DNA from: a virus
Taxonomy: Duplodnaviria; Heunggongvirae; Uroviricota; Caudoviricetes
Reading direction: 5' to 3' (one strand)
IMG/VR virus record: IMGVR_UViG_2563366895_000001
Span: 27,011 to 91,010 of that record
DNA length: 64,000 nt
Shown: positions 1-64,000 of the stretch, one piece after another
How the letters are laid out: each line of letters begins with the position of its first letter
Position numbering within the stretch: the stretch's first letter is position 1
Program-made: the position numbers and the translations under genes
Notes under the pieces: generated by a model
The model's input: the letters and a program-made list of their open reading frames with translations, nothing else
Database searches by the model: none
Told to the model about the DNA's origin: nothing

Positions 1-1
1 G

Positions 2-577
2 CCAAAAGAGTATGCATTCCCCAAGATCCGCAACCCTGATCTGACTGGTGTGGCCTGCAAACATGTGTTGCACGCTATGACGCGTTTTCAGTCTCCCACA
101 TGGCACAAGGCCATCATTATTGCCCTGGAAAAAGCAGCTGAACAGGTGGCCTTCGGCGATGACAAGCGGAAGACAACAACCTATTTCAAAGGCGAACTGG
201 CTAAATCGCTCGCGCGCAACCGGACAACAACGACGGATCAGGCTAAAGCTGCGCGTGAGTATGAGCTGTATCTGAAATCTCAGGATGCATTAGGCAAAAA
301 ACTACGCGCAAAAGATAGCGCCACGGACAACGTTCGCCGGTTGTTAAAAAAAGCTCGCACCACGGCAAACAGGAAGAATGCCGAACTAAAAGCATCGCGG
401 GTGAGGGAAGCCCAGGCTCGCGCTGAAGCCGACGCTCTCAAAAAAGCCCTGCAAACGCAGGCGAACAACCTCATAAAGTTTTTCATGAGTCAGGGAATGG
501 ACAAGGCCGCTGCCACTGCGCAGGCGCGAAGCATTCTTGAGACACAAATTAACGAAGCCCGTAAACGGAAAGGATAA
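2..577 (+). CDS. Hypothetical protein, 5'-partial (frame is open from the window edge; listed ORF begins at a GTG at 50)
   Basis: No stop in this frame between nt 2 and 49; basic, Ala/Lys-rich coiled-coil-like C-terminal region; no recognisable motif. Confidence 0.4.
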   Translation, partial: PKEYAFPKIRNPDLTGVACKHVLHAMTRFQSPTWHKAIIIALEKAAEQVAFGDDKRKTTTYFKGELAKSLARNRTTTTDQAKAAREYELYLKSQDALGKKLRAKDSATDNVRRLLKKARTTANRKNAELKASRVREAQARAEADALKKALQTQANNLIKFFMSQGMDKAAATAQARSILETQINEARKRKG

Positions 578-3700
<3,123 letters not shown>

Positions 3701-3817
3701 TTCGATAATGATTTTTGGCCCTGAAAGCGCCTCCCACAATCCCATATAAAGCGCGCTAAAAAATATACAAATATTTTCGCAAATGTTAGACTGAGGAGAA
3801 GTAAAGAGGAGCGAAAA

Positions 3818-4150
3818 ATGACCACAGTTCGTCGTATGCCAGCCCTCAGCCCGGAAGAAATTCGTAAAATTTCGAAGAATGCCGTGGCGACGGTCGCTGC
3901 GGAAAAAATTGTTACTAACAAAACGGCCTTTGTAAAGGCTGCCGTTGCAGGCGTGATTGCAGGCAAAAAAAATGAAGTTAGTCGTAAAGGCGATAGCCAA
4001 ACTGTCCGTAAAGTAGCAGCTGCATCAGCACGGGATGCAAAGGCTTACAGCCTGTCTCGTCAATTAGCAATGTCCGTCCTATCACAGAGCAGCGGGCGGG
4101 AATATATTCAAGAATCGTTTAATCAGGTTCGTAAAAATAAAAAAGCGTAA
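3818..4150 (+). CDS. Hypothetical small basic protein
   Basis: 110-aa ORF preceded by AAGAGGAG Shine-Dalgarno-like sequence. Confidence 0.4.
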   Translation: MTTVRRMPALSPEEIRKISKNAVATVAAEKIVTNKTAFVKAAVAGVIAGKKNEVSRKGDSQTVRKVAAASARDAKAYSLSRQLAMSVLSQSSGREYIQESFNQVRKNKKA

Positions 4151-4203
4151 CCAACGTGATATTTACAAGCTCCTTTGAAGTGGCTTTTTTATTGTGGTGA
4201 AAC

Positions 4204-4914
4204 ATGACTCAGCAAACAAAGAAATGGATTTTTACTGAGCTGGTAAAAGATCCAAATAATATTGAGCAGCTTCTTTCGTATGCGGTTTATAAAGGTTTTA
4301 AGGACGAAATAGCTCGTAACGCTCGCGCGGCCGGTAAAAAAGAATACGAGATTGAGGCTGAGCTTGCGGCCTACCACGATCAATGCCTCAAGTCACCGAG
4401 GCAGCTTCAAGTATTTAAAAGAAGCGCACAAGAAATTTTAGATGGATACGTTTCTGGCGTCAACAACGAGTTGCAGACAAGGTTAGAAACAATTTTTGAG
4501 CAGCAAGAGAATATTTATCAAAACCAAATCAAAGCCCTCCAGAAAGAGAAAGATGAGGCAAACAAAAATGCTATAAAGCAGCTGGTTAAAGGTGTAGAAA
4601 AATACAGCAAGCAAATAAAGAAACCCGTGGGGTTTTGGGAATGTGCCCAAGTCTATGGGATTGCCATATTAAAATTTCTTTTTTCTGGTGTACCAAAACT
4701 TTTTGCCACAGCCTTCTCAATAGGCCTTTTGTTTACAATATGGGGACTCTTTAACGGTGATGCCGTAACAGGTCTGAGAAAAGGACTTTATAAAATGGTA
4801 GATATAACCGTGCCAGGAGAAAAGGTTAACACTACGCAAAATGATGTTGGCTCAATTAGCCCTAACCAGAAGAGTGTTACGGCAAATAAACAGCCCCACG
4901 ATGGAGGGGCATAA
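4204..4914 (+). CDS. Hypothetical membrane-anchored coiled-coil protein (visibly AT-rich cargo gene)
   Basis: 236-aa ORF; central coiled-coil-like region; C-terminal hydrophobic segments (ILKFLFSGVPKLFATAFSIGLLFTIWGLF); AT-rich compared with flanks. Confidence 0.45.
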   Translation: MTQQTKKWIFTELVKDPNNIEQLLSYAVYKGFKDEIARNARAAGKKEYEIEAELAAYHDQCLKSPRQLQVFKRSAQEILDGYVSGVNNELQTRLETIFEQQENIYQNQIKALQKEKDEANKNAIKQLVKGVEKYSKQIKKPVGFWECAQVYGIAILKFLFSGVPKLFATAFSIGLLFTIWGLFNGDAVTGLRKGLYKMVDITVPGEKVNTTQNDVGSISPNQKSVTANKQPHDGGA

Positions 4915-5290
4915 CCATCAGTGGCGGCTGTAGCTCGGACGGATATAACGCATCGGAGGCGACGTAACGGTTGAGCGGCGCGCGAACGAGCTGGAGCCAT
5001 AATAGCGTTTGGTCGCTGGTGGCGTTGTAGCGCGGCGCCGGATGGTAGTTTTTAATGACGGTCGTATGATGCGTGATGTTGATATTGCTGCTGTGTCCAT
5101 AGCCACCACCGCTCATCAGGTGTCCCATCAGCAAGTCGCTGAAGACCCCGCTGTTATCGTAATAGTGGACCCCTCCCGGCGCGGATGGCTGAGCGACGAT
5201 TACCGGTGCCGGGCCGTCACGGTCACACAAGCTGAGCGCAACCAGGGCAAACAGCACGTCACCAGCAATCAACAGATGTTTCTTTTTCAT
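4877..5290 (-). CDS. Putative lipoprotein (P1 plp-like position)
   Basis: Start taken at internal ATG 5290 (MKKKHLLIAGDVLFALVALSLCD, signal peptide with Cys) preceded by GGGAG; lies after the tRNA region as plp does in P1. Confidence 0.4.
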   Translation of the reverse strand: MKKKHLLIAGDVLFALVALSLCDRDGPAPVIVAQPSAPGGVHYYDNSGVFSDLLMGHLMSGGGYGHSSNINITHHTTVIKNYHPAPRYNATSDQTLLWLQLVRAPLNRYVASDALYPSELQPPLMVMPLHRGAVYLP

Positions 5291-5463
5291 CTCCCGCGTG
5301 CGCTCAGCCGCATTCGCCACAACGGAAAGAGCATCTATGGCGCACATCGCGGGAAAAAGCCCACGGTAGAGAGTCGAACTCTACAAATGCTCTTATCTGT
5401 TGTGCACTCCGTTTCGAGGAATAGATGTCAGAGTCGTACCGGCAGAATCATCACATTGGTATA

Positions 5464-5970
5464 TGGTGATGGTTGATGGAATTGAACCGCCGTAGCTATT
5501 TCTTTATATCCAATAAACCTGCGTGGACTTTTCTGTGGCAATTCGCACAGAGGACAATGTACTTCCTTACTTCTTCCTTAAGTCGCTTTCGAGATCGACT
5601 ACATAGGTTAGAAGGATCGCCTTCTTTGCCGCCAGGGTTATCATGGTGGAGGTCCAGAACTATAGGTTCTTTTTCTCCACAATTTTGGCACCCGATGAAG
5701 CGTTTATAACGAGATAAAAACTGACGGTTTGAACTTGTTTTTCTCGTTCTTGTTAACTTTATAAGCCGGCGCCTTGATTCATTGCTTGCATAACTCAGAG
5801 CATCTCTTTCCTTGGCGCACACCTTGCAAATATTTTGCAGGCCATCGCTCTTTCCTTTGTTTTTATGGAAATCGGAAGCAGGTTTTAGTGCTTTGCATTT
5901 GCTACAAATTTTCATCAGTATCCCACTGCTTACAAGGCAGACGCTCTAACCACTGAGCTACACCATCACT
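5464..5970 (-). tRNA. tRNA-Thr(UGU)-like gene in two pieces: 5' part at 5926..5967, 3' part with encoded CCA at 5464..5497, separated by a 428-bp insert
   Basis: 5' part reads GATGGTG-TA-GCTC-AGTGGTTA-GAGC-G-TCTGC-CTTGTAA-GCAG (D-arm, anticodon arm, anticodon TGT); 3' part reads A-GCTAC-GGCGG-TTCAATT-CCATC-AACCATC-A-CCA; acceptor halves pair 6/7 and the anticodon stem is completed only when the two parts are joined. Confidence 0.5.
5496..5915 (-). CDS. HNH endonuclease (homing-endonuclease-like) occupying the tRNA insert
   Basis: N-terminal Cys cluster (CSKCKALKP...ICKVCAKERD) and C-terminal HNH motif (NCGEKEP...LDLHHDNPGGKEGDPSNL...LCANCHRKVH). Confidence 0.7.
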   Translation of the reverse strand: MKICSKCKALKPASDFHKNKGKSDGLQNICKVCAKERDALSYASNESRRRLIKLTRTRKTSSNRQFLSRYKRFIGCQNCGEKEPIVLDLHHDNPGGKEGDPSNLCSRSRKRLKEEVRKYIVLCANCHRKVHAGLLDIKK

Positions 5971-6635
5971 TGCCGGGTACGTCTCCGGCGAGGGCTTCCA
6001 CCTCCGTATGCTTTTCGGCGCACCGCGCCCTAGCTGCAATTCGGTAACAGGGGATGCATAACCCTGGCTTCCAGCGTGATTAGCGCTTTCAGCATGACGG
6101 GATATACCCGTAAATTAGTGGAACTGTACCCAAAGTGCTGTTAAGCACCGGCTGTTACGCTGAAAAGAAGACGCAACAGGAAAGGACGCTGACCAACAGA
6201 TGGCCCCTTCTCGTTCATCTGGTTAATCACACCAGCGCCCTTACCTGTTGTGCCTCCCCATTCCCTAATACACAGACGGGGGCACTCTGCGGTCGATTTT
6301 TTGACGGGGGACGACTCATACCCCGTGGCATCAGGCTTCTTAGGCCGCTGCCATCATCAGATCATCGTTTGCATTTACTTTAATGGTCAGTTTCTAAACC
6401 GCCGCAAAGTCGCTAACCATGACGAAAACCCAGAAAAAACGCCCACCCGAAGATGGGCAAACTGGAAGCTCGTAACGCACTTCGGTGTTGCCACTTAGGC
6501 GTATGGTCAACCTGGCAACTCGGCGTCATGAGGGGGAAGGAGTCACTACCCCGCCATACTTGCCGCCGCGCCTGTCGCGGCTAACAGCTAAATCGCTCTA
6601 TAAATCACGATTCATTGAGTCGATATTACACTAAT

Positions 6636-6652
6636 AAATTTATTAGAGCAAT
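6636..6652 (-). promoter_or_regulatory. C1-repressor operator-like site (16/17 to ATTGCTCTAATAAATTT), overlapping the dmt stop codon
   Basis: Plus strand reads AAATTTATTAGAGCAAT, the reverse complement of the P1 C1 operator consensus. Confidence 0.55.
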
Positions 6653-9600
6653 GTAGCCATAACGTCATGAGCAACACCACGAGTGTCTCCCTTACAAGAC
6701 ACAGAACGTCTGGCAAAGAGAGGTTCCACTCTGAAGCCACTGTCCTGATAAAGTTCTCTGATGTTTGGCGCGCCACTGTTAGTAATGAGTACCTTTGCAC
6801 CTCGGCGATGAGCATCCGTCAACAGAGACACCAGGCGTTTTTGCTCTTCAAACTTAAAGTCATGACCGGAATAGTTCGTGAATCCCTCTGTATTTGGAAG
6901 CGGTTCATATGGCGGATCGCAAAAAATGACATCTCCTTCTCCGGCAGCTTCAATCACCGCAGCAAAATCACCACATACAAACTCAGAACGCCCTTCCGCA
7001 CCAAGGAAGACTTCCATCTCCTGCAATGGGAAATACGGAGTTTTATACTTCCCATAACCGACATTGAACTCACCGGCTTGGTTGTAACGCGTCAATCCAT
7101 TAAAACAATGTCGGTTCAGGAACAAAAACGCCGCTGCGAGATGTAAATCATCATAGACTTGTTTGTTAAACGCATTCCGTACTGCCAGGAATCCCTCCTG
7201 GGTGTTGTAGTCCAGGAAGAAACGATGTGCCAGAGTGATAAGTGAATGCGCCTCGCGTTGCAGAGTCTTGTAAAAGTTAATCAGGTCAGCATTCACATCA
7301 TTTAGCAGATTTTCCTGGTATCCGGCATTTATGAAGACAGCTCCGCCACCAACGAAAGGTTCAATCAGGCGCTTCCCTTCTGGCAAATAGCGAAAGATTT
7401 GTTCCAGAACACCAAATTTTCCACCAGCCCATTTGAATATGGACCGTTCGAATTCTGCCGCTGGTTTAACTTTTCGCTCTTTTGTTTCACTTCCTTCTTT
7501 CTGCCGACATACGGCCTTAGTAATCCGATCGCCAATCCAGCACATTACTGGTATTGCCATACTATTGCCGATCGCTTTGTAACGCGGTCCGTCAGCTGCA
7601 AGCATCGCGGCCTCTTCTTCGCTTAAATCTGGATAGTGATTGCGAAGATATGCCAGTTCATCTGAATTAACTGTTTTACGCTTTTCCGTCGGGATCAACG
7701 TATGCCCATCAGGAAAACCTTGCAGCCTTTCACATTCGACAGGGGTAAGACGGCGCATTCTACCGTCGCCGAGCAATACAATTGGTGCTTCATGGTTACA
7801 TGTCAAAGTTGGTGCCGAATTATCGGTTTTTATCTCAGCCCCTCCTTGCCCATGTGCCATGGCAATTATGTTTGTATCATCGCAAGTTCTGATAGCGATG
7901 TTTGAAGTATATCTGGTAGTTTCCTTCCCCTCGCCTCTGCTCGGCGCAATATCCCGGCGCACGCCTTCGAACTCAAAAAGTACCGTTGCGGGATCGAGGT
8001 CTGTTCGAGCACTTGCGACAACAAACACGCGTCGGCGTCGTTGTGCCACTCCGAAGTATTGGGCATCAAGGATTCTCCAGGCCACTTTTCGCTGCGATCC
8101 ATAAATACAACCACACTGCGGCCACTTTGGAGCATGGCAACCGGTTTTGCCATCCCACCGCCAGAACGCGTTACTTTTTCCTGATTCAGGTCGATCACCT
8201 GGTTCAAATGGCGCATCTTCTCCAGCCAATCCGGCAAGGAAACATCCGAAGGCGTTATCTGCCGATGACAAGACTCCTGGGACATTTTCCCAGACGATAA
8301 CGGCTGGTTTGAGAAATGACTCAGCCCGTTTGTCGTCAATTGCATTTGCAAGCTCCACATACTTTAAAGTTAGCGCGCCACGCTCATCATCAAGCCCACC
8401 ACGTAATCCCGCGATACTGAATGCCTGACAGTTATGGACCACCGCACCATTGAGGATATAGGAATGATCACCTTCGACTTCTATGTTGTATACAGTATCT
8501 AGGCCTACCGATTTAAACTCTTTGACTGTTCGTAAAAGCATTCCATGAGCCAATCTTGATTTACGTGACAATTTCTGCGGGCAGATTGTTACCTGATAAT
8601 AATTCCGTTGATTTACCACGCGATCCTCGATCACTTTTTTGGGCTCAACTTCAATAAAGCTGACCGAAGAAACATAACCACAAGTCTGTGACAACCCCGC
8701 AACGCCCCAAGCAAGCGCAGGACTAACACTATTAATTCTAAATCCCGCTTTACCACTTGGTGTCCCATCAGTATCAAGATAGCCTTGTAAAAACACATGA
8801 CGCAATGGATGCGACATCACCCATGCAGGGATACGCTTAGCATGGCTTAACTCGCCAAAATGTTCATTAAGCCAATTGGCATAACACGTATCATTCAAGG
8901 TTACTTTGATGCTCCCTCGGATTTCGCTTGCCACGGAAAATATGTTTTCTGGTATGCGGCAATGAAACTTTCTCAATTTCTGGCAATTTATGCCAAAAAC
9001 AACCGCCTTCTTAGATTTACCTCTCCATCTCCTAATATATCCATCGCCAACATAAGCGCCCGCAAGATACATAGCCTGTTCTTCAGACAAGAACCGAGAA
9101 CAAATATCTGGAGATGCAATATTGAAATTAGTTAGAGCGCACCATTGATATCCCGGCATATCACATGCTGCTCGCCATTCCGGTTCAGACAACAACTCTC
9201 TCTTAAAATATGTGCCATTTTTCCGGGTGTTTTGGGCTTTCCACCGAACAGCCAGGAAGGGATGGTCATTGGTTGTTCTTATACCTAAAGGCTGCCCAAC
9301 GGCATTAAGTAACCCCGTATTAGCTATTTTTGAACCAACTCTTTTTACTTGTTGTAACCGCCCGAGATGACTGACTACGTAATCGCCAGGGCAAACATCT
9401 TCTATTGGTTTATAACCATTTTTACAAAGAACCATATGCCCCGCGGTAAAACATGGTGTTCCCCCGACGAGCACGTCAGGGGATTCGATTTCCCCAGCCA
9501 AGACTTTTTTGGCAAGTTTTGTCATGTCGCCAAGGTTGGCGACATGGGGCCAGCGGAGCGCAAGAACGGCCGATGGAAAAGGCTCGATTTCAGCAAACCA

Positions 9601-9684
9601 CGCCGGACGCATACCCAACGGTTCCCAGGCAATACTCGCGGCTTCAATTCCACTGCAAACAGATCCATAGCACAGCTCTTTCAC
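6643..9684 (-). CDS. dmt: Bifunctional DNA methyltransferase: N-terminal C5-cytosine MTase domain (interrupted by an intein) fused to a C-terminal Dam-like N6-adenine MTase domain
   Basis: C5-MTase motifs [12 protein letters not shown] (PCQ), VWENVPG (ENV), [17 protein letters not shown]; Dam-like motifs PFVGGGAVF and CDPPYEP in the C-terminal third; stop overlaps nothing but start overlaps hrdC stop (9681..9684). Confidence 0.85.
8431..9453 (-). other. Intein (341 aa) with LAGLIDADG homing-endonuclease domain, inserted at the catalytic Cys of the C5-MTase PCQ motif
   Basis: Extein GGTP | intein CFTAGHMVL...([13 protein letters not shown] ... [11 protein letters not shown]) ...ILNGAVVHN | extein CQAFSIAG; codons checked on the minus strand (TGT at 9453..9451, AAC at 8433..8431, TGT-CAG following). 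Confidence 0.8.
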
Positions 9685-10586
9685 TGCTTAGCCTCTCCGC
9701 CAAGGGCATTTACCAGAGCATCAACCAGGCACGAAATTTCACTGGTCAACAGGAAGAAATCTGCGTCCAGTCGCTGCGCTACATCTTCACTATCAATATC
9801 AGAGTTCTGCTCAAGCAATTCATCCGCAAATTTGACGCTGGTAAGGCTGAAGTTATGGTCCAGTGTAAATTTAATGCGGTTCTGCCAGTCGAGTGCCAAC
9901 TTAGTGACGAGCTTGCCAGCTTCCAGGTGTGTGGAAATTTCATCGCTTCCCAGATCCTGCTTTTTCACTCGGGCAATACCGCCATCCTCAAGCACTGCCT
10001 TAAGTTCTGCCGCATCCCCCATTTGAAATCCCTGTGGAGCACTACCATCACGTACCCAGTCGGTCAGCGTTAATTCAATGGGATTTTCAACACTCAGGGG
10101 AACAACAGGAAGAGAACCCAGAGACTTACGCATAAGCGCGAGCATATCCTCTGCCTGCCGCGCGCTGGCATTGATATAGATACGTTTAGTTGAACCGTCG
10201 TAGATCGCCTGGATAACAGAAAACTTTGAAAAAGCCCGTGGCAGAAGAGAATGCAGAACTTCGTCTTTCAGGGAGTCCTTCTCTGTTTTCTTCAGTTTAC
10301 GCGCTTGTTCTTGCTCAAGTTTTTCAATTTTTTCTTGAATAGCTCGCTGGATAACCGGCGGGGGAAGAATTTTTGTTTCGCGCTTTGCTTCAACAAGGAT
10401 AAAACCATTTCCATGCATAGCGATAACTTCGGAATTATCGCCAAATGGAGATACAAAACCGAACTTGGCCATATCCTGACTACCGCATGGCGTGAAAAGG
10501 ATCATTTTCTTTTTATCTTCTAAGTCGGTCAGATCCGCCTCACGAGAAAGTTTATAAATAGTAATGTTTTTCCAGTGCTTAAACAT
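9681..10586 (-). CDS. hrdC: RdgC-like recombination-associated protein (P1 hrdC position)
   Basis: Start at internal ATG 10586; strong resemblance to E. coli RdgC over the whole length ([16 protein letters not shown]..., [54 protein letters not shown], ending GGEAKQ). Confidence 0.85.
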
Positions 10587-10926
10587 GTTGTAACCCTTGA
10601 ATATCAACCACAGAAAGCTCGTCTTTGTAGAAAAAGGCCAGGTTGTGGCACCCCCTCGTTTGAGCGTATGAGCTGGGACCAATTTCGTTCTTCCAGACAA
10701 ATGGCTTCAAATCCGTACGGCGAAGCATAAAAACGCGATTTGTTCCGCTCTGATTCCCAATGAGGCAAAAGCCTTCTTTCACCTTGATAGCCTGCAAGTT
10801 GTCGAGTTCACCGCTGGTTACACGGCTATCGAACTCCTTGCGGCTTATTAGCTCCATCTGCATCTGACGACTCCAAACAAATGCCCATTGAAGGGCGATG
10901 GCTGAATGGTACCGAAAATACGACAT
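10579..10926 (-). CDS. Hypothetical protein upstream of hrdC (P1 uhr position); start uncertain
   Basis: Listed ORF begins at a TTG at 10935; first in-frame ATG at 10926; no motif recognised. Confidence 0.3.
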
Positions 10927-10934
10927 AAAAAACA

Positions 10935-10951
10935 ATATTTATTAGAGCAAT
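10935..10951 (-). promoter_or_regulatory. C1-repressor operator-like site (16/17) upstream of the uhr-hrdC-dmt block
   Basis: Plus strand ATATTTATTAGAGCAAT, one mismatch to the reverse-complemented consensus. Confidence 0.5.
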
Positions 10952-11032
10952 TTTGTAATAAGTAAACGCCATACAGACCACAAATAACCTAAGTTAAAAT
11001 AACGAAAATCAGAGCAAATAATTGGTGATGGC

Positions 11033-11317
11033 GTGGCAAGTATTGCAACAAAAGACAGCATTTGTTCGGGGCACGGAGGATTCCCATCCAGGCCTCCTGT
11101 AGAGAGTGAACCACTACTTAAAGTCAACGGAGTCGAAGTGTTAGTTGATGGTAAGCAATATGCACAGCATACCGATGGAAACAGTACGCACGGTGGGCAA
11201 GCTATATCAACCAGGGCATGGTTTACCGTCAATGGTAAAGGGATCGTATGCGTTGGTGACCCTGTTTCATGCGGATCTACCGTAGCGTCCGGAGACGGCC
11301 TGGTTCAGGTAAGTTAG
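11033..11317 (+). CDS. Small Gly/Cys-containing protein, possibly PAAR-like; GTG start
   Basis: CSGHGG...VCVGDPVSCGSTVASGDG pattern loosely like PAAR/DUF4280 spike-tip proteins; weak. Confidence 0.3.
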   Translation: MASIATKDSICSGHGGFPSRPPVESEPLLKVNGVEVLVDGKQYAQHTDGNSTHGGQAISTRAWFTVNGKGIVCVGDPVSCGSTVASGDGLVQVS

Positions 11318-11326
11318 GAGATATCA

Positions 11327-12114
11327 TGCTGGAAAAAGACTACCAGTTATCCGCATATAAAAAATTGGCCGCCGCCGGTGGGATGAAAACACCTGGTGCC
11401 ATAACATCGGCACGAAACAGTGCTAACACAGCAAAACTGCTTGCAGAAGAATTGACCGGATTAATTCTGGATACAATTGTCTATCCCGACACTATTACCA
11501 GCTATGTTTCAACGATCAGAACAACCACAACCGGCTTAACGAACATTGGAGAACTGGCAACTAAGCACGCGGACCTGTTGGCTGGTTATGCAGATCTGTC
11601 AATGCTGCTTCAACTCGATATTGGTTGGGATGTTTACTGCCGTGCTAATGAGCGAGAAGTTTCAGAACTGCCGATCTCTATTGCCATTGGTGATGTGAAT
11701 ATTACTAAATCGCTTGAGGACGCTGTTAACGCGCTTAATACATCAAGTTTAGTCGCTGCAATGGGGGAGATTAACCAGACCCTTAACACTGGCTCAGGAA
11801 GCTCGTCAGGCTCTGGTTCAGGCGGCGGCACTGCCACTCCCCCACCAGCACTAACAGAAGAGCAAATTGAATCTCTGAAAGTAGCAACTGAACAGTTTGG
11901 GGTTGTTTTCAACCAGACAACAGCGCCCACAACTGCGTTACAACAGCAGTATGAACGAGCGAATGAAAGCGCCAACGTAGCCATAACTGCTTATAACCAT
12001 GCTATCGGTACCGCGCTTGCGGAAGCATCAGCAAATAAGGCCAGCACAGCCAGCGCAGTTGCCGCTTTGGTTCCTGATTCTGTTCTTGATGAATTAAACA
12101 AAGCGGCACAGTAA
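11327..12114 (+). CDS. Hypothetical protein with Gly/Ser-rich linker
   Basis: ATG 11327 preceded by AGGAG; internal GSGSSSGSGSGGG linker. Confidence 0.4.
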
Positions 12115-12153
12115 CAAAGGACTTCATTGATAATTTTTCTTCAGGAGGAAGAC

Positions 12154-12576
12154 ATGTCATTCTTTTCTACGTTAAAAACAGCTTTGTCTTTGAAGGAGAA
12201 ACTTGCTGCTACTGGTGTTCTTGTTCTGATTTGCGCACTTGTTGGTGCTGGGTTTGCATGGGAACGTCATCAGCTAAAGCAAGCCATGGAGAAAATTGGC
12301 AGTCTTGATCAGGCTGTTAAGGAACGTGATAAGTCAATAATGGATCTTAACCAGACCATTGAGACGATGAACAAAGCAGAGCAACATTTTCACAGCCAGG
12401 AAGTGAAAAATGAATCAGAACAAGCCAAATATGCTGACAGGCAAATGGAACGAAAAGCTGAATTTCAGAAACAACTGGTTGCGGCGGGTAATGTTCGCCA
12501 GCGTATTCCTGCTGACACTCAGCGGTTGCTCCGGGAGTCGATCAGCGAATTTAACGCCGACGCCGACAAAGGTTAA
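12154..12576 (+). CDS. Putative i-spanin (Rz-like): N-terminal transmembrane helix plus periplasmic coiled coil
   Basis: ATG at 12154 (MSFFSTLK...); hydrophobic stretch ATGVLVLICALVGAGFAW; remainder rich in charged heptad-like sequence. Confidence 0.45.
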   Translation: MSFFSTLKTALSLKEKLAATGVLVLICALVGAGFAWERHQLKQAMEKIGSLDQAVKERDKSIMDLNQTIETMNKAEQHFHSQEVKNESEQAKYADRQMERKAEFQKQLVAAGNVRQRIPADTQRLLRESISEFNADADKG

Positions 12577-12742
12577 CCACCCTGACCCAAAAAGTGCATT
12601 TATGTGCAGGATGCCAGAGTTTAGCAGTGAATATTTTGATGATCTGCCAGCGTATATCCTCGATACAGAAACGATGCTGATGGGGATTAACAGGAAGAAT
12701 CGCAACGTTAATGATTACAACCGAGCTATTAGCGGTAACTAA
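12491..12742 (+). CDS. Putative o-spanin (Rz1-like lipoprotein) overlapping the 3' end of the i-spanin-like gene in another frame
   Basis: ATG at 12491; lipobox LTLSGC; short Pro-rich mature region (LTPTPTKVNHPDPK) with a Cys; overlaps 12154..12576 by 86 nt. Confidence 0.45.
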   Translation: MFASVFLLTLSGCSGSRSANLTPTPTKVNHPDPKSAFMCRMPEFSSEYFDDLPAYILDTETMLMGINRKNRNVNDYNRAISGN

Positions 12743-12753
12743 AAGGGATTTTT

Positions 12754-13146
12754 ATGTCTGATAAAGTAACAGTAAAGCAAACTATCAACAAAGCGACTTC
12801 AATCTACAAAATTGAGCAAATCACTGTTGGCAAGCCAGGATCTGAACAATACCGTCGTGCTTTCGAGCTTGCCGATCAGCTTGGTTTAAAACACCCGGAT
12901 TGCATTGAGCATGTATTTCCGACCTATGCTGATGAGCAATGTACTCATGTTCTTACCGAAGAGGATTTTTTCAGCACTGAAGAACGAGAAGGCGTTGATC
13001 GCTGTATTGGTGTGATTTGCTCTTCAGTGAGTTATGAGTTATTCCCTAATGTCCATGAAGATAGTGGTATTGGATACCAATTCCTGTACGAAGGCGATGA
13101 GCTTAAATGTTATGAACATGGTCTTCTCATCGAAAGCATAGAATAA
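12754..13146 (+). CDS. Hypothetical protein
   Basis: 130-aa ORF followed by a hairpin terminator. Confidence 0.4.
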   Translation: MSDKVTVKQTINKATSIYKIEQITVGKPGSEQYRRAFELADQLGLKHPDCIEHVFPTYADEQCTHVLTEEDFFSTEEREGVDRCIGVICSSVSYELFPNVHEDSGIGYQFLYEGDELKCYEHGLLIESIE

Positions 13147-13160
13147 TACAGCTTCCTTCC

Positions 13161-13184
13161 AACCGGCTTTGTTGGCCGGTTTTT
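13161..13184 (+). terminator. Rho-independent terminator-like hairpin
   Basis: AACCGGC-TTTGTTG-GCCGGTT followed by TTT. Confidence 0.5.
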
Positions 13185-13270
13185 CACTTATCCACATTAT
13201 CCACTGGATAGATCCAATAATTAGGTCCATACAGATCCCAATTAGATCCATATAGATCCCTGATCGTTGC
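13185..13270. promoter_or_regulatory. Plasmid origin core (P1 oriR-like): tandem DnaA boxes and five GATC sites
   Basis: TTATCCACA / TTATCCACT at 13188..13205; five AGATCC-type GATC sites between 13211 and 13265; a further DnaA-box-like TATCCACAT near 13439. Confidence 0.6.
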
Positions 13271-13309
13271 AGGCCGCGCCACGTCTGGCCTAGAAGTGTA
13301 TCGCGATGT

Positions 13310-13410
13310 GTGCTGGAGGGAAAACGATGTGTGCTGGCGGGATAAAAATGTGTGCTGACGGGTTGCTAATGTGTGCTGGCGGGATATAGGATGTGTGCTG
13401 ACGGGAAAGC
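13310..13410. repeat. Five direct iterons (P1 incC-like) upstream of repA
   Basis: Repeated (G)ATGTGTGCTGG(A/C)GGG units at about 21-bp spacing. Confidence 0.7.
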
Positions 13411-13464
13411 CTGGGTAGTTATCATCACTTATAAAAACTATCCACATAATTCGGAAAAAGTAAT

Positions 13465-14325
13465 ATGAATCAATCATTTATCTCCGATATTCTTTACGCA
13501 GACATTGAAAGTAAGGCAAAAGAACTAACAGTTAATTCAAACAACACTGTGCAGCCTGTAGCGTTGATGCGCTTGGGGGTATTCGTTCCGAAGCCATCAA
13601 AGAGCAAAGGAGAAAGTAAAGAGATTGATGCCACCAAAGCGTTTTCCCAGCTGGAGATAGCTAAAGCCGAGGGTTACGATGATATTAAAATCACCGGTCC
13701 TCGACTCGATATGGATACTGATTTCAAAACGTGGATCGGTGTCATCTACGCGTTCAGCAAATACGGCTTGTCTTCAAACACCATCCAGTTATCGTTTCAG
13801 GAGTTCGCTAAAGCCTGTGGTTTCCCCTCAAAACGTCTGGATGCGAAACTGCGTTTAACCATTCATGAATCACTTGGACGCTTGCGTAACAAGGGTATCG
13901 CTTTTAAGCGCGGAAAAGATGCTAAAGGCGGCTATCAGACTGGTCTGCTGAAGGTCGGGCGTTTTGATGCTGACCTTGATCTGATAGAGCTGGAGGCCGA
14001 TTCGAAGCTCTGGGAGCTGTTCCAGCTTGATTATCGCGTTCTGTTGCAACACCACGCCTTGCGTGCCCTTCCGAAGAAAGAAGCTGCACAAGCCATTTAC
14101 ACTTTCATCGAAAGCCTTCCGCAGAACCCGTTGCCGCTATCGTTCGCGCGAATCCGTGAGCGCCTGGCTTTGCAGTCAGCTGTTGGCGAGCAAAACCGTA
14201 TCATTAAGAAAGCGATAGAACAGCTTAAAACAATCGGCTATCTCGACTGTTCAATTGAGAAGAAAGGCCGGGAAAGTTTTGTAATCGTCCATTCTCGCAA
14301 TCCAAAGCTGAAACTTCCCGAATAA
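13465..14325 (+). CDS. repA: Plasmid replication initiator RepA (P1 RepA-like, 286 aa)
   Basis: 286-aa ORF bracketed by matching iteron arrays; length and context as in the P1 R replicon. Confidence 0.8.
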   Translation: MNQSFISDILYADIESKAKELTVNSNNTVQPVALMRLGVFVPKPSKSKGESKEIDATKAFSQLEIAKAEGYDDIKITGPRLDMDTDFKTWIGVIYAFSKYGLSSNTIQLSFQEFAKACGFPSKRLDAKLRLTIHESLGRLRNKGIAFKRGKDAKGGYQTGLLKVGRFDADLDLIELEADSKLWELFQLDYRVLLQHHALRALPKKEAAQAIYTFIESLPQNPLPLSFARIRERLALQSAVGEQNRIIKKAIEQLKTIGYLDCSIEKKGRESFVIVHSRNPKLKLPE

Positions 14326-14620
14326 GTGTGTGCTGGAGGGCAGCTGCATTTGAAAAATGTGCGCTGCCGGGAATGCCTGCCCATTTTCCTGTTTTTGGTG
14401 TGCGCTGGAGGGTTGCGCCACGCAGTTTGCCCAGACATTCCCTCCAGCACACATCTAACCATCCAAGTTTCCCTCCAGCGCACATCTAATCTTCTATCTT
14501 TCCCTTCAGCGCACATATTTGATACCAGCGATCCCTCCACAACACATAATTCAATGCGACTTCCCTCTATCGCACATTCTGGCCCTGCATCATCCCTCCA
14601 GCACACATCTAATAGCCTCA
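14326..14620. repeat. Nine iterons in both orientations (P1 incA-like copy-control locus)
   Basis: Three forward units (GTGTGCTGGAGGG-type) then six inverted units (CCCTCCAGCACACATC-type) immediately after repA. Confidence 0.7.
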
Positions 14621-14718
14621 TCGCTATTTCTTTACGTGCAATAATTTACGCACGAATCAAAATAAGTTGCACGTAGCAGAATCAAACGTACAATTCACTC
14701 ATACGAAATGATAAGGAG

Positions 14719-15930
14719 ATGATGATGAAACGCGATTACGGCGGTGTCGGCACCATAGCTCTTCGTGCAAGCGCATTACTTAAGGCCATGAGTCAGGATA
14801 TTGAAGATCAGCGCAAAGAGTTCAATCAGACCGAGTATTATCAGACGTTCACTCGTAACGCTGTGGCAAAGTTGCCGAAGCTGAGCCGCCGCATTGTGGA
14901 GCAGGCCATCAAAGAGATGGAAGATGATGGGTACCAGTTCAACAAGAAACAGGTCGGTAACGTTGAACAGTACGCGCTGACCATCCAGAACGTCATTGAT
15001 ATCTATGCCCACCGTAAGATCCCAAAATATCGCGACATTCACAAATCGCCTTACGTTATTTTTGTCGTAAACCTGAAGGGTGGCGTATCCAAAACGGTTT
15101 CCACAGTCACGTTGGCGCACGCTCTGCGTGTGCATCAGGATTTACTGCGTCACGATCTGCGCATTCTGGTAATTGACCTTGACCCTCAGGCATCCAGCAC
15201 AATGTTCCTCGACCATACTCACAGTATTGGTTCCATCCTGGAAACCGCCGCGCAGGCGATGCTGAACGACCTGGACGCGGAGACGCTACGCAAAGAGGTG
15301 ATTCGTCCGACCATCGTTCCTGGCGTAGACGTGATTCCAGCCTCTATCGACGATGGCTTTGTTGCCAGCCAATGGAAAGAGCTGGTTGAAGAGCATCTTC
15401 CCGGACAAAATCAGTACGAAATCCTTCGACGCAATATCATTGATCGTGTTGCGGATGATTATGACTTTATCTTTATTGATACCGGTCCACACCTGGATCC
15501 GTTCCTGCTCAACGGTCTGGCGGCCAGCGATTTGCTGCTTACCCCTACCCCACCAGCCCAGGTTGACTTCCACTCAACACTGAAATATCTCACCCGTCTG
15601 CCAGAAATGCTGGAGCAACTGGAGGAGGAAGGCGTAGAACCGCGTTTAAGCGCCAGCATTGGTTTTATGTCGAAGATGACCGGCAAGCGCGATCACGAGA
15701 CATCACACAGCCTTGCGCGTGAGGTTTACGCCAGCAACATTCTGGACTCTTCTCTGCCTCGTCTGGATGGATTTGAGCGATGCGGCGAGTCTTTCGACAC
15801 CGTAATCAGTGCCAACCCGCAATCGTATCCAGGCAGTGCAGAGGCGCTGAAGAAGGCACGAACCGAGGCCGAGCGTTTCACTAAGGCTGTGTTTGATCGA
15901 ATTGAGTTTGTTAGGGGTGAGGCGGCATGA
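14719..15930 (+). CDS. parA: Partition ATPase ParA (P1/P7 ParA-like, Walker-type)
   Basis: Deviant Walker A NLKGGVSKTVSTV; conserved C-terminus LPRLDGFERCGESFDTVISANP...KAVFDRIEF; stop overlaps parB start. Confidence 0.85.
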   Translation: MMMKRDYGGVGTIALRASALLKAMSQDIEDQRKEFNQTEYYQTFTRNAVAKLPKLSRRIVEQAIKEMEDDGYQFNKKQVGNVEQYALTIQNVIDIYAHRKIPKYRDIHKSPYVIFVVNLKGGVSKTVSTVTLAHALRVHQDLLRHDLRILVIDLDPQASSTMFLDHTHSIGSILETAAQAMLNDLDAETLRKEVIRPTIVPGVDVIPASIDDGFVASQWKELVEEHLPGQNQYEILRRNIIDRVADDYDFIFIDTGPHLDPFLLNGLAASDLLLTPTPPAQVDFHSTLKYLTRLPEMLEQLEEEGVEPRLSASIGFMSKMTGKRDHETSHSLAREVYASNILDSSLPRLDGFERCGESFDTVISANPQSYPGSAEALKKARTEAERFTKAVFDRIEFVRGEAA

Positions 15931-16892
15931 AAAAAATAGTTTCCCGTGGACGAGTGCTGGGCAAGAATAGCTCCGAGTTTGCTCGCATGCTTGAAGGCAG
16001 TGAAGGCACCAAAACCTTTACCCTAAAATCTGGCCGCCAGGCTAAATTTTTGCTTACCGTTGTGCTGAGTGGTGAGATTGAGTCGCGCACGTTCGTTGAC
16101 CCGGCAGTTAACGGCCGCGATCAGTCTCTGCTCACCCCTGAGTCGGTAAGCGATATTTCCCGCACCATTAAATTGCAACAGTTCTTCCCGGCTATCGGTC
16201 GTATGGTTGGGGAGCGCATTGAGGTATTGGACGGATCACGTCGCCGCGCTGCGTGTATCTTCAATGAAACGAAATTTGAGATTCTGGTGACGAAAGATGA
16301 TATCAGCCTGGCGGATGCACGCCAGCTGGCTATTGATATCCAGACAGCCCGCGAACACACCCTGCGCGAACTGGGTAAACGCTTCGAGGTTATGTATGGT
16401 AAGAGCATGACCAAAGAAGAGATCGCCCGCGCTGAGAACATTTCAAAGGCTAAAGTTACGCGCGCGTTCCAGGCGGCAGCGGTGCCGGATGAGATGATTG
16501 CTGTCTTCCCTGTTGCCAGCGATCTCGCCCTTCCAGATTACCAGTTACTGCTCCAGATCTCCGAGGATGCCAACGCTAAAAGCGTGCCTATTGAAGAGCT
16601 GGTTGATACGGTGCGCGAACGAATTGCAGAGACTGAGGGCGCGAAAGAGGATAAAGCGAAGATACTGGCTATCTTCAAAGCGGAAAGCAAAAGCCTGAAG
16701 CCCGCGCCGGTTAAATCTGTGGTGGTTGAGAAGCTGCGAGACTTCTCTGACCGTCGCCAATATGCCCGAAAGAAGTCCGATCCGAAAAAACGGATTGTCG
16801 CCTACGAGTTCTCCAGACTCCCGTCTGAAGTGCAAACTGAAATTGACGAAGCAATAAAAAAAATCATTGGGAAAATGTCTGCTGGGGAATAA
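15927..16892 (+). CDS. parB: Partition protein ParB-like
   Basis: Translationally coupled to parA (ATGA overlap); 321 aa; position as in P1; sequence more divergent than ParA. Confidence 0.7.
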   Translation: MKKIVSRGRVLGKNSSEFARMLEGSEGTKTFTLKSGRQAKFLLTVVLSGEIESRTFVDPAVNGRDQSLLTPESVSDISRTIKLQQFFPAIGRMVGERIEVLDGSRRRAACIFNETKFEILVTKDDISLADARQLAIDIQTAREHTLRELGKRFEVMYGKSMTKEEIARAENISKAKVTRAFQAAAVPDEMIAVFPVASDLALPDYQLLLQISEDANAKSVPIEELVDTVRERIAETEGAKEDKAKILAIFKAESKSLKPAPVKSVVVEKLRDFSDRRQYARKKSDPKKRIVAYEFSRLPSEVQTEIDEAIKKIIGKMSAGE

Positions 16893-16929
16893 TCCCGCTG
16901 GTGGGAGGCGGCTTTAGCCCCCTCCCCTG

Positions 16930-17060
16930 TCTAAAATGTCCCGCGTCTATTTCATGTATAAATATATGATATATATAGATATTCATGAAAAATTTCAGAC
17001 TGAAATTCCCACGGTTTCACGCCTGTTTTACTTGCCCCCCTCCCCCGCACAAAAAATTTA
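16930..17060. promoter_or_regulatory. Centromere-like region (parS candidate)
   Basis: AT-rich core flanked by ATTTCA-type heptamers (ATTTCAT, AATTTCAG, GGTTTCAC) directly downstream of parB; exact boxes not resolved. Confidence 0.35.
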
Positions 17061-17158
17061 AAAAATTACTTTTAGCAAGAAAGTCAACAAGTGACTTTCA
17101 ATAAAATCTCTTCCGAAAAGGGATTCACACAAGTGCCTTGTGTTTAAGGAAGAGTAAA

Positions 17159-18865
17159 TTGAGTAACTTACGCGAATACCAGAATCGTATTGCAGATATC
17201 GCAAAACGCTCTAAAGCTGTGCTTGGCTGGGCAAGCACTGCGCAGTTCGGTACTGATAACCAATTCATTAAAGATGATGCCGCGCGTGCCGCATCTATCC
17301 TTGAAGCTGCACGTAAAGACCCGGTTTTTGCAGGTATCTCTGATAATGCCACCGCTCAAATTGCTACAGCGTGGGCAAGTGCACTGGCTGACTACGCCGC
17401 AGCACATAAATCTATGCCGCGTCCGGAAATTCTGGCCTCCTGCCACCAGACGCTGGAAAACTGCCTGATTGAGTCCACCCGCAATAGCATGGATGCCACT
17501 AATAAAGCGATGCTGGAATCCGTCGCAGCAGAGATGATGAGCGTTTCTGACGGTGTTATGCGTCTGCCTTTATTCCTCGCGATGATCCTGCCTGTTCAGT
17601 TGGGGGCAGCTACCGCTGATGCGTGTACCTTCATTCCGGTTACGCGTGACCAGTCCGATATCTATGAAGTCTTTAACGTGGCAGGTTCCTCTTTTGGTTC
17701 TTATGCTGCTGGTGATGTTCTGGACATGCAATCCGTCGGTGTGTACAGCCAGTTACGCCGCCGCTATGTGCTGGTGGCAAGCTCCGATGGCACCAGCAAA
17801 ACCGCAACCTTCAAGATGGAAGACTTCGAAGGCCAGAATGTACCAATCCGAAAAGGTCGCACTAACATCTACGTTAACCGTATTAAGTCTGTTGTTGATA
17901 ACGGTTCCGGCAGCCTACTTCACTCGTTTACTAATGCTGCTGGTGAGCAAATCACTGTTACCTGCTCTCTGAACTACAACATTGGTCAGATTGCCCTGTC
18001 GTTCTCCAAAGCGCCGGATAAAGGCACTGAGATCGCAATTGAGACGGAAATCAATATTGAAGCCGCTCCTGAGCTGATCCCGCTGATCAACCACGAAATG
18101 AAGAAATACACCCTGTTCCCAAGCCAGTTCGTTATCGCGGCTGAGCACACGGTACAGGCGGCGTATGAAGCACAGCGTGAATTTGGTCTGGACCTGGGTT
18201 CCCTACAGTTCCGCACCCTGAAGGAATACCTGTCTCATGAACAGGATATGCTGCGTCTTCGCATCATGATCTGGCGTACTCTTGCGAACGACACCTTTGA
18301 CATCGCTCTGCCGGTTAACCAGTCCTTTGATGTATGGGCAACCATCATTCGTGGCAAATTCCAGACTGTATATCGCGACATTATTGAGCGCGTTAAATCT
18401 TCTGGTGCGATGGGGATGTTTGCTGGTGCTGATGCAGCATCTTTCTTCAAACAGTTGCCGAAGGATTTCTTCCAGCCAGCCGAAGACTATATCCAGACTC
18501 CGTATGTTCACTACATCGGTACCCTGTTCGGTAACGTGAAAGTGTACGAAGTACCTGCTGGTATTTGTAAGAACTTAACGACAGAGAACATTCAGTTCAG
18601 CTCGATGGATGTGCTGTGCTACGTCCGTGATGAAAATCCGGGTAAAGCAGGCTTCGTGACTGGTGATGCTGTCCCGGCCATCCCGTTCCAGCATCCGACC
18701 ACTCCGGCGCTGGTCAACCGTACCACGCTGTGGGGTTCGGCTATCAACGATATGCACCCACGCAACGGCGCTGATTACTTCACTCGTGTAACGCTGACAA
18801 TGGCCAAAAAAGGCGGGCTTAACTTCATAAGCGGCGACACGATTGATGCCGGTGACTCTGAGTAA
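17159..18865 (+). CDS. Putative major head protein (P1 gene 23 position); TTG start assumed
   Basis: Large ORF directly after the par locus as in P1; AAGGAAG 7 nt before TTG at 17159 (listed ORF begins at TTG 17138). Confidence 0.45.
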   Translation: MSNLREYQNRIADIAKRSKAVLGWASTAQFGTDNQFIKDDAARAASILEAARKDPVFAGISDNATAQIATAWASALADYAAAHKSMPRPEILASCHQTLENCLIESTRNSMDATNKAMLESVAAEMMSVSDGVMRLPLFLAMILPVQLGAATADACTFIPVTRDQSDIYEVFNVAGSSFGSYAAGDVLDMQSVGVYSQLRRRYVLVASSDGTSKTATFKMEDFEGQNVPIRKGRTNIYVNRIKSVVDNGSGSLLHSFTNAAGEQITVTCSLNYNIGQIALSFSKAPDKGTEIAIETEINIEAAPELIPLINHEMKKYTLFPSQFVIAAEHTVQAAYEAQREFGLDLGSLQFRTLKEYLSHEQDMLRLRIMIWRTLANDTFDIALPVNQSFDVWATIIRGKFQTVYRDIIERVKSSGAMGMFAGADAASFFKQLPKDFFQPAEDYIQTPYVHYIGTLFGNVKVYEVPAGICKNLTTENIQFSSMDVLCYVRDENPGKAGFVTGDAVPAIPFQHPTTPALVNRTTLWGSAINDMHPRNGADYFTRVTLTMAKKGGLNFISGDTIDAGDSE

Positions 18866-18925
18866 TCAGGGGAAGTTCTCCGTTTAACATAGCGCCCCCG
18901 TGCGGGGCGCATAACAGGGAAAGTT

Positions 18926-20515
18926 ATGTCTCAATATTCAATTCAACAGTCATTAGGTAATGCATCCGGCGTCGCGGTTAGCCCGATCAATGCCGATGCG
19001 ACGTTATCTACCGGTGTTGCATTAAATAGCAGCTTGTGGGCTGGTATTGGCGTATTTGCGCGTGGCAAGCCGTTTACTGTTCTGGCGGTTACTGAGTCCA
19101 ATTACGAAGATGTTCTCGGCGAACCGCTGAAGCCGTCTTCCGGCTCACAGTTCGAACCAATTCGTCATGTGTACGAAGCTATTCAGCAAACGTCTGGTTA
19201 TGTTGTTCGTGCTGTTCCGGATGATGCGAAGTTCCCGATTATTATGTTCGATGAATCAGGCGAACCAGCTTACAGTGCGTTGCCATACGGTTCTGAAATT
19301 GAACTTGATAGCGGCGAAGCCTTTGCTATCTACGTTGATGATGGTGATCCGTGTATTTCACCTACCCGTGAGTTAACCATCGAAACGGCAACAGCGGACA
19401 GCGCAGGTAATGAACGCTTCCTCTTAAAACTGACCCAGACGACTTCGCTCGGTGTGGTAACGACCCTGGAGACACACACTGTGTCTTTGGCGGAAGAAGC
19501 GAAAGATGACATGGGCCGCTTGTGTTATCTGCCTACGGCTCTGGAAGCCCGTTCTAAATATCTGCGCGCGGTTGTTAATGAAGAGCTGATTTCGACCGCG
19601 AAAGTAACAAATAAAAAATCACTGGCGTTCACTGGCGGTACCAACGGCGATCAGTCGAAAATCTCCACCGAAGCCTACCTGCGTGCGGTTAAGGTGCTGA
19701 ACAATGCGCCGTACATGTACACCGCTGTTCTCGGCCTGGGTTGCTATGACAATGCGGCGATCACCGCGTTAGGTAATATCTGTTCTGATCGCCTGATTGA
19801 TGGCTTCTTTGATGTCAAACCGACATTGACGTATACGGAAGCGCTCTCTGCTGTTGAAGATACCGGTTTACTTGGTACCGATTATGTAAGCTGTGCTGTC
19901 TATCACTTCCCGTTCTCCTGCAAAGACAAATGGACCCAATCCCGTGTGGTCTTCGGTCTGTCTGGCGCGGCGTATGCGGCGAAAGCTCGTGGCGTCAAGA
20001 AAAACTCTGATGTCGGCGGTTGGCATTACTCACCGGCTGGTGAAGAACGTGCCGTCATTGCTCGTGCGTCAATTCAACCGCTGTATCCGGAAGATACCCC
20101 GGACGAAGAAGCAATGGTCAAGGGCCGTCTCAATAAAGTATCTGTTGGCACCTCTGGCCAGATGATCATCGACGATGCTTTAACTTGCTGCACGCAGGAT
20201 AACTATCTGCACTTCCAGCACGTCCCATCCCTGATGAATGCAATCAGCCGTTTCTTTGTCCAGTTAGCCCGACAGATGAAGCATAGCCCGGACGGTATTA
20301 CTGCGGCTGGCCTGACTAAAGGGATGACCAAACTTTTAGATCGCTTTGTCGCCTCCGGCGCTCTGGTGGCTCCTCGTGATCCTGATGCTGACGGTACAGA
20401 ACCGTATGTGCTGAAAGTTACGCAGGCGGAATTCGATAAATGGGAAGTAGTCTGGGCCTGCTGCCCGACTGGCGTAGCCCGTCGTATCCAGGGCGTACCG
20501 CTGCTTATTAAGTAA
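18926..20515 (+). CDS. Putative tail sheath protein (P1 gene 22 position)
   Basis: 529-aa ORF, size and position consistent with contractile-tail sheath; GG(T)NGD-like motif (AFTGGTNGDQ). Confidence 0.45.
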   Translation: MSQYSIQQSLGNASGVAVSPINADATLSTGVALNSSLWAGIGVFARGKPFTVLAVTESNYEDVLGEPLKPSSGSQFEPIRHVYEAIQQTSGYVVRAVPDDAKFPIIMFDESGEPAYSALPYGSEIELDSGEAFAIYVDDGDPCISPTRELTIETATADSAGNERFLLKLTQTTSLGVVTTLETHTVSLAEEAKDDMGRLCYLPTALEARSKYLRAVVNEELISTAKVTNKKSLAFTGGTNGDQSKISTEAYLRAVKVLNNAPYMYTAVLGLGCYDNAAITALGNICSDRLIDGFFDVKPTLTYTEALSAVEDTGLLGTDYVSCAVYHFPFSCKDKWTQSRVVFGLSGAAYAAKARGVKKNSDVGGWHYSPAGEERAVIARASIQPLYPEDTPDEEAMVKGRLNKVSVGTSGQMIIDDALTCCTQDNYLHFQHVPSLMNAISRFFVQLARQMKHSPDGITAAGLTKGMTKLLDRFVASGALVAPRDPDADGTEPYVLKVTQAEFDKWEVVWACCPTGVARRIQGVPLLIK

Positions 20516-20524
20516 GGGAATACA

Positions 20525-21340
20525 ATGAGCAAAAACTTTTTTCAATCCGGGGCATTTTTGGGGAATGGACTGTCTCGTTTCGCTTTGAACTCTGATCCTG
20601 TGCAGTTGATGGAGTCTGCCCGAGCAAGCGCCGAACCGCCAACAGATCCGGTTATTAATAATAATCCGGAACCGGCGGCACAGACTAACGATAACGTTCC
20701 ATCTGATCCGGCTCCTGAGCAAATCCTGGAAGAGAAAGACGGTAAAGAATGGACCGTTGAACAGGCGCACCAGATGATTCTGGAAGCTGCAAATCGAAGT
20801 GCTATGCAAAATGCGTTGAGTGATGCGGCCGACGCCGTTTTCGCCTGGGCTGATAGCGGTGATCTGACTTTCGACTCCCTTGATGGTTTCGTTCAGGCTA
20901 TCGCTGGTATCTCTGATGACGACGACTCCGAAGTTACAGAAGAACAGGACGATGCCTATAACGAAGCATGGGCAAATGTTGCTGACTTCCTCGCAGCATG
21001 CGGTGTAGATGATGACCTGATCGAAGCACTGGCTGACGATGAAGACGACGACGCAGCTGCTGATGTTGGTGCCTCTATCGCTGGTTTAGATAGCGACGAC
21101 CGTGATGAACTGGAAGCGGCGTTTGTTGTTGCTGGCACTTCTGATGAAATGCTGACTGAAGCATTTAAGAAGGTTGTTCGTAACGGTGAGATCAAACTCA
21201 TCCGTAAACGCCTGCGTAAAAAACGTCTGACTGCGGCTCAAAAATCGGCGCTGAAAAAAGCGCGTCGAAAAGCCCAGACCGGCGCGGCAAAACTTGCCCG
21301 CAAAAAGTCAATGAAACTGCGCCGTAAGCGCCTTGGCTAA
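20525..21340 (+). CDS. Hypothetical acidic protein with basic C-terminal tail
   Basis: Long D/E-rich stretches then KRLRKKRL...KLRRKRLG; scaffold- or internal-protein-like composition. Confidence 0.35.
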   Translation: MSKNFFQSGAFLGNGLSRFALNSDPVQLMESARASAEPPTDPVINNNPEPAAQTNDNVPSDPAPEQILEEKDGKEWTVEQAHQMILEAANRSAMQNALSDAADAVFAWADSGDLTFDSLDGFVQAIAGISDDDDSEVTEEQDDAYNEAWANVADFLAACGVDDDLIEALADDEDDDAAADVGASIAGLDSDDRDELEAAFVVAGTSDEMLTEAFKKVVRNGEIKLIRKRLRKKRLTAAQKSALKKARRKAQTGAAKLARKKSMKLRRKRLG

Positions 21341-21375
21341 AGGAGGAGGCCGGAGAACTCCGGCCTTTAACTTGA

Positions 21376-21957
21376 ATGGCACCTATACCTTATGGGGTTT
21401 ACAGCCAGGCTGACGGTGTATCGCCATTTCTGAAAGTTACTTTAACGAACTCTCAGTATCAGGTTACCGGATATATCAGCCAGGGGGCAGCAATGAACAT
21501 GGCCCAGAATTGGGAAGCGCCGTTTACCGGTATGTCCATGGGGTCTGTTGCTGGTGCTTTCAGTGGTTTTGCGCAGGTTGGTACTGAAACAACGTCGGTG
21601 GCCCGTTGGAACAGCTTAATGGTTTGGGAAGGGGGAACACCGCCGACTTTCACGCTGCCAGTAACTTTCATCGCTTTGTTTGACCCATTCACGGAGGTTT
21701 CAGGAGCTATCGCCGCATTGTCAGCGATGATTAGCCCGGAACTTAAAGATGCCAGTATTGGTGGTCGAATCCCGGAGCGTGTGACGCTAAACATTGGTCG
21801 CCGGATCAACATCATTGATGTCGCTATCCAGGACATAAGTTTCGATCTCGATGCGCCCAGGGACAGCAATGGGCATTTCCTGAAAAACACCGTCAACCTC
21901 CAGTTGACCGGTTCTTCGATATATAACAGCTCCGATATTGTTCGGGCGTTCCAGTAA
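21376..21957 (+). CDS. Putative tail tube-like protein
   Basis: 193-aa ORF in the sheath block; assignment by position only. Confidence 0.3.
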   Translation: MAPIPYGVYSQADGVSPFLKVTLTNSQYQVTGYISQGAAMNMAQNWEAPFTGMSMGSVAGAFSGFAQVGTETTSVARWNSLMVWEGGTPPTFTLPVTFIALFDPFTEVSGAIAALSAMISPELKDASIGGRIPERVTLNIGRRINIIDVAIQDISFDLDAPRDSNGHFLKNTVNLQLTGSSIYNSSDIVRAFQ

Positions 21958-21968
21958 AAGGATTTTAT

Positions 21969-22478
21969 ATGGGGCACAATAACACTAAGGGAAACCGTAA
22001 ATTTATTAAGGGCCGCTATACTGCCAACGCGGCCAAAGGCGAACGACTGGTATCTTCTGAATTCCAGCTCACTTTTGCAGGCTATGAAGATATCAGTGTA
22101 CTTGTTCGTACGTCGCAAATCCCTGAAATGACTCGCGAGGATGTGGAGGACTATGGTCCGAATGGTGTGAAGTTCAACCAGCACGGACCAATTCGAAACT
22201 CTGGGGAAATCCAGGTCCAGTGCGTGGAGACTATCGAAGGCGATATTCTTCAGTTCATCAAGGATCGCATTGCGGCGAAGGACTATGTTGATATCACGAT
22301 GGCTGCTACCCCTGAATCCAAATCTTCCGGGGTTAACGCTGTGACAAAAGCTGCTACAACAATTGAAATGTTGGACTGCAAAATCTACAGTGATGCAATC
22401 GACTTTAGTACCGAAGATGTGACTGCCGCTGTGCGCCCGTCACTTCGTATCGTCTACAACTGGATTGAGTGGGATTAA
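21969..22478 (+). CDS. Hypothetical tail-associated protein
   Basis: 169-aa ORF followed by a strong terminator. Confidence 0.3.
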   Translation: MGHNNTKGNRKFIKGRYTANAAKGERLVSSEFQLTFAGYEDISVLVRTSQIPEMTREDVEDYGPNGVKFNQHGPIRNSGEIQVQCVETIEGDILQFIKDRIAAKDYVDITMAATPESKSSGVNAVTKAATTIEMLDCKIYSDAIDFSTEDVTAAVRPSLRIVYNWIEWD

Positions 22479-22497
22479 GAGTCATCCCTTGTATTTT

Positions 22498-22520
22498 AAA
22501 GCTCCTTCGGGAGCTTTTTT
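22498..22520 (+). terminator. Rho-independent terminator
   Basis: AAAGCTCC-TTCG-GGAGCTTT followed by TTT. Confidence 0.6.
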
Positions 22521-22582
22521 ATTTGGAGAGGAAAGGGTGCATTGAGGATACCTGACACACGAAGAGTGGCGGGGATCTCTCC

Positions 22583-23921
22583 CATAAGCGCTAACTTAAG
22601 GGTTGTGGTATTACGCCTGATATGATTTAACGTGCCGATGAATTACTCTCACGATAACTGGTCAGCAATTCTGGCCCATATTGGTAAGCCCGAAGAACTG
22701 GATACTTCGGCACGTAATGCCGGGGCTCTAACCCGCCGCCGCGAAATTCGTGATGCTGCAACTCTGCTACGTCTGGGGCTGGCTTACGGCCCCGGGGGGA
22801 TGTCATTACGTGAAGTCACTGCATGGGCTCAGCTCCATGACGTTGCAACATTATCTGACGTGGCTCTCCTGAAGCGGCTGCGGAATGCCGCCGACTGGTT
22901 TGGCATACTTGCCGCACAAACACTTGCTGTACGCGCCGCAGTTACGGGTTGTACAAGCGGAAAGAGATTGCGTCTTGTCGATGGAACAGCAATCAGTGCG
23001 CCCGGGGGCGGCAGCGCTGAATGGCGACTACATATGGGATATGATCCTCATACCTGTCAGTTCACTGATTTTGAGCTAACCGACAGCAGAGACGCTGAAC
23101 GGCTGGACCGATTTGCGCAAACGGCAGACGAGATACGCATTGCTGACCGGGGATTCGGTTCGCGTCCCGAATGTATCCGCTCACTTGCTTTTGGAGAAGC
23201 TGATTATATCGTCCGGGTTCACTGGCGAGGATTGCGCTGGTTAACTGCAGAAGGAATGCGCTTTGACATGATGGGTTTTCTGCGCGGGCTGGATTGCGGT
23301 AAGAACGGTGAAACCACTGTAATGATAGGCAATTCAGGTAATAAAAAAGCCGGAGCTCCCTTTCCGGCACGTCTCATTGCCGTATCACTTCCTCCCGAAA
23401 AAGCATTAATCAGTAAAACCCGACTGCTCAGCGAGAATCGTCGAAAAGGACGAGTAGTTCAGGCGGAAACGCTGGAAGCAGCGGGCCATTTGCTATTGCT
23501 AACATCATTACCGGAAGATGAATATTCAGCAGAGCAAGTGGCTGATTGTTACCGTCTGCGATGGCAAATTGAACTGGCTTTTAAGCGGCTCAAAAGTTTG
23601 CTGCACCTGGATGCTTTGCGTGCAAAGGAACCTGAACTCGCGAAAGCGTGGATATTTGCTAATCTACTCGCCGCATTTTTAATTGACGACATAATCCAGC
23701 CATCGCTGGATTTCCCCCCCAGAAGTGCTGGATCCGAAAAGAAGAACTAACTCGTTGTGGAGAATAACAAAAATGGTCATCTGGAGCTTACAGGTGGCCA
23801 TTCGTGGGACAGTATCCCTGACAGCCTACAAAACGCAATTGAAGAACGCGAGGCATCGTCTTAACGAGGCACCGAGGCGTCGCATTCTTCAGATGGTTCA
23901 ACCCTTAAGTTAGCGCTTATG
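22583..23921 (+). mobile_element. IS186-like insertion sequence (IS4 family), 1339 bp, with 10-bp target-site duplication
   Basis: Perfect 23-bp terminal inverted repeats CATAAGCGCTAACTTAAGGGTTG (22583..22605 and 23899..23921); direct repeat GGATCTCTCC at 22573..22582 and 23922..23931. Confidence 0.8.
22632..23750 (+). CDS. insL: IS186-like transposase
   Basis: 372-aa ORF filling the IS; translation (MNYSHDNWSAILAHIGKPEELDTSARNAGALTRRREIRD...) matches my recollection of IS186 InsL. Confidence 0.8.
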   Translation: MPMNYSHDNWSAILAHIGKPEELDTSARNAGALTRRREIRDAATLLRLGLAYGPGGMSLREVTAWAQLHDVATLSDVALLKRLRNAADWFGILAAQTLAVRAAVTGCTSGKRLRLVDGTAISAPGGGSAEWRLHMGYDPHTCQFTDFELTDSRDAERLDRFAQTADEIRIADRGFGSRPECIRSLAFGEADYIVRVHWRGLRWLTAEGMRFDMMGFLRGLDCGKNGETTVMIGNSGNKKAGAPFPARLIAVSLPPEKALISKTRLLSENRRKGRVVQAETLEAAGHLLLLTSLPEDEYSAEQVADCYRLRWQIELAFKRLKSLLHLDALRAKEPELAKAWIFANLLAAFLIDDIIQPSLDFPPRSAGSEKKN

Positions 23922-23943
23922 GGATCTCTCCCCGCCAGGTCTC

Positions 23944-24099
23944 TTACCTTTCAGATTCGTAGGCTGTGAAGACAGTGACCTCCGTCTGGCCGGTTCGGAT
24001 TCGTACCTCGCAGAGGTCTTTCCTCGTTACCAGTGCCGTCACAATGACGGTTAAACAGATGACGATCAGAGCGATTAACATCGCTTTTTGCTGCTTCAT
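23944..24099 (-). CDS. hok: Hok/Gef-family type I toxin (51 aa); not in the supplied ORF track
   Basis: Hand translation MKQQKAMLIALIVICLTVIVTALVTRKDLCEVRIRTGQTEVTVFTAYESER, close to HokC/Gef. Confidence 0.7.
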   Translation of the reverse strand: MKQQKAMLIALIVICLTVIVTALVTRKDLCEVRIRTGQTEVTVFTAYESER

Positions 24100-24157
24100 A
24101 GCCTGCTTCTCCTTGACCTTTTGGTCGGTAAGAGGCTAATCTACGTATGCTAAGCAT
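23951..24157 (-). CDS. mok: Possible mok-like overlapping reading frame
   Basis: 68-aa ORF in another frame spanning the hok ORF, as mok does in hok/sok loci. Confidence 0.35.
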   Translation of the reverse strand: MLSIRRLASYRPKGQGEAGYEAAKSDVNRSDRHLFNRHCDGTGNEERPLRGTNPNRPDGGHCLHSLRI

Positions 24158-24280
24158 AGATATGGCCTCAGATTAATGTTAAGCGTCTTGCAGGACGCGT
24201 AATGTTATCTGGGGCTTTCTTCTATCTGCTTTTCGGGTAATGCCTGAAGCAGATAGCCTCAAGCACCCGCAACGATTGTA

Positions 24281-24526
24281 TCAATGTCTGGCTTTTTTTC
24301 TATAGAAATCACCTGGAAGGGTGAATATCCACATCAAAAGAAATGTTGCAGCAAACATGATCCCTAATGGCCAGACCGCGCCAAAGAAAATCCATACTAA
24401 GATCTCCTCTGTTCGTTCTTTGCGGTCGATATCGACAAGCATTTTTCGGCTGATCATGTATACACAGAAGCCAATACAAACATATCCTGCAAAAGAGATC
24501 GCTAACTGTAAAAAATCAGATTGCAT
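24281..24526 (-). CDS. Small membrane protein (two predicted TM segments)
   Basis: Start taken at internal ATG 24526 (MQSDFLQLAISFAGYVCIGFCVYMI...) to avoid overlap with repL. Confidence 0.3.
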   Translation of the reverse strand: MQSDFLQLAISFAGYVCIGFCVYMISRKMLVDIDRKERTEEILVWIFFGAVWPLGIMFAATFLLMWIFTLPGDFYRKKARH

Positions 24527-24576
24527 CTCCGACCTCAAACTGAAAACGCCAGGTGACTCCAGATTAGAGCAATTTA

Positions 24577-25422
24577 TCACCCTCTGAATCCTGCCGGTAT
24601 ACCCCATTGTTCGTTATCTTTATTTTTGGCTAAAACCGCATTAAGAGCTTCGTTTACCGTCATGCAATGCGGCAGATTATCGAAGTTTGATATCCCGCCA
24701 ATATCAGGAGAACGCTTGTCCTTCAGGTAAGCATATTTCCGCGCTGCCGCCTCTACTTTCTGCTTGAACTCATGTTTTTGAGCGCGTTTTTTGGATAACC
24801 GCAGATTGTCAGCCTTTGCTTTTGCCTCAGCGATCCATGAAGTCAATTTTTTGAGTCTGGTCGTTCCGGCACCGCCGGAAACTGATCTTTTTGTTTTTTT
24901 AACTTGTGACTTCTTATTCTTTATTGCCACGTCATCCTGACAGGGGGAGGGGGTATCATTTTGACATGGGGGTGTGGATAAAAAATTAAATAAAGCCAAT
25001 GTCTTAGCGAGAACAGCTTTAACCTTGGTTGCCGCTGAAGAGATCTTTAATTTGCTTTCAATCAGCGCATTTTTGGCTTGTTGTGCGAAGGCCAAAAAGG
25101 ATGGTGTAAACCGGTACAGGTTAGCGCGACGTTCACGGTGATCGCCGATAACAATCTCTACAGACAGGATTCCTTTGTTTACAGCTTCACGGAATGCACG
25201 AACGACGGTTGATTGGCTATAACCAGTTTCTGCCGCGATCAGGCGGTGAGGCTTGTGAATGAAGTATTCACTGGTTGTTGCCGCGAGATTTGCACATTGC
25301 GACAGGATATGCCCGGCGCTACGGGATAGACCGGAGTGTGTTACAAAGCAGGCCAATTCATAGCCAGAAAAAGTAAAATCGCTCATCGTTATACAGCTCA
25401 GGAAAGTGACTTTAGCCAGCAT
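24577..25422 (-). CDS. repL: Putative lytic-replicon initiator (P1 RepL position, 281 aa)
   Basis: Immediately downstream of kilA in the same orientation; HTH-like N-terminal region; length matches my recollection of RepL. Confidence 0.45.
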   Translation of the reverse strand: MLAKVTFLSCITMSDFTFSGYELACFVTHSGLSRSAGHILSQCANLAATTSEYFIHKPHRLIAAETGYSQSTVVRAFREAVNKGILSVEIVIGDHRERRANLYRFTPSFLAFAQQAKNALIESKLKISSAATKVKAVLAKTLALFNFLSTPPCQNDTPSPCQDDVAIKNKKSQVKKTKRSVSGGAGTTRLKKLTSWIAEAKAKADNLRLSKKRAQKHEFKQKVEAAARKYAYLKDKRSPDIGGISNFDNLPHCMTVNEALNAVLAKNKDNEQWGIPAGFRG

Positions 25423-25451
25423 TACAATGCTGGTGGTTCTTACTACGTCTG

Positions 25452-26252
25452 TTAGCGCGTTGCCGCGACAGGTACCAGCACACCAGCATCAAGCAATCGC
25501 TTCATCAGCCACTGCTGACCTTTGCCGGTTATACGAGTCGTGAAAGAAATCCTGCTTCCATTGCTTGTATCGATCACGGTTTCTTTAAGGGTGAAATACC
25601 CACGGGATATGTATTCTTGTTTGGGGACGTTCCTGCGTTCACCGGTTGCGATCAGAATTCCGTTATCACGCAACCAGGTGAAGAGATAGTTTTGGCCCAG
25701 GCCGAGCACTTTGGCATAGTTGCCGATTAGAACCCCGCTGGCGGTAGCAACGCGTTCGGCGAATTCGACTTTAGGTGCATCCATCAGCATTTTTTGCTCC
25801 AGCCGTTGCTTTTGCTCTGCCAGGTCGGCAGCCAAACGGAGAGCTTCTGGGAGGCTCTTCGGAATAGCAGGTTGTAATCTTCCAGCTCGATAGTCGATAA
25901 ATGTCTGGTTTACCTTCAGCCGAAACGCGGGAGAAATCCAACCAGCGTACTCCACTGCGAGCAATTCATGGGCAAAAGTGCCGCCGCCACGGCCTTCGAA
26001 CGAAACTATGCAATTCTGCATAGTTTCTTTTTCAAGCTCTTCGATGAGCTGTTTAGCTGACAGCGTTCTTAGCCATTGAGCTGGCGCTTTATGGGCACCG
26101 AGTCCGCTCGCTCTGTGTAGAGCATTAAGGTTGTAACGGCCAGCGCGGTCGGTCGTAATTTCAACACCACAAATAACAGGCAGAGTGGTTGAAGGATCGA
26201 CATTTTGATGAAGGTTTGATATATTCATATCCGCATTGAATGTTTGTTGCAT
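25452..26252 (-). CDS. kilA: KilA-like protein (KilA-N domain plus antirepressor-type C-terminal domain)
   Basis: 266 aa; C-terminal half is homologous to the C-terminus of the adjacent Ant-like protein (LPEALRLAADLAEQK...GNYAKVLGL...GKGQQWL). Confidence 0.65.
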   Translation of the reverse strand: MQQTFNADMNISNLHQNVDPSTTLPVICGVEITTDRAGRYNLNALHRASGLGAHKAPAQWLRTLSAKQLIEELEKETMQNCIVSFEGRGGGTFAHELLAVEYAGWISPAFRLKVNQTFIDYRAGRLQPAIPKSLPEALRLAADLAEQKQRLEQKMLMDAPKVEFAERVATASGVLIGNYAKVLGLGQNYLFTWLRDNGILIATGERRNVPKQEYISRGYFTLKETVIDTSNGSRISFTTRITGKGQQWLMKRLLDAGVLVPVAATR

Positions 26253-26321
26253 TTTTTCTCCAAATTTGCATCAACCTTCAATCACCAGCTCGAAATGGTG
26301 ATTCTTTGCACTTAGAAAACG

Positions 26322-26338
26322 AAATTTATTAGAGCAAA
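26322..26338 (-). promoter_or_regulatory. C1-repressor operator-like site upstream of kilA-repL (P1 Op53 position)
   Basis: Plus strand AAATTTATTAGAGCAAA, 16/17 to the reverse-complemented consensus. Confidence 0.55.
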
Positions 26339-26415
26339 TTTTTCTGACTCGATCCAGATCGGGTTGGTCGATCTGCTCAGAAACCTGCCAGTTTGCTGGC
26401 AGGTTTTTTCTTTTG

Positions 26416-27453
26416 TTAACCTATTGCTACTGGTTTTAACAAACCAGCATCAAGTAGCTTGCGAGTTAACCACTGCTGGCCTTTACCCGTTAATTGGGGC
26501 GTCAGCCGTATCTGGTAGCCATTTTCATCATCCAGCACCACTTCTTTCACCGTGAAATACCCGGCGTTAATGTACTGCTGGCGCGGTACGTTTTTGCGCG
26601 CACCAAAAGCCATGAGAATGCCGTTCTGGCGCAACCATGAGAAAAGGGCGTTTTGCTTAAGTCCAACGACCTTTGCAAAGTTCCCGATCAGGATTGCATT
26701 AGCCGCTGATACCCGGTCGGCAAAATCGACTTTAGGGGCTGCGGCCACCAGCTGTTGTTCCAACTGCATTTTCTGTTCTGCCAACTCGGCAGCCAGGCGT
26801 AGAGCGTCTGGTAATGTTTGGGGGATCGATGGCGCAGGGGAGTTTGCCTGCTGCAATTCTTCCAGTTTGTCGATCAGCGAACGGCGGACTGCTTTTGACT
26901 CGCGCGCGGCGACTCGCAGGGCTTGTTTGAAAGTCATGGTTATGACAAGCATTGATGTTTTGTTCATTTTTTCCACTACACTTTTTGTGTAGTGCTCACC
27001 ATCAAGCTCATCGAGTATTTTTTCGATGAATTTGTTGTTCCGAACCTCTGGTTCCCTACATAACTTACGCGCTTCATTGACCATCTTTAACAGTGTCAGG
27101 CTGTCGATTGTGTCTCCGGTGTTGGGGATGATATTCACGGCTGGTGCTGGCGTAGCTGAAGCAACAGGTGCTGGTTTTTCAACATTCAAATTATTACCGG
27201 TCATTCTGCGCGCCTCCTTTCTCATTTCTGCTGCCACTGTTGCGTAACGTAGACGTCCTTGTTCAATCAAATAATCCCTGATCTCGGCTATCAGTAGCCT
27301 GTTGATCACAGCCTTATCTGTTCGGGTATAAAAACGTCTGGTTATCATGAAATAGTTGGCAATTGCGCCGGGGATCTCCCGTGTCGGCATACAGGTTGTA
27401 TGCAAAGCGATCGCTTTGGCTATTTCATTACGGGTGACGAGAGGTTTTTTCAT
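26416..27453 (-). CDS. ant: Antirepressor Ant-like protein
   Basis: 345 aa; phage antirepressor-type C-terminal domain; preceded by icd-like ORF with ATGA-type overlap. Confidence 0.65.
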   Translation of the reverse strand: MKKPLVTRNEIAKAIALHTTCMPTREIPGAIANYFMITRRFYTRTDKAVINRLLIAEIRDYLIEQGRLRYATVAAEMRKEARRMTGNNLNVEKPAPVASATPAPAVNIIPNTGDTIDSLTLLKMVNEARKLCREPEVRNNKFIEKILDELDGEHYTKSVVEKMNKTSMLVITMTFKQALRVAARESKAVRRSLIDKLEELQQANSPAPSIPQTLPDALRLAAELAEQKMQLEQQLVAAAPKVDFADRVSAANAILIGNFAKVVGLKQNALFSWLRQNGILMAFGARKNVPRQQYINAGYFTVKEVVLDDENGYQIRLTPQLTGKGQQWLTRKLLDAGLLKPVAIG

Positions 27454-27671
27454 AAAACCCCCTGAACGTCGGCAGAGAAGGGGAGGTTCCAGTAACTAAG
27501 TGAATTGCGCGAGTTAGTTGAAAAACGGGCAGTAAAAATGCAGGGGCCATCAGGCAATTGAGAGCGTGCTTCGTCTTCTGTTGCTGCGATGACGAAGTGA
27601 TAGTGGTGTTTTTTGCAGGAATAGAAACGCCAGATGAATTCTTGGCGTGCGCAAGGATTGGCATTAACCAT
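27450..27671 (-). CDS. icd: Icd-like small protein (73 aa) overlapping the ant start
   Basis: Length and position as P1 icd. Confidence 0.45.
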   Translation of the reverse strand: MVNANPCARQEFIWRFYSCKKHHYHFVIAATEDEARSQLPDGPCIFTARFSTNSRNSLSYWNLPFSADVQGVL

Positions 27672-27699
27672 AGTTACGGCCTCACAATCAGGTTTAACA

Positions 27700-27900
27700 A
27701 CCTGCTACCCGCTGCTAAACAGGTGGCAGGACGTGACGGGGTTAGCAGACTGGCGATTGTGAAACCAGCAGGCCGAAGCCTCCCCATCCCGCCCCACCAT
27801 AATTTGGGCGTAACGCGGTTTTACGGACACAAAAATACCGCAATATCGGATATCTGCGGCTGTCCGCACAATCATTCAGGCTGCTAAACCCGGTCGCAGA
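27700..27900 (-). ncRNA. c4: Region expected to encode the c4-type antisense RNA (not resolved at nucleotide level)
   Basis: By synteny only: between the operator at 27986..28002 and icd. Confidence 0.25.
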
Positions 27901-27985
27901 ATTTGCTACGACGGCGAAACTATAAGCCTGAACGATTAAAAGGTCAATATGATGCGAAAAGATAGCATTCGCGACTTAAAAATAC

Positions 27986-28002
27986 AAATTTATTAGAGCA
28001 GA
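27986..28002 (-). promoter_or_regulatory. C1-repressor operator-like site upstream of the c4-icd-ant block (P1 Op51 position)
   Basis: Plus strand AAATTTATTAGAGCAGA, 15/17 to the reverse-complemented consensus. Confidence 0.5.
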
Positions 28003-28283
28003 TTAGTGTCGTGCAATAGATATATTATTTGTGATGAAAAATAATGCAGAGGGATATTGTAACTTTAAGATGGATATCAATAGTCGATACATAAATTAAG
28101 TTAGCAATAAACTATTAACTTAAGAAATAATGCAGATGGTGAACTTGTCTCTGACTTTTCAGCTATACACAATAAGTTAGGGATAGCTTATAAAAAGTTG
28201 ATTAATTGATATAAGTCAATGGGAGTATTCTTGTTTACTTTCCGTTCTCGTGGTAACTTCTCGCCGGTTTTTGTTTTTCTGGG

Positions 28284-28805
28284 ATGATTCTTATGTCTAA
28301 AAAGTATACTTTATGCGCTCTTGTTGTATCTGCAATTCTTCTTTCTGGGTGTCAATCTAGCGGTGCTGATTATGCTGCCGATGTTTATGATACCGCTCAA
28401 TTGAATTCGAAGCAGGAAACAAAGACAGTCAATATTATCTCTGTGCTTCCAGCTAAAGTGAAAGTTGATAATAAAGCTAATAAAGAAGCGGCACAGACAT
28501 TTGGTGCGGTACTGGGAGCTGTTGCTGGGGGCGTTGCCGGTTATAATGTTAAAGGCACATCGACACTGGGTGCTGTAGCTGGCGGTACTGGTGGTGCGGC
28601 TCTTGGTGCAGCGGCTGGTTCTTTGGTTAGTGATAAAACAATTGTTGAAGGTGTTTCACTGACTTATAAAGAAGGAACTAAGGTGTTCACTTCAACTCAA
28701 GTTGGTAAAGCATGCCAGTTTACAACGGGGCTTGCTGTGCTTATTTCAACTAAAGATAATGAAACTCGAATTCAGCCAAATGCTACTTGTCCAGAAAAGA
28801 AATAA
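28284..28805 (+). CDS. Outer-membrane lipoprotein with glycine-zipper region (visibly AT-rich)
   Basis: Signal peptide with lipobox LLSGC; Gly-zipper GAVLGAVAGGVAGYNVKGTSTLGAVAGGTGGAALGAAAGS. Confidence 0.5.
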   Translation: MILMSKKYTLCALVVSAILLSGCQSSGADYAADVYDTAQLNSKQETKTVNIISVLPAKVKVDNKANKEAAQTFGAVLGAVAGGVAGYNVKGTSTLGAVAGGTGGAALGAAAGSLVSDKTIVEGVSLTYKEGTKVFTSTQVGKACQFTTGLAVLISTKDNETRIQPNATCPEKK

Positions 28806-28808
28806 TTT

Positions 28809-29348
28809 ATGAATAAAATTATTTTATTTCTAATCTTTTCTACGTTTAGTGTAGGCACTGCCTTGGCTAACTCGTTGCAAAGTCAAATTGCTGCTATTGC
28901 TCAAGCGGAAAATGAAGGGCGAGCTAAAGAGCAGCAAGCTGAGGATGCCAGAAAAGAACTTATTCGCCAACAAGCACAAGCTGAACGTATTAGAAGAGAA
29001 AAAGCAGCATCTGCCGCTGCTGCACGCGAAAAACAGCGTGTTGCTGCAGAAAATGAACGTAGAGCGAAACGAGAAGCCGAGCTAGCAAATGACAAGAAGC
29101 GAGATCAAGCTTATGAGGATGAGCTTCGCAAGCTGCAACTCGAAAGCATGAAACTCGAACTGCAAGCAAAAGCGGCTCGTGTCCAGCGAGAAAACGATTT
29201 TATAGAGCAGGAGTTGAAGGAGAGAGCAGCTAAGACAGATGTAATTCAGTCTGAGGCTGATGCAAATAGAAATATTTCTACAGGAAGTAAAGATTTACTG
29301 CAAAGCGAAGGAAAAGCTAGAGAGAAGAAAGCTAGCAGTTGGTGGTAG
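28809..29348 (+). CDS. Secreted coiled-coil protein
   Basis: N-terminal signal peptide (FSTFSVGTALA), then highly charged Ala/Glu/Arg/Lys-rich helix. Confidence 0.4.
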   Translation: MNKIILFLIFSTFSVGTALANSLQSQIAAIAQAENEGRAKEQQAEDARKELIRQQAQAERIRREKAASAAAAREKQRVAAENERRAKREAELANDKKRDQAYEDELRKLQLESMKLELQAKAARVQRENDFIEQELKERAAKTDVIQSEADANRNISTGSKDLLQSEGKAREKKASSWW

Positions 29349-29388
29349 TAATCGCTACGATTGCGAGCATACTGTCACAAATGACAAC

Positions 29389-29995
<607 letters not shown>

Positions 29996-30005
29996 GGGGG
30001 CTGAT

Positions 30006-30617
30006 ATGGGGCTTAATGTTGCTTCAGTAAAGTCTTATGTATCTTCGGCATTAACGACGACATTATTTGGCTCCGGCGTTGGTGAGCGGGAAGTTGGTAA
30101 GCTGACGTCAATCATCATGAACAAAATGCTGTTCGCGCAAGGATGGCAGTTCTCTGTCGAAGTTGATGGACTGGAGGGGGCAGACTTCTTTGCCAAAGAT
30201 ATTACCTACCACGATTACAGCATCGAATATGAAACGATTAAAATCGGCGGAGGGAATATCCTTCAACCAACGGAGCGTTCGCCTGGGCAGATAACAATGA
30301 TGGTCAGGGATACCGTTGATGGCCTCGTTTTGGACTGGTTTAAGACGGCAAAAAGTCGGGTGATTAATCCAGACGGTTCCGGGAATATACCGTCTAAATA
30401 TTTGCTCAATGTGCGTATTTATCGGTTGTTGTCTTCCGGCTTAACCAAACTGGAAAATGAGATGACTGTATTTCCGGTCACTACCGGCGATGTCACCTAT
30501 GCGCGGGATCAGGTTACGGAATTTAAGTCATTCCCAATGACCTTCGCATTGCACAGCACGTTTAACCAATCCTCAAGTTCTTTGGCTTCCCTTCTGGGCT
30601 TTAGCTTTTCTCTTTGA
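30006..30617 (+). CDS. Hypothetical protein (tail/baseplate block)
   Basis: 203-aa ORF. Confidence 0.4.
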   Translation: MGLNVASVKSYVSSALTTTLFGSGVGEREVGKLTSIIMNKMLFAQGWQFSVEVDGLEGADFFAKDITYHDYSIEYETIKIGGGNILQPTERSPGQITMMVRDTVDGLVLDWFKTAKSRVINPDGSGNIPSKYLLNVRIYRLLSSGLTKLENEMTVFPVTTGDVTYARDQVTEFKSFPMTFALHSTFNQSSSSLASLLGFSFSL

Positions 30618-30631
30618 ATTAAGGAGCAAGG

Positions 30632-31513
30632 ATGCTTTTACCTCTTTTCCCGCTACCATCGCGGCCAACTGAATTGATCCAGTTCCGTCAGCCAAATATT
30701 GCTGATGCGATGCGTTTCAACTCGATAACACCGGAGGAACAAGAACAACAGACAACGGCGTATTTAAAAGCCTTGCTGGCTGAACCCGCGAAACATGATC
30801 CCCTGACATGGACGGCGCAGGACCGGATTACCGCGTTATGGTGGATATTTACCGGCTCCCGTGAAACACCGGTCGAGACATTCACCTACACCTGTAAACA
30901 TTGCGGTAAAGAGCATTATTACGATTGCGATATGAATGCTCTGGCTGAAGATATCCAGGTCCTGGAAGTGGAACCTTTCATTGACGATATTGAGGTGCCT
31001 GTAGAGGGAGTACCTTATCAATGGCGTATCGTGCCGCTTGATGGTTGGGCAATGGAAATGCTGGAGATGCGCCGTGCAGCATTGCCACCTGAAGACGACG
31101 CGGAATTCAAAGAAGCGATCGTTGATTTGCGTTTTTGGGAATTCGCTTATCAGTGTGAGCTTTATAACGATGTTAGCGGTACTCGTGAAGATCAGGCTGA
31201 GCGTCGTTATGAAACGATTAAACGGATGGCCATTGATACTGAATTTATGAAGCTGGCGGCACACATCCGACTGGCTCATGAAAAGCTCGAACATGGTTTA
31301 CCGTGCTACATCGATAAAGGTGAAATGCGTCTTCGTCTCCCGCCGCATAAATGCCCAAATCAGGATAAAAAGGAGTCCACAGAGGGTGCGTATACCCGTC
31401 TGTGGGTGCCCTTTCGGGCTACCGACTTCATTCCACAGGTGGGGATTGAAAAGCTATCAGACCTTAGTGTCCAACCTGGTTTTGTATGGGGGTATACCGA
31501 TTCAGGACGCTGA
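30632..31513 (+). CDS. Hypothetical protein (tail/baseplate block)
   Basis: 293-aa ORF. Confidence 0.4.
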   Translation: MLLPLFPLPSRPTELIQFRQPNIADAMRFNSITPEEQEQQTTAYLKALLAEPAKHDPLTWTAQDRITALWWIFTGSRETPVETFTYTCKHCGKEHYYDCDMNALAEDIQVLEVEPFIDDIEVPVEGVPYQWRIVPLDGWAMEMLEMRRAALPPEDDAEFKEAIVDLRFWEFAYQCELYNDVSGTREDQAERRYETIKRMAIDTEFMKLAAHIRLAHEKLEHGLPCYIDKGEMRLRLPPHKCPNQDKKESTEGAYTRLWVPFRATDFIPQVGIEKLSDLSVQPGFVWGYTDSGR

Positions 31514-31594
31514 AAGGCTTACTGAATCCTATGCGTTTTTCCTGTTGGAGAAACTGGAAGAAAAACTTAAACCGAAACGGTAGGCGATAAGATC

Positions 31595-41400: not shown

Positions 41401-42765
41401 ACTGGCAATGCTGCAACTGCAACAAAACTGCAAACAGCACGCACAATAGGCGGAGTGTCATTCGATGGTAGTGCCAATATCGACCTGCCGGGCGTGAATA
41501 AAGCAGGTAATCAGAGCACTACCGGTAATGCCGCAACCGCAACGAAACTTCAGACGGCCCGCACAATCGGCGGCGTGTCATTCGATGGCTCCGCCAATAT
41601 CAACCTGCCGGGTGTAAACATTGCTGGTAACCAGAACACGACCGGTAATGCAGCTACGGCTACCAAATTGCAAACAGCGCGTACCATTAATGGGGTTTCA
41701 TTTGACGGTTCTGCGAATATTTCACTGTCACCAGCAAATATTGGTTGCCCGGCATCTCCTACTGGTTGGTTAACAACAGGTAATAACGGTGAGTCAATAA
41801 CGACAGCCCAGTTAGTTACTTTGTTGCAAAATAACGGGGCATTCAATACGAAAGCATGGATCGCTCGTTGTGCATGGGCGTATGCGAATAGTGCATCCAT
41901 ACCAGACAGTGAAACTGGTTGTGGCATTATTCCACTGGCGGGTGCTGTGATAGAAGTATTCAGCAATAATACCAACAATTACACCATTCGAATAACAACG
42001 GCCACTACGACAAATGTCTCTGGTGCACTCACTAATGCGGAGTTTATCTATGTGTCTAATGGCTCAAGTTATTCACCTGGATGGCGCAGAGCGTATAACA
42101 CTAAAAATAAACCTACTACTGCTGACCTTGGCCTGAGCGATGCAAGTGGATACGTTGGACGCCTTGTAAACACTCGAATTTTCACTTCATCAGGTACGTA
42201 CACCCCGACACCAGGAACTAAACGAATCAGGGTCACAATTACGGGCGGCGGTGGCGGAGGGGGTGGCTGCCAGGCTACATCCAATAACGAAACGTTTTTC
42301 GGTGCAGGCGGTGGGGCCGGCGGGACAGTAATTGTCACGCTGACCCTGACGAAGGATAGTTATCCTGTCACTATCGGCGCAGGTGGGGGCGGCGGTGTTG
42401 GTGCGACGAACGGCCTCAAGGGCGGTGATAGCTCGTTCGGAACGGTAATAGCCCCTGGCGGTGAAGGCGGCGGGAAAGTAGGAGTCACAAACACGAACGG
42501 TGGTAATGGAGGCGCGCCGAATACTGGTGATGTCCGCATTATTGGTGGGCATGGAGGAGACGGTCAGTCCGGAAATATCAGCGTCAGTGGTGAAGGGGGA
42601 TCATCGTTCTGGGGGGGCGGTGGTCGCGCAGGCGCTGGCGGTGGCGTTATCGGTCGGGCATATGGTTCGGGCGGCGGTGGTGCATACGATGCCGGTTATA
42701 GCGGAACCAGTATGACGGGCGGGAAAGGCGCTGCAGGGATTTGTATTATCGAGGAGTTTGCATAA
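38461..42765 (+). CDS. S: Tail fibre protein with tandem fibre repeats and Gly-rich C-terminal domain
   Basis: Start taken at ATG 38461 after AAGGA (listed ORF begins upstream in the same frame); three ~60-aa repeats (TGTPTAPTAAQSTNSTQIANTAFV...); at least seven ~32-aa repeats (GNQNTTGNAATATKLQTARTIGGVSFDGSANI.LPGVN); poly-Gly-rich C-terminus. Confidence 0.8.
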   Translation: MNDVTVVTSVTYPSPESLALVADVQYHEPYLSAALNRKFRGIVDPGFYAGFFPKPGGGMNLLITSVDGDKTAGAASVNIGEFYQVTIQQRKDISLALSAGKKYAIVLKGRYLLGEDTYQVNTASHIHAAEFVARTYTDSYQLGDGELLVCTVNIPAGVSAITQEMIDVSDRIDLTIGIEISDSVTSTRSDVAASSLAVKKTYDLAKSKYTAQDASTTQKGLVQLSSATNSDSETMAATPKAVKSVKELADTKAPIESPELTGTPTAPTAAQSTNSTQIANTAFVKAAITALINGAPGALDTLKEIAAAINNDPNFSTTINNALALKAPLASPALTGIPTAPTAAQGTNNTQIATTAYVRAAISALVGSSPEALDTLNELAAALGNDPNFATTMTNALAGKQPLDATLTALAGLTTGANKLPYFTGTDTVSQTDLTSVGRDILAKTSTLAVIQYLGLREIGTSGEKIPLLSTANTWSARQTFNGGITGALTGNADTATKLKTARTIGGVAFDGTANINLPGVNVAGNQNTSGNAATATKLQTARTINGVSFDGSKNIELTPRSIGTINSTTMSFIGGAGWFKLATVTMPQASSVVYISLIGSSGYNVNSPMQAGISELVLRAGNGNPKGLTGALWRRTSVGFTNFAWVNTSGDTYDVYVEIGNYATGVNIQWDYTSNASVTIHTSPNYTVDKPTGLTDGTVYVIYSSHIKPTATDVGALPITGGNLNGGLTATGEIISKSANGLRIAYGNYGFFIRNDGSNTYFMLTDSGNSLGTYNSLRPLIINNANGTVTIGNGLNVTGGINGSLNGNASTATKLQKARNINGVQFDGSADISIPTITSRGRVTALTGTTQGDAAGLQMYEAYNNGYPTAYGNILHLKGATSRGEGELLIGWSATSGAHAPILIRSRRDNTDAAWSEWAQVYTSKDSIPGVNTTGNQNTTGNAASATKLQTARTIGGVSFNGTANIDLPGVNKTGNQSTTGNAATATKLQTARTIGGVSFDGSANIDLPGVNKAGNQSTTGNAATATKLQTARTIGGVSFDGSANINLPGVNIAGNQNTTGNAATATKLQTARTINGVSFDGSANISLSPANIGCPASPTGWLTTGNNGESITTAQLVTLLQNNGAFNTKAWIARCAWAYANSASIPDSETGCGIIPLAGAVIEVFSNNTNNYTIRITTATTTNVSGALTNAEFIYVSNGSSYSPGWRRAYNTKNKPTTADLGLSDASGYVGRLVNTRIFTSSGTYTPTPGTKRIRVTITGGGGGGGGCQATSNNETFFGAGGGAGGTVIVTLTLTKDSYPVTIGAGGGGGVGATNGLKGGDSSFGTVIAPGGEGGGKVGVTNTNGGNGGAPNTGDVRIIGGHGGDGQSGNISVSGEGGSSFWGGGGRAGAGGGVIGRAYGSGGGGAYDAGYSGTSMTGGKGAAGICIIEEFA
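41245..41725 (+). repeat. Four tandem 96-bp coding repeats inside the tail fibre gene
   Basis: Four consecutive 32-aa units of the GNQ.TTGNAA.ATKLQTARTIGGVSF.G.ANI.LPGVN type. Confidence 0.6.
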
Positions 42766-43175
42766 TGAATACATCATATGCAGTTATTGAAAATGGGATG
42801 GTTGTGAATGTCATTGTCTGGGATGGCGAGGCTGAATTCACAGTGCCGGATAATCAGCAGCTCATTAATATTTCTGATATCAGTGAGCAGCCCGGAATCG
42901 GCTGGGTGTATTCAGACGGGGGATTTACTGCACCACCCACTCCGGAACGTTCTCATGATGAACTGGTAGCTGACGCTGAACAGAAAAAACAGTCGCTGAT
43001 TGATACCGCAATGGCTTCCATTAGTCTTATTCAACTGAAATTACAGGCCGGGCGGAATCTTACGCAGGCTGAAACCACCCGTCTTAACGCTGTGTTGGAT
43101 TATATCAATGCGGTGACCGCAACGGATACCAGCACTGCACCAGATGTCAATTTTCCAGCGTTCCCGGAGGCGTAG
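42765..43175 (+). CDS. U: Tail fibre assembly chaperone (Tfa, P1 U-like)
   Basis: ATG overlaps the fibre stop (TAATG) after GAGGAG; 136 aa; typical Tfa size and position. Confidence 0.55.
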   Translation: MNTSYAVIENGMVVNVIVWDGEAEFTVPDNQQLINISDISEQPGIGWVYSDGGFTAPPTPERSHDELVADAEQKKQSLIDTAMASISLIQLKLQAGRNLTQAETTRLNAVLDYINAVTATDTSTAPDVNFPAFPEA

Positions 43176-43214
43176 CCCATTTAAAAAAATATTTGGAGCG
43201 CTGGAAGTAACGAC

Positions 43215-43467
43215 TGGTTCCAGTGCATCCTGATAAGATGATTACTGTTCATGCTTCAAGAGCGAGCGCATACTGCATCCAAGCCAATCTAACTTTCATT
43301 CGACCAGAGTGTCACCTCTCAAAAGCATTTTTTAACTCTGGTCGTTCAGCCTTTTTGCCGCTCGCCTTGTCCTCAAAAATTAGCTCACATCCTGCGCTTT
43401 CAAGAGCATTTCGTTGTAAAGCAGTGTTTTGTTCATTTGTTGATACGCGTACATAGCCTATTAGCAT
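43215..43467 (-). pseudogene. cin: Truncated, decayed cin-like serine invertase gene
   Basis: Minus-strand hand translation from ATG 43467: MLIGYVRVSTNEQNTALQRNALESAGCELIFEDKASGKKAERPELKNAFER then stop; downstream in other frames GDTLVE and KLDWLGCSMRSLLKHEQ; matches the Cin/Hin/Gin N-terminus; the rest of the gene is absent. Confidence 0.6.
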
Positions 43468-43594
43468 ATTTTCTGCTCACTATCGTTATTTATAGCAAGC
43501 TGCGGATTTTAATTAACAAAAACCAGTGTGTGTGGAAATCACAAAGTACATACCGTTTCCCAATGAGATTTAATTCACTATTGAGGAAATAGTT

Positions 43595-43876
43595 ATGTTT
43601 GATTTCACAATAATGCTCCTCTCCATCCTTGGCGGGGTGCATTCGTTTCTGAATGGGGTTCGTGAAAAACGTTACGAAGCGTCATGCAGGCAATTGATGG
43701 CCGAGTGTATTGCTGCCGTACTTGCAGGCTTTATAGGCATGTATTTCGCGGAATATAAGGGTATGGATGAAAGTCTTCAGAATTGCGTGACTATTATTTG
43801 CAGCATCAATAACAGGCTCATTCTTGAAAAGTCACAAAGGATTATCGATTCGTACCTCAATAGAAATGCCTCTTAA
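43595..43876 (+). CDS. lydC: LydA-like holin paralogue (P1 lydC position)
   Basis: 93 aa, visibly homologous to the downstream LydA-like ORF (LLSILGGVHSFLNGVRE vs LLSVIGGIGTFLMDVRD). Confidence 0.45.
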   Translation: MFDFTIMLLSILGGVHSFLNGVREKRYEASCRQLMAECIAAVLAGFIGMYFAEYKGMDESLQNCVTIICSINNRLILEKSQRIIDSYLNRNAS

Positions 43877-43943
43877 GCAAGAAATGACCGGTTGAGAAGT
43901 TACTTTGCATACCATTACCTCCTGACAACGTAGGAGGGAACTT

Positions 43944-44273
43944 GTGCTTGACACACAGGAATTAGCTCCAGTTGCTATTGCGCTCCTGCTTTCAGTAATT
44001 GGTGGGATAGGCACGTTCCTGATGGATGTCCGAGACGGTCGCCAGTCTGGCAATTTGTTGGGATTGGTTACGGAGATCTTTGTTGCAGTGACAGCTGGCG
44101 CGGTGGCGTACCTATTGGGGCAACACGAGGGCTGGGAGTTATCAATTACGTACTTAATGGTAACGATAGCCAGCAATAACGGTCATGAGGTGATTTCAGG
44201 GATGAAACGAGTGAATATCGATAGCATTCTGAATGTTCTTACAAGTTTGGTGAAAAAGGGAGGCGGGAAATGA
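43944..44273 (+). CDS. lydA: Holin (P1 LydA-like)
   Basis: 109 aa, hydrophobic segments, first gene of the darA-type operon. Confidence 0.5.
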   Translation: MLDTQELAPVAIALLLSVIGGIGTFLMDVRDGRQSGNLLGLVTEIFVAVTAGAVAYLLGQHEGWELSITYLMVTIASNNGHEVISGMKRVNIDSILNVLTSLVKKGGGK

Positions 44274-44713
44274 TTGGCTGGGGTGTATGCGTTCTTGCGT
44301 TAGCCTTAGCCGATCGCTATTTGCTAAAACGCAAGGACATCACGCATTTAGAACTTGGTTATGTGGAAATTAAACCGGGTTTCATCCGGGTGCCGTTCAA
44401 GTACCGGTCTAAATTCCCGTTTTTGCGCGGCGCAACGGTCAGATATTGGATCCGCGATGTTCAGAAGCCGACGACTGTGATTGAAGGCGAACAACGTTGT
44501 CTGACGTCGGCTGAACAGGGCGAAAACAGTGAATGGTTGTACATACCCACTGAATATATGGGTAAAGGAGAGCGACTGTGGCATTTCAACGTCATGGTTA
44601 CGCATGGCGACTCGTTCATTAACCCGTTGTATCGGATTTTCCCTGTTACTCAGCAAATCCGCAGAAGTTACGTAATAAATCTCGCACAGGATGTGTCAGA
44701 TGACGAAAAATAA
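44270..44713 (+). CDS. lydB: Antiholin-like protein (P1 LydB position)
   Basis: 147 aa, ATGA-type overlap with lydA. Confidence 0.4.
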   Translation: MIGWGVCVLALALADRYLLKRKDITHLELGYVEIKPGFIRVPFKYRSKFPFLRGATVRYWIRDVQKPTTVIEGEQRCLTSAEQGENSEWLYIPTEYMGKGERLWHFNVMVTHGDSFINPLYRIFPVTQQIRRSYVINLAQDVSDDEK

Positions 44714-45302
44714 GTATGCAACGGTCGATTTTGACCTGGTTAATGAAAAGGGGCTGAAATCCCTTATCGCGGCGATCAATAAAACCGGTGTTACGGTAAT
44801 TGAGGTTGACTCCAGCAACCGCGCAACAACGAAAGATGGCGTTAAAGTTAAAACCGCAAAGCTGGTTCTTAACGACGGACAAATTCTTGCCATACAGGTA
44901 AACGATACTGGCGATATATCGTCTGTGAAACTGAATGGAAAAGCTATTCCTAACGCTCAGTCGCCGGATATCAAGACGCTTGGTACCGTCATGGGACAGG
45001 CGGCCCGCAAAAACTCCGCAAAATTCCAGAAATCACTGATCGCCAAAGCGAAGCGTGTTGCCAATCCGGTAGACAAGAAACCGGCAGTTAAATCCAACTT
45101 TCAGCGCCTGCAAGAAGCAAAACAGCGGAATGCTCAGGTGGTTGCCGCTTATAAGTCCGCGCAGAATTCGGTGTCTTTCAATCAACAGCAGATCACTGAT
45201 TTGCGGGCGAAGCTGGATAAGGAGACGGGCCGACTCAATAACGAAAAGGCACGGAATGTCGAACTCAAACGTCGTCTTAAGCAACTGAAAGCAGGAAATT
45301 AA
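44691..45302 (+). CDS. Hypothetical basic protein (P1 hdf position)
   Basis: 203 aa, Lys-rich, coiled-coil-like C-terminus. Confidence 0.35.
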   Translation: MCQMTKNKYATVDFDLVNEKGLKSLIAAINKTGVTVIEVDSSNRATTKDGVKVKTAKLVLNDGQILAIQVNDTGDISSVKLNGKAIPNAQSPDIKTLGTVMGQAARKNSAKFQKSLIAKAKRVANPVDKKPAVKSNFQRLQEAKQRNAQVVAAYKSAQNSVSFNQQQITDLRAKLDKETGRLNNEKARNVELKRRLKQLKAGN

Positions 45303-45303
45303 C

Positions 45304-47223
45304 ATGGAACAGTTCAATATCAATAAAGGGGTGACGATCAAGCCCGGGCTTGACGTGCTTCCCCCGCCAGTGACTGATGATGAATATCGCGCATTAATGT
45401 CCGGTGAGGACCGCTATCTGATGACGGAATCCAACACCCTGGAGGAAATCGAGGCTACGTTCTTCTATGACACGCCGATCCACTGGTGTGCTACGGATTT
45501 ACTGGAGGCGATTAGTTCTACTCGTTTGCAGTTACACCGGACCATGCAGGCATTTGTCCGGGCATTGAACCAGAAGCTGAATGGCACCGGAATCTCTGCG
45601 GGGAGTGATAAAACGGGGGATGTGGCCCAGAGCGGCGCGCGCGCGATCGGCGGTGCTGAAATTGGCCGGGCACGGAACGTTAACGGGCTGCCGGTCCTGC
45701 CAGCCATTATTCCGCTCAGTGATGGTCAGACTATCAGCATTCTGTTTCATAGCCCGACAGCGGAAAACCGGATCACCAATAGCGATACGCTGGTTGCTTT
45801 CCAGTTCTTACTGAATAAAAAAGACGTTACTCACACCGTTGCTCCGATGAGTGGACGTGATATGACGCTGGCGCAGGTCACCATGAAACTTGCCAACCTT
45901 GCAGAGAAAAACTCGGCAAAATTCCAGCGTGCGCAGAAGAAGAAAAAAGCCCTGGTTGATGAAATAACCCAACTACAGGCTGACAGTGACCAGAAAGAGG
46001 ATGCCATGAGCGACCTCGCGGATCAGGAGGCAGTGGTAGAAGGGCAGAAGGCAGATCTGGAGCAGAAAATTAACGCGGTCGCCTCGGAAGCGGATTCTCT
46101 TTATGAAGAGAATGAGCGTTTGCAGGCGGAGATTGATCAGCTCAATCGCACAGGTGGGCGCGATACCATTGCTCCAGTGGCAATAACTGGTGGGCACTCT
46201 CGCGCGCTGACGGATCGCCTTGCCAGTATCAAAAATCGTATGCATATGAACGGGGAAGTGACGCTCAGTAATGGTGCATCAATGAAGCAATTCATTGAGG
46301 ACGGTGAAGGGTATATCCAGTTAACCGATTCGGATGGCAGCGTGTACATGATCAAGGCTAAATCCATACAGGGTGTGGATATGGCAGATGCGATCGGCAA
46401 GCTGTTTAAAGCCTATAAAGCGGGTAATGTATCGGAATACCTGGTCCAACCAGAAGAACATAAACCGGAAAACGTCGAACCTGAACCAGCGGAGGATACC
46501 GGTAGCTCTTCGCCTGAACCAGAAGTCTCTATAGGTGCATATCGATATGCCCTGCAAATGCGTCCGGCGGCCCCTGGCGCAATACCTGAAGGTAACAAAG
46601 CAATTCTGCCGCGCCCTTATGAAGGTGACCCGTATTATGAATATGCACGCTACGGCATTGCTACTTACGATACCCCGCTTTCTGATCAGCAAATGAGTGA
46701 GTACGACCTGAAGTTATTGCCTCGCGAGGATTCTTTCGACTTCCTGGCGAAGACACTTACTAATGGTCCATTTGGCAAATATGCACAAAAAGCTCTGGAG
46801 CTGGCCACCAGCTCACCAGAAGAGTTCCGCGTAATGCTGAAAACTCAGTTTCAAAAAACTTTCCCCAATATTGCGTTTCCGGGGGGCGCTGGCACCGAGA
46901 AAATGGTGCAGAGCATGATCAATGCATTGCAGGCCGAAGTCGGTGAGATTACTCAACCAGAACCGGTCCCGGCACAGCCTGATGAAACGGTTAGCGAAGC
47001 AGATGCAGAGGCTAATAAAGCCATTGAATATCTCAATAGCGTGATGGATATGCAAAGCACTGACATGGCGGAGATCCGTAACGCCCGGGGTAATGTCCGG
47101 GAAGCGATTGCAGCCCTTCAGGCTGCCGGGCGTTTTGAGGAAAACGAAGAGCTGGTTAATGGCGCAGCTCGCCACCTGGCTGATCTGCTGGTAGCAATCC
47201 AGAAAGCGGGGGTAGCGGCATGA
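45304..47223 (+). CDS. darA: DarA-like antirestriction virion protein (639 aa)
   Basis: Position after lydA-lydB-hdf and length agree with P1 DarA; no direct motif evidence. Confidence 0.5.
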   Translation: MEQFNINKGVTIKPGLDVLPPPVTDDEYRALMSGEDRYLMTESNTLEEIEATFFYDTPIHWCATDLLEAISSTRLQLHRTMQAFVRALNQKLNGTGISAGSDKTGDVAQSGARAIGGAEIGRARNVNGLPVLPAIIPLSDGQTISILFHSPTAENRITNSDTLVAFQFLLNKKDVTHTVAPMSGRDMTLAQVTMKLANLAEKNSAKFQRAQKKKKALVDEITQLQADSDQKEDAMSDLADQEAVVEGQKADLEQKINAVASEADSLYEENERLQAEIDQLNRTGGRDTIAPVAITGGHSRALTDRLASIKNRMHMNGEVTLSNGASMKQFIEDGEGYIQLTDSDGSVYMIKAKSIQGVDMADAIGKLFKAYKAGNVSEYLVQPEEHKPENVEPEPAEDTGSSSPEPEVSIGAYRYALQMRPAAPGAIPEGNKAILPRPYEGDPYYEYARYGIATYDTPLSDQQMSEYDLKLLPREDSFDFLAKTLTNGPFGKYAQKALELATSSPEEFRVMLKTQFQKTFPNIAFPGGAGTEKMVQSMINALQAEVGEITQPEPVPAQPDETVSEADAEANKAIEYLNSVMDMQSTDMAEIRNARGNVREAIAALQAAGRFEENEELVNGAARHLADLLVAIQKAGVAA

Positions 47224-47585
47224 CACTATCAGCGATTGAGTTAATGGACCTCAGCGATAAGTTGGATGCTCTGATGTCCAAAGCGGCTACCGCGAGTGGC
47301 ATGGAGTTGCTGGATATCAGCGATGAAATTGACCAGATCATGCAACAGATGGGGTACGGCGCGTCTAGCGGCGGTAGTGGCGAAGAAAAACAACCTTCGG
47401 AACATGATGGTGTGCCAAAACTGGTTGCTGAATTCCTGGCTGATAAATTCGTCGATCAGAGCACTGATGCATTTATCGGTACGTTACAGGACTTGAGTCA
47501 ATATGTTGGCACATACATCGACCTGGACCAGGTTAAACAGCACACGGCGGCATGGATAGCCGCCAACATTAAAGAGGCAGCATAA
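47220..47585 (+). CDS. ddrA: DdrA-like small acidic protein
   Basis: 121 aa, ATGA-type overlap with darA. Confidence 0.4.
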   Translation: MTLSAIELMDLSDKLDALMSKAATASGMELLDISDEIDQIMQQMGYGASSGGSGEEKQPSEHDGVPKLVAEFLADKFVDQSTDAFIGTLQDLSQYVGTYIDLDQVKQHTAAWIAANIKEAA

Positions 47586-47597
47586 GGCGTAACAGGG

Positions 47598-50585
47598 ATG
47601 AGCTTAAGCGATCAGGTGGTAATGGCCACCAGCATAGAAACGCTGATCGAGCTGCTAAAAAACCTGCCCGATTTCGGGCGGGTTTCGTATGTGGTGACAG
47701 CGAAGGGAGACGAGGTAAAAACAGCGTTTGATATCGTCGATGCCTCAGCTCTTTTGGTATCCAATACTCTGGACGGGAAAATTAATCCGGACTATCCCCA
47801 GGAACTTCAGCCGCGCGACCGGACCCGCGCATCCAACCTTCTTCAGGTTAACCAGATATCCAAGGATTTGCGGCCTGCTCAGCTTACCGATTCCGGTTTA
47901 TCCAGCCATGGAGCGCCGATAATTGGTGAGGACAATGCCGTTGAGTCAGGTAATGGACGGACCATGGGGATCATCAAAGCCTATCAGGACGGCAATGCGG
48001 ATCGGTATCGTGAGTACCTGATTGATCATGCGACCGAATTCGGCATACGACCTGAAAAGGTTGAATCAATGGCGGCTCCGGTACTGGTGCGCCGCCGGTT
48101 AACTAAGGTTGACCGCGTTCAGTTTGCCAAGGACTCAAATATTTCTGATCTTCAGGAAATGGCAGCCAGTGAAAAGGCTTTTGTTGATGCCGACAGCATA
48201 ACTCCGGCGATGATGGCGCTGTTTAACCCATCAGAAAGCGGAGATCTGCTTAGCCGCAGTAATGACGCGTTTATCCGCGGATTCATGACGCAAGTTGGTG
48301 CCACACAGGCTGCTGGCCTTGTAACGGAAGATGGGCGACCAACACGGCAACTTGTAGACCGTATACAAAACGCGATCTTTGCCAAGGCATATAAGGATGC
48401 GCGCCTGGTAAGGATGGTTGCAGAAGAACCTGATCCGGATATGCGTAATGTTCTGACGGCGCTTAATGCGGCAGCCAATGATTTTGTCCAGATGCAGGCT
48501 TTATCAGGAGAAGCGCACAAGCAGGCTGTGACAACTATCGTTGATGGCATTGAAACAGCGGATAGCCTCGATAAAAAGGCGCTGGCGGCATTGAAAGATG
48601 CGGTAGACCTGGTAAGGCAATCGAAGGAGTCAGGCCAACATATTACCGATGTTATTGCTCAGGGGGATATGTTCAGCGAAACAGCCCCGGAAGTGAAAGC
48701 TCTCGCGTTGTTCATCGTCGCGAATAACCGTAGCGCGAAGCGTATGGCCACCGCCTTTAAGTTGATGGCGCAACGTATCAATGATGAGTTACAGCACCAG
48801 GGCCAGGCGCTCGGGGATATGTTTGGCGGCGGCGATGTGTCGTTACAGGATATCCTTCGCCAGGTGTCTCAGGAACTGGAAAACGAAGGCATGCAAGGGA
48901 TATCCGGCGGTCTTTTCGAGTCCGTTTCCGGCGGTAGTTACAACGGTGTTGCTCCGTATACCAGTTTGCTATTACATCGGGCATCCGGCATCAAAGACAT
49001 TATTCATCTGATCAGGCTGCTTTCCCGCACAGATCCCCAGGATGAACAGCTTGTACAAGTGCTTGCGCATTTTGTTCGAATGCCTGTTGCCGACGTGAAA
49101 AAATGGTGCCGATTATTCGGTATCAGCAATTCGTTACTTCGCGGCTTGTTAAATCACGCATCCTCCCTTGGGCGCGATGGCTTTGATGAGATAGCGCAGG
49201 CGATAAAAAACGGAGATATGCCACCAGCTATTGACTGGTTTTCCATTCGCCCAACCAGGGTGAAAGCATTCCTTAGCGCGGCGCATACGGCATCACCATT
49301 GGCAGAAATGGTTCAGAGGTTGTCGCTCATATTCACAGATCATACCGCGTTGGGAGATCTGACTCTTGACGGGATGAAAGAAGCCTCCAGTCAGTGGGCC
49401 GATCAACAAAATGAGGTTAACTCTGACTTCTTGCCAGCATTCAGGAAGGCCGTTAGTAAAGCGGATGATGCCCGTGGAATTCTGAAGGCATTTAAGGCAT
49501 TGCAAAGTCGGGTTAATAAACATGTCGGTGATATCGATGGGGTAACGGCGGAAGGCAGGGATATCCTTAAAGAGCACGGCATAACGCCAGAGTTTATTGA
49601 TGAGATCAGGACTGATATGCAGCGTGAGGTCGTATCGTCCCTGCAAATCGTAGCCAGAGCGTTGGCGGATGCTAATCCGAAGAGTGCGGCCATTGTTAAC
49701 CGGGTTATTGGTGATATTGAAGCATCGGAGGGCATGGGGGCGCTGAAACTCTTCCTTTCGCGAGCGTTTAATCCTAACGGCAATATTCTCCCTGGCATTA
49801 TTGGTGAGGCTAAAAAGTATGTCAGTGAAGAAGAACTTGAGCAGCTTGACCAACTACTTAAGCGATTCTCATATAACCCGCAGACACGCTGGCAAATGAA
49901 TCAGCGAAGTATGGATTCGGTCCACGAGAAAGTGTTATCTGTCATGAACAGTGCGATCGTCAACTCATCCGTATCTGAAGAAAAAGCTCTTGAGTGGGCC
50001 GACTCTTTTATCACGGAAGAAGTGGAAGAAGCCCGCGCTGGACAGAATGGTGGGATAAACTTGCGCAAGGAACTTGCTGATATTTATCGCCTGACCGGCG
50101 GGAAAATATCGACCTTATCAAAGGTGGTTCACCACCAGGGAAGGGCATATGCAAATCTAAATGGTGTTGTTGCTGTCAATTTGAACGGTGAAAATGCGAG
50201 CGCACTGTGGCACGAGCTGGGTCATCATCTTGAGTACAGTAACCCTGGTTTGTTAGAGAAAGCCCGGTCATTCCTGAAGGCCAATGTTGAAGGGGATAAG
50301 CCATCTTTCGTCAATATCGGTGGGCGTGGCAAGCCCGAATGGTGCTTCAGATCTCGATTGAGTAATATTTATATGGCGAAGGTATACCCGCCAGCCTCAG
50401 TAAGTAACACCGGGAAAATTCGGCAGAAATCACCGACTATTTCCAAAACGTCAGCAACGGAAGTATTCTCTATGGCTCTTCAGTTGTATCATGACAAAGA
50501 GGCCGCTGCCGCATCACTGATGAATGGTGACGGATTGCTGGAACTGTTATTAGGTGTGGCAAAGGAGCTAAATAATGCAGATTAA
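47598..50585 (+). CDS. ddrB: DdrB-like large protein (995 aa)
   Basis: Position and size as in the P1 darA operon. Confidence 0.45.
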   Translation: MSLSDQVVMATSIETLIELLKNLPDFGRVSYVVTAKGDEVKTAFDIVDASALLVSNTLDGKINPDYPQELQPRDRTRASNLLQVNQISKDLRPAQLTDSGLSSHGAPIIGEDNAVESGNGRTMGIIKAYQDGNADRYREYLIDHATEFGIRPEKVESMAAPVLVRRRLTKVDRVQFAKDSNISDLQEMAASEKAFVDADSITPAMMALFNPSESGDLLSRSNDAFIRGFMTQVGATQAAGLVTEDGRPTRQLVDRIQNAIFAKAYKDARLVRMVAEEPDPDMRNVLTALNAAANDFVQMQALSGEAHKQAVTTIVDGIETADSLDKKALAALKDAVDLVRQSKESGQHITDVIAQGDMFSETAPEVKALALFIVANNRSAKRMATAFKLMAQRINDELQHQGQALGDMFGGGDVSLQDILRQVSQELENEGMQGISGGLFESVSGGSYNGVAPYTSLLLHRASGIKDIIHLIRLLSRTDPQDEQLVQVLAHFVRMPVADVKKWCRLFGISNSLLRGLLNHASSLGRDGFDEIAQAIKNGDMPPAIDWFSIRPTRVKAFLSAAHTASPLAEMVQRLSLIFTDHTALGDLTLDGMKEASSQWADQQNEVNSDFLPAFRKAVSKADDARGILKAFKALQSRVNKHVGDIDGVTAEGRDILKEHGITPEFIDEIRTDMQREVVSSLQIVARALADANPKSAAIVNRVIGDIEASEGMGALKLFLSRAFNPNGNILPGIIGEAKKYVSEEELEQLDQLLKRFSYNPQTRWQMNQRSMDSVHEKVLSVMNSAIVNSSVSEEKALEWADSFITEEVEEARAGQNGGINLRKELADIYRLTGGKISTLSKVVHHQGRAYANLNGVVAVNLNGENASALWHELGHHLEYSNPGLLEKARSFLKANVEGDKPSFVNIGGRGKPEWCFRSRLSNIYMAKVYPPASVSNTGKIRQKSPTISKTSATEVFSMALQLYHDKEAAAASLMNGDGLLELLLGVAKELNNAD

Positions 50586-50880
50586 AATCGCAGCGCCATT
50601 AGGCGGAGATGCCATTATCGAATTTGATGATAATGAAGAAGTTTCCGGGCGTTTAAGCATTATCTCCGGTGACATTACCGAGGACATGATCGCTGAAGCC
50701 ATAGCAGGGGCAAATCCCAATAGCTATATGGGATTCGTTAACACCCTTGATGCTCCCGCAAGTGATGTTCTCCGAACGCTGCATCTTTACGCTGGCTGGT
50801 TTGTTGATTGGCCAGCAGTAGATGGTGGCGATGATGACGACGATGATTTTGGTGATCATGTAGACCAGATCGTATATTAA
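50575..50880 (+). CDS. Hypothetical acidic protein ending in a poly-Asp stretch
   Basis: 101-aa ORF overlapping the ddrB stop; GGDDDDDDFGD near C-terminus. Confidence 0.35.
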   Translation: MQIKIAAPLGGDAIIEFDDNEEVSGRLSIISGDITEDMIAEAIAGANPNSYMGFVNTLDAPASDVLRTLHLYAGWFVDWPAVDGGDDDDDDFGDHVDQIVY

Positions 50881-50992
50881 CTCCCTGATTGTGCACAAAT
50901 AATCTGTTCTGATATGTTAATTGTGTACTTAAAGTAAACGCGTAGTGGCTTGCTTTAGGTTATGGAAGCAAGCCATTTCCTATTAAAGTAGA

Positions 50993-51598
50993 TCAAAAAA
51001 CTTTAATTTTGGCGTTTCGCTCACCACATATTGAGCACTTTAGCCGATTTTTTAAGTCTTCCAGAGTCAATCCTGAAGCTACATATTGTTTAATGTCTCT
51101 TTGAGAGAGTATCACTGGTTCACGGAACCTATAACCGCCGCAGAGATGTATTATCATTATCTCAGAATCATTTTCTAACCAGTCATTAAGAGTGTTGTGT
51201 GGTTTAGAAAGTCGCTCAATATCCAAACGCCATTGTTGGATTTCATTACTGTCCCAGTCGAGATTTAGTTTAGCACGTTGGGCAACGAACCGATGTTTTC
51301 CTCTGTTAATACTAGGTTCGTAGTCTTTTCGTTGATCGGTAGTAAGGTCCTCTTCGTATAGAAATGAATCATCGTTTTTATGAGTGGGTTCAAAAATTAC
51401 TTCAATAAAACTTGGCTCATACGCGTTAAAGCTTTTTTTTCTTATGAATATCCCTTGTGTACCACTCCCGTTTAAATCAGCACAAAAATTAACATCTATT
51501 CCTCGACGAAGTGCGAAAAAATAGCTATGTTCCCTCATGGCCACAGCTAATTTGGCTATATCTATAAGGTTGTGTATTTTATCAGAATATGTATTCAT
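50993..51598 (-). CDS. Hypothetical protein in a visibly AT-rich island
   Basis: Start taken at ATG 51598 (MNTYSDKIHNL...), the listed ORF starting at a TTG; C-terminal CSICGE; no recognised domain. Confidence 0.45.
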   Translation of the reverse strand: MNTYSDKIHNLIDIAKLAVAMREHSYFFALRRGIDVNFCADLNGSGTQGIFIRKKSFNAYEPSFIEVIFEPTHKNDDSFLYEEDLTTDQRKDYEPSINRGKHRFVAQRAKLNLDWDSNEIQQWRLDIERLSKPHNTLNDWLENDSEIMIIHLCGGYRFREPVILSQRDIKQYVASGLTLEDLKNRLKCSICGERNAKIKVF

Positions 51599-51777
51599 GA
51601 GGCTTCCAAGCAAATATCATGACAAGCATAAAGTGTTAAAGTAATGTTACGCATCTTAACAAAGTGACTCTTGATTAATTTTAATTCGCCCTATCTTGCT
51701 TGTCTAACCATCATTGCATATACAGAGGGCAAAGAATTACACTTCATGTAATTTATTTCCCTTTAATTTCGTATTAT

Positions 51778-51806
51778 CAGGGTGCTCTCTGGCACCCCTT
51801 TTTATT
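51778..51806 (+). terminator. Hairpin plus T-run in plus-strand orientation at the edge of the AT-rich island
   Basis: GGGTGCTCTCTGGCACCC followed by CTTTTTATT. Confidence 0.4.
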
Positions 51807-51816
51807 CTAGTAAAAA

Positions 51817-52779
51817 TTAATCACTTTCCACCTCTTCCGTGGTGTTTTCTTGCAGCTCTGCCAATGCAGTACGACACAGGTTCCTAGCATTGGCTATAGC
51901 CACACTTTTGACTTCATCCGTCATCGTGCAGGTAATGTACTGATCGAGTTCTTCAGCGCGGATGATGCTTTTGCCAATCAGAAACTGTATTTGCCAGAGC
52001 AGATCGGCATCCATAATCAGAATTTCTGCCGGGCCTTCAGGACCAGCCGGGAAGGAAACATAAGACTGTTTGCCCAGGCCGATAACTCGACAACTTGCTT
52101 CAAGAATTGCGCGATTGAGGTCTGACTTTGTAACTGAAACAGGTTGATTTTCACCTGCGATTACGCCGTTGACATGGATGTGGAATGGCATGTAGCTTGA
52201 AATTCGCTCTACTTTCCATACGCCAGCAAGCGATCCTTCATGCAGCACAATGGGGGTAACCGCGAGTTTCATCTCACCATATAACTGCTGGCAGATAGCT
52301 GGATTGCTGAATACATCCAAAGGTTCACACTCAAACAGCGGCGCAATCTGTATGAGGTCCATCATGGTCATACCAGGGGTACGAGCAGTAATGAATCTGC
52401 GCATGCCAGTATCCATTGTGCGCCAGATAGCTACACCATGCTTTTTGCTCACTTCTTCAGTAAAGCCAAGGTGGCACATGATGGTTTTTTCGATAGCCAG
52501 ATCAGAGATAGAAACCTTTTCGCCAGGTACACCATCATTATTGATGGTCACTTCGACACTCTGGCCATTACGCAGGCGGTATTGAATTGTTTTAGTATTT
52601 TGTGCTGTCATAGTCTTTTCTCTGCTTAAAAACTGATGTATTGCGCCTTCAGGTGGGTCAGGAATGTTTTCCCACCAGCGAAAGCAATATCTCGGGGTGT
52701 TCTTTTCGTGAAAAGCGCGTGCCATTGCCAACTTTGGCGTTTTTTTGCGAGTTCGTGCTTTTGTCGGCGTCTTGACCAC
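51817..52779 (-). CDS. Hypothetical protein (start uncertain; basic N-terminal extension may not be translated)
   Basis: 320-aa ORF between the AT-rich island and ssb; possible real start at the internal MTAQNTK. Confidence 0.4.
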   Translation of the reverse strand: MVKTPTKARTRKKTPKLAMARAFHEKNTPRYCFRWWENIPDPPEGAIHQFLSREKTMTAQNTKTIQYRLRNGQSVEVTINNDGVPGEKVSISDLAIEKTIMCHLGFTEEVSKKHGVAIWRTMDTGMRRFITARTPGMTMMDLIQIAPLFECEPLDVFSNPAICQQLYGEMKLAVTPIVLHEGSLAGVWKVERISSYMPFHIHVNGVIAGENQPVSVTKSDLNRAILEASCRVIGLGKQSYVSFPAGPEGPAEILIMDADLLWQIQFLIGKSIIRAEELDQYITCTMTDEVKSVAIANARNLCRTALAELQENTTEEVESD

Positions 52780-52813
52780 CGCTTTTCTTTCAGTCGTTTT
52801 TTACTCATAAACT

Positions 52814-53302
52814 CTAAAACGGAATATCGTCGTCAAAGTCCATTGGAGGTTCGTTATTGGCGTTGCTCTGAGGTTTACCGCCACCACTGTATTGCTGGTG
52901 GTTTTGAGGTTGGTTCGATTGCCCCCAGCCATTTGAGGACTGTGAATCGTCACGGCGAGCGCCGATCATTTGCATGGTGCCGCCCTGGCTGACGATAATT
53001 TCCGTCGTGTAACGTTCTACACCGGCGTCATCTGTCCACTTACGGGTTTTAAGTTTCCCTTCGATGTAGACCTGAGAACCTTTTCGTAAATACTCACTCG
53101 CAATTTCAGCAAGTTTCCCGAACAAAACGACTCTATGCCATTCTGTTTGCTCTTTCTGTTGGCCCGTTTGCTTGTCGCGCCATGATTCATTCGTTGCGAT
53201 GCTGAGTCTTCCGACCGCGCCGCCATTTGGTATATACCTGATCTCCGGGTCTTGCCCCAGGGTACCAATCAGGATGACTTTGTTTACACCGCGTTGTGCC
53301 AC
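52814..53302 (-). CDS. ssb: Single-stranded DNA-binding protein
   Basis: OB-fold N-terminus ([18 protein letters not shown]...W.RVV.F), Gly/Gln-rich linker, acidic tip DFDDDIPF. Confidence 0.9.
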
Positions 53303-53321
53303 TTATCTTACCTAATAAAAT

Positions 53322-53338
53322 AAATTAATTAGAGCAAT
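53322..53338 (-). promoter_or_regulatory. C1-repressor operator-like site in the ssb / lyz divergent region
   Basis: Plus strand AAATTAATTAGAGCAAT, 16/17 to the reverse-complemented consensus, about 20 bp upstream of the ssb start. Confidence 0.5.
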
Positions 53339-53470
53339 AATGTATATCTTTGAAACGTAGCTAACAAGTGATTTGCATTATCCTGTGTCTTCTAAAGGGA
53401 TCGAGTCAGTCGGTATTGGCTGTGAATGGGTGTTTGTCCTGGAGCGTAAAAATTCGCTTATGAGGTCTTT

Positions 53471-54028
53471 ATGAAGGGAAAAACAGCCGCAGGAGGCGGT
53501 GCAATTTGCGCTATCGCGGTGATGATTACCATCGTGATGGGTAATGGCAATGTGCGAACCAACCAGGCGGGGCTTGAGCTTATCGGAAACGCTGAAGGTT
53601 GCCGACGTGATCCATACATGTGCCCGGCGGGTGTATGGACTGACGGGATTGGTAATACACACGGGGTAACGCCAGGCGTGCGAAAAAACGACCAACAAAT
53701 CGCCGCTGATTGGGAAAAGAATATCCTGATCGCTGAACGCTGTATTAACCAGCACTTCCGGGGCAAAGACATGCCCGATAATGCCTTCAGCGCAATGACA
53801 AGCGCGGCATTCAATATGGGATGCAATAGCTTACGGACCTACTACAGCAAAGCGCGAGGCATGCGAGTCGAAACGTCCATCCACAAGTGGGCGCAGAAAG
53901 GGGAATGGGTGAATATGTGTAACCATCTCCCTGATTTTGTGAACAGTAACGGCGTGCCCCTGCGAGGTTTAAAGATTCGCCGTGAAAAAGAACGCCAGCT
54001 TTGCCTGACGGGACTGGTCAATGAATAA
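53471..54028 (+). CDS. lyz: SAR-type endolysin (T4-lysozyme family; P1 Lyz-like, 185 aa)
   Basis: N-terminal weakly hydrophobic Gly/Ala-rich SAR-like segment (AAGGGAICAIAVMITIVMGNG) followed by lysozyme-like region. Confidence 0.75.
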   Translation: MKGKTAAGGGAICAIAVMITIVMGNGNVRTNQAGLELIGNAEGCRRDPYMCPAGVWTDGIGNTHGVTPGVRKNDQQIAADWEKNILIAERCINQHFRGKDMPDNAFSAMTSAAFNMGCNSLRTYYSKARGMRVETSIHKWAQKGEWVNMCNHLPDFVNSNGVPLRGLKIRREKERQLCLTGLVNE

Positions 54029-54275
54029 ACTCCGGCAGCTCCGCAGACTTTCGACAATGAAGTTATCGCTGGCAGCGATAGTTTTCGACTCGATTTTCAT
54101 GGCGGTATATGTGCTTAATGAAACGTGGCCACTGGAACCGCTATTGTATGCCGGGCTTCGGCTGTGCCTGACATTTTTGAGCATGGCTGCGAGATTGATG
54201 CAGCAGAAAGAAACCGCTTCAGATTGTCCACGCCGCGCGGTGCGCAAATATATGGCACGCAGGCGAAAGCGATAA
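54021..54275 (+). CDS. Small membrane protein downstream of lyz (possible lysis accessory)
   Basis: Two hydrophobic segments and a basic C-terminus (RKYMARRRKR). Confidence 0.3.
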   Translation: MNKLRQLRRLSTMKLSLAAIVFDSIFMAVYVLNETWPLEPLLYAGLRLCLTFLSMAARLMQQKETASDCPRRAVRKYMARRRKR

Positions 54276-54286
54276 TAGTTAACGAT

Positions 54287-54314
54287 AACCCCGGCAGCCG
54301 CCGGGGTTATTTTT
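54287..54314 (+). terminator. Rho-independent terminator between the lyz block and the convergent pro gene
   Basis: AACCCCGGC-AGCC-GCCGGGGTT followed by ATTTTT. Confidence 0.6.
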
Positions 54315-54319
54315 GGTGG

Positions 54320-57050
<2,731 letters not shown>

Positions 57051-57116
57051 TTAATTAGAATAATTCACATCGTGTTTGAACGGAATTTAACACTAGTCAC
57101 TTGTTAAGGATTACCA

Positions 57117-60100
57117 ATGAACAAGCTATCTATGGGGGTGTTTCGCTGTTCAAGTGTCAGCGAAATATTGAAATACATTAGGGCAATAACATCTCACCGA
57201 GCGCCGATTAAATACGGCGTGGAAAAGGTGGAAGGCAAAAGCTATGACCGACTGCGCCGGGAGGCGAATCAGAAGGCGATAGATTTGCTTAATTCGCTGG
57301 TGGACGGCGCGACACTGACAGATGAACAGCGCCAGATCCTGGCTGGGTACACCGGTGAAGGCGGCATTGGCGGGTCCATCTCCGAATATTACACACCAAA
57401 GCCGATCGCTGAAGGTGTCTGGGAGATCATGAAGCTCTACGGCGCGGACGTAGGTAACACTCTGGAACCATCGGCGGGCACCGGCGTTTTTAATGAGACA
57501 AAACCGGTTGGTACGGTGATGACTGCGACTGAGATCAGCAGTGTTTCCGGTCGTATAAACCAGCTGTTACACCCGGAAGACAGCGTACAGATTTCCCCGT
57601 TCGAACAGCTGGCTGTAAGCACGCCTAACGATTCATTCGACCATGTTGTGGGTAACGTTCCGTTCGGTGGTCGTGATAACACACGCAACATCGATAAGCC
57701 TTACGCAGAAGAAACGGACATGGGTTCTTACTTCATGCTCCGCATGCTGGACAAGATAAAGCCAGGCGGATTCATGTGCGTGATTGTGCCGCCGTCCATT
57801 GTTTCAGGTTCAAACATGAAGCGGTTACGCCTGCGCCTATCACGGAAAGCTGAATTTCTTGGTGCTCACCGCTTGCCTACCGGTACTTTTGACGCAAACG
57901 GGACCAGTACAGTTGTTGATGTGGTGCTGATGCGCAAACATCCGGCAGAGATGGCTGAGAAAATCCCCCTGGTGGATGAAAGCACTCTTGAATCGGCAAA
58001 TGTGCTTTGGCCAACGTTTATTTCTGGCAAGTGGTTTGAAAAGGATGGCCGCCGGTTTGTTCATGGAACCCAGGAAAAGGGCTTCCAGGGGCGTATTGAG
58101 GTTCGTGCCGACGGTCAGATTGATAACCAGGTTCTTAAAGCGAAGCTGATTCATCGTTTCGAAAGCCGTATCGACTGGTCTTTGCTCGATATGGCTGAAC
58201 CGTCACCGACCGCAGATGTTGTTGATGAAGGGGAAATGCGCCTGATTAATGGCGTATGGCAAAAATATGCTGGTGGTCGCTGGATTGAAGCTGATGCCGG
58301 GAAGGAGCTGAAGATTGAGGTTGCCAGTTATGGCGCGGATAGCTGGGAGGCTCTTCAGCGTAACCTGACTACAACAGAAGGCCGTCTCGGCATGACATTT
58401 ACCCAGATGGCAAATGTCCGCGATAAGTACACCACATCAATCAGCGACGATATGGTGCAGCTGGTGGACTGGATTAACAGCCAGCCTGAAAAATACCGTG
58501 AACGCTTGTATCGCGGGGCGATGATTGGCCGGATGTTAATTGAATATCAGGACATGAAGGCCGCCGGGCATAGTGCTGAACAAATCGAACAGCAGCGCCT
58601 TTCTCTGGTATCCCGTTTGCAGGCAGAGATTGACCGTTTTGGTAACCCCGGTCGCGGTCCGATAGCGAAATTATCGGGGAGCGGTGCTCGCGCCTGGTTT
58701 GCTTTCCGTGGTGCAATTAAGCTGGATGGCACTATTTCTGACGAGCTGACAGGAAAACTGGTTACGCATGATTCCAGCGCCAGTTATGACTCCACCAGCT
58801 ATCAGGACACCCTGCGTTATCTCTACAGTGATCTCACTCGCGATCCAATCCAGCTCGATGATTTCCGCCTTGCGTTTACCGGCGAACTGCCAGCCAGTGA
58901 TGACGAGTTGCTTAATTTATTGGCCAGCACCCCTGGCATTGCGGTTTCACCGTATGGCGGGATTGTTCCGTTCGCCCGCGCCACCAGCGGCAACATTAAC
59001 GAGATAGTGGCTCCAAAACAGGAATTCCTCGCCACGCTCCCCGACGGTCCAGTAAAGAACAACGTCCTTAATCAGCTGGCAGCGATCGAAGAGAAGCGCA
59101 TCAAGACGCCAGCAGAGAATATCCGCTTTAAGCTCAATAGCCGTTGGTTCGACCGTTCCGTCATTCTGGAGTTTTTGCAGGAAAACGGCTATCCGGATCT
59201 GCGCTATGTGCAGTCAGTGCAGTTGGAAGGCGACGAAATGGTTTCTGACACCTATCACGGTGGTGATGGTCTGTTCGTCGGGCACCGATACGGTGTCGTC
59301 CAGCGCAAGGATAAAGAAACAGGCGAGATCCGCTACGAGTGGGACCGTAAATCAGGTGAAAACGCGACCGGGTTCCCGGCACAGCTGGAAAAGTATCTCA
59401 ATGGTGCGCGTATCGGTGGCAAAGATAGCGCGACGGCGAACGGCTACCGCGAGCAGATGGCACTGCTTGAGGACCAGTTCAATAAGTGGATCAAGACGCA
59501 CGATCGCTACGATGAGCTGGTTGCCAAATACAACGATGTGTTCAATAGCAATATCCCGTATGAACACTCTGGCGATCCGCTTGGGTTGAAGGGATTAAGC
59601 GGTAAGCGACAGCCATTTGATTACCAGAATAGCGAGGTGCGCCGACTGTCCGAAGATGGGCGCGGCATCCTGGGCTTCGGTACCGGGCTGGGTAAAACCA
59701 CGACCGCGCTGGCGCTTGAGGCGTTCAACTATGAGAACGGTCGTTCCACCCGTACTGCGTATGTAGTGCCTAAATCAGTGCTGGAAAACTGGTATTACGA
59801 AGCAAAAGAGTTCCTGAGTGAAGAGGCATTCAGTAACTACCTGTTCGTCGGTCTTGATGTGCTGATGGATGGCGATCAGATTCGCCAGGTGCCGGTGCTC
59901 AATGAGAACGGTAAACCTGTTCTTGGTACTGATGGCACTTCAGTTATGCGCGATGCTCTTAAGCTGGCAGATGAAGCCACTATCACGGCGCGGATGAACG
60001 CGATCCCGCACTCAAATTACCGTGCAGTCGTGTTTACCAAAGAACAATACGCCCGCATTCCGCTACGTGATGACACCGTAGATGAGCATGCACAGGATAT

Positions 60101-63100
60101 GCTTTATGACTTCGTTGCCGCCGGGCGCGTAGCCAGCGCAATGGACTCCGACTCCCACCGCAAAGAGGCCGCGCGTCGCCGGGTATTGTCGGAGTATTCA
60201 GATACCGGCACCGAAAAAGCAGAGAAGTATCCGTACTTTGAGGATATGGGCTTCGATAGTGTGATCGCTGACGAAGGTCACAACTACCGCAATAGCTATA
60301 AAAATGGTCGCGAAGCGTCACAACTGGCCTATCTGCCCACCAGCGCGGTGGCGCAATCGGCGCGGGATATGGCAATTAAAAACGCGTACCTGATGAAAAA
60401 GAATGGTGGGCGCGGACCGGTTCTCCTGACTGCAACGCCAGTCGTTAACACCCCGATCGATGCATACAACATGCTTTCTCATGTGCTGCCGAAGGAATAC
60501 TGGCAGAAGATGGGGATCTACGGTCCTGATGACTTCGTTAAATTCTTCGGCAAGACCAGGCTGGAAACGGTACAGAAAATTAGCGGTGAAGTTGAAGAAA
60601 AAATGGCGCTGGTGGGCTTTGAAAACCTTGATGCGCTGCGCGGTATATTCCATCGCTGGGTAACGCTTAAAACGGCGGAAGACGTTAAGGATACCGTGGA
60701 GATCCCGGAGCTGGACGAACACCAGCAGGATGCACCACTTACTGAAGAACAACTGGCGGCGTATGAAGAATTGCGTCAGCAGGCGGAAGCGGCGGCCAAA
60801 GCCAACAATGGCGTAACGACCTCGGTCAATGAAGACGGCGTGATTGAGCACGAGAAAGCCCGTCCGATCTTCTCAATAATCAGGGATATGGACCGCGTAT
60901 GTACTGACATGGACCTGTACTATCGCCGGATCACCTATCGTTTCCTGCCGGAGTACGCCGATGCGGTGCAGCAGCTGGCGGACAGTTTGCCTAAACAAGC
61001 CACCAGCGAAGACGACGACAGTGATGATTCGATCACGCAGCAATCGCAATACTCCCTGATAGATAAGGGCGAGTTTATTCAGTTGCAGGTACCGGAAGCA
61101 TTTGAGCAGGAAGTGAATAAGCGCCTGGCCAAGTTTGGCATTGACGAACAGACCGTAACTCACCCCGTTACGCCCAAATACGCGAAGCTGATTGCCACGC
61201 TGAAGGAGTTTTTCCCAGAAGGTAAGCAAATCATCTTCACCGATGAAAAAACGCAGCACCAGAAGCTCAAGCGCATTATCTGCAATGCTCTTAACCTTGA
61301 ACCTTCAAAGGTGGGGATCCTGAATGCTCAGACGGTTGCCGAGGCAGGTAAAACCGGTAAGAAACTGAAAGCGGTTAAACCGCCGAAAGAGCTACCGGAT
61401 GAACCAACAGATGCACAGATAGCGAAATACAACGAGCAAATGGCTCTGTATGACGCCTATATCGCGCAGCAAAATGAAATGTCGTTGGGCGGTCTGGAAA
61501 AGATTGCAGCCGACTTCCAGGAGGGCCGGACTCCGATCATCATCTGCAACAAAAAGGCAGAGGTGGGTATCAACCTGCATCGAGGAACGACGGATATCCA
61601 CCACCTGACGTTGCCGTGGACACCAGCCAGTATCGCACAGCGTAACGGTCGCGGTGCCCGAGTTGGTTCCAACCGTGCAAGCGTTCGCGTTCACTACTAC
61701 TGCGGCAAGGGGTCTTTCGATGAATACCGACTGAAGACGCTGAAGCGTAAAGCAGGCTGGATCTCCGATATCCTCCGTTCAGATAAGTCAGAAATGGAGA
61801 ACGCCGACGCCAATGACATGATCGAAATGCAGATGTATACCGCGAAGGATGACGGCGAACGTCTGGCAATGATGCAGGTTCAAATGGATAAGGCGAAAGC
61901 TGCGAAACGCGCTCGCCAGAAAGAACAGGCTACTATCGACCTTCAGAACTACATCAAGGCGCAGCACGCAGCTGGCGAGGATGTGGAGGTACTTACCGCT
62001 GAATTAGAGCGAAGCAAAGCGGAACTTGAAAAGACCACCGCCGAGGTAGCTAAATTCAAACAGGCGGCAATGGCCAAAGCAGCTGATAACGCAGACTGGA
62101 AGGCCCGCTGGGGTAGCGTCCATCACACAGACCGTACGTTGTTAGCACAGTATCGCGCGTCGTTGAAAAGCGCCATTCAGCGCAAGGCTAATATCTCTCA
62201 GGCCATCTCCCGCTATGAGAAATTATTGAACCGTACTCAGAAGGCCGCGACGGATATCAAACGCCTGCGCCCGCTGGTGGAGGATGCAATAAATAAAGGC
62301 ATTCTGGATGTTGATCCTGATCTGGTTAACCATGCGAATGAGTTCCTTGTTATCGGCGATCGCTCATGGCGTGTAGGCCAATACTACGATTGTGCCGGTG
62401 ATATCTTTCGCATTAAGTCGCTGGACTTCGACAGCCAGCGCGCAGACGTGGAGATCATCTTTACCTTAAGAGGCACCAAATCGGGTAACTGGGATGTGAA
62501 GACGCTGGATAAACAGGTGGATGTAACTCCCGATGAAGATGCTGTTATGCAGAAAATCAGTGGTGGCGTCTCCATCGCCGGGATTAACGACATCATTTCC
62601 TGTGACGATTTCTACCGTTTCCAGCAGCGCGGCATGATCAAAATCACTGACTCGTACGGCGTTCAGACTACAGAGTCAGGCTATAGCATTGATTTTGTTG
62701 GTACCTATACGGACCCACTGAAGCATGCGATTTACCCGGATCGCCGTGACGGCGCGCTGAAGTCGTCAATTGCAAAATGGGTGCTTGGTATGATGTCGGA
62801 AGGGAATAACCGCCAGATCCGTTCGGCAGAAACATTCCTGGTTGAATTGTTTGGCTCCAATTATGGCGATGTAATCGCGTCATACGGAGATACGCTATCC
62901 CCTGAAGCAATTCAGGAGAAAATAGCGGATGCGATCGCCAGAATGCCGGAAAAAACAAGCCAGGGGGCTACTCGTAACGGGGATTCTGAACTTGAAGTCA
63001 CCAATGCCATTTTCGGTACCAATGAGTTCCGGGCGTCAGATTATGAGATCACCACAGCACAGTTTGGCACCATTGGCATTTACAGCAATAAAGACGAGAT

Positions 63101-63884
63101 CAAGCAGGCAATGGACGCAGCAAGTGCGCGCATTGCAGCAGAACGGGAAGCCAATCTGAATCATGCAGTCGCCGCGCTGACTCAATCGTGGGTAACAGCA
63201 ATCAGGGAGGCCGCCACCACAGGGAAAATCACACCTGCAATTGCGGATGTCGTAAACGACGGCTCTAAATTTATGGATGCCTATCAAATGGATGCGGTGA
63301 AGTTGCCATCAGCCTATGGTCAACTCAGCTATCGCATGACCTACAACCTGGTATCAATGTTTTCTGACCTTGCCATTCTTGGGCTGGTGGACCTTAACGA
63401 GGTTACGCCGGAATTGCTCAGCATGCGCAAGAATCATGTGGAGATATTGCAGAGAATTAACACGGCACTTGCCGGTCGCACCGATGAAGAGAAACAGGCA
63501 GACGCTGATCGGATAAACCTGGCCCTTGGCAACATCACGGAGGAAGAAATTGCCGCCAGAAACGAGAAACAAGAAGAGTTATCATCAATACAGGGTGATG
63601 CCACCAGCATAGCTCAGTCTCTTGGTCTGAATTATCGCGTATCCACCGCCGACCTGAAGATGATGTACGCACCAAAATTCGCCGCTGGCGAGGTATTTGG
63701 GCTTCAGGAAGCCTCCGGCATGAAAGGCATTCTTTTCCGTGCGAAAGACGCAATCAAGGCGAAATTCGGCGCTCGCTGGCTGCCAGCGAAGGCGAAGAAC
63801 AGCGATTTCCCGGGTAACTGGTGGATTATCGAGACAAAACACAACGTGGCGGACGTTCTGGCCGTCATCCAACAATACGCATAA
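57117..63884 (+). CDS. darB: DarB-like giant methyltransferase-helicase (2255 aa)
   Basis: N-terminal N6-adenine MTase-like motifs (LEPSAGTGVF; VVGNVPFGG); helicase motifs GFGTGLGKTTTALA, VIADEGHNYRN and QRNGRGARVG; length equals my recollection of P1 DarB. Confidence 0.8.
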   Translation: MNKLSMGVFRCSSVSEILKYIRAITSHRAPIKYGVEKVEGKSYDRLRREANQKAIDLLNSLVDGATLTDEQRQILAGYTGEGGIGGSISEYYTPKPIAEGVWEIMKLYGADVGNTLEPSAGTGVFNETKPVGTVMTATEISSVSGRINQLLHPEDSVQISPFEQLAVSTPNDSFDHVVGNVPFGGRDNTRNIDKPYAEETDMGSYFMLRMLDKIKPGGFMCVIVPPSIVSGSNMKRLRLRLSRKAEFLGAHRLPTGTFDANGTSTVVDVVLMRKHPAEMAEKIPLVDESTLESANVLWPTFISGKWFEKDGRRFVHGTQEKGFQGRIEVRADGQIDNQVLKAKLIHRFESRIDWSLLDMAEPSPTADVVDEGEMRLINGVWQKYAGGRWIEADAGKELKIEVASYGADSWEALQRNLTTTEGRLGMTFTQMANVRDKYTTSISDDMVQLVDWINSQPEKYRERLYRGAMIGRMLIEYQDMKAAGHSAEQIEQQRLSLVSRLQAEIDRFGNPGRGPIAKLSGSGARAWFAFRGAIKLDGTISDELTGKLVTHDSSASYDSTSYQDTLRYLYSDLTRDPIQLDDFRLAFTGELPASDDELLNLLASTPGIAVSPYGGIVPFARATSGNINEIVAPKQEFLATLPDGPVKNNVLNQLAAIEEKRIKTPAENIRFKLNSRWFDRSVILEFLQENGYPDLRYVQSVQLEGDEMVSDTYHGGDGLFVGHRYGVVQRKDKETGEIRYEWDRKSGENATGFPAQLEKYLNGARIGGKDSATANGYREQMALLEDQFNKWIKTHDRYDELVAKYNDVFNSNIPYEHSGDPLGLKGLSGKRQPFDYQNSEVRRLSEDGRGILGFGTGLGKTTTALALEAFNYENGRSTRTAYVVPKSVLENWYYEAKEFLSEEAFSNYLFVGLDVLMDGDQIRQVPVLNENGKPVLGTDGTSVMRDALKLADEATITARMNAIPHSNYRAVVFTKEQYARIPLRDDTVDEHAQDMLYDFVAAGRVASAMDSDSHRKEAARRRVLSEYSDTGTEKAEKYPYFEDMGFDSVIADEGHNYRNSYKNGREASQLAYLPTSAVAQSARDMAIKNAYLMKKNGGRGPVLLTATPVVNTPIDAYNMLSHVLPKEYWQKMGIYGPDDFVKFFGKTRLETVQKISGEVEEKMALVGFENLDALRGIFHRWVTLKTAEDVKDTVEIPELDEHQQDAPLTEEQLAAYEELRQQAEAAAKANNGVTTSVNEDGVIEHEKARPIFSIIRDMDRVCTDMDLYYRRITYRFLPEYADAVQQLADSLPKQATSEDDDSDDSITQQSQYSLIDKGEFIQLQVPEAFEQEVNKRLAKFGIDEQTVTHPVTPKYAKLIATLKEFFPEGKQIIFTDEKTQHQKLKRIICNALNLEPSKVGILNAQTVAEAGKTGKKLKAVKPPKELPDEPTDAQIAKYNEQMALYDAYIAQQNEMSLGGLEKIAADFQEGRTPIIICNKKAEVGINLHRGTTDIHHLTLPWTPASIAQRNGRGARVGSNRASVRVHYYCGKGSFDEYRLKTLKRKAGWISDILRSDKSEMENADANDMIEMQMYTAKDDGERLAMMQVQMDKAKAAKRARQKEQATIDLQNYIKAQHAAGEDVEVLTAELERSKAELEKTTAEVAKFKQAAMAKAADNADWKARWGSVHHTDRTLLAQYRASLKSAIQRKANISQAISRYEKLLNRTQKAATDIKRLRPLVEDAINKGILDVDPDLVNHANEFLVIGDRSWRVGQYYDCAGDIFRIKSLDFDSQRADVEIIFTLRGTKSGNWDVKTLDKQVDVTPDEDAVMQKISGGVSIAGINDIISCDDFYRFQQRGMIKITDSYGVQTTESGYSIDFVGTYTDPLKHAIYPDRRDGALKSSIAKWVLGMMSEGNNRQIRSAETFLVELFGSNYGDVIASYGDTLSPEAIQEKIADAIARMPEKTSQGATRNGDSELEVTNAIFGTNEFRASDYEITTAQFGTIGIYSNKDEIKQAMDAASARIAAEREANLNHAVAALTQSWVTAIREAATTGKITPAIADVVNDGSKFMDAYQMDAVKLPSAYGQLSYRMTYNLVSMFSDLAILGLVDLNEVTPELLSMRKNHVEILQRINTALAGRTDEEKQADADRINLALGNITEEEIAARNEKQEELSSIQGDATSIAQSLGLNYRVSTADLKMMYAPKFAAGEVFGLQEASGMKGILFRAKDAIKAKFGARWLPAKAKNSDFPGNWWIIETKHNVADVLAVIQQYA

Positions 63885-64000
63885 CAGGAGCGCCCGGTTC
63901 GCCGGGCGTCGCATAATATGGCCACACTATCTGATACAATAAAACCGAATAAAACATATCTTGAGGCGGTACTCCGTACAGCGTTGTTAGGAAAGACAGA

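Follow-up and report, generated by a model that had tools for sequence, protein, structure and literature searches.

A broken cin gene beside a single tail-fibre cassette: a probable relic of the C-segment inversion switch in a P1-like phage-plasmid

Gene content of the tail-fibre locus

We analysed 64 kb of DNA (64,000 nucleotides, hereafter the window) from a P1-like phage-plasmid, which runs in the direction opposite to that of the P1 map. Approximately 86% of the window is collinear with P1 at 96-98.6% identity and five replaced blocks make up the rest, which defines its backbone as P1-like. At the tail-fibre locus the order R, S, U, stump of the invertase gene cin, lydC, lydA, lydB, hdf, darA is that of P1 with a shortened C-segment region. 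The following features were assigned:

38461..42765, plus strand: tail-fibre gene S, 1434 aa, an uninterrupted ORF
39809..39834, minus strand: orphan crossover site cixR at the Sc/Sv junction within S, 26/26 identical to P1 cixR
42765..43175, plus strand: chaperone gene U, 136 aa, an intact short tail-fibre assembly protein (Pfam Caudo_TAP, PF02413, E 9e-21)
43147..43262, minus strand: U'-like relic, the last ~35 codons of a second, inverted tail-fibre-assembly gene, from alignments to tfaE/tfa pairs
43267..43467, minus strand: cin pseudogene stump, from DNA alignment and tblastn against P1 Cin, Pfam and PGAP labels in relatives
43378..43449, minus strand: recombinational enhancer inside the cin 5' end, 71/72 identical to the P1 enhancer annotated at AF234172 31678-31749
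43468..43594, no strand: cin-lydC divergent intergenic region, 124/127 identical to P1, where it bears the predicted cin promoters
43595..43876, plus strand: holin gene lydC (Pfam Phage_holin_3_3, P1 synteny)

The constant part of S (Sc) is ~95% identical to P1 and belongs to the P1 homology block 38300-39965. Beyond 39965 the gene continues with a non-P1 variable part and ends in a C-terminal glycine-rich domain. Pfam placed Phage_fiber_2 repeats, a Gp34_trimer domain (trimerisation) and a C-terminal Gly_rich_2 domain (PF21722, residues 1243-1431) in the protein. S also holds a tandem repeat at 41248-41678, with 3.6 copies of a 120-bp (40-aa) unit. The repeat number and the length of S vary among related plasmids (~1434 aa here and ~1515 aa in relatives L005 and L006), and therefore fibre length varies by repeat gain and loss despite the lost tip switch.

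The start of U overlaps the stop of S (TAATG). Its product matches the Caudo_TAP family over the full length and is encoded directly 3' of the fibre gene. In relatives, PGAP describes U as incomplete at the N-terminus ('missing N-terminus'). The alignment of U with the assembly protein of phage Goslar (vB_EcoM_Goslar, MK327938) argues against this, as the two align end to end (1-136 vs 1-137 of 138) with 67% amino acid identity, and the label is probably an artefact of the comparison with longer Tfa proteins. The glycine-rich C-terminal tip of S is 72% identical to the end of the Goslar fibre. This Gly_rich_2 receptor-binding tip with its short chaperone (window 41722-43175) occurs in P1-like plasmids, which are temperate, and at 67-72% amino acid identity in Goslar, a virulent jumbo phage; the kinship concerns the receptor-binding module, not the element. 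In the ~6 kb around the Goslar fibre gene, neither an invertase nor a second inverted tip/chaperone set is annotated. Since both S and U are intact ORFs, one fixed tip is expected as their product.

Several other P1 loci are replaced in the window. The P1 block with ban, dbn, tciABC and tRNA genes (P1 65423-70126) is absent and a ~2.4 kb replacement with four ORFs occupies 3563-5941. None of the four ORFs has a Pfam match, one of them (5496-5915, minus strand) has CxxC/CxxCH motifs, and ARAGORN found no tRNA genes in the window. An IS186-like DDE transposase gene (22632-23750, plus strand) is positioned within 22521-24562, at the P1 rlfA/rlfB/pmgF position beside repL; an IS186-like insertion at this position was likewise reported for plasmid pSvP1 (PMC6906374). 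The P1 superimmunity locus sim is replaced by two ORFs (28001-29376), of which 28284-28805 resembles a lipoprotein gene and matches TraT weakly, below the threshold, and 28809-29348 encodes a DUF5384 protein. The IS1 of reference P1, located between isaA and isaB, is absent at 51723-51731 and its flanks join cleanly.

The cin stump, the lone crossover site and the U' relic

In the DNA alignment, minus-strand 43267-43467 corresponds to nt 1-212 of the 561 nt of P1 cin. The homology runs from 43467 down to 43267 and is interrupted by an 11-bp internal deletion after cin nt 139, between 43329 and 43328. The ORF at 43312-43467 (minus strand) has 51 codons and encodes MLIGYVRVSTNEQNTALQRNALESAGCELIFEDKASGKKAERPELKNAFER followed by a stop; it begins with MLIGYVRVSTNEQ and ends with NAFER. 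When P1 Cin was searched against the window by tblastn, Cin residues 1-49 matched at 92% identity (E 7e-26), and the match to residues 50-74, which extends to 43257, is in another frame and contains a stop. The Pfam Resolvase N-terminal domain was found on the 51-codon ORF with E 8e-13 (profile positions 2-57 of 145, residues 3-50). An earlier note, made from the sequence alone, had described a decayed cin remnant with a 51-residue minus-strand ORF, a stop and further fragments in shifted frames, and the ORF, tblastn, Pfam and DNA alignment data confirm this description, with matches far above chance level.

Residues 1-43 of the stump are identical to P1 Cin and include the YVRVST motif with the serine nucleophile, which is the N-terminal hallmark of the Din family. 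A complete catalytic domain with the dimerisation helix takes ~140 residues, and the homology of the stump stops at codon 71. The C-terminal helix-turn-helix DNA-binding domain (Cin residues 75-186) had no significant tblastn match anywhere in the window. A frameshift-tolerant tblastn of P1 Cin in all six frames of the 64-kb window returned the stump as the sole match and no intact invertase, and scanning S, U and the stump against NCBIfam gave merely a weak generic serine-recombinase match. Judged by its sequence, the stump is a derivative of a Din-family invertase gene that lacks the features of functional members, namely the complete catalytic domain, the DNA-binding domain and paired sites.

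The divergence within the stump is uneven. Nucleotides 1-121 are identical to P1 at 120/121 positions (99%) and nt 122-212 are ~80% identical and contain the 11-bp deletion, which may mark a recombination boundary. The enhancer sequence is kept at 71/72 but would have nothing left to act on, and any function of it would be moot without recombination sites. To the right of the stump, lydC is an intact backbone gene and forms the border of the lost region.

The switch of P1 (AF234172) consists of cin, cixL, Sv', U', U, Sv and cixR, and cixL overlaps the cin stop codon. A P1-type switch has two inverted crossover sites flanking the segment; in the window there is one perfect cixR only. We scanned the 64-kb window for mismatches to both P1 cix 26-mers and found no second site with at most 7 mismatches. 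The next-best site, at 23173, has 8 mismatches, which is the chance level seen in shuffled sequence. The search for cix-like sites in the fibre gene that the earlier note had proposed thus recovered one perfect cixR in S and no partner. Relatives L002-L006 likewise have a single cixR, and the intact relatives L010 and L016 have two cix sites each. An inverted-repeat search of 38000-44000 for a hidden alternative tip gave only two 18-nt chance pairs. In place of a tail-to-tail pair of tip and chaperone cassettes, the window has one cassette and a ~116-bp relic of the second chaperone.

This U' relic overlaps the 3' end of U by ~29 bp, as intact pairs do. It is decayed, with stops and an 18-bp indel between lineages. 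Its counterparts belong to the e14 Pin/P-segment switch type, in which tfaE/tfa pairs are ~82% identical to the window's U 3' end plus U' relic; window 42990-43236 aligns with the tail-to-tail tfaE/tfa junction of e14-like prophages (L007, L008) at ~82% nucleotide identity. The relic peptide YQDALEPVVTSSAPNI aligns with YLDALELVDISSAPDI of the inverted tfa partner, and the part past the U stop corresponds to the last codons of the partner. The relic is joined directly to cin nt 212 and the two are collinear on the minus strand. Such a layout is expected if one event carried away the front part of U' and the last 349 nt of cin together with Sv' and cixL, which lie between them.

The relic changes two details of the earlier description. 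Of the interval 43215-43467, which had been assigned to the invertase remnant as a whole, the upper part is invertase and ~43215-43262 is the U' relic. The stump does not directly abut the chaperone gene either, as U stops at 43175 and ~90 bp of U' relic lie between them. The statement that the rest of the invertase and the alternative fibre tip are missing holds, with no other Cin-like match in the 64 kb, no second cix and no inverted repeat. Alignment to the P1 cin/C-segment locus gave the same picture, with cin nt 1-212 kept and cixL, Sv' and nearly all of U' absent. What remains is a truncated, broken invertase gene, a ~116-bp U' tail, a lone cixR and one tip cassette. Of the four parts that make up the P1 switch, three are deleted, namely the 3' two-thirds of cin, cixL and the Sv'/U' cassette.

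The junction among related plasmids

The locus shares with P1 the backbone position between lydC and S, the cixR, the enhancer and Sc. Unlike P1, it has 212 of 561 nt of cin, in a broken state, and its Sv/U is swapped for an unrelated glycine-rich tip with a short chaperone. We found the U plus U'-relic sequence in 44 PLSDB plasmids; every one is from E. coli, and almost all are P1-like replicons of 80-140 kb classed as non-mobilizable. The junction of U, relic, stump and lydC is present in 55 of 5426 complete E. coli genomes, in one collinear piece each. The junction and the 11-bp deletion are common to all five aligned relatives, which supports a single origin of both. A direct ancestor with the exact U' of the relic was not found, as all 44 high-identity PLSDB matches already have the junction. 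In the complete 82-kb relative pCE0026a2 we found neither a further serine recombinase or Cin-like sequence nor a second cix with at most 7 mismatches.

The aligned relatives carry differing extra 1-bp frameshifts and the 51-codon ORF is not conserved. Two haplotypes differ by 12.6% in the relic and 6.9% in the stump, plus indels including the 18-bp one, whereas the same comparisons give 98.5-100% identity for U, lydC and lydA. This divergence between near-identical genes most readily reads as pseudogene drift, that is neutral decay flanked by constrained genes.

The junction and the loss of the switch are already known. In RefSeq relatives, PGAP labels the stump as 'recombinase family protein; frameshifted; incomplete; missing C-terminus'. 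Plasmid pSvP1 (MN510446) has the same S tip, U, relic, stump and lydC and is 97.8% identical over window 41513-44000; it differs from the window by extra IS-mediated rearrangements. Venturini et al. 2019 (PMC6906374) reported a partial invertase ORF in pSvP1 and described P1-like variants without a complete C-segment, in which host-switching was 'presumably lost'. The U' relic, the orphan cixR and the exact breakpoints are not mentioned in that paper (PMC6906374). Our additions are modest and comprise the exact breakpoints (cin nt 212 and the U' tail), the U' relic, the orphan cixR, the Goslar-type identity of the tip and a counterpart with an intact switch.

This counterpart is pSBF45b (NZ_CP067234.1), an IncY P1-like plasmid with the same tip and 136-aa U (95% nucleotide identity over 41488-43229) and a perfect cixR. 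Unlike the window, it retains an intact U' of the P1 type (178 aa) together with Sv' (527 aa), a perfectly matching cixL and an intact Cin of 186 aa. From its sequence, pSBF45b carries a complete and presumably working switch, with the tip of the window as one of two states. It could serve as a natural positive control for inversion assays. We considered it as the ancestor of the window's locus and rejected this, since its partner cassette is P1-type and not the tfa2-type of the relic, which makes it a cousin.

Stumps of cin are found outside this group as well. P1-like plasmids of the pEC2_5 type (NZ_CP041960.1) also have a P1 cin 5' stump beside lydC, even shorter than that of the window. 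The P1 switch of pEC2_5 was replaced by an invertible fibre cassette of foreign origin, which sits beside the stump and has an intact invertase of its own; in the window nothing took the place of the switch. In total, 414 complete E. coli genomes contain cin-like DNA and only 140 of them cover at least 80% of cin. The remaining cin-bearing genomes have 5' stumps of ~52, 140, 177, 236 or 307 nt. It is therefore the common condition, and not an exception, that the P1 switch has been lost or replaced and a 5' cin stump is left beside lydC.

Probable loss of the inversion switch

Taken together, the locus is very probably a non-functional relic of a P1-type C-segment inversion switch. The ancestral order would have been Sc-cixR-Sv-U> <U'-Sv'-cixL-cin, and a single event would have removed the stretch from ~35 codons before the U' end to cin codon 71. 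With it would have gone most of U', all of Sv', cixL, the remainder of the Cin catalytic core, the dimerisation helix and the DNA-binding domain. The event could have been a deletion or an illegitimate cassette replacement that imported the Goslar-like glycine-rich tip and short chaperone. Either a deletion in an ancestor that could already invert or a one-step illegitimate replacement may account for the locus. Since pSBF45b, too, has ~70 bp of the same U'-type relic after U, the relic may have come in with the imported cassette and need not mark an in-situ deletion. IS-mediated deletion was rejected, as there is no IS near the junction and the nearest one, which is IS186-like, is at 22.6 kb. 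An exchange at the cix crossover point was rejected as well, since the P1 homology continues 144 bp beyond the crossover, to 39965.

An S-U module with one crossover site and without an invertase would not be able to invert, and virions, if made, would have a single glycine-rich tip. The earlier note had predicted a locked switch with one fixed tip, and the single cix site, single cassette, broken cin and intact S and U argue for this prediction. The stump itself would have no function. It would persist as a neutral sequence adjoining the lydC promoter region that must be kept, so that deletion endpoints would be free within cin and barred from the lydC promoter region.

We weighed this explanation against a role for the stump. 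A truncated N-terminal Cin peptide might still be functional, or the cin promoters and the Fis-binding enhancer might act as a regulatory element, for example on the divergent lydC. In line with this, roughly two-thirds of the cin-bearing E. coli genomes (414 in total, 140 near full-length) hold just a 5' stump, and in the window nt 1-121 (99%), the intergenic region (98%) and the enhancer (71/72) are almost identical to P1. We nevertheless regard a functional stump as very improbable. Close relatives have frameshifts at differing places in the ORF, and a fragment of 51 aa lacks the dimer helix, the DNA-binding domain and the larger part of the catalytic domain. The varied stump lengths are also what is expected if the endpoints are free in cin but do not reach into the lydC promoter. 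In addition, the 5' part is not universally conserved, since the L009-type class is only ~88-89% identical over nt 1-177 and ~80% over the stump plus intergenic region. Because this other common stump class is merely ~88-89% identical over nt 1-177, we favour recombination with intact-cin plasmids over selection as the cause of the uneven stump identity. That the 5' end of cin is preferentially kept for an inversion-independent role, such as setting lydC expression, and is not a neutral remnant, is in our view very unlikely.

The switch might also not be locked at all. Din invertases cross-complement and P1 Cin uses quasi-cix sites at low frequency, and an invertase provided in trans (e.g. Pin of e14 or of another prophage) could act on cixR and a cryptic or distant site. 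The surviving cixR is indeed perfectly conserved, but it lies in coding sequence and its conservation needs no role in recombination. Neither the 64-kb window nor the 82-kb relative, scanned in full, has a second site with at most 7 mismatches, and the match with 8 mismatches is at chance level. With a single crossover site in the window and in the whole related plasmid, no inversion is therefore expected even with an invertase in trans. The alternative tip to switch in is absent, and 55/55 junction genomes show U, relic, stump and lydC in one collinear piece. We consider inversion in trans extremely unlikely. The chance that sequencing or assembly produced the truncation, and that the real element has an intact cin, is practically nil. 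Nothing was found in favour of it, and the junction recurs, with its own divergence, in complete plasmids that were sequenced independently and come from several continents and hosts. The non-functional relic thus stays the preferred explanation, and none of our observations contradicts it.

The finding matters little beyond annotation. A P1-like lineage would have given up the two-state host-range switch for a single Goslar-like tip. Such a fixed tip would be relevant to predicting the host range and the transduction potential of these plasmids, which are often carriers of resistance genes.

What the first reader, a model, noticed from the sequence alone, without database searches (positions are those of the whole stretch)
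50881..51816. AT-rich cargo island with a single ORF of unknown function
Between the end of the darA-type operon and the next conserved block lies a segment that is visibly AT-rich compared with its surroundings. It holds one about 200-codon minus-strand ORF with no motif I recognise (C-terminal CSICGE, tryptophan-rich central region), with its own upstream AT-rich leader and an adjacent hairpin terminator. Composition and position between conserved phage operons are typical of acquired defence or anti-defence cargo.
Basis: inference. Interest (0 to 1): 0.6.

Follow-up and report, generated by a model that had tools for sequence, protein, structure and literature searches.

The report
P1 isaB: swappable orphan cargo gene
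The AT-rich segment is a real, swappable cargo cassette of P1-like phage-plasmids carrying the long-annotated but never characterised gene isaB, whose protein has no recognisable relative of known function and is a candidate, not a proven, phage/plasmid conflict factor.

Summary
Window 50881-51816 has 36.3% GC against 48.5% for the window, placing it in the lowest 0.1% of equal-sized windows. It contains one 201-codon minus-strand ORF (50993-51598). That ORF is bacteriophage P1 gene isaB (99% identical, "unknown protein function"). The segment lies in the already published variable, low-GC region isaA-IS1-isaB of P1-like phage-plasmids. The window shows the IS1-free state. In relatives, the same interval is replaced, to within 2 nt of the finding's borders, by other genes. 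The wider hxr-ssb slot elsewhere holds a dGTPase defence gene, a Tad2-like anti-defence-domain gene or a porin. Only about 20% of E. coli P1-like elements that carry a trace of isaB keep it intact.

IsaB belongs to a rare family (105 representatives among 1.84 billion proteins). It occurs on ICEs, plasmids and genomic islands of Alpha- and Gammaproteobacteria and, among viruses, only in P1-likes. It has no Pfam, PADLOC or NCBIfam match, no conserved partner gene, and no PDB or viral fold match despite a confident model (pLDDT 86). The family carries a C-terminal four-Cys site. The gene is dispensable for P1 lytic growth and under purifying selection.

Function is unproven. My best guess is a stand-alone inter-element conflict factor: defence/exclusion somewhat more likely than anti-defence.

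The parts
50881..51816 (.). isaB cassette: the low-GC, swappable unit between the hxr stop and the isaA stop
   Evidence: GC 36.3% vs 48.5%. Phage 813R1 replaces window 50879-51815 with an unrelated 356-aa gene. 673R5 and Ro157c2 also diverge from 50880/50847 onward.
50993..51598 (-). isaB coding sequence (201 aa; alternative TTG start at 51613)
   Evidence: 99% identical to P1 IsaB YP_006489. PHROG 30162, E 4e-145. dN/dS 0.16 against the E. fergusonii allele.
51678..51706 (-). sigma-70-like promoter of isaB (PisaB)
   Evidence: TAGACA-17-TAAAAT, 10 of 12. Annotated as predicted PisaB in NC_005856. No C1 operator nearby.
50944..50976 (.). 13-bp hairpin between the convergent hxr and isaB genes; darA-operon terminator that may also end isaB transcripts
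   Evidence: Annotated terminator in AJ000741. -19.6 kcal/mol on +, -14.1 on -, z about -2.7 to -2.9.
51780..51797 (+). Intrinsic-terminator-like hairpin followed by CTTTTTATT, plus-strand orientation, between isaA and isaB
   Evidence: z -3.2.
51723..51731 (.). Empty IS1 target site: this 9-bp sequence is duplicated on both sides of IS1 in P1
   Evidence: The two P1 alignment blocks overlap at window 51723-51731 and are separated by the 768-bp IS1 in P1.
50993..51101 (-). 3' remnant of isaB (codons 166-201) that survives in P7-type elements after a deletion
   Evidence: P7, JL22 and phi456 match only up to 51101. About 95 plasmids and 89 E. coli genomes keep only this piece. P7 equals the L034 arrangement minus about 605 bp.
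51817..52779 (-). isaA, the neighbouring accessory gene (independent module; its true start is probably ATG 52611)
   Evidence: P1 annotation. PHROG 2326 covers residues 60-320 only. Kept without isaB in 813R1 and Ro157c2, and lost with it in 673R5.
50575..50880 (+). hxr, last gene of the darA anti-restriction operon and left border of the slot
53322..53338 (-). C1 operator Op(ssb). It controls ssb and possibly read-through into isaA/isaB in the IS1-free arrangement.
   Evidence: One mismatch to the C1 operator consensus. Annotated as Ossb/Op21 in P1. No minus-strand terminator was detected between ssb and isaB.

Best explanation
The segment is a horizontally acquired, self-contained accessory cassette (P1 gene isaB with its own sigma-70-type promoter) in the hxr-ssb cargo hotspot of P1-like phage-plasmids. 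The window shows it in the state before IS1 insertion.

The product is a 23.6-kDa, two-domain protein:
- an N-terminal alpha/beta domain with an invariant Asp41-x-x-Gly44 loop and Tyr81;
- a C-terminal Cys-rich, probably zinc-binding module.

It belongs to a rare family that travels as a bare single gene on ICEs, plasmids and genomic islands.

Inferred, not shown: it acts alone in the carrier cell as an inter-element conflict factor. The most likely role is to protect the lysogen or ICE host by binding and blocking a conserved component of incoming phages or plasmids (defence or exclusion), rather than by a recognisable enzymatic effector.

Shown: the identity of the gene, its foreign composition, cassette swapping, dispensability for lytic growth, purifying selection, restriction to mobile elements, and the absence of any known domain or fold.

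The confidence of 0.35 refers to the defence/exclusion role. The descriptive part (isaB cargo cassette in a known hotspot) I hold at above 0.9.
For: Identity with P1 isaB and position.

Composition: 36.3% GC, lowest 0.1% of windows. Family members are AT-richer than their flanks in 13 of 15 other loci.

Cassette replacement at gene borders. The hotspot also holds a dGTPase (PADLOC, 8.6e-87), a Tad2-like domain protein (PF11195, 1.6e-22) and the porin NmpC.

Expression signals: own promoter-like site and no C1 operator nearby. This fits expression in the lysogen, like a 'moron'.

Non-essential in a CRISPRi screen of P1 (PMC10695390). Not mentioned in the P1 virion proteome paper.

dN/dS 0.16. 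The family keeps 50-60% identity across Alpha- and Gammaproteobacteria.

Neighbours of homologues: a PtuA-like AAA_15/21 ATPase; an HmaA-like PLD/SNF2 helicase with DUF1156/DUF499; integrases; RES and ParE toxins; methylases; and ICE backbones with T4CP, relaxase, RPA and ParA.

Among viruses it is confined to P1-likes: 50,697 phage records and 2.9 million viral contigs. It is therefore not a general phage counter-defence gene.
Against: No phenotype is known.

No match to any of 5027 PADLOC models and no recognisable effector, nuclease or membrane domain.

Only D41, G44 and Y81 are conserved polar or glycine positions of the N-domain across the superfamily. That argues against an enzyme and fits an inhibitor equally well.

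The gene lies next to the darA anti-restriction operon and, in the IS1-free arrangement, could be read through from the C1-controlled early ssb promoter. This would suit anti-defence.

It is lost or truncated in about 80% of P1-like elements that show a trace of it.

The P1 clade has Phe in place of the second of the four conserved Cys.
Confidence: 0.35

Rival explanations
1. IsaB is an anti-defence (counter-defence or establishment) protein. It would be made early when P1 or an ICE enters a new cell, and would bind and neutralise a host immune protein or signalling molecule, complementing the adjacent Dar anti-restriction operon.
For: It is adjacent to the darA operon. It is on the same strand as the C1-controlled early gene ssb, with no minus-strand terminator detected in between, so early read-through is possible in the IS1-free arrangement. 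A Tad2-like anti-defence-domain gene occupies the neighbouring sub-slot in Ro157c2. It is a small protein with a new fold and few conserved catalytic-type residues. The ICE copies lie in a region with a Toprim primase, YAcAr and DUF736 genes.
Against: It is absent from every phage other than P1-likes. It is not acidic (pI 6.6). The sequence is unusually well conserved for an inhibitor of fast-evolving immune proteins. It occurs in chromosomal islands next to defence genes. A published set of P1 single-gene knockouts showed no change in anti-restriction, but whether isaB was in that set was not checked.
Confidence: 0.22
2. IsaB is a zinc-ribbon DNA- or RNA-binding regulator, or a plasmid-biology factor (for example fertility inhibition or maintenance), that serves the episomal lifestyle shared by P1 and conjugative elements.
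Against: All structural matches are below significance. Nucleotide similarity between loci stops at the ends of the coding sequence, so no conserved operator or target travels with the gene. There is no conserved neighbour.
Confidence: 0.15
3. IsaB is the toxin or effector of a toxin-antitoxin-like or abortive-infection module. The P1 copy would be a solo, attenuated or decaying remnant.
For: One distant member lies two genes downstream of an HTH_3 + Peptidase_M78 (Xre/COG2856-type) gene in a tight same-strand cluster. Several loci have a small ORF just upstream. The gene is often truncated or frameshifted. The P1 clade lacks one of the four Cys.
Against: The upstream genes are not homologous between loci. 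Most copies, including P1's, have no candidate partner. Intact P1-clade alleles are under purifying selection.
Confidence: 0.1
4. The ORF is a non-functional relic with no current role.
For: It is lost in most P1-like elements, and its loss has no detectable cost for lytic growth.
Against: dN/dS is 0.16. There are 31 invariant residues over 33 sequences from two proteobacterial classes. The structure prediction is confident.
Confidence: 0.05

Closest known systems
Bacteriophage P1 IsaB (YP_006489; PHROG 30162) and the isaA-IS1-isaB variable region (RD-2 / 'region 2') of P1-like phage-plasmids
   Same: 199 of 201 residues are identical, with the same neighbours (hxr, isaA, ssb), the same predicted promoter and the same low GC.
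   Different: The window has no IS1. It carries a single copy of the 9-bp target (51723-51731), so isaA and isaB are contiguous. No function has been assigned to IsaB.
Prophage 'morons' and defence hotspots of temperate phages and satellites (for example P2 old/tin/fun and the P4 hotspots; Rousset et al. 2022, cited in PMC10879196; named from my own knowledge)
   Same: A small, independently transcribed, compositionally atypical cassette at a fixed position between conserved genes, exchanged for unrelated cargo in relatives. Some of that cargo is defence (dGTPase).
   Different: No protective phenotype has been shown for IsaB. The slot also carries anti-defence-like (Tad2-like) and porin cargo. 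No PADLOC model matches.
Small phage/plasmid inhibitor proteins of host immunity (for example Tad2, PF11195, found in the neighbouring sub-slot of phage Ro157c2)
   Same: A single small gene on mobile elements, beside an anti-restriction operon, with few conserved catalytic-type residues.
   Different: No sequence or fold similarity to Tad2 or to any solved structure. Absent from phages other than P1-likes.
Zinc-ribbon / treble-clef type Cys4 modules
   Same: The C-x5-8-C ... C-x2-C pattern is >=90% conserved in the superfamily, in a beta-beta-alpha-alpha-beta C-terminal domain.
   Different: No significant match to any zinc-finger Pfam family or PDB chain; the best is the RBM5 RanBP2-type finger at E 0.7. 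The P1 clade has only three of the four Cys. Metal binding is untested.

Membership tests
P1 IsaB / PHROG 30162 | Full-length sequence identity and synteny (hxr - isaB - isaA - ssb) | tested here: met
   99% amino-acid identity to YP_006489. PHROG 30162 E 4.4e-145 over 1-201. Collinear with NC_005856 apart from IS1.
Accessory 'moron'-type cargo cassette in a phage hotspot | Atypical base composition relative to the backbone | tested here: met
   36.3% vs 48.5% GC, lowest 0.11% of windows; GC3 0.30.
Accessory 'moron'-type cargo cassette in a phage hotspot | Presence/absence or replacement polymorphism at a fixed position among related genomes | tested here: met
   At least seven arrangements of the hxr-ssb slot. 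Full-length isaB in 25 of 119 plasmids and 20 of 109 E. coli genomes that have any trace.
Accessory 'moron'-type cargo cassette in a phage hotspot | Own promoter and terminator; expression independent of the phage lytic programme | tested here: inconclusive
   A promoter-like site (10/12) and flanking hairpins were found, with no C1 operator. These are predictions only; no transcript data were available.
Known anti-phage defence systems (PADLOC-DB v2.0.0) | Match to a defence-protein HMM | tested here: not met
   No family at E <= 1.
Known anti-phage defence systems | Protection of cells against phage when expressed | not testable with these tools
   Needs plating assays.
Known anti-defence families (Tad2, Ard and others, as represented in Pfam) | Sequence or fold similarity to a characterised inhibitor | tested here: not met
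Toxin-antitoxin / RosmerTA-like (Xre + M78 peptidase partner) | Conserved adjacent partner gene | tested here: not met
   An HTH_3 + Peptidase_M78 neighbour is seen in one distant lineage only. Upstream genes are not homologous between loci. P1, the ICE and the Serratia copies have no partner.
Cys4 zinc-ribbon-type domain | Four conserved metal-ligand cysteines in two knuckles | tested here: inconclusive
   The family has four Cys at >=90%. The window's protein has C152, C188 and C191 but Phe at the second position, with His150 nearby. Zinc binding cannot be tested here.
P1 virion or morphogenetic protein | Needed for plaque formation, or present in virions | tested here: not met
   CRISPRi knock-down gave EOP 1.4, classed non-essential (PMC10695390). 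'Isa' does not occur in the text of the virion proteome paper (PMC9024508).

The most novel reading that the evidence does not exclude
IsaB is the founding member of a new single-gene immunity or counter-immunity family with a previously unseen fold. It would be carried by ICEs, plasmids and the model phage P1, and would act by binding a conserved target through an Asp/Tyr pocket and a Cys-rich zinc module, with no known effector domain.
Probability: 0.35. Interest if true: 0.7.

Novelty: already known. Interest (0 to 1): 0.4.

Why it matters
P1 is one of the most used phages in bacterial genetics, yet isaB has stayed "unknown protein function" since the genome was annotated.

This analysis shows three things:
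- isaB is an exact swappable cassette in a slot that elsewhere carries defence (dGTPase) and anti-defence-like (Tad2-like) cargo.
- It belongs to a rare family restricted to mobile elements.
- It has a confidently predicted structure with no known fold relative.

That makes it a cheap and well-defined candidate for phenotype screens. If it proves to be an immunity or counter-immunity factor, it would add a new protein family. It would also show gene flow from conjugative elements into a phage-plasmid. If it shows no phenotype, the result is simply a tidier annotation of a known variable region.

Tried and rejected
- Pfam, NCBIfam and PADLOC scans of IsaB, Hxr and IsaA gave nothing significant. 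PHROGs returned only families of unknown function.
- Profile searches of PDB sequences with the family and superfamily alignments gave only chance-level hits.
- A Pfam scan of ten distant members, including the two with N-terminal extensions, found no domains.
- A second large search with the superfamily profile found no annotated or fused relatives.
- Conserved partner gene: all-against-all comparison of 130 neighbour ORFs recovered only ICE backbone genes. Bulk PADLOC and Pfam scans of 108 of them found no family in more than 3 loci.
- Xre-M78 (Rosmer-like) lead: rejected as general, because the upstream genes in other lineages are unrelated.
- Conserved flanking non-coding element or RNA: nucleotide similarity between loci stops at the ends of the coding sequence. 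Rfam gave only a sub-threshold AniS hit.
- The original P1 genome paper (PMC523184) is not held.
It was repeated with the closer alignment.

Full report
**1. Observation**

The segment 50881-51816 is 36.3% GC, while the 64-kb window averages 48.5% (sd 3.3% for windows of the same size). Only 0.11% of such windows are as low. The sliding profile dips to 0.355-0.385 between 50800 and 51800, with flanks at 0.46-0.53.

It holds one substantial ORF on the minus strand, 50993-51613. The ATG at 51598 gives 201 aa. This agrees with the P1 annotation and with the N-termini of homologues. Third-position GC is 0.30, against 0.39-0.57 for ddrB, hxr, isaA, ssb and lyz.

The C-terminal CSICGE is there. The 'tryptophan-rich' remark is not borne out: there are three Trp, though all are conserved.

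Hairpins flank the gene:
- 50944-50976 is annotated as the darA-operon terminator in AJ000741.
- 51780-51797 is followed by a T-run on the plus strand.

A sigma-70-like promoter (10 of 12 matches) at 51706..51678 on the minus strand coincides with the predicted PisaB of the P1 record.

**2. Identity and locus**

The window is a P1-like phage-plasmid. The ORF is P1 isaB ('IS1 insertion-associated gene B', unknown function), differing from the P1 protein at two residues.

Gene order here is ddrB - hxr (end of the darA anti-restriction operon, +) | isaB (-) | isaA (-) | ssb (-) | lyz (+).

P1 itself differs only by IS1. The two P1 alignment blocks overlap at window 51723-51731, the 9-bp target duplication. 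The window therefore shows the empty site, the arrangement before IS1 insertion.

**3. It is a swappable cassette in a known hotspot**

Breakpoints against relatives fall at gene borders:
- Phage 813R1 is collinear to 50878 and from 51816, and has an unrelated 356-aa gene in between. The finding's interval is thus one exchange unit, to within 2 nt.
- 673R5 replaces 50880-52809 (isaB plus isaA) with a 122-aa gene and a dGTPase (PADLOC PDLC02374, 8.6e-87; split into two ORFs).
- Ro157c2 has a 95-aa gene instead of isaB, and a DUF2829/Tad2-like gene (PF11195, 1.6e-22) inserted at 52601/52608 between ssb and isaA.
- E. fergusonii plasmids carry nmpC/ompC in place of isaA, next to isaB, with the boundary at 51742. 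One allele is intact and one is frameshifted.
- P7, JL22 and phi456 are that arrangement minus about 605 bp, which leaves only codons 166-201 of isaB.

Counts:
- Of 119 plasmids with any trace, 25 have the full gene.
- Of 5426 complete E. coli genomes, 109 have a trace, 20 have it full length and 89 have only the last 109 nt.

The variability and low GC of 'isaA-IS1-isaB' are already published: RD-2 in PMC6906374 and region 2 in PMC9603915.

**4. The protein**

No Pfam, NCBIfam or PADLOC family matches. The only hit is PHROG 30162, of unknown function.

*Distribution.*
- A word-indexed search of 5.8 billion proteins found 56 relatives, most at 48-60% identity, all 'hypothetical'. They come from Serratia, Aeromonas, Citrobacter, Enterobacter, Mixta and many Alphaproteobacteria, including Novosphingobium, Sphingomonas, Ferrovibrio, Dankookia, Roseicella and Paracoccus.
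- An exhaustive HMM search of 1.84 billion cluster representatives found only 105 at E <= 1e-3.
- Only 12 of 185,579 species-representative genomes carry it.
- Among 50,697 phage records and 2.9 million viral contigs it occurs only in P1-likes.

*Conserved residues.*
- The close family shows 31 invariant positions. These include the motifs DLNGSGxQG, YEADLxxDxxKDYEPxxNxGKxxF and QWRxDIERL, and a C-terminal CxxC.
- Across the wider superfamily only D41 is invariant. G44, Y81, F104, W140 and four Cys (C-x5-8-C ... C-x2-C) are >=90% conserved.
- The P1 clade has Phe at the second Cys position.

*Structure.* AlphaFold2 with the family alignment gives a confident model: pLDDT 85.7, pTM 0.81. It has two N-terminal helices, a five-stranded sheet, a helical linker and a beta-beta-alpha-alpha-beta C-terminal module. 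Nothing similar was found:
- Foldseek against the full PDB and BFVD gives nothing at E < 0.001.
- AFDB was unavailable.
- PDB sequence-profile searches are at chance level.
- Ten distant members, including two with about 175-aa N-terminal extensions, have no Pfam domain.
- A second large search with the superfamily profile found no named or fused relative.

**5. Is it functional?**

Between the window allele and the intact E. fergusonii allele there are 12.5 synonymous and 8.5 non-synonymous differences, giving dN/dS 0.16. CRISPRi knock-down of isaB in P1 leaves plaque formation unchanged (EOP 1.4, 'NE'; PMC10695390). The P1 virion proteome paper does not mention it. It is therefore a selected but dispensable accessory gene, not a structural one.

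**6. Context elsewhere**

The gene always moves as a bare ORF. Nucleotide similarity between loci ends at the coding sequence. No neighbour family recurs beyond ICE backbone genes.

Contexts seen:
- an alphaproteobacterial ICE, between a DUF5677 gene and HTH_17-RPA-ParA-...-relaxase-T4CP, with identical protein on dozens of contigs;
- the edge of a Serratia prophage remnant;
- next to an AAA_15/AAA_21 (PtuA-like) ATPase pair in Aeromonas;
- next to a PLD/SNF2 (HmaA-like) - DUF1156 - DUF3780 - DUF499 cluster with integrase and ParE in Novosphingobium;
- an element with umuDC, Dam methylase and ParB.

The gene is AT-richer than its flanks in 13 of 15 loci.

One distant member lies behind an HTH_3 + Peptidase_M78 gene. 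The corresponding genes in other lineages are unrelated, so this is not a general partnership.

**7. Expression logic (inferred)**

The only C1 operator near the region is Op(ssb) at 53322-53338; none is near isaB. No minus-strand terminator was detected between ssb and isaB. Without IS1, early read-through from ssb is therefore conceivable, in addition to PisaB. No transcript data were available.

**8. Interpretation**

*Firmly supported.* This is P1 isaB, a foreign-composition cargo cassette in a documented hotspot, here without IS1. The protein belongs to a rare, MGE-restricted, unannotated family with no detectable fold relative.

*Inferred.* It has a role in conflict between mobile elements. 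I give the following weights:
- Defence/exclusion in the carrier cell, about 0.35. In favour: own promoter, no C1 control, moron-like anatomy, defence-island neighbours, and absence from all other phages.
- Anti-defence, about 0.22. In favour: adjacency to the Dar operon, possible early read-through, a small binder-like protein, and Tad2-like cargo next door.
- Regulator or plasmid factor, about 0.15.
- Toxin-like effector, about 0.10.
- Non-functional relic, about 0.05.

Few catalytic-type residues are conserved and the family has a Cys-rich module. Together these suggest a binder or inhibitor rather than an enzyme. That is inference only.

**9. Novelty and score**

The feature itself (gene, low GC, variability) is already known.

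What is added here:
- exact cassette borders;
- the IS1-free state;
- the derivation of the P7-type remnant;
- the distribution and conservation pattern of the family;
- the lack of any known fold.

Interest is 0.4: a well-defined candidate, but no surprise yet. The most novel reading not excluded, a new single-gene immunity or counter-immunity family with a new fold, has a probability of about 0.35 and would merit about 0.7.

Noticed in passing
window 51703-51808 (+): Between isaA and isaB the plus strand folds into a long imperfect stem-loop (about 51724-51764) plus a terminator hairpin with a U-tail (51780-51797). Free energy is -24.8 kcal/mol, z -3.9. It lies downstream of the plus-strand promoter that the P1 record calls 'Pins'. 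It looks like a roughly 100-nt small RNA, or an insulator against antisense transcription. IS1 in P1 is inserted at its 5' edge (51723-31) and the nmpC block joins at 51742. Rfam gives only a sub-threshold AniS hit (21.6 bits against 50).
   Followed up: partly
window 51817-52779 (-), isaA: The annotated 320-aa isaA is probably over-extended at its 5' end. PHROG 2326 covers residues 60-320 only. Ro157c2 has a Tad2-like gene inserted at 52601/52608, upstream of Met57 (ATG 52611). So a further cargo sub-slot exists between ssb and isaA.
   Followed up: partly
window 51723-51731: The window is an IS1-free P1-like element. It carries a single copy of the 9-bp sequence that flanks IS1 on both sides in P1, i.e. 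the pre-insertion state of the classical P1 IS1 site.
   Followed up: yes
L015 2666-4019 (phage vB_EcoM-673R5): The dGTPase defence gene in the same slot is split into two ORFs (95 aa and 329 aa) that match consecutive parts of one PADLOC dGTPase profile. It is probably a frameshifted pseudogene or a sequencing error.
   Followed up: no
L033 3001-3603 (E. fergusonii plasmid p18B226LT3): This isaB allele is a pseudogene: the frame is disrupted between codons about 28 and 52. The sister plasmid pTB91P2 (L034) has an intact allele next to the same ompC/nmpC porin gene. P7-type elements are a deletion derivative of that arrangement.
   Followed up: yes
window about 27551-29050: A second strongly AT-rich stretch: 936-bp windows go down to 36.8% GC. 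A C1-operator-like site lies at 27986-28002 (2 mismatches). It may be another variable or immunity region.
   Followed up: no
L036/L037 5529-7690: A distant IsaB-family member (P0093) sits in a tight same-strand cluster [238 aa][HTH_3 + Peptidase_M78, 398 aa][75 aa][IsaB-like], beside an integrase, ParB, a TIR_2 gene and an integron-cassette-type gene. This architecture, seen once, resembles Xre-COG2856 toxin-antitoxin/Rosmer-type modules.
   Followed up: partly
L008-L013 (alphaproteobacterial ICE): An identical 224-aa IsaB homologue (P0015) is present on dozens of contigs from different samples and genera, within one ICE backbone. In one copy (L010) two Tn3-family transposases are inserted immediately upstream, leaving the gene intact. 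This is evidence of recent wide spread of that ICE.
   Followed up: no
P0079 (374 aa) and P0101/P0107 (379/280 aa): A few family members carry an extra N-terminal region of about 175 aa with no Pfam match. By eye, that of P0079 looks like a duplication of the IsaB N-terminal domain.
   Followed up: no

Follow-up and report, generated by a model that had tools for sequence, protein, structure and literature searches.

Dar antirestriction genes in a probable P1-like phage-plasmid and possible modes of action of the giant protein DarB

A single open reading frame of 2255 codons with methyltransferase and helicase motifs, accompanied by a darA-type operon behind holin genes, raises the question to which antirestriction system these genes belong and how such a giant protein may act. 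Both loci are found in a stretch of 64,000 nucleotides (positions 27,011 to 91,010 of the IMG/VR virus record IMGVR_UViG_2563366895_000001), which is called the window in the following. With a probability of roughly 93%, the window belongs to a P1-like phage-plasmid (genus Punavirus), whose Dar system is gene-for-gene orthologous to that of phage P1. Over its entire length, the window follows P1 collinearly from position 77427 to 10353, with 96-99% identity outside mosaic segments. Mosaic replacements elsewhere in the window interrupt this collinearity, and the IS1 of P1, which is located between isaA and isaB and thus between both Dar loci, is absent. Nothing argues against the identification as P1 Dar. 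The Dar genes of the window can therefore be seen as an ordinary, previously described system, which adds nothing new to the known biology. The darB locus comprises the following features:

55332 to 57041, minus strand: prt, the portal gene, divergent from darB
57031 to 57061, plus strand: PdarB, a predicted sigma-70 promoter, its position transferred from the P1 annotation and overlapping the start of prt
57117 to 63884, plus strand: darB, ATG-initiated, 2255 aa, encoding the virion-delivered antirestriction protein; full-length match to PHROG 1685
57117 to 57206, plus strand: DarB residues 1-30, the capsid-targeting sequence, same as in P1
63918 to 64000, plus strand: ulx, encoding the DarB partner (role from PMC9024508), 5' end only (27 codons)

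The darB frame can be excluded to be a product of chance, since it is stop-free over 6.8 kb and 98% identical to a characterised gene. Over the full length it shares 98.1% of its nucleotides and 98.5% of its amino acids with P1 darB; 33 residues are substituted, and indels are absent. P1 DarB (YP_006479.1, NC_005856 10469..17236) has the same length of 2255 aa and identical methyltransferase and helicase motifs. The original prediction had called the protein DarB-like, which names the right relative but is worded too weakly, as it is the orthologue of DarB. The surroundings agree with P1 as well: darB is flanked by prt and ulx, and prt and pro are divergent from darB as in the P1 annotation. 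The 75 nt directly upstream of darB (57042..57116) are 100% identical to P1, and the -35 hexamer of PdarB (57031..57036) lies within a block aligned to P1 at 98.1%. Residues 1-87 of DarB match P1 exactly, the first substitution being at residue 88. The N-terminal 30 residues of P1 DarB suffice to send a reporter protein into the capsid (PMC9024508). Downstream, neither the darB-ulx spacer (33 nt) nor the first 27 Ulx residues differ from P1. Only 83 nt of ulx fall inside the window, which ends at 64000, and about 119 codons would lie beyond.

The second locus, 43944..50880, consists of seven uninterrupted plus-strand ORFs in the order lydA-lydB-hdf-darA-ddrA-ddrB-hxr:

43897 to 43915, plus strand: LPdar, the late promoter (-22 and -10 elements) upstream of lydA, position transferred from the P1 annotation
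43944 to 44273, plus strand: lydA, holin, first gene of the operon, 109 aa, 100% identical to P1 LydA; Pfam Phage_holin_3_3
44270 to 44713, plus strand: lydB, holin antagonist, 147 aa, 98.0% identical to P1 LydB; Pfam LydB, E 1e-102
44691 to 45302, plus strand: hdf, DarA-N homologue, 203 aa, 98.0% identical to P1 Hdf; Pfam DarA_N; PHROG "Hdf-like antirestriction"
45304 to 47223, plus strand: darA, internal head protein of the DarA arm, 639 aa, 96.7% identical to P1 DarA; Pfam DarA_N and DarA_C
47220 to 47585, plus strand: ddrA, 121 aa, 96.7% identical to P1 DdrA; PHROG "DdrA-like anti-restriction protein"
47598 to 50585, plus strand: ddrB, 995 aa, 98.2% identical to P1 DdrB; Pfam ddrB-ParB, E 3e-39
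50575 to 50880, plus strand: hxr, ORF at the end of the operon, 101 aa (P1: 102 aa), 97.1% identical to P1 Hxr

All seven proteins are 96.7-100% identical to their P1 counterparts, which are encoded in the same order, and the lengths are those of P1 except for hxr, which is one residue shorter. Hdf, DarA, DdrA and DdrB (96.7-98.2%) are thus encoded in the late operon behind lydA and lydB, and in the 68 nt upstream of lydA only one base differs from P1, outside both LPdar elements. DarA differs from its P1 homolog by 21 substitutions with zero indels, and DdrB by 18 substitutions. Following the domain reading of PMC5512222, DdrB probably combines a ParB-like N-terminal domain with a C-terminal zincin metallopeptidase motif, and a HELGH motif is present at residue 872. 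Hxr is possibly an Xre-like repressor according to the P1 annotation; the profile search of the operon ORFs gave no Pfam match for it. The darA-ddrA-ddrB operon had been placed behind the holin genes beforehand, and it is indeed there with all ORFs intact, so that both arms of the predicted P1-type antirestriction are present. The membership of darA, ddrA, ddrB and darB in the system holds, but hdf (44691..45302) and ulx had been left out.

In P1, the functional Dar set consists of six virion proteins, Hdf, DarA, DdrA, DdrB, DarB and Ulx (PMC9024508, PMC12810830), among which Hdf is the head-size determinant and is required to package Dar proteins (PMC12810830, PMC9024508). Protection against EcoA and StySA, the latter now recognised as a BREX system, depends on DarA, whereas protection against EcoB and EcoK depends on DarB and Ulx (PMC12810830, PMC9009780); DarAB is active against StySA-BREX, too (PMC9009780). 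According to PMC12707154 and PMC5512222, which both cite Iida 1987, Dar acts only in cis on co-packaged DNA. By analogy, given the near-identity to P1, packaging in the head, ejection and cis protection, by the DarA arm against EcoA and by the DarB arm against EcoB/EcoK, can be assumed for the element of the window as well. Its DNA is a target in need of such protection, as the window contains five EcoKI, eight EcoBI and two EcoAI recognition sites. The original prediction held that the presence of these genes defines which restriction systems are evaded. This is correct at the level of published P1 genetics, but the biochemical mechanism is undefined (PMC11109961).

The following course of events has been shown for P1 and can be transferred to the element of the window owing to the near-identity. 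The darA operon and darB would be expressed late in infection, and the procapsid would be entered first by Hdf and DarA, then by DdrA and DdrB and finally by DarB and Ulx, with DarB being recruited by its first 30 residues to about 40 copies per head. Upon infection the Dar proteins would leave the head along with the DNA and work solely in cis on the co-packaged molecule, with the DarA arm shielding it against EcoA-type type I enzymes and StySA/BREX and the DarB/Ulx arm against the EcoK/EcoB family. DarB may ride the entering DNA as a SWI2/SNF2 double-strand translocase that is coupled to an EcoKI/TaqI-like adenine-methyltransferase module. In this way type I enzymes could be kept from recognising or translocating the DNA productively, either because adenines are methylated independently of the sequence or because HsdM/HsdR complexes are occluded or displaced. 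A methylase-SWI2/SNF2 dyad model for DarB was already proposed (PMC5512222), and in the literature the enzymatic activities are described as not demonstrated and the mechanism as undefined (PMC11109961, PMC9009780). The domains of DarB are located as follows:

57294 to 58001, plus strand: DarB residues ~60-295, LPD36-like helical region, TP motif and gamma-class N6-adenine methyltransferase core
59613 to 61796, plus strand: DarB residues ~833-1560, SWI2/SNF2-type ATPase, two RecA-like lobes with helical inserts
61797 to 63881, plus strand: DarB residues 1561-2255, C-terminal region without recognisable domain

The N-terminal module was assigned by Pfam, motifs, alignment with distant DarB-like proteins and PDB sequence matches, with the architecture taken from PMC5512222. 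The absence of methyltransferase and helicase domains had been set beforehand as the result that would speak against the prediction, and both were found in the Pfam profile search above the gathering cut-offs: N6_Mtase on residues 145-291 with 33.9 bits (cut-off 20.4), SNF2-rel_dom with 42.6 bits (24.9) and Helicase_C with 27.7 bits (23.5), besides matches to the Eco57I methyltransferase and ResIII, which also exceed their gathering cut-offs. The LPD36-like region contains the motif GEGGIGGS, the TP motif reads YYTPKP, and motif I, LEPSAGTGVF (residues 116-125), fits the AdoMet-binding xEPxxGxGxF. At the position of motif IV the sequence is NVPF (residues 180-183), and the canonical gamma-class motif [DNS]PP[YFW] occurs nowhere in the 2255 residues. 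The window, P1, JK004 and Rb1 all read NVPF at the aligned position, where NPPF or NPPY is seen in distant DarB-like proteins. Of motif IV, the Asn, the Pro at position three and the aromatic residue are retained. Catalytic competence is thus not guaranteed with NVPF instead of NPP(Y/F), and adenine methyltransferase activity of DarB is plausible but unproven. In the PDB, the N-terminal module has sequence relatives only among type I M subunits, EcoKI HsdM being one of them, and these matches are weak (E 2e-4 to 7e-4). The helicase motifs I (GTGLGKTT, 856-863), II (DEGH, 1052-1055), III (TATP, 1105) and VI (QRNGRGARVG, 1508) are unchanged among P1, JK004 and Xanthomonas phage Rb1. Residues 1561-2255 gave no Pfam match at E<=0.01.

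Compared to P1, purifying selection is strong on both enzyme modules, with a dN/dS of 0.043 for the methyltransferase and 0.031 for the SNF2 module, which is the most constrained part of the protein, against 0.107 overall. The fastest-evolving part is the C-terminal region (695 aa) with a dN/dS of 0.25 against 0.03-0.04 in the enzyme modules, and it carries 20 of the 33 substitutions (binomial p=4e-4). The protein of Rb1, which shares 15-46% identity with DarB along most of the length, has kept all catalytic motifs. Purifying selection together with motif invariance out to Rb1 argues that both enzymatic modules are used.

A serious candidate, at odds somewhat short of even, is that DarB protects without methylating. 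The DNA-bound SWI2/SNF2 translocase would then occlude sites or strip or block type I (and BREX) complexes, and the methyltransferase-like module would be a DNA/adenine-binding or HsdM/PglX-like interaction element. The strictly cis action and a protection that spans unrelated specificities including BREX (PMC12707154, PMC9009780) are in line with this, as are the strongest constraint on the SNF2 module with its invariant motifs, the non-canonical motif IV and the restriction of PDB relatives to type I M subunits. However, catalysis is the simplest explanation for the strong purifying selection on the AdoMet-binding motif I and on the motif IV residues Asn and Phe, and displacement is hypothetical. 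Only slightly less likely, at odds likewise below even, is that DarB protects by modification. The SNF2 motor would then move DarB along the incoming DNA, and the methyltransferase would methylate adenines broadly enough to include the EcoK and EcoB sites ahead of the host enzymes. This model, already put forward in PMC5512222, agrees with an EcoKI/TaqI-like gamma-class fold exceeding the Pfam thresholds, with the invariance of motif I, the TP motif and Asn and Phe of motif IV across the clade of P1, JK004 and Rb1, and with the low dN/dS of the module. Yet no methylation by DarB is reported in the literature (PMC9009780, PMC11109961), a single enzyme would need to cover unrelated recognition sequences, and it is precisely the P1 clade in which motif IV deviates from NPP(Y/F). 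In favour of the model, the N-hydrophobic-P-aromatic variant of the motif is catalytically active in the adenine methyltransferases Erm and KsgA. The drift of motif IV from NPPF/Y to NVPF and the fast-evolving C-terminal third also lead to a more radical idea, which we consider unlikely: that DarB of the P1 clade is no methyltransferase, but a cis-acting SNF2 motor stripping or jamming type I and BREX complexes, with the C-terminal third as arms-race interface with HsdM/HsdR or PglX. If so, allelic differences such as those of the window would tune which host systems DarB evades.

It is very improbable that the apparent antirestriction by DarB is an effect of its DNA, in which the Chi-rich darB gene would trigger restriction alleviation dependent on RecBCD/RecA and ClpXP, without any need for the protein. 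The gene does contain 11 (6 on the plus and 5 on the minus strand) of the 30 Chi sites of the window, with about 0.2 expected by base composition for its length. EcoKI restriction is relieved by plasmids that carry darB or just its first 350 codons, also when stop codons have been introduced, and this relief is due to Chi and EcoKI sites and not to the protein (PMC11109961); expression-based tests are therefore confounded. However, alleviation acts in trans and cell-wide, whereas Dar guards only co-packaged DNA in co-infection (PMC12707154), and DarB is a virion protein with about 40 copies per head and its own dedicated targeting signal (PMC9024508). Moreover, the darB ORF is under purifying selection. 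Deletion of ulx is said to have led to a darB-like phenotype with the darB DNA still present (Piya, in 2017). That the ORF is instead a defence gene, encoding a restriction enzyme with fused methyltransferase and helicase similar to those of type ISP, BREX or DISARM, can practically be dismissed. Methyltransferase fusions with SF2 helicases are known from such systems, and ResIII and Eco57I-type matches are present, but nuclease, PglZ and PLD domains are all absent from the 2255 residues in the Pfam search, the protein is nearly identical to a characterised virion antirestriction protein, and its gene has the portal gene and ulx as neighbours, like P1 darB.

The main use of the finding is annotation, as a P1-like phage-plasmid with a presumably full set of virion-delivered antirestriction genes can be recorded. 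Its particles and any transduced DNA should get past type I barriers of the EcoK, EcoB and EcoA types and BREX barriers of the StySA type. How DarB works is made no more testable by the allele of the window than by P1 itself. About 800 plasmid records contain the same darB, as do 777 of 5426 complete E. coli genomes (about 14%), nearly always on plasmids, and elements of this kind are thus relevant to gene flow. A copy covering at least 80% of darB is found in only 441 of these 777 genomes, whereas that of the window is full-length.

Among known systems, the closest are the darB genes of P7, SJ46, RCS47, vB_EcoM-Ro157c2YLVW and hundreds of E. coli and Salmonella plasmids with 97.7-99.0% nucleotide identity over the full gene. 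No exact match to the darB of the window was found among P1-like phages and plasmids, the best (99.0%) being E. coli plasmids from pig faeces. More distant are the DarB-like "polyvalent proteins" of the Bcep22-like BcepIL02 (gp70), Klebsiella LASTA (gp01), Agrobacterium Atu_ph08 and Thermus Lalka27a, which have the LPD36-type N-terminal helix with TP motif, the EcoKI/TaqI-like methyltransferase and the SNF2 dyad in common with DarB (PMC5512222) and are encoded among late or virion genes, like darB. However, they share only 26-33% identity with DarB over the methyltransferase core, are far larger (about 4400-4900 aa by annotated coordinates against 2255), and have kept the canonical NPPF/NPPY where the P1 clade has NVPF. 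T7 Ocr, T4 IPI* and ArdA have the same purpose as Dar, which is to overcome type I restriction (and BREX) as the DNA enters, and IPI* is likewise packaged into the virion as an internal protein bearing a capsid-targeting sequence (PMC9024508, PMC11109961). In contrast to these three small enzyme-binding inhibitors, which act in trans, Dar consists of six capsid-delivered proteins including a 250-kDa putative enzyme and acts in cis only (PMC12707154).

The open reading frame (ORF) for which a DarB-like methyltransferase-helicase had been predicted is real, and its coordinates and its length of 2255 residues were given exactly:

57117..63884, + strand, darB ORF with ATG start, 2255 codons

The resemblance to DarB had been recognized correctly but stated too weakly, as the product shares 98.5% amino acid identity with P1 DarB (33 substitutions, no indels, the first substitution at residue 88) and the gene can be designated as darB itself, the orthologue in the P1 Dar (defence against restriction) system. 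The DNA of the gene matches P1 darB (NC_005856 10469..17236) with 98.1% identity over 100% of the length, and the copies of P7, SJ46, RCS47, and other P1-like phages with 97.7-98.4%. Profile search against Pfam found N6_Mtase (aa 145-291) and an Eco57I-type methyltransferase model as well as the SF2 ATPase models SNF2-rel_dom, ResIII, and Helicase_C, all over the curated cut-offs, and hence both the methyltransferase and the helicase domains on whose presence the original prediction depended. The designation methyltransferase-helicase is matched by these domains, but is a prediction from sequence rather than a biochemical demonstration. The following motifs were read in DarB:

aa 116-125, methyltransferase motif I (AdoMet-binding), LEPSAGTGVF
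aa 180-183 (window 57654..57665), methyltransferase motif IV (catalytic), NVPF
aa 856-863, helicase motif I, GTGLGKTT
aa 1052-1055, helicase motif II, DEGH
aa 1105, helicase motif III, TATP
aa 1508, helicase motif VI, QRNGRGARVG

A regular-expression search of DarB revealed neither a canonical (D/N/S)PP(Y/F/W) motif nor a DEAH box, but the variants NVPF and DEGH instead. In an alignment with distant DarB-like proteins NVPF at motif IV is confined to the clade of P1, Cronobacter phage JK004, and Xanthomonas phage Rb1, whereas Thermus Lalka27a, Klebsiella LASTA, BcepIL02, and Atu_ph08 have the canonical NPPY or NPPF, and the description of the DarB-like family gives motif IV as NPP(Y/F) (PMC5512222). 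As judged from this alignment, the textbook motif IV is formally absent from P1-clade DarB. Since the adenine methyltransferases Erm and KsgA function with N(I/L)PY, NVPF is no proof of methyltransferase inactivity. All catalytic motifs of DarB are unchanged across P1, JK004, and Rb1; the Rb1 homologue shows 15-46% identity to DarB along most of the protein and even less at the extreme C-terminus. Measured against P1, dN/dS is lowest in the two enzyme modules (aa 1-300, 0.043; aa 831-1560, 0.031), higher in the linker (0.18) and in the last 695 aa (0.25), and 0.107 for the whole protein. Both modules thus stand out as the most constrained parts of DarB, though only as an indication, since the numbers of differences (36 non-synonymous, 95 synonymous) are low. 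No recognizable Pfam domain lies in the C-terminal third, where 20 of the 33 substitutions fall (binomial p=4e-4); in the JK004 homologue this third likewise shows the weakest conservation (65-68% identity). At E<=1, Pfam gave noise only for the segments between the domains and for the last 715 aa, and a search of the PDB sequences with DarB revealed no solved DarB structure, the matches to an SNF2 helicase and to type I M subunits being weak.

The second arm of the system is the darA operon, which occupies 43944..50880 with seven consecutive ORFs on the + strand. Pfam assigns LydA holin, LydB, DarA_N (Hdf), DarA_N together with DarA_C (DarA), and ddrB-ParB (DdrB) to the products, and the surrounding DNA (43500..51000) is 97.8% identical to P1 24125..31627. 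Identities to P1 are:

LydA, 100%, P1 length
LydB, 98.0%, P1 length
Hdf, 98.0%, P1 length
DarA, 96.7%, P1 length
DdrA, 96.7%, P1 length
DdrB, 98.2%, P1 length
Hxr, 97.1%, one residue shorter than in P1

Upstream of lydA, the -22 and -10 elements of LPdar are the same as in P1. The 75 nt 5' of darB are also those of P1; the late promoter LPpro lies within them, as does the -10 hexamer of the predicted PdarB, while the PdarB -35 hexamer is located directly 5' of the compared stretch. Following darB, the spacer of 33 nt to ulx, the gene of the DarB partner, is identical to P1; ulx starts at 63918, and its first 27 codons are those of P1 Ulx before the window ends. The interpretation as a P1-type Dar system with both arms is thus supported, as all Dar features readable in the sequence are present, with the exception of a complete ulx, since this gene is cut at the edge. 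What had been left out of the make-up of the system are hdf and ulx, which belong to it as well.

In P1, Dar consists of the six virion proteins Hdf, DarA, DdrA, DdrB, DarB, and Ulx. Their incorporation is stepwise, beginning with Hdf and DarA and ending with DarB and Ulx (PMC12810830, PMC9024508). Each head contains ~40 copies of DarB, whose recruitment is mediated by its N-terminal 30 residues (PMC9024508); these are identical in the window and P1. The proteins exit the head with the DNA and shield co-packaged DNA only (PMC12707154, PMC5512222, both citing Iida et al., 1987). Protection against EcoA and StySA requires DarA, sensitivity to EcoB and EcoK is affected by DarB, Ulx, and DdrB, and DarA and Hdf also set the head size (PMC12810830). 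That the evaded systems are restriction systems holds for the type I enzymes EcoA, EcoB, and EcoK according to the P1 literature, but StySA is a BREX system and therefore the reach of Dar exceeds type I enzymes (PMC9009780). Given the near-identity, these P1 functions can be assumed for the copy in the window. Since the window contains recognition sites for EcoKI (5), EcoBI (8), and EcoAI (2), the element is a substrate that gains from Dar protection.

Concerning the mechanism, Iyer et al. described DarB as the archetype of an LPD36/adenine-methyltransferase/SWI2/SNF2 "dyad" and proposed that the motor transports the methylase along the injected DNA (PMC5512222). DarB would be a cis-acting SNF2 translocase bound to DNA, its EcoKI-like module would bind or methylate adenine, and productive type I recognition or translocation would be prevented. 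Protective methylation and a methylation-independent occlusion or displacement are about equally probable. P1-clade DarB may work without methylating, and the variable C-terminus may tune which host systems are evaded; this is a question on P1 biology in general, and the allele of the window makes it no easier to test. Another explanation concerns the DNA itself. The darB gene harbors 11 Chi sites (GCTGGTGG; six on the + and five on the - strand) of 30 in the 64 kb, where base composition lets expect ~1 per strand for the whole window; P1 darB has the same count, in agreement with the figure in PMC11109961. Skutel et al. reported that plasmid-borne darB relieves EcoKI restriction via Chi and EcoKI sites and not via the protein (PMC11109961). 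A DNA-only explanation of DarB antirestriction was nevertheless rejected, because the Chi effect acts in trans via ClpXP whereas Dar acts in cis only, and because DarB is abundant in the virion and carries a targeting signal of its own. Hence, the Chi effect may confound experiments, but does not explain Dar. Finally, a restriction enzyme was rejected due to the orthology to P1 DarB and as Pfam found no nuclease or other effector domain.

More distant phages also have darB homologues. Rb1 (3953..13016 of its record) and JK004 (752..7990) each have a ulx-sized gene directly 3' of the homologue, (141 and 146 codons), and the annotated darB start of JK004 lies 30 codons too late compared to the start aligned with P1. 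In Rb1, genes for an "internal head protein" and a metallopeptidase are located 5' of the homologue. This order, followed by darB and the ulx-sized gene, suggests a conserved Dar-like module beyond enterobacteria.

In a local blastn comparison with P1, the window as a whole is collinear with 77427->10353 (reverse orientation, 96-99% identity) apart from mosaic breaks, and therefore the element can be assigned to the P1 group (Punavirus) as a phage-plasmid. The mosaic segments have no relation to Dar. The dmt homologue (Dam-like and C5 methyltransferase; 6643..9684, -) encodes 1013 aa compared to 754 aa in P1, with a clean insertion of 1020 nt (8431..9450) at P1 position 66643/66645 and 184 nt (7756..7939) in place of 430 nt of P1 dmt. 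Since the insert encodes a Hint domain (aa 77-126) as well as a LAGLIDADG domain (aa 298-361), Dmt probably contains an intein with homing endonuclease; the insert is also present with 99.5-100% identity in RCS47, vB_EcoM-Ro157c2YLVW, and one "P1" record (OP279344), in each case under the plain annotation dmt. ParA and ParB (14719..15930 and 15927..16892, +) are ~65% identical to P1 and the surrounding 14613..16988 has no P1 match, for which reason par and the incompatibility type are predicted to differ from P1. An insertion sequence with a DDE transposase (DDE_Tnp_1; 22632..23750, +) lies in a segment without P1 match (22521..24562), its flanks aligning to P1 53412 and 51585 in the rlfA/rlfB/pmgF area. 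The P1 sim (superimmunity) region is replaced at 28001..29376 by two ORFs (28284..28805 and 28809..29348, +), of which the first-named type matches TraT weakly and below the threshold and the other is DUF5384. In the region of 38374..42765 (+) and 39966..43266, tail-fibre gene S encodes 1463 aa compared to 987 aa in P1; its distal part has no P1 match and contains Gp34_trimer and Gly_rich_2 domains, from which another host range and another content of the invertible C segment can be suspected. IS1 of P1, located between isaA and isaB, is missing at ~51723..51731, where the flanks join directly in an IS1-free arrangement. Furthermore, 3563..5941 (~2.4 kb) has no P1 match, the P1 counterpart being ~4.5 kb (69373..73866; ban, dbn, tci), and the three ORFs scanned there gave no Pfam match.

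PLSDB contains darB in 807 plasmid records (674 with >=95% identity), and 777 of 5426 complete E. coli genomes have it as well, with 826 of 847 places being plasmids. The closest match in these collections is 99.0% identical and the exact allele of the window was not found there; the allele falls clearly within the range of known variants. The presence of darB and Dar has been described before and is nothing unusual in a P1-like phage-plasmid.
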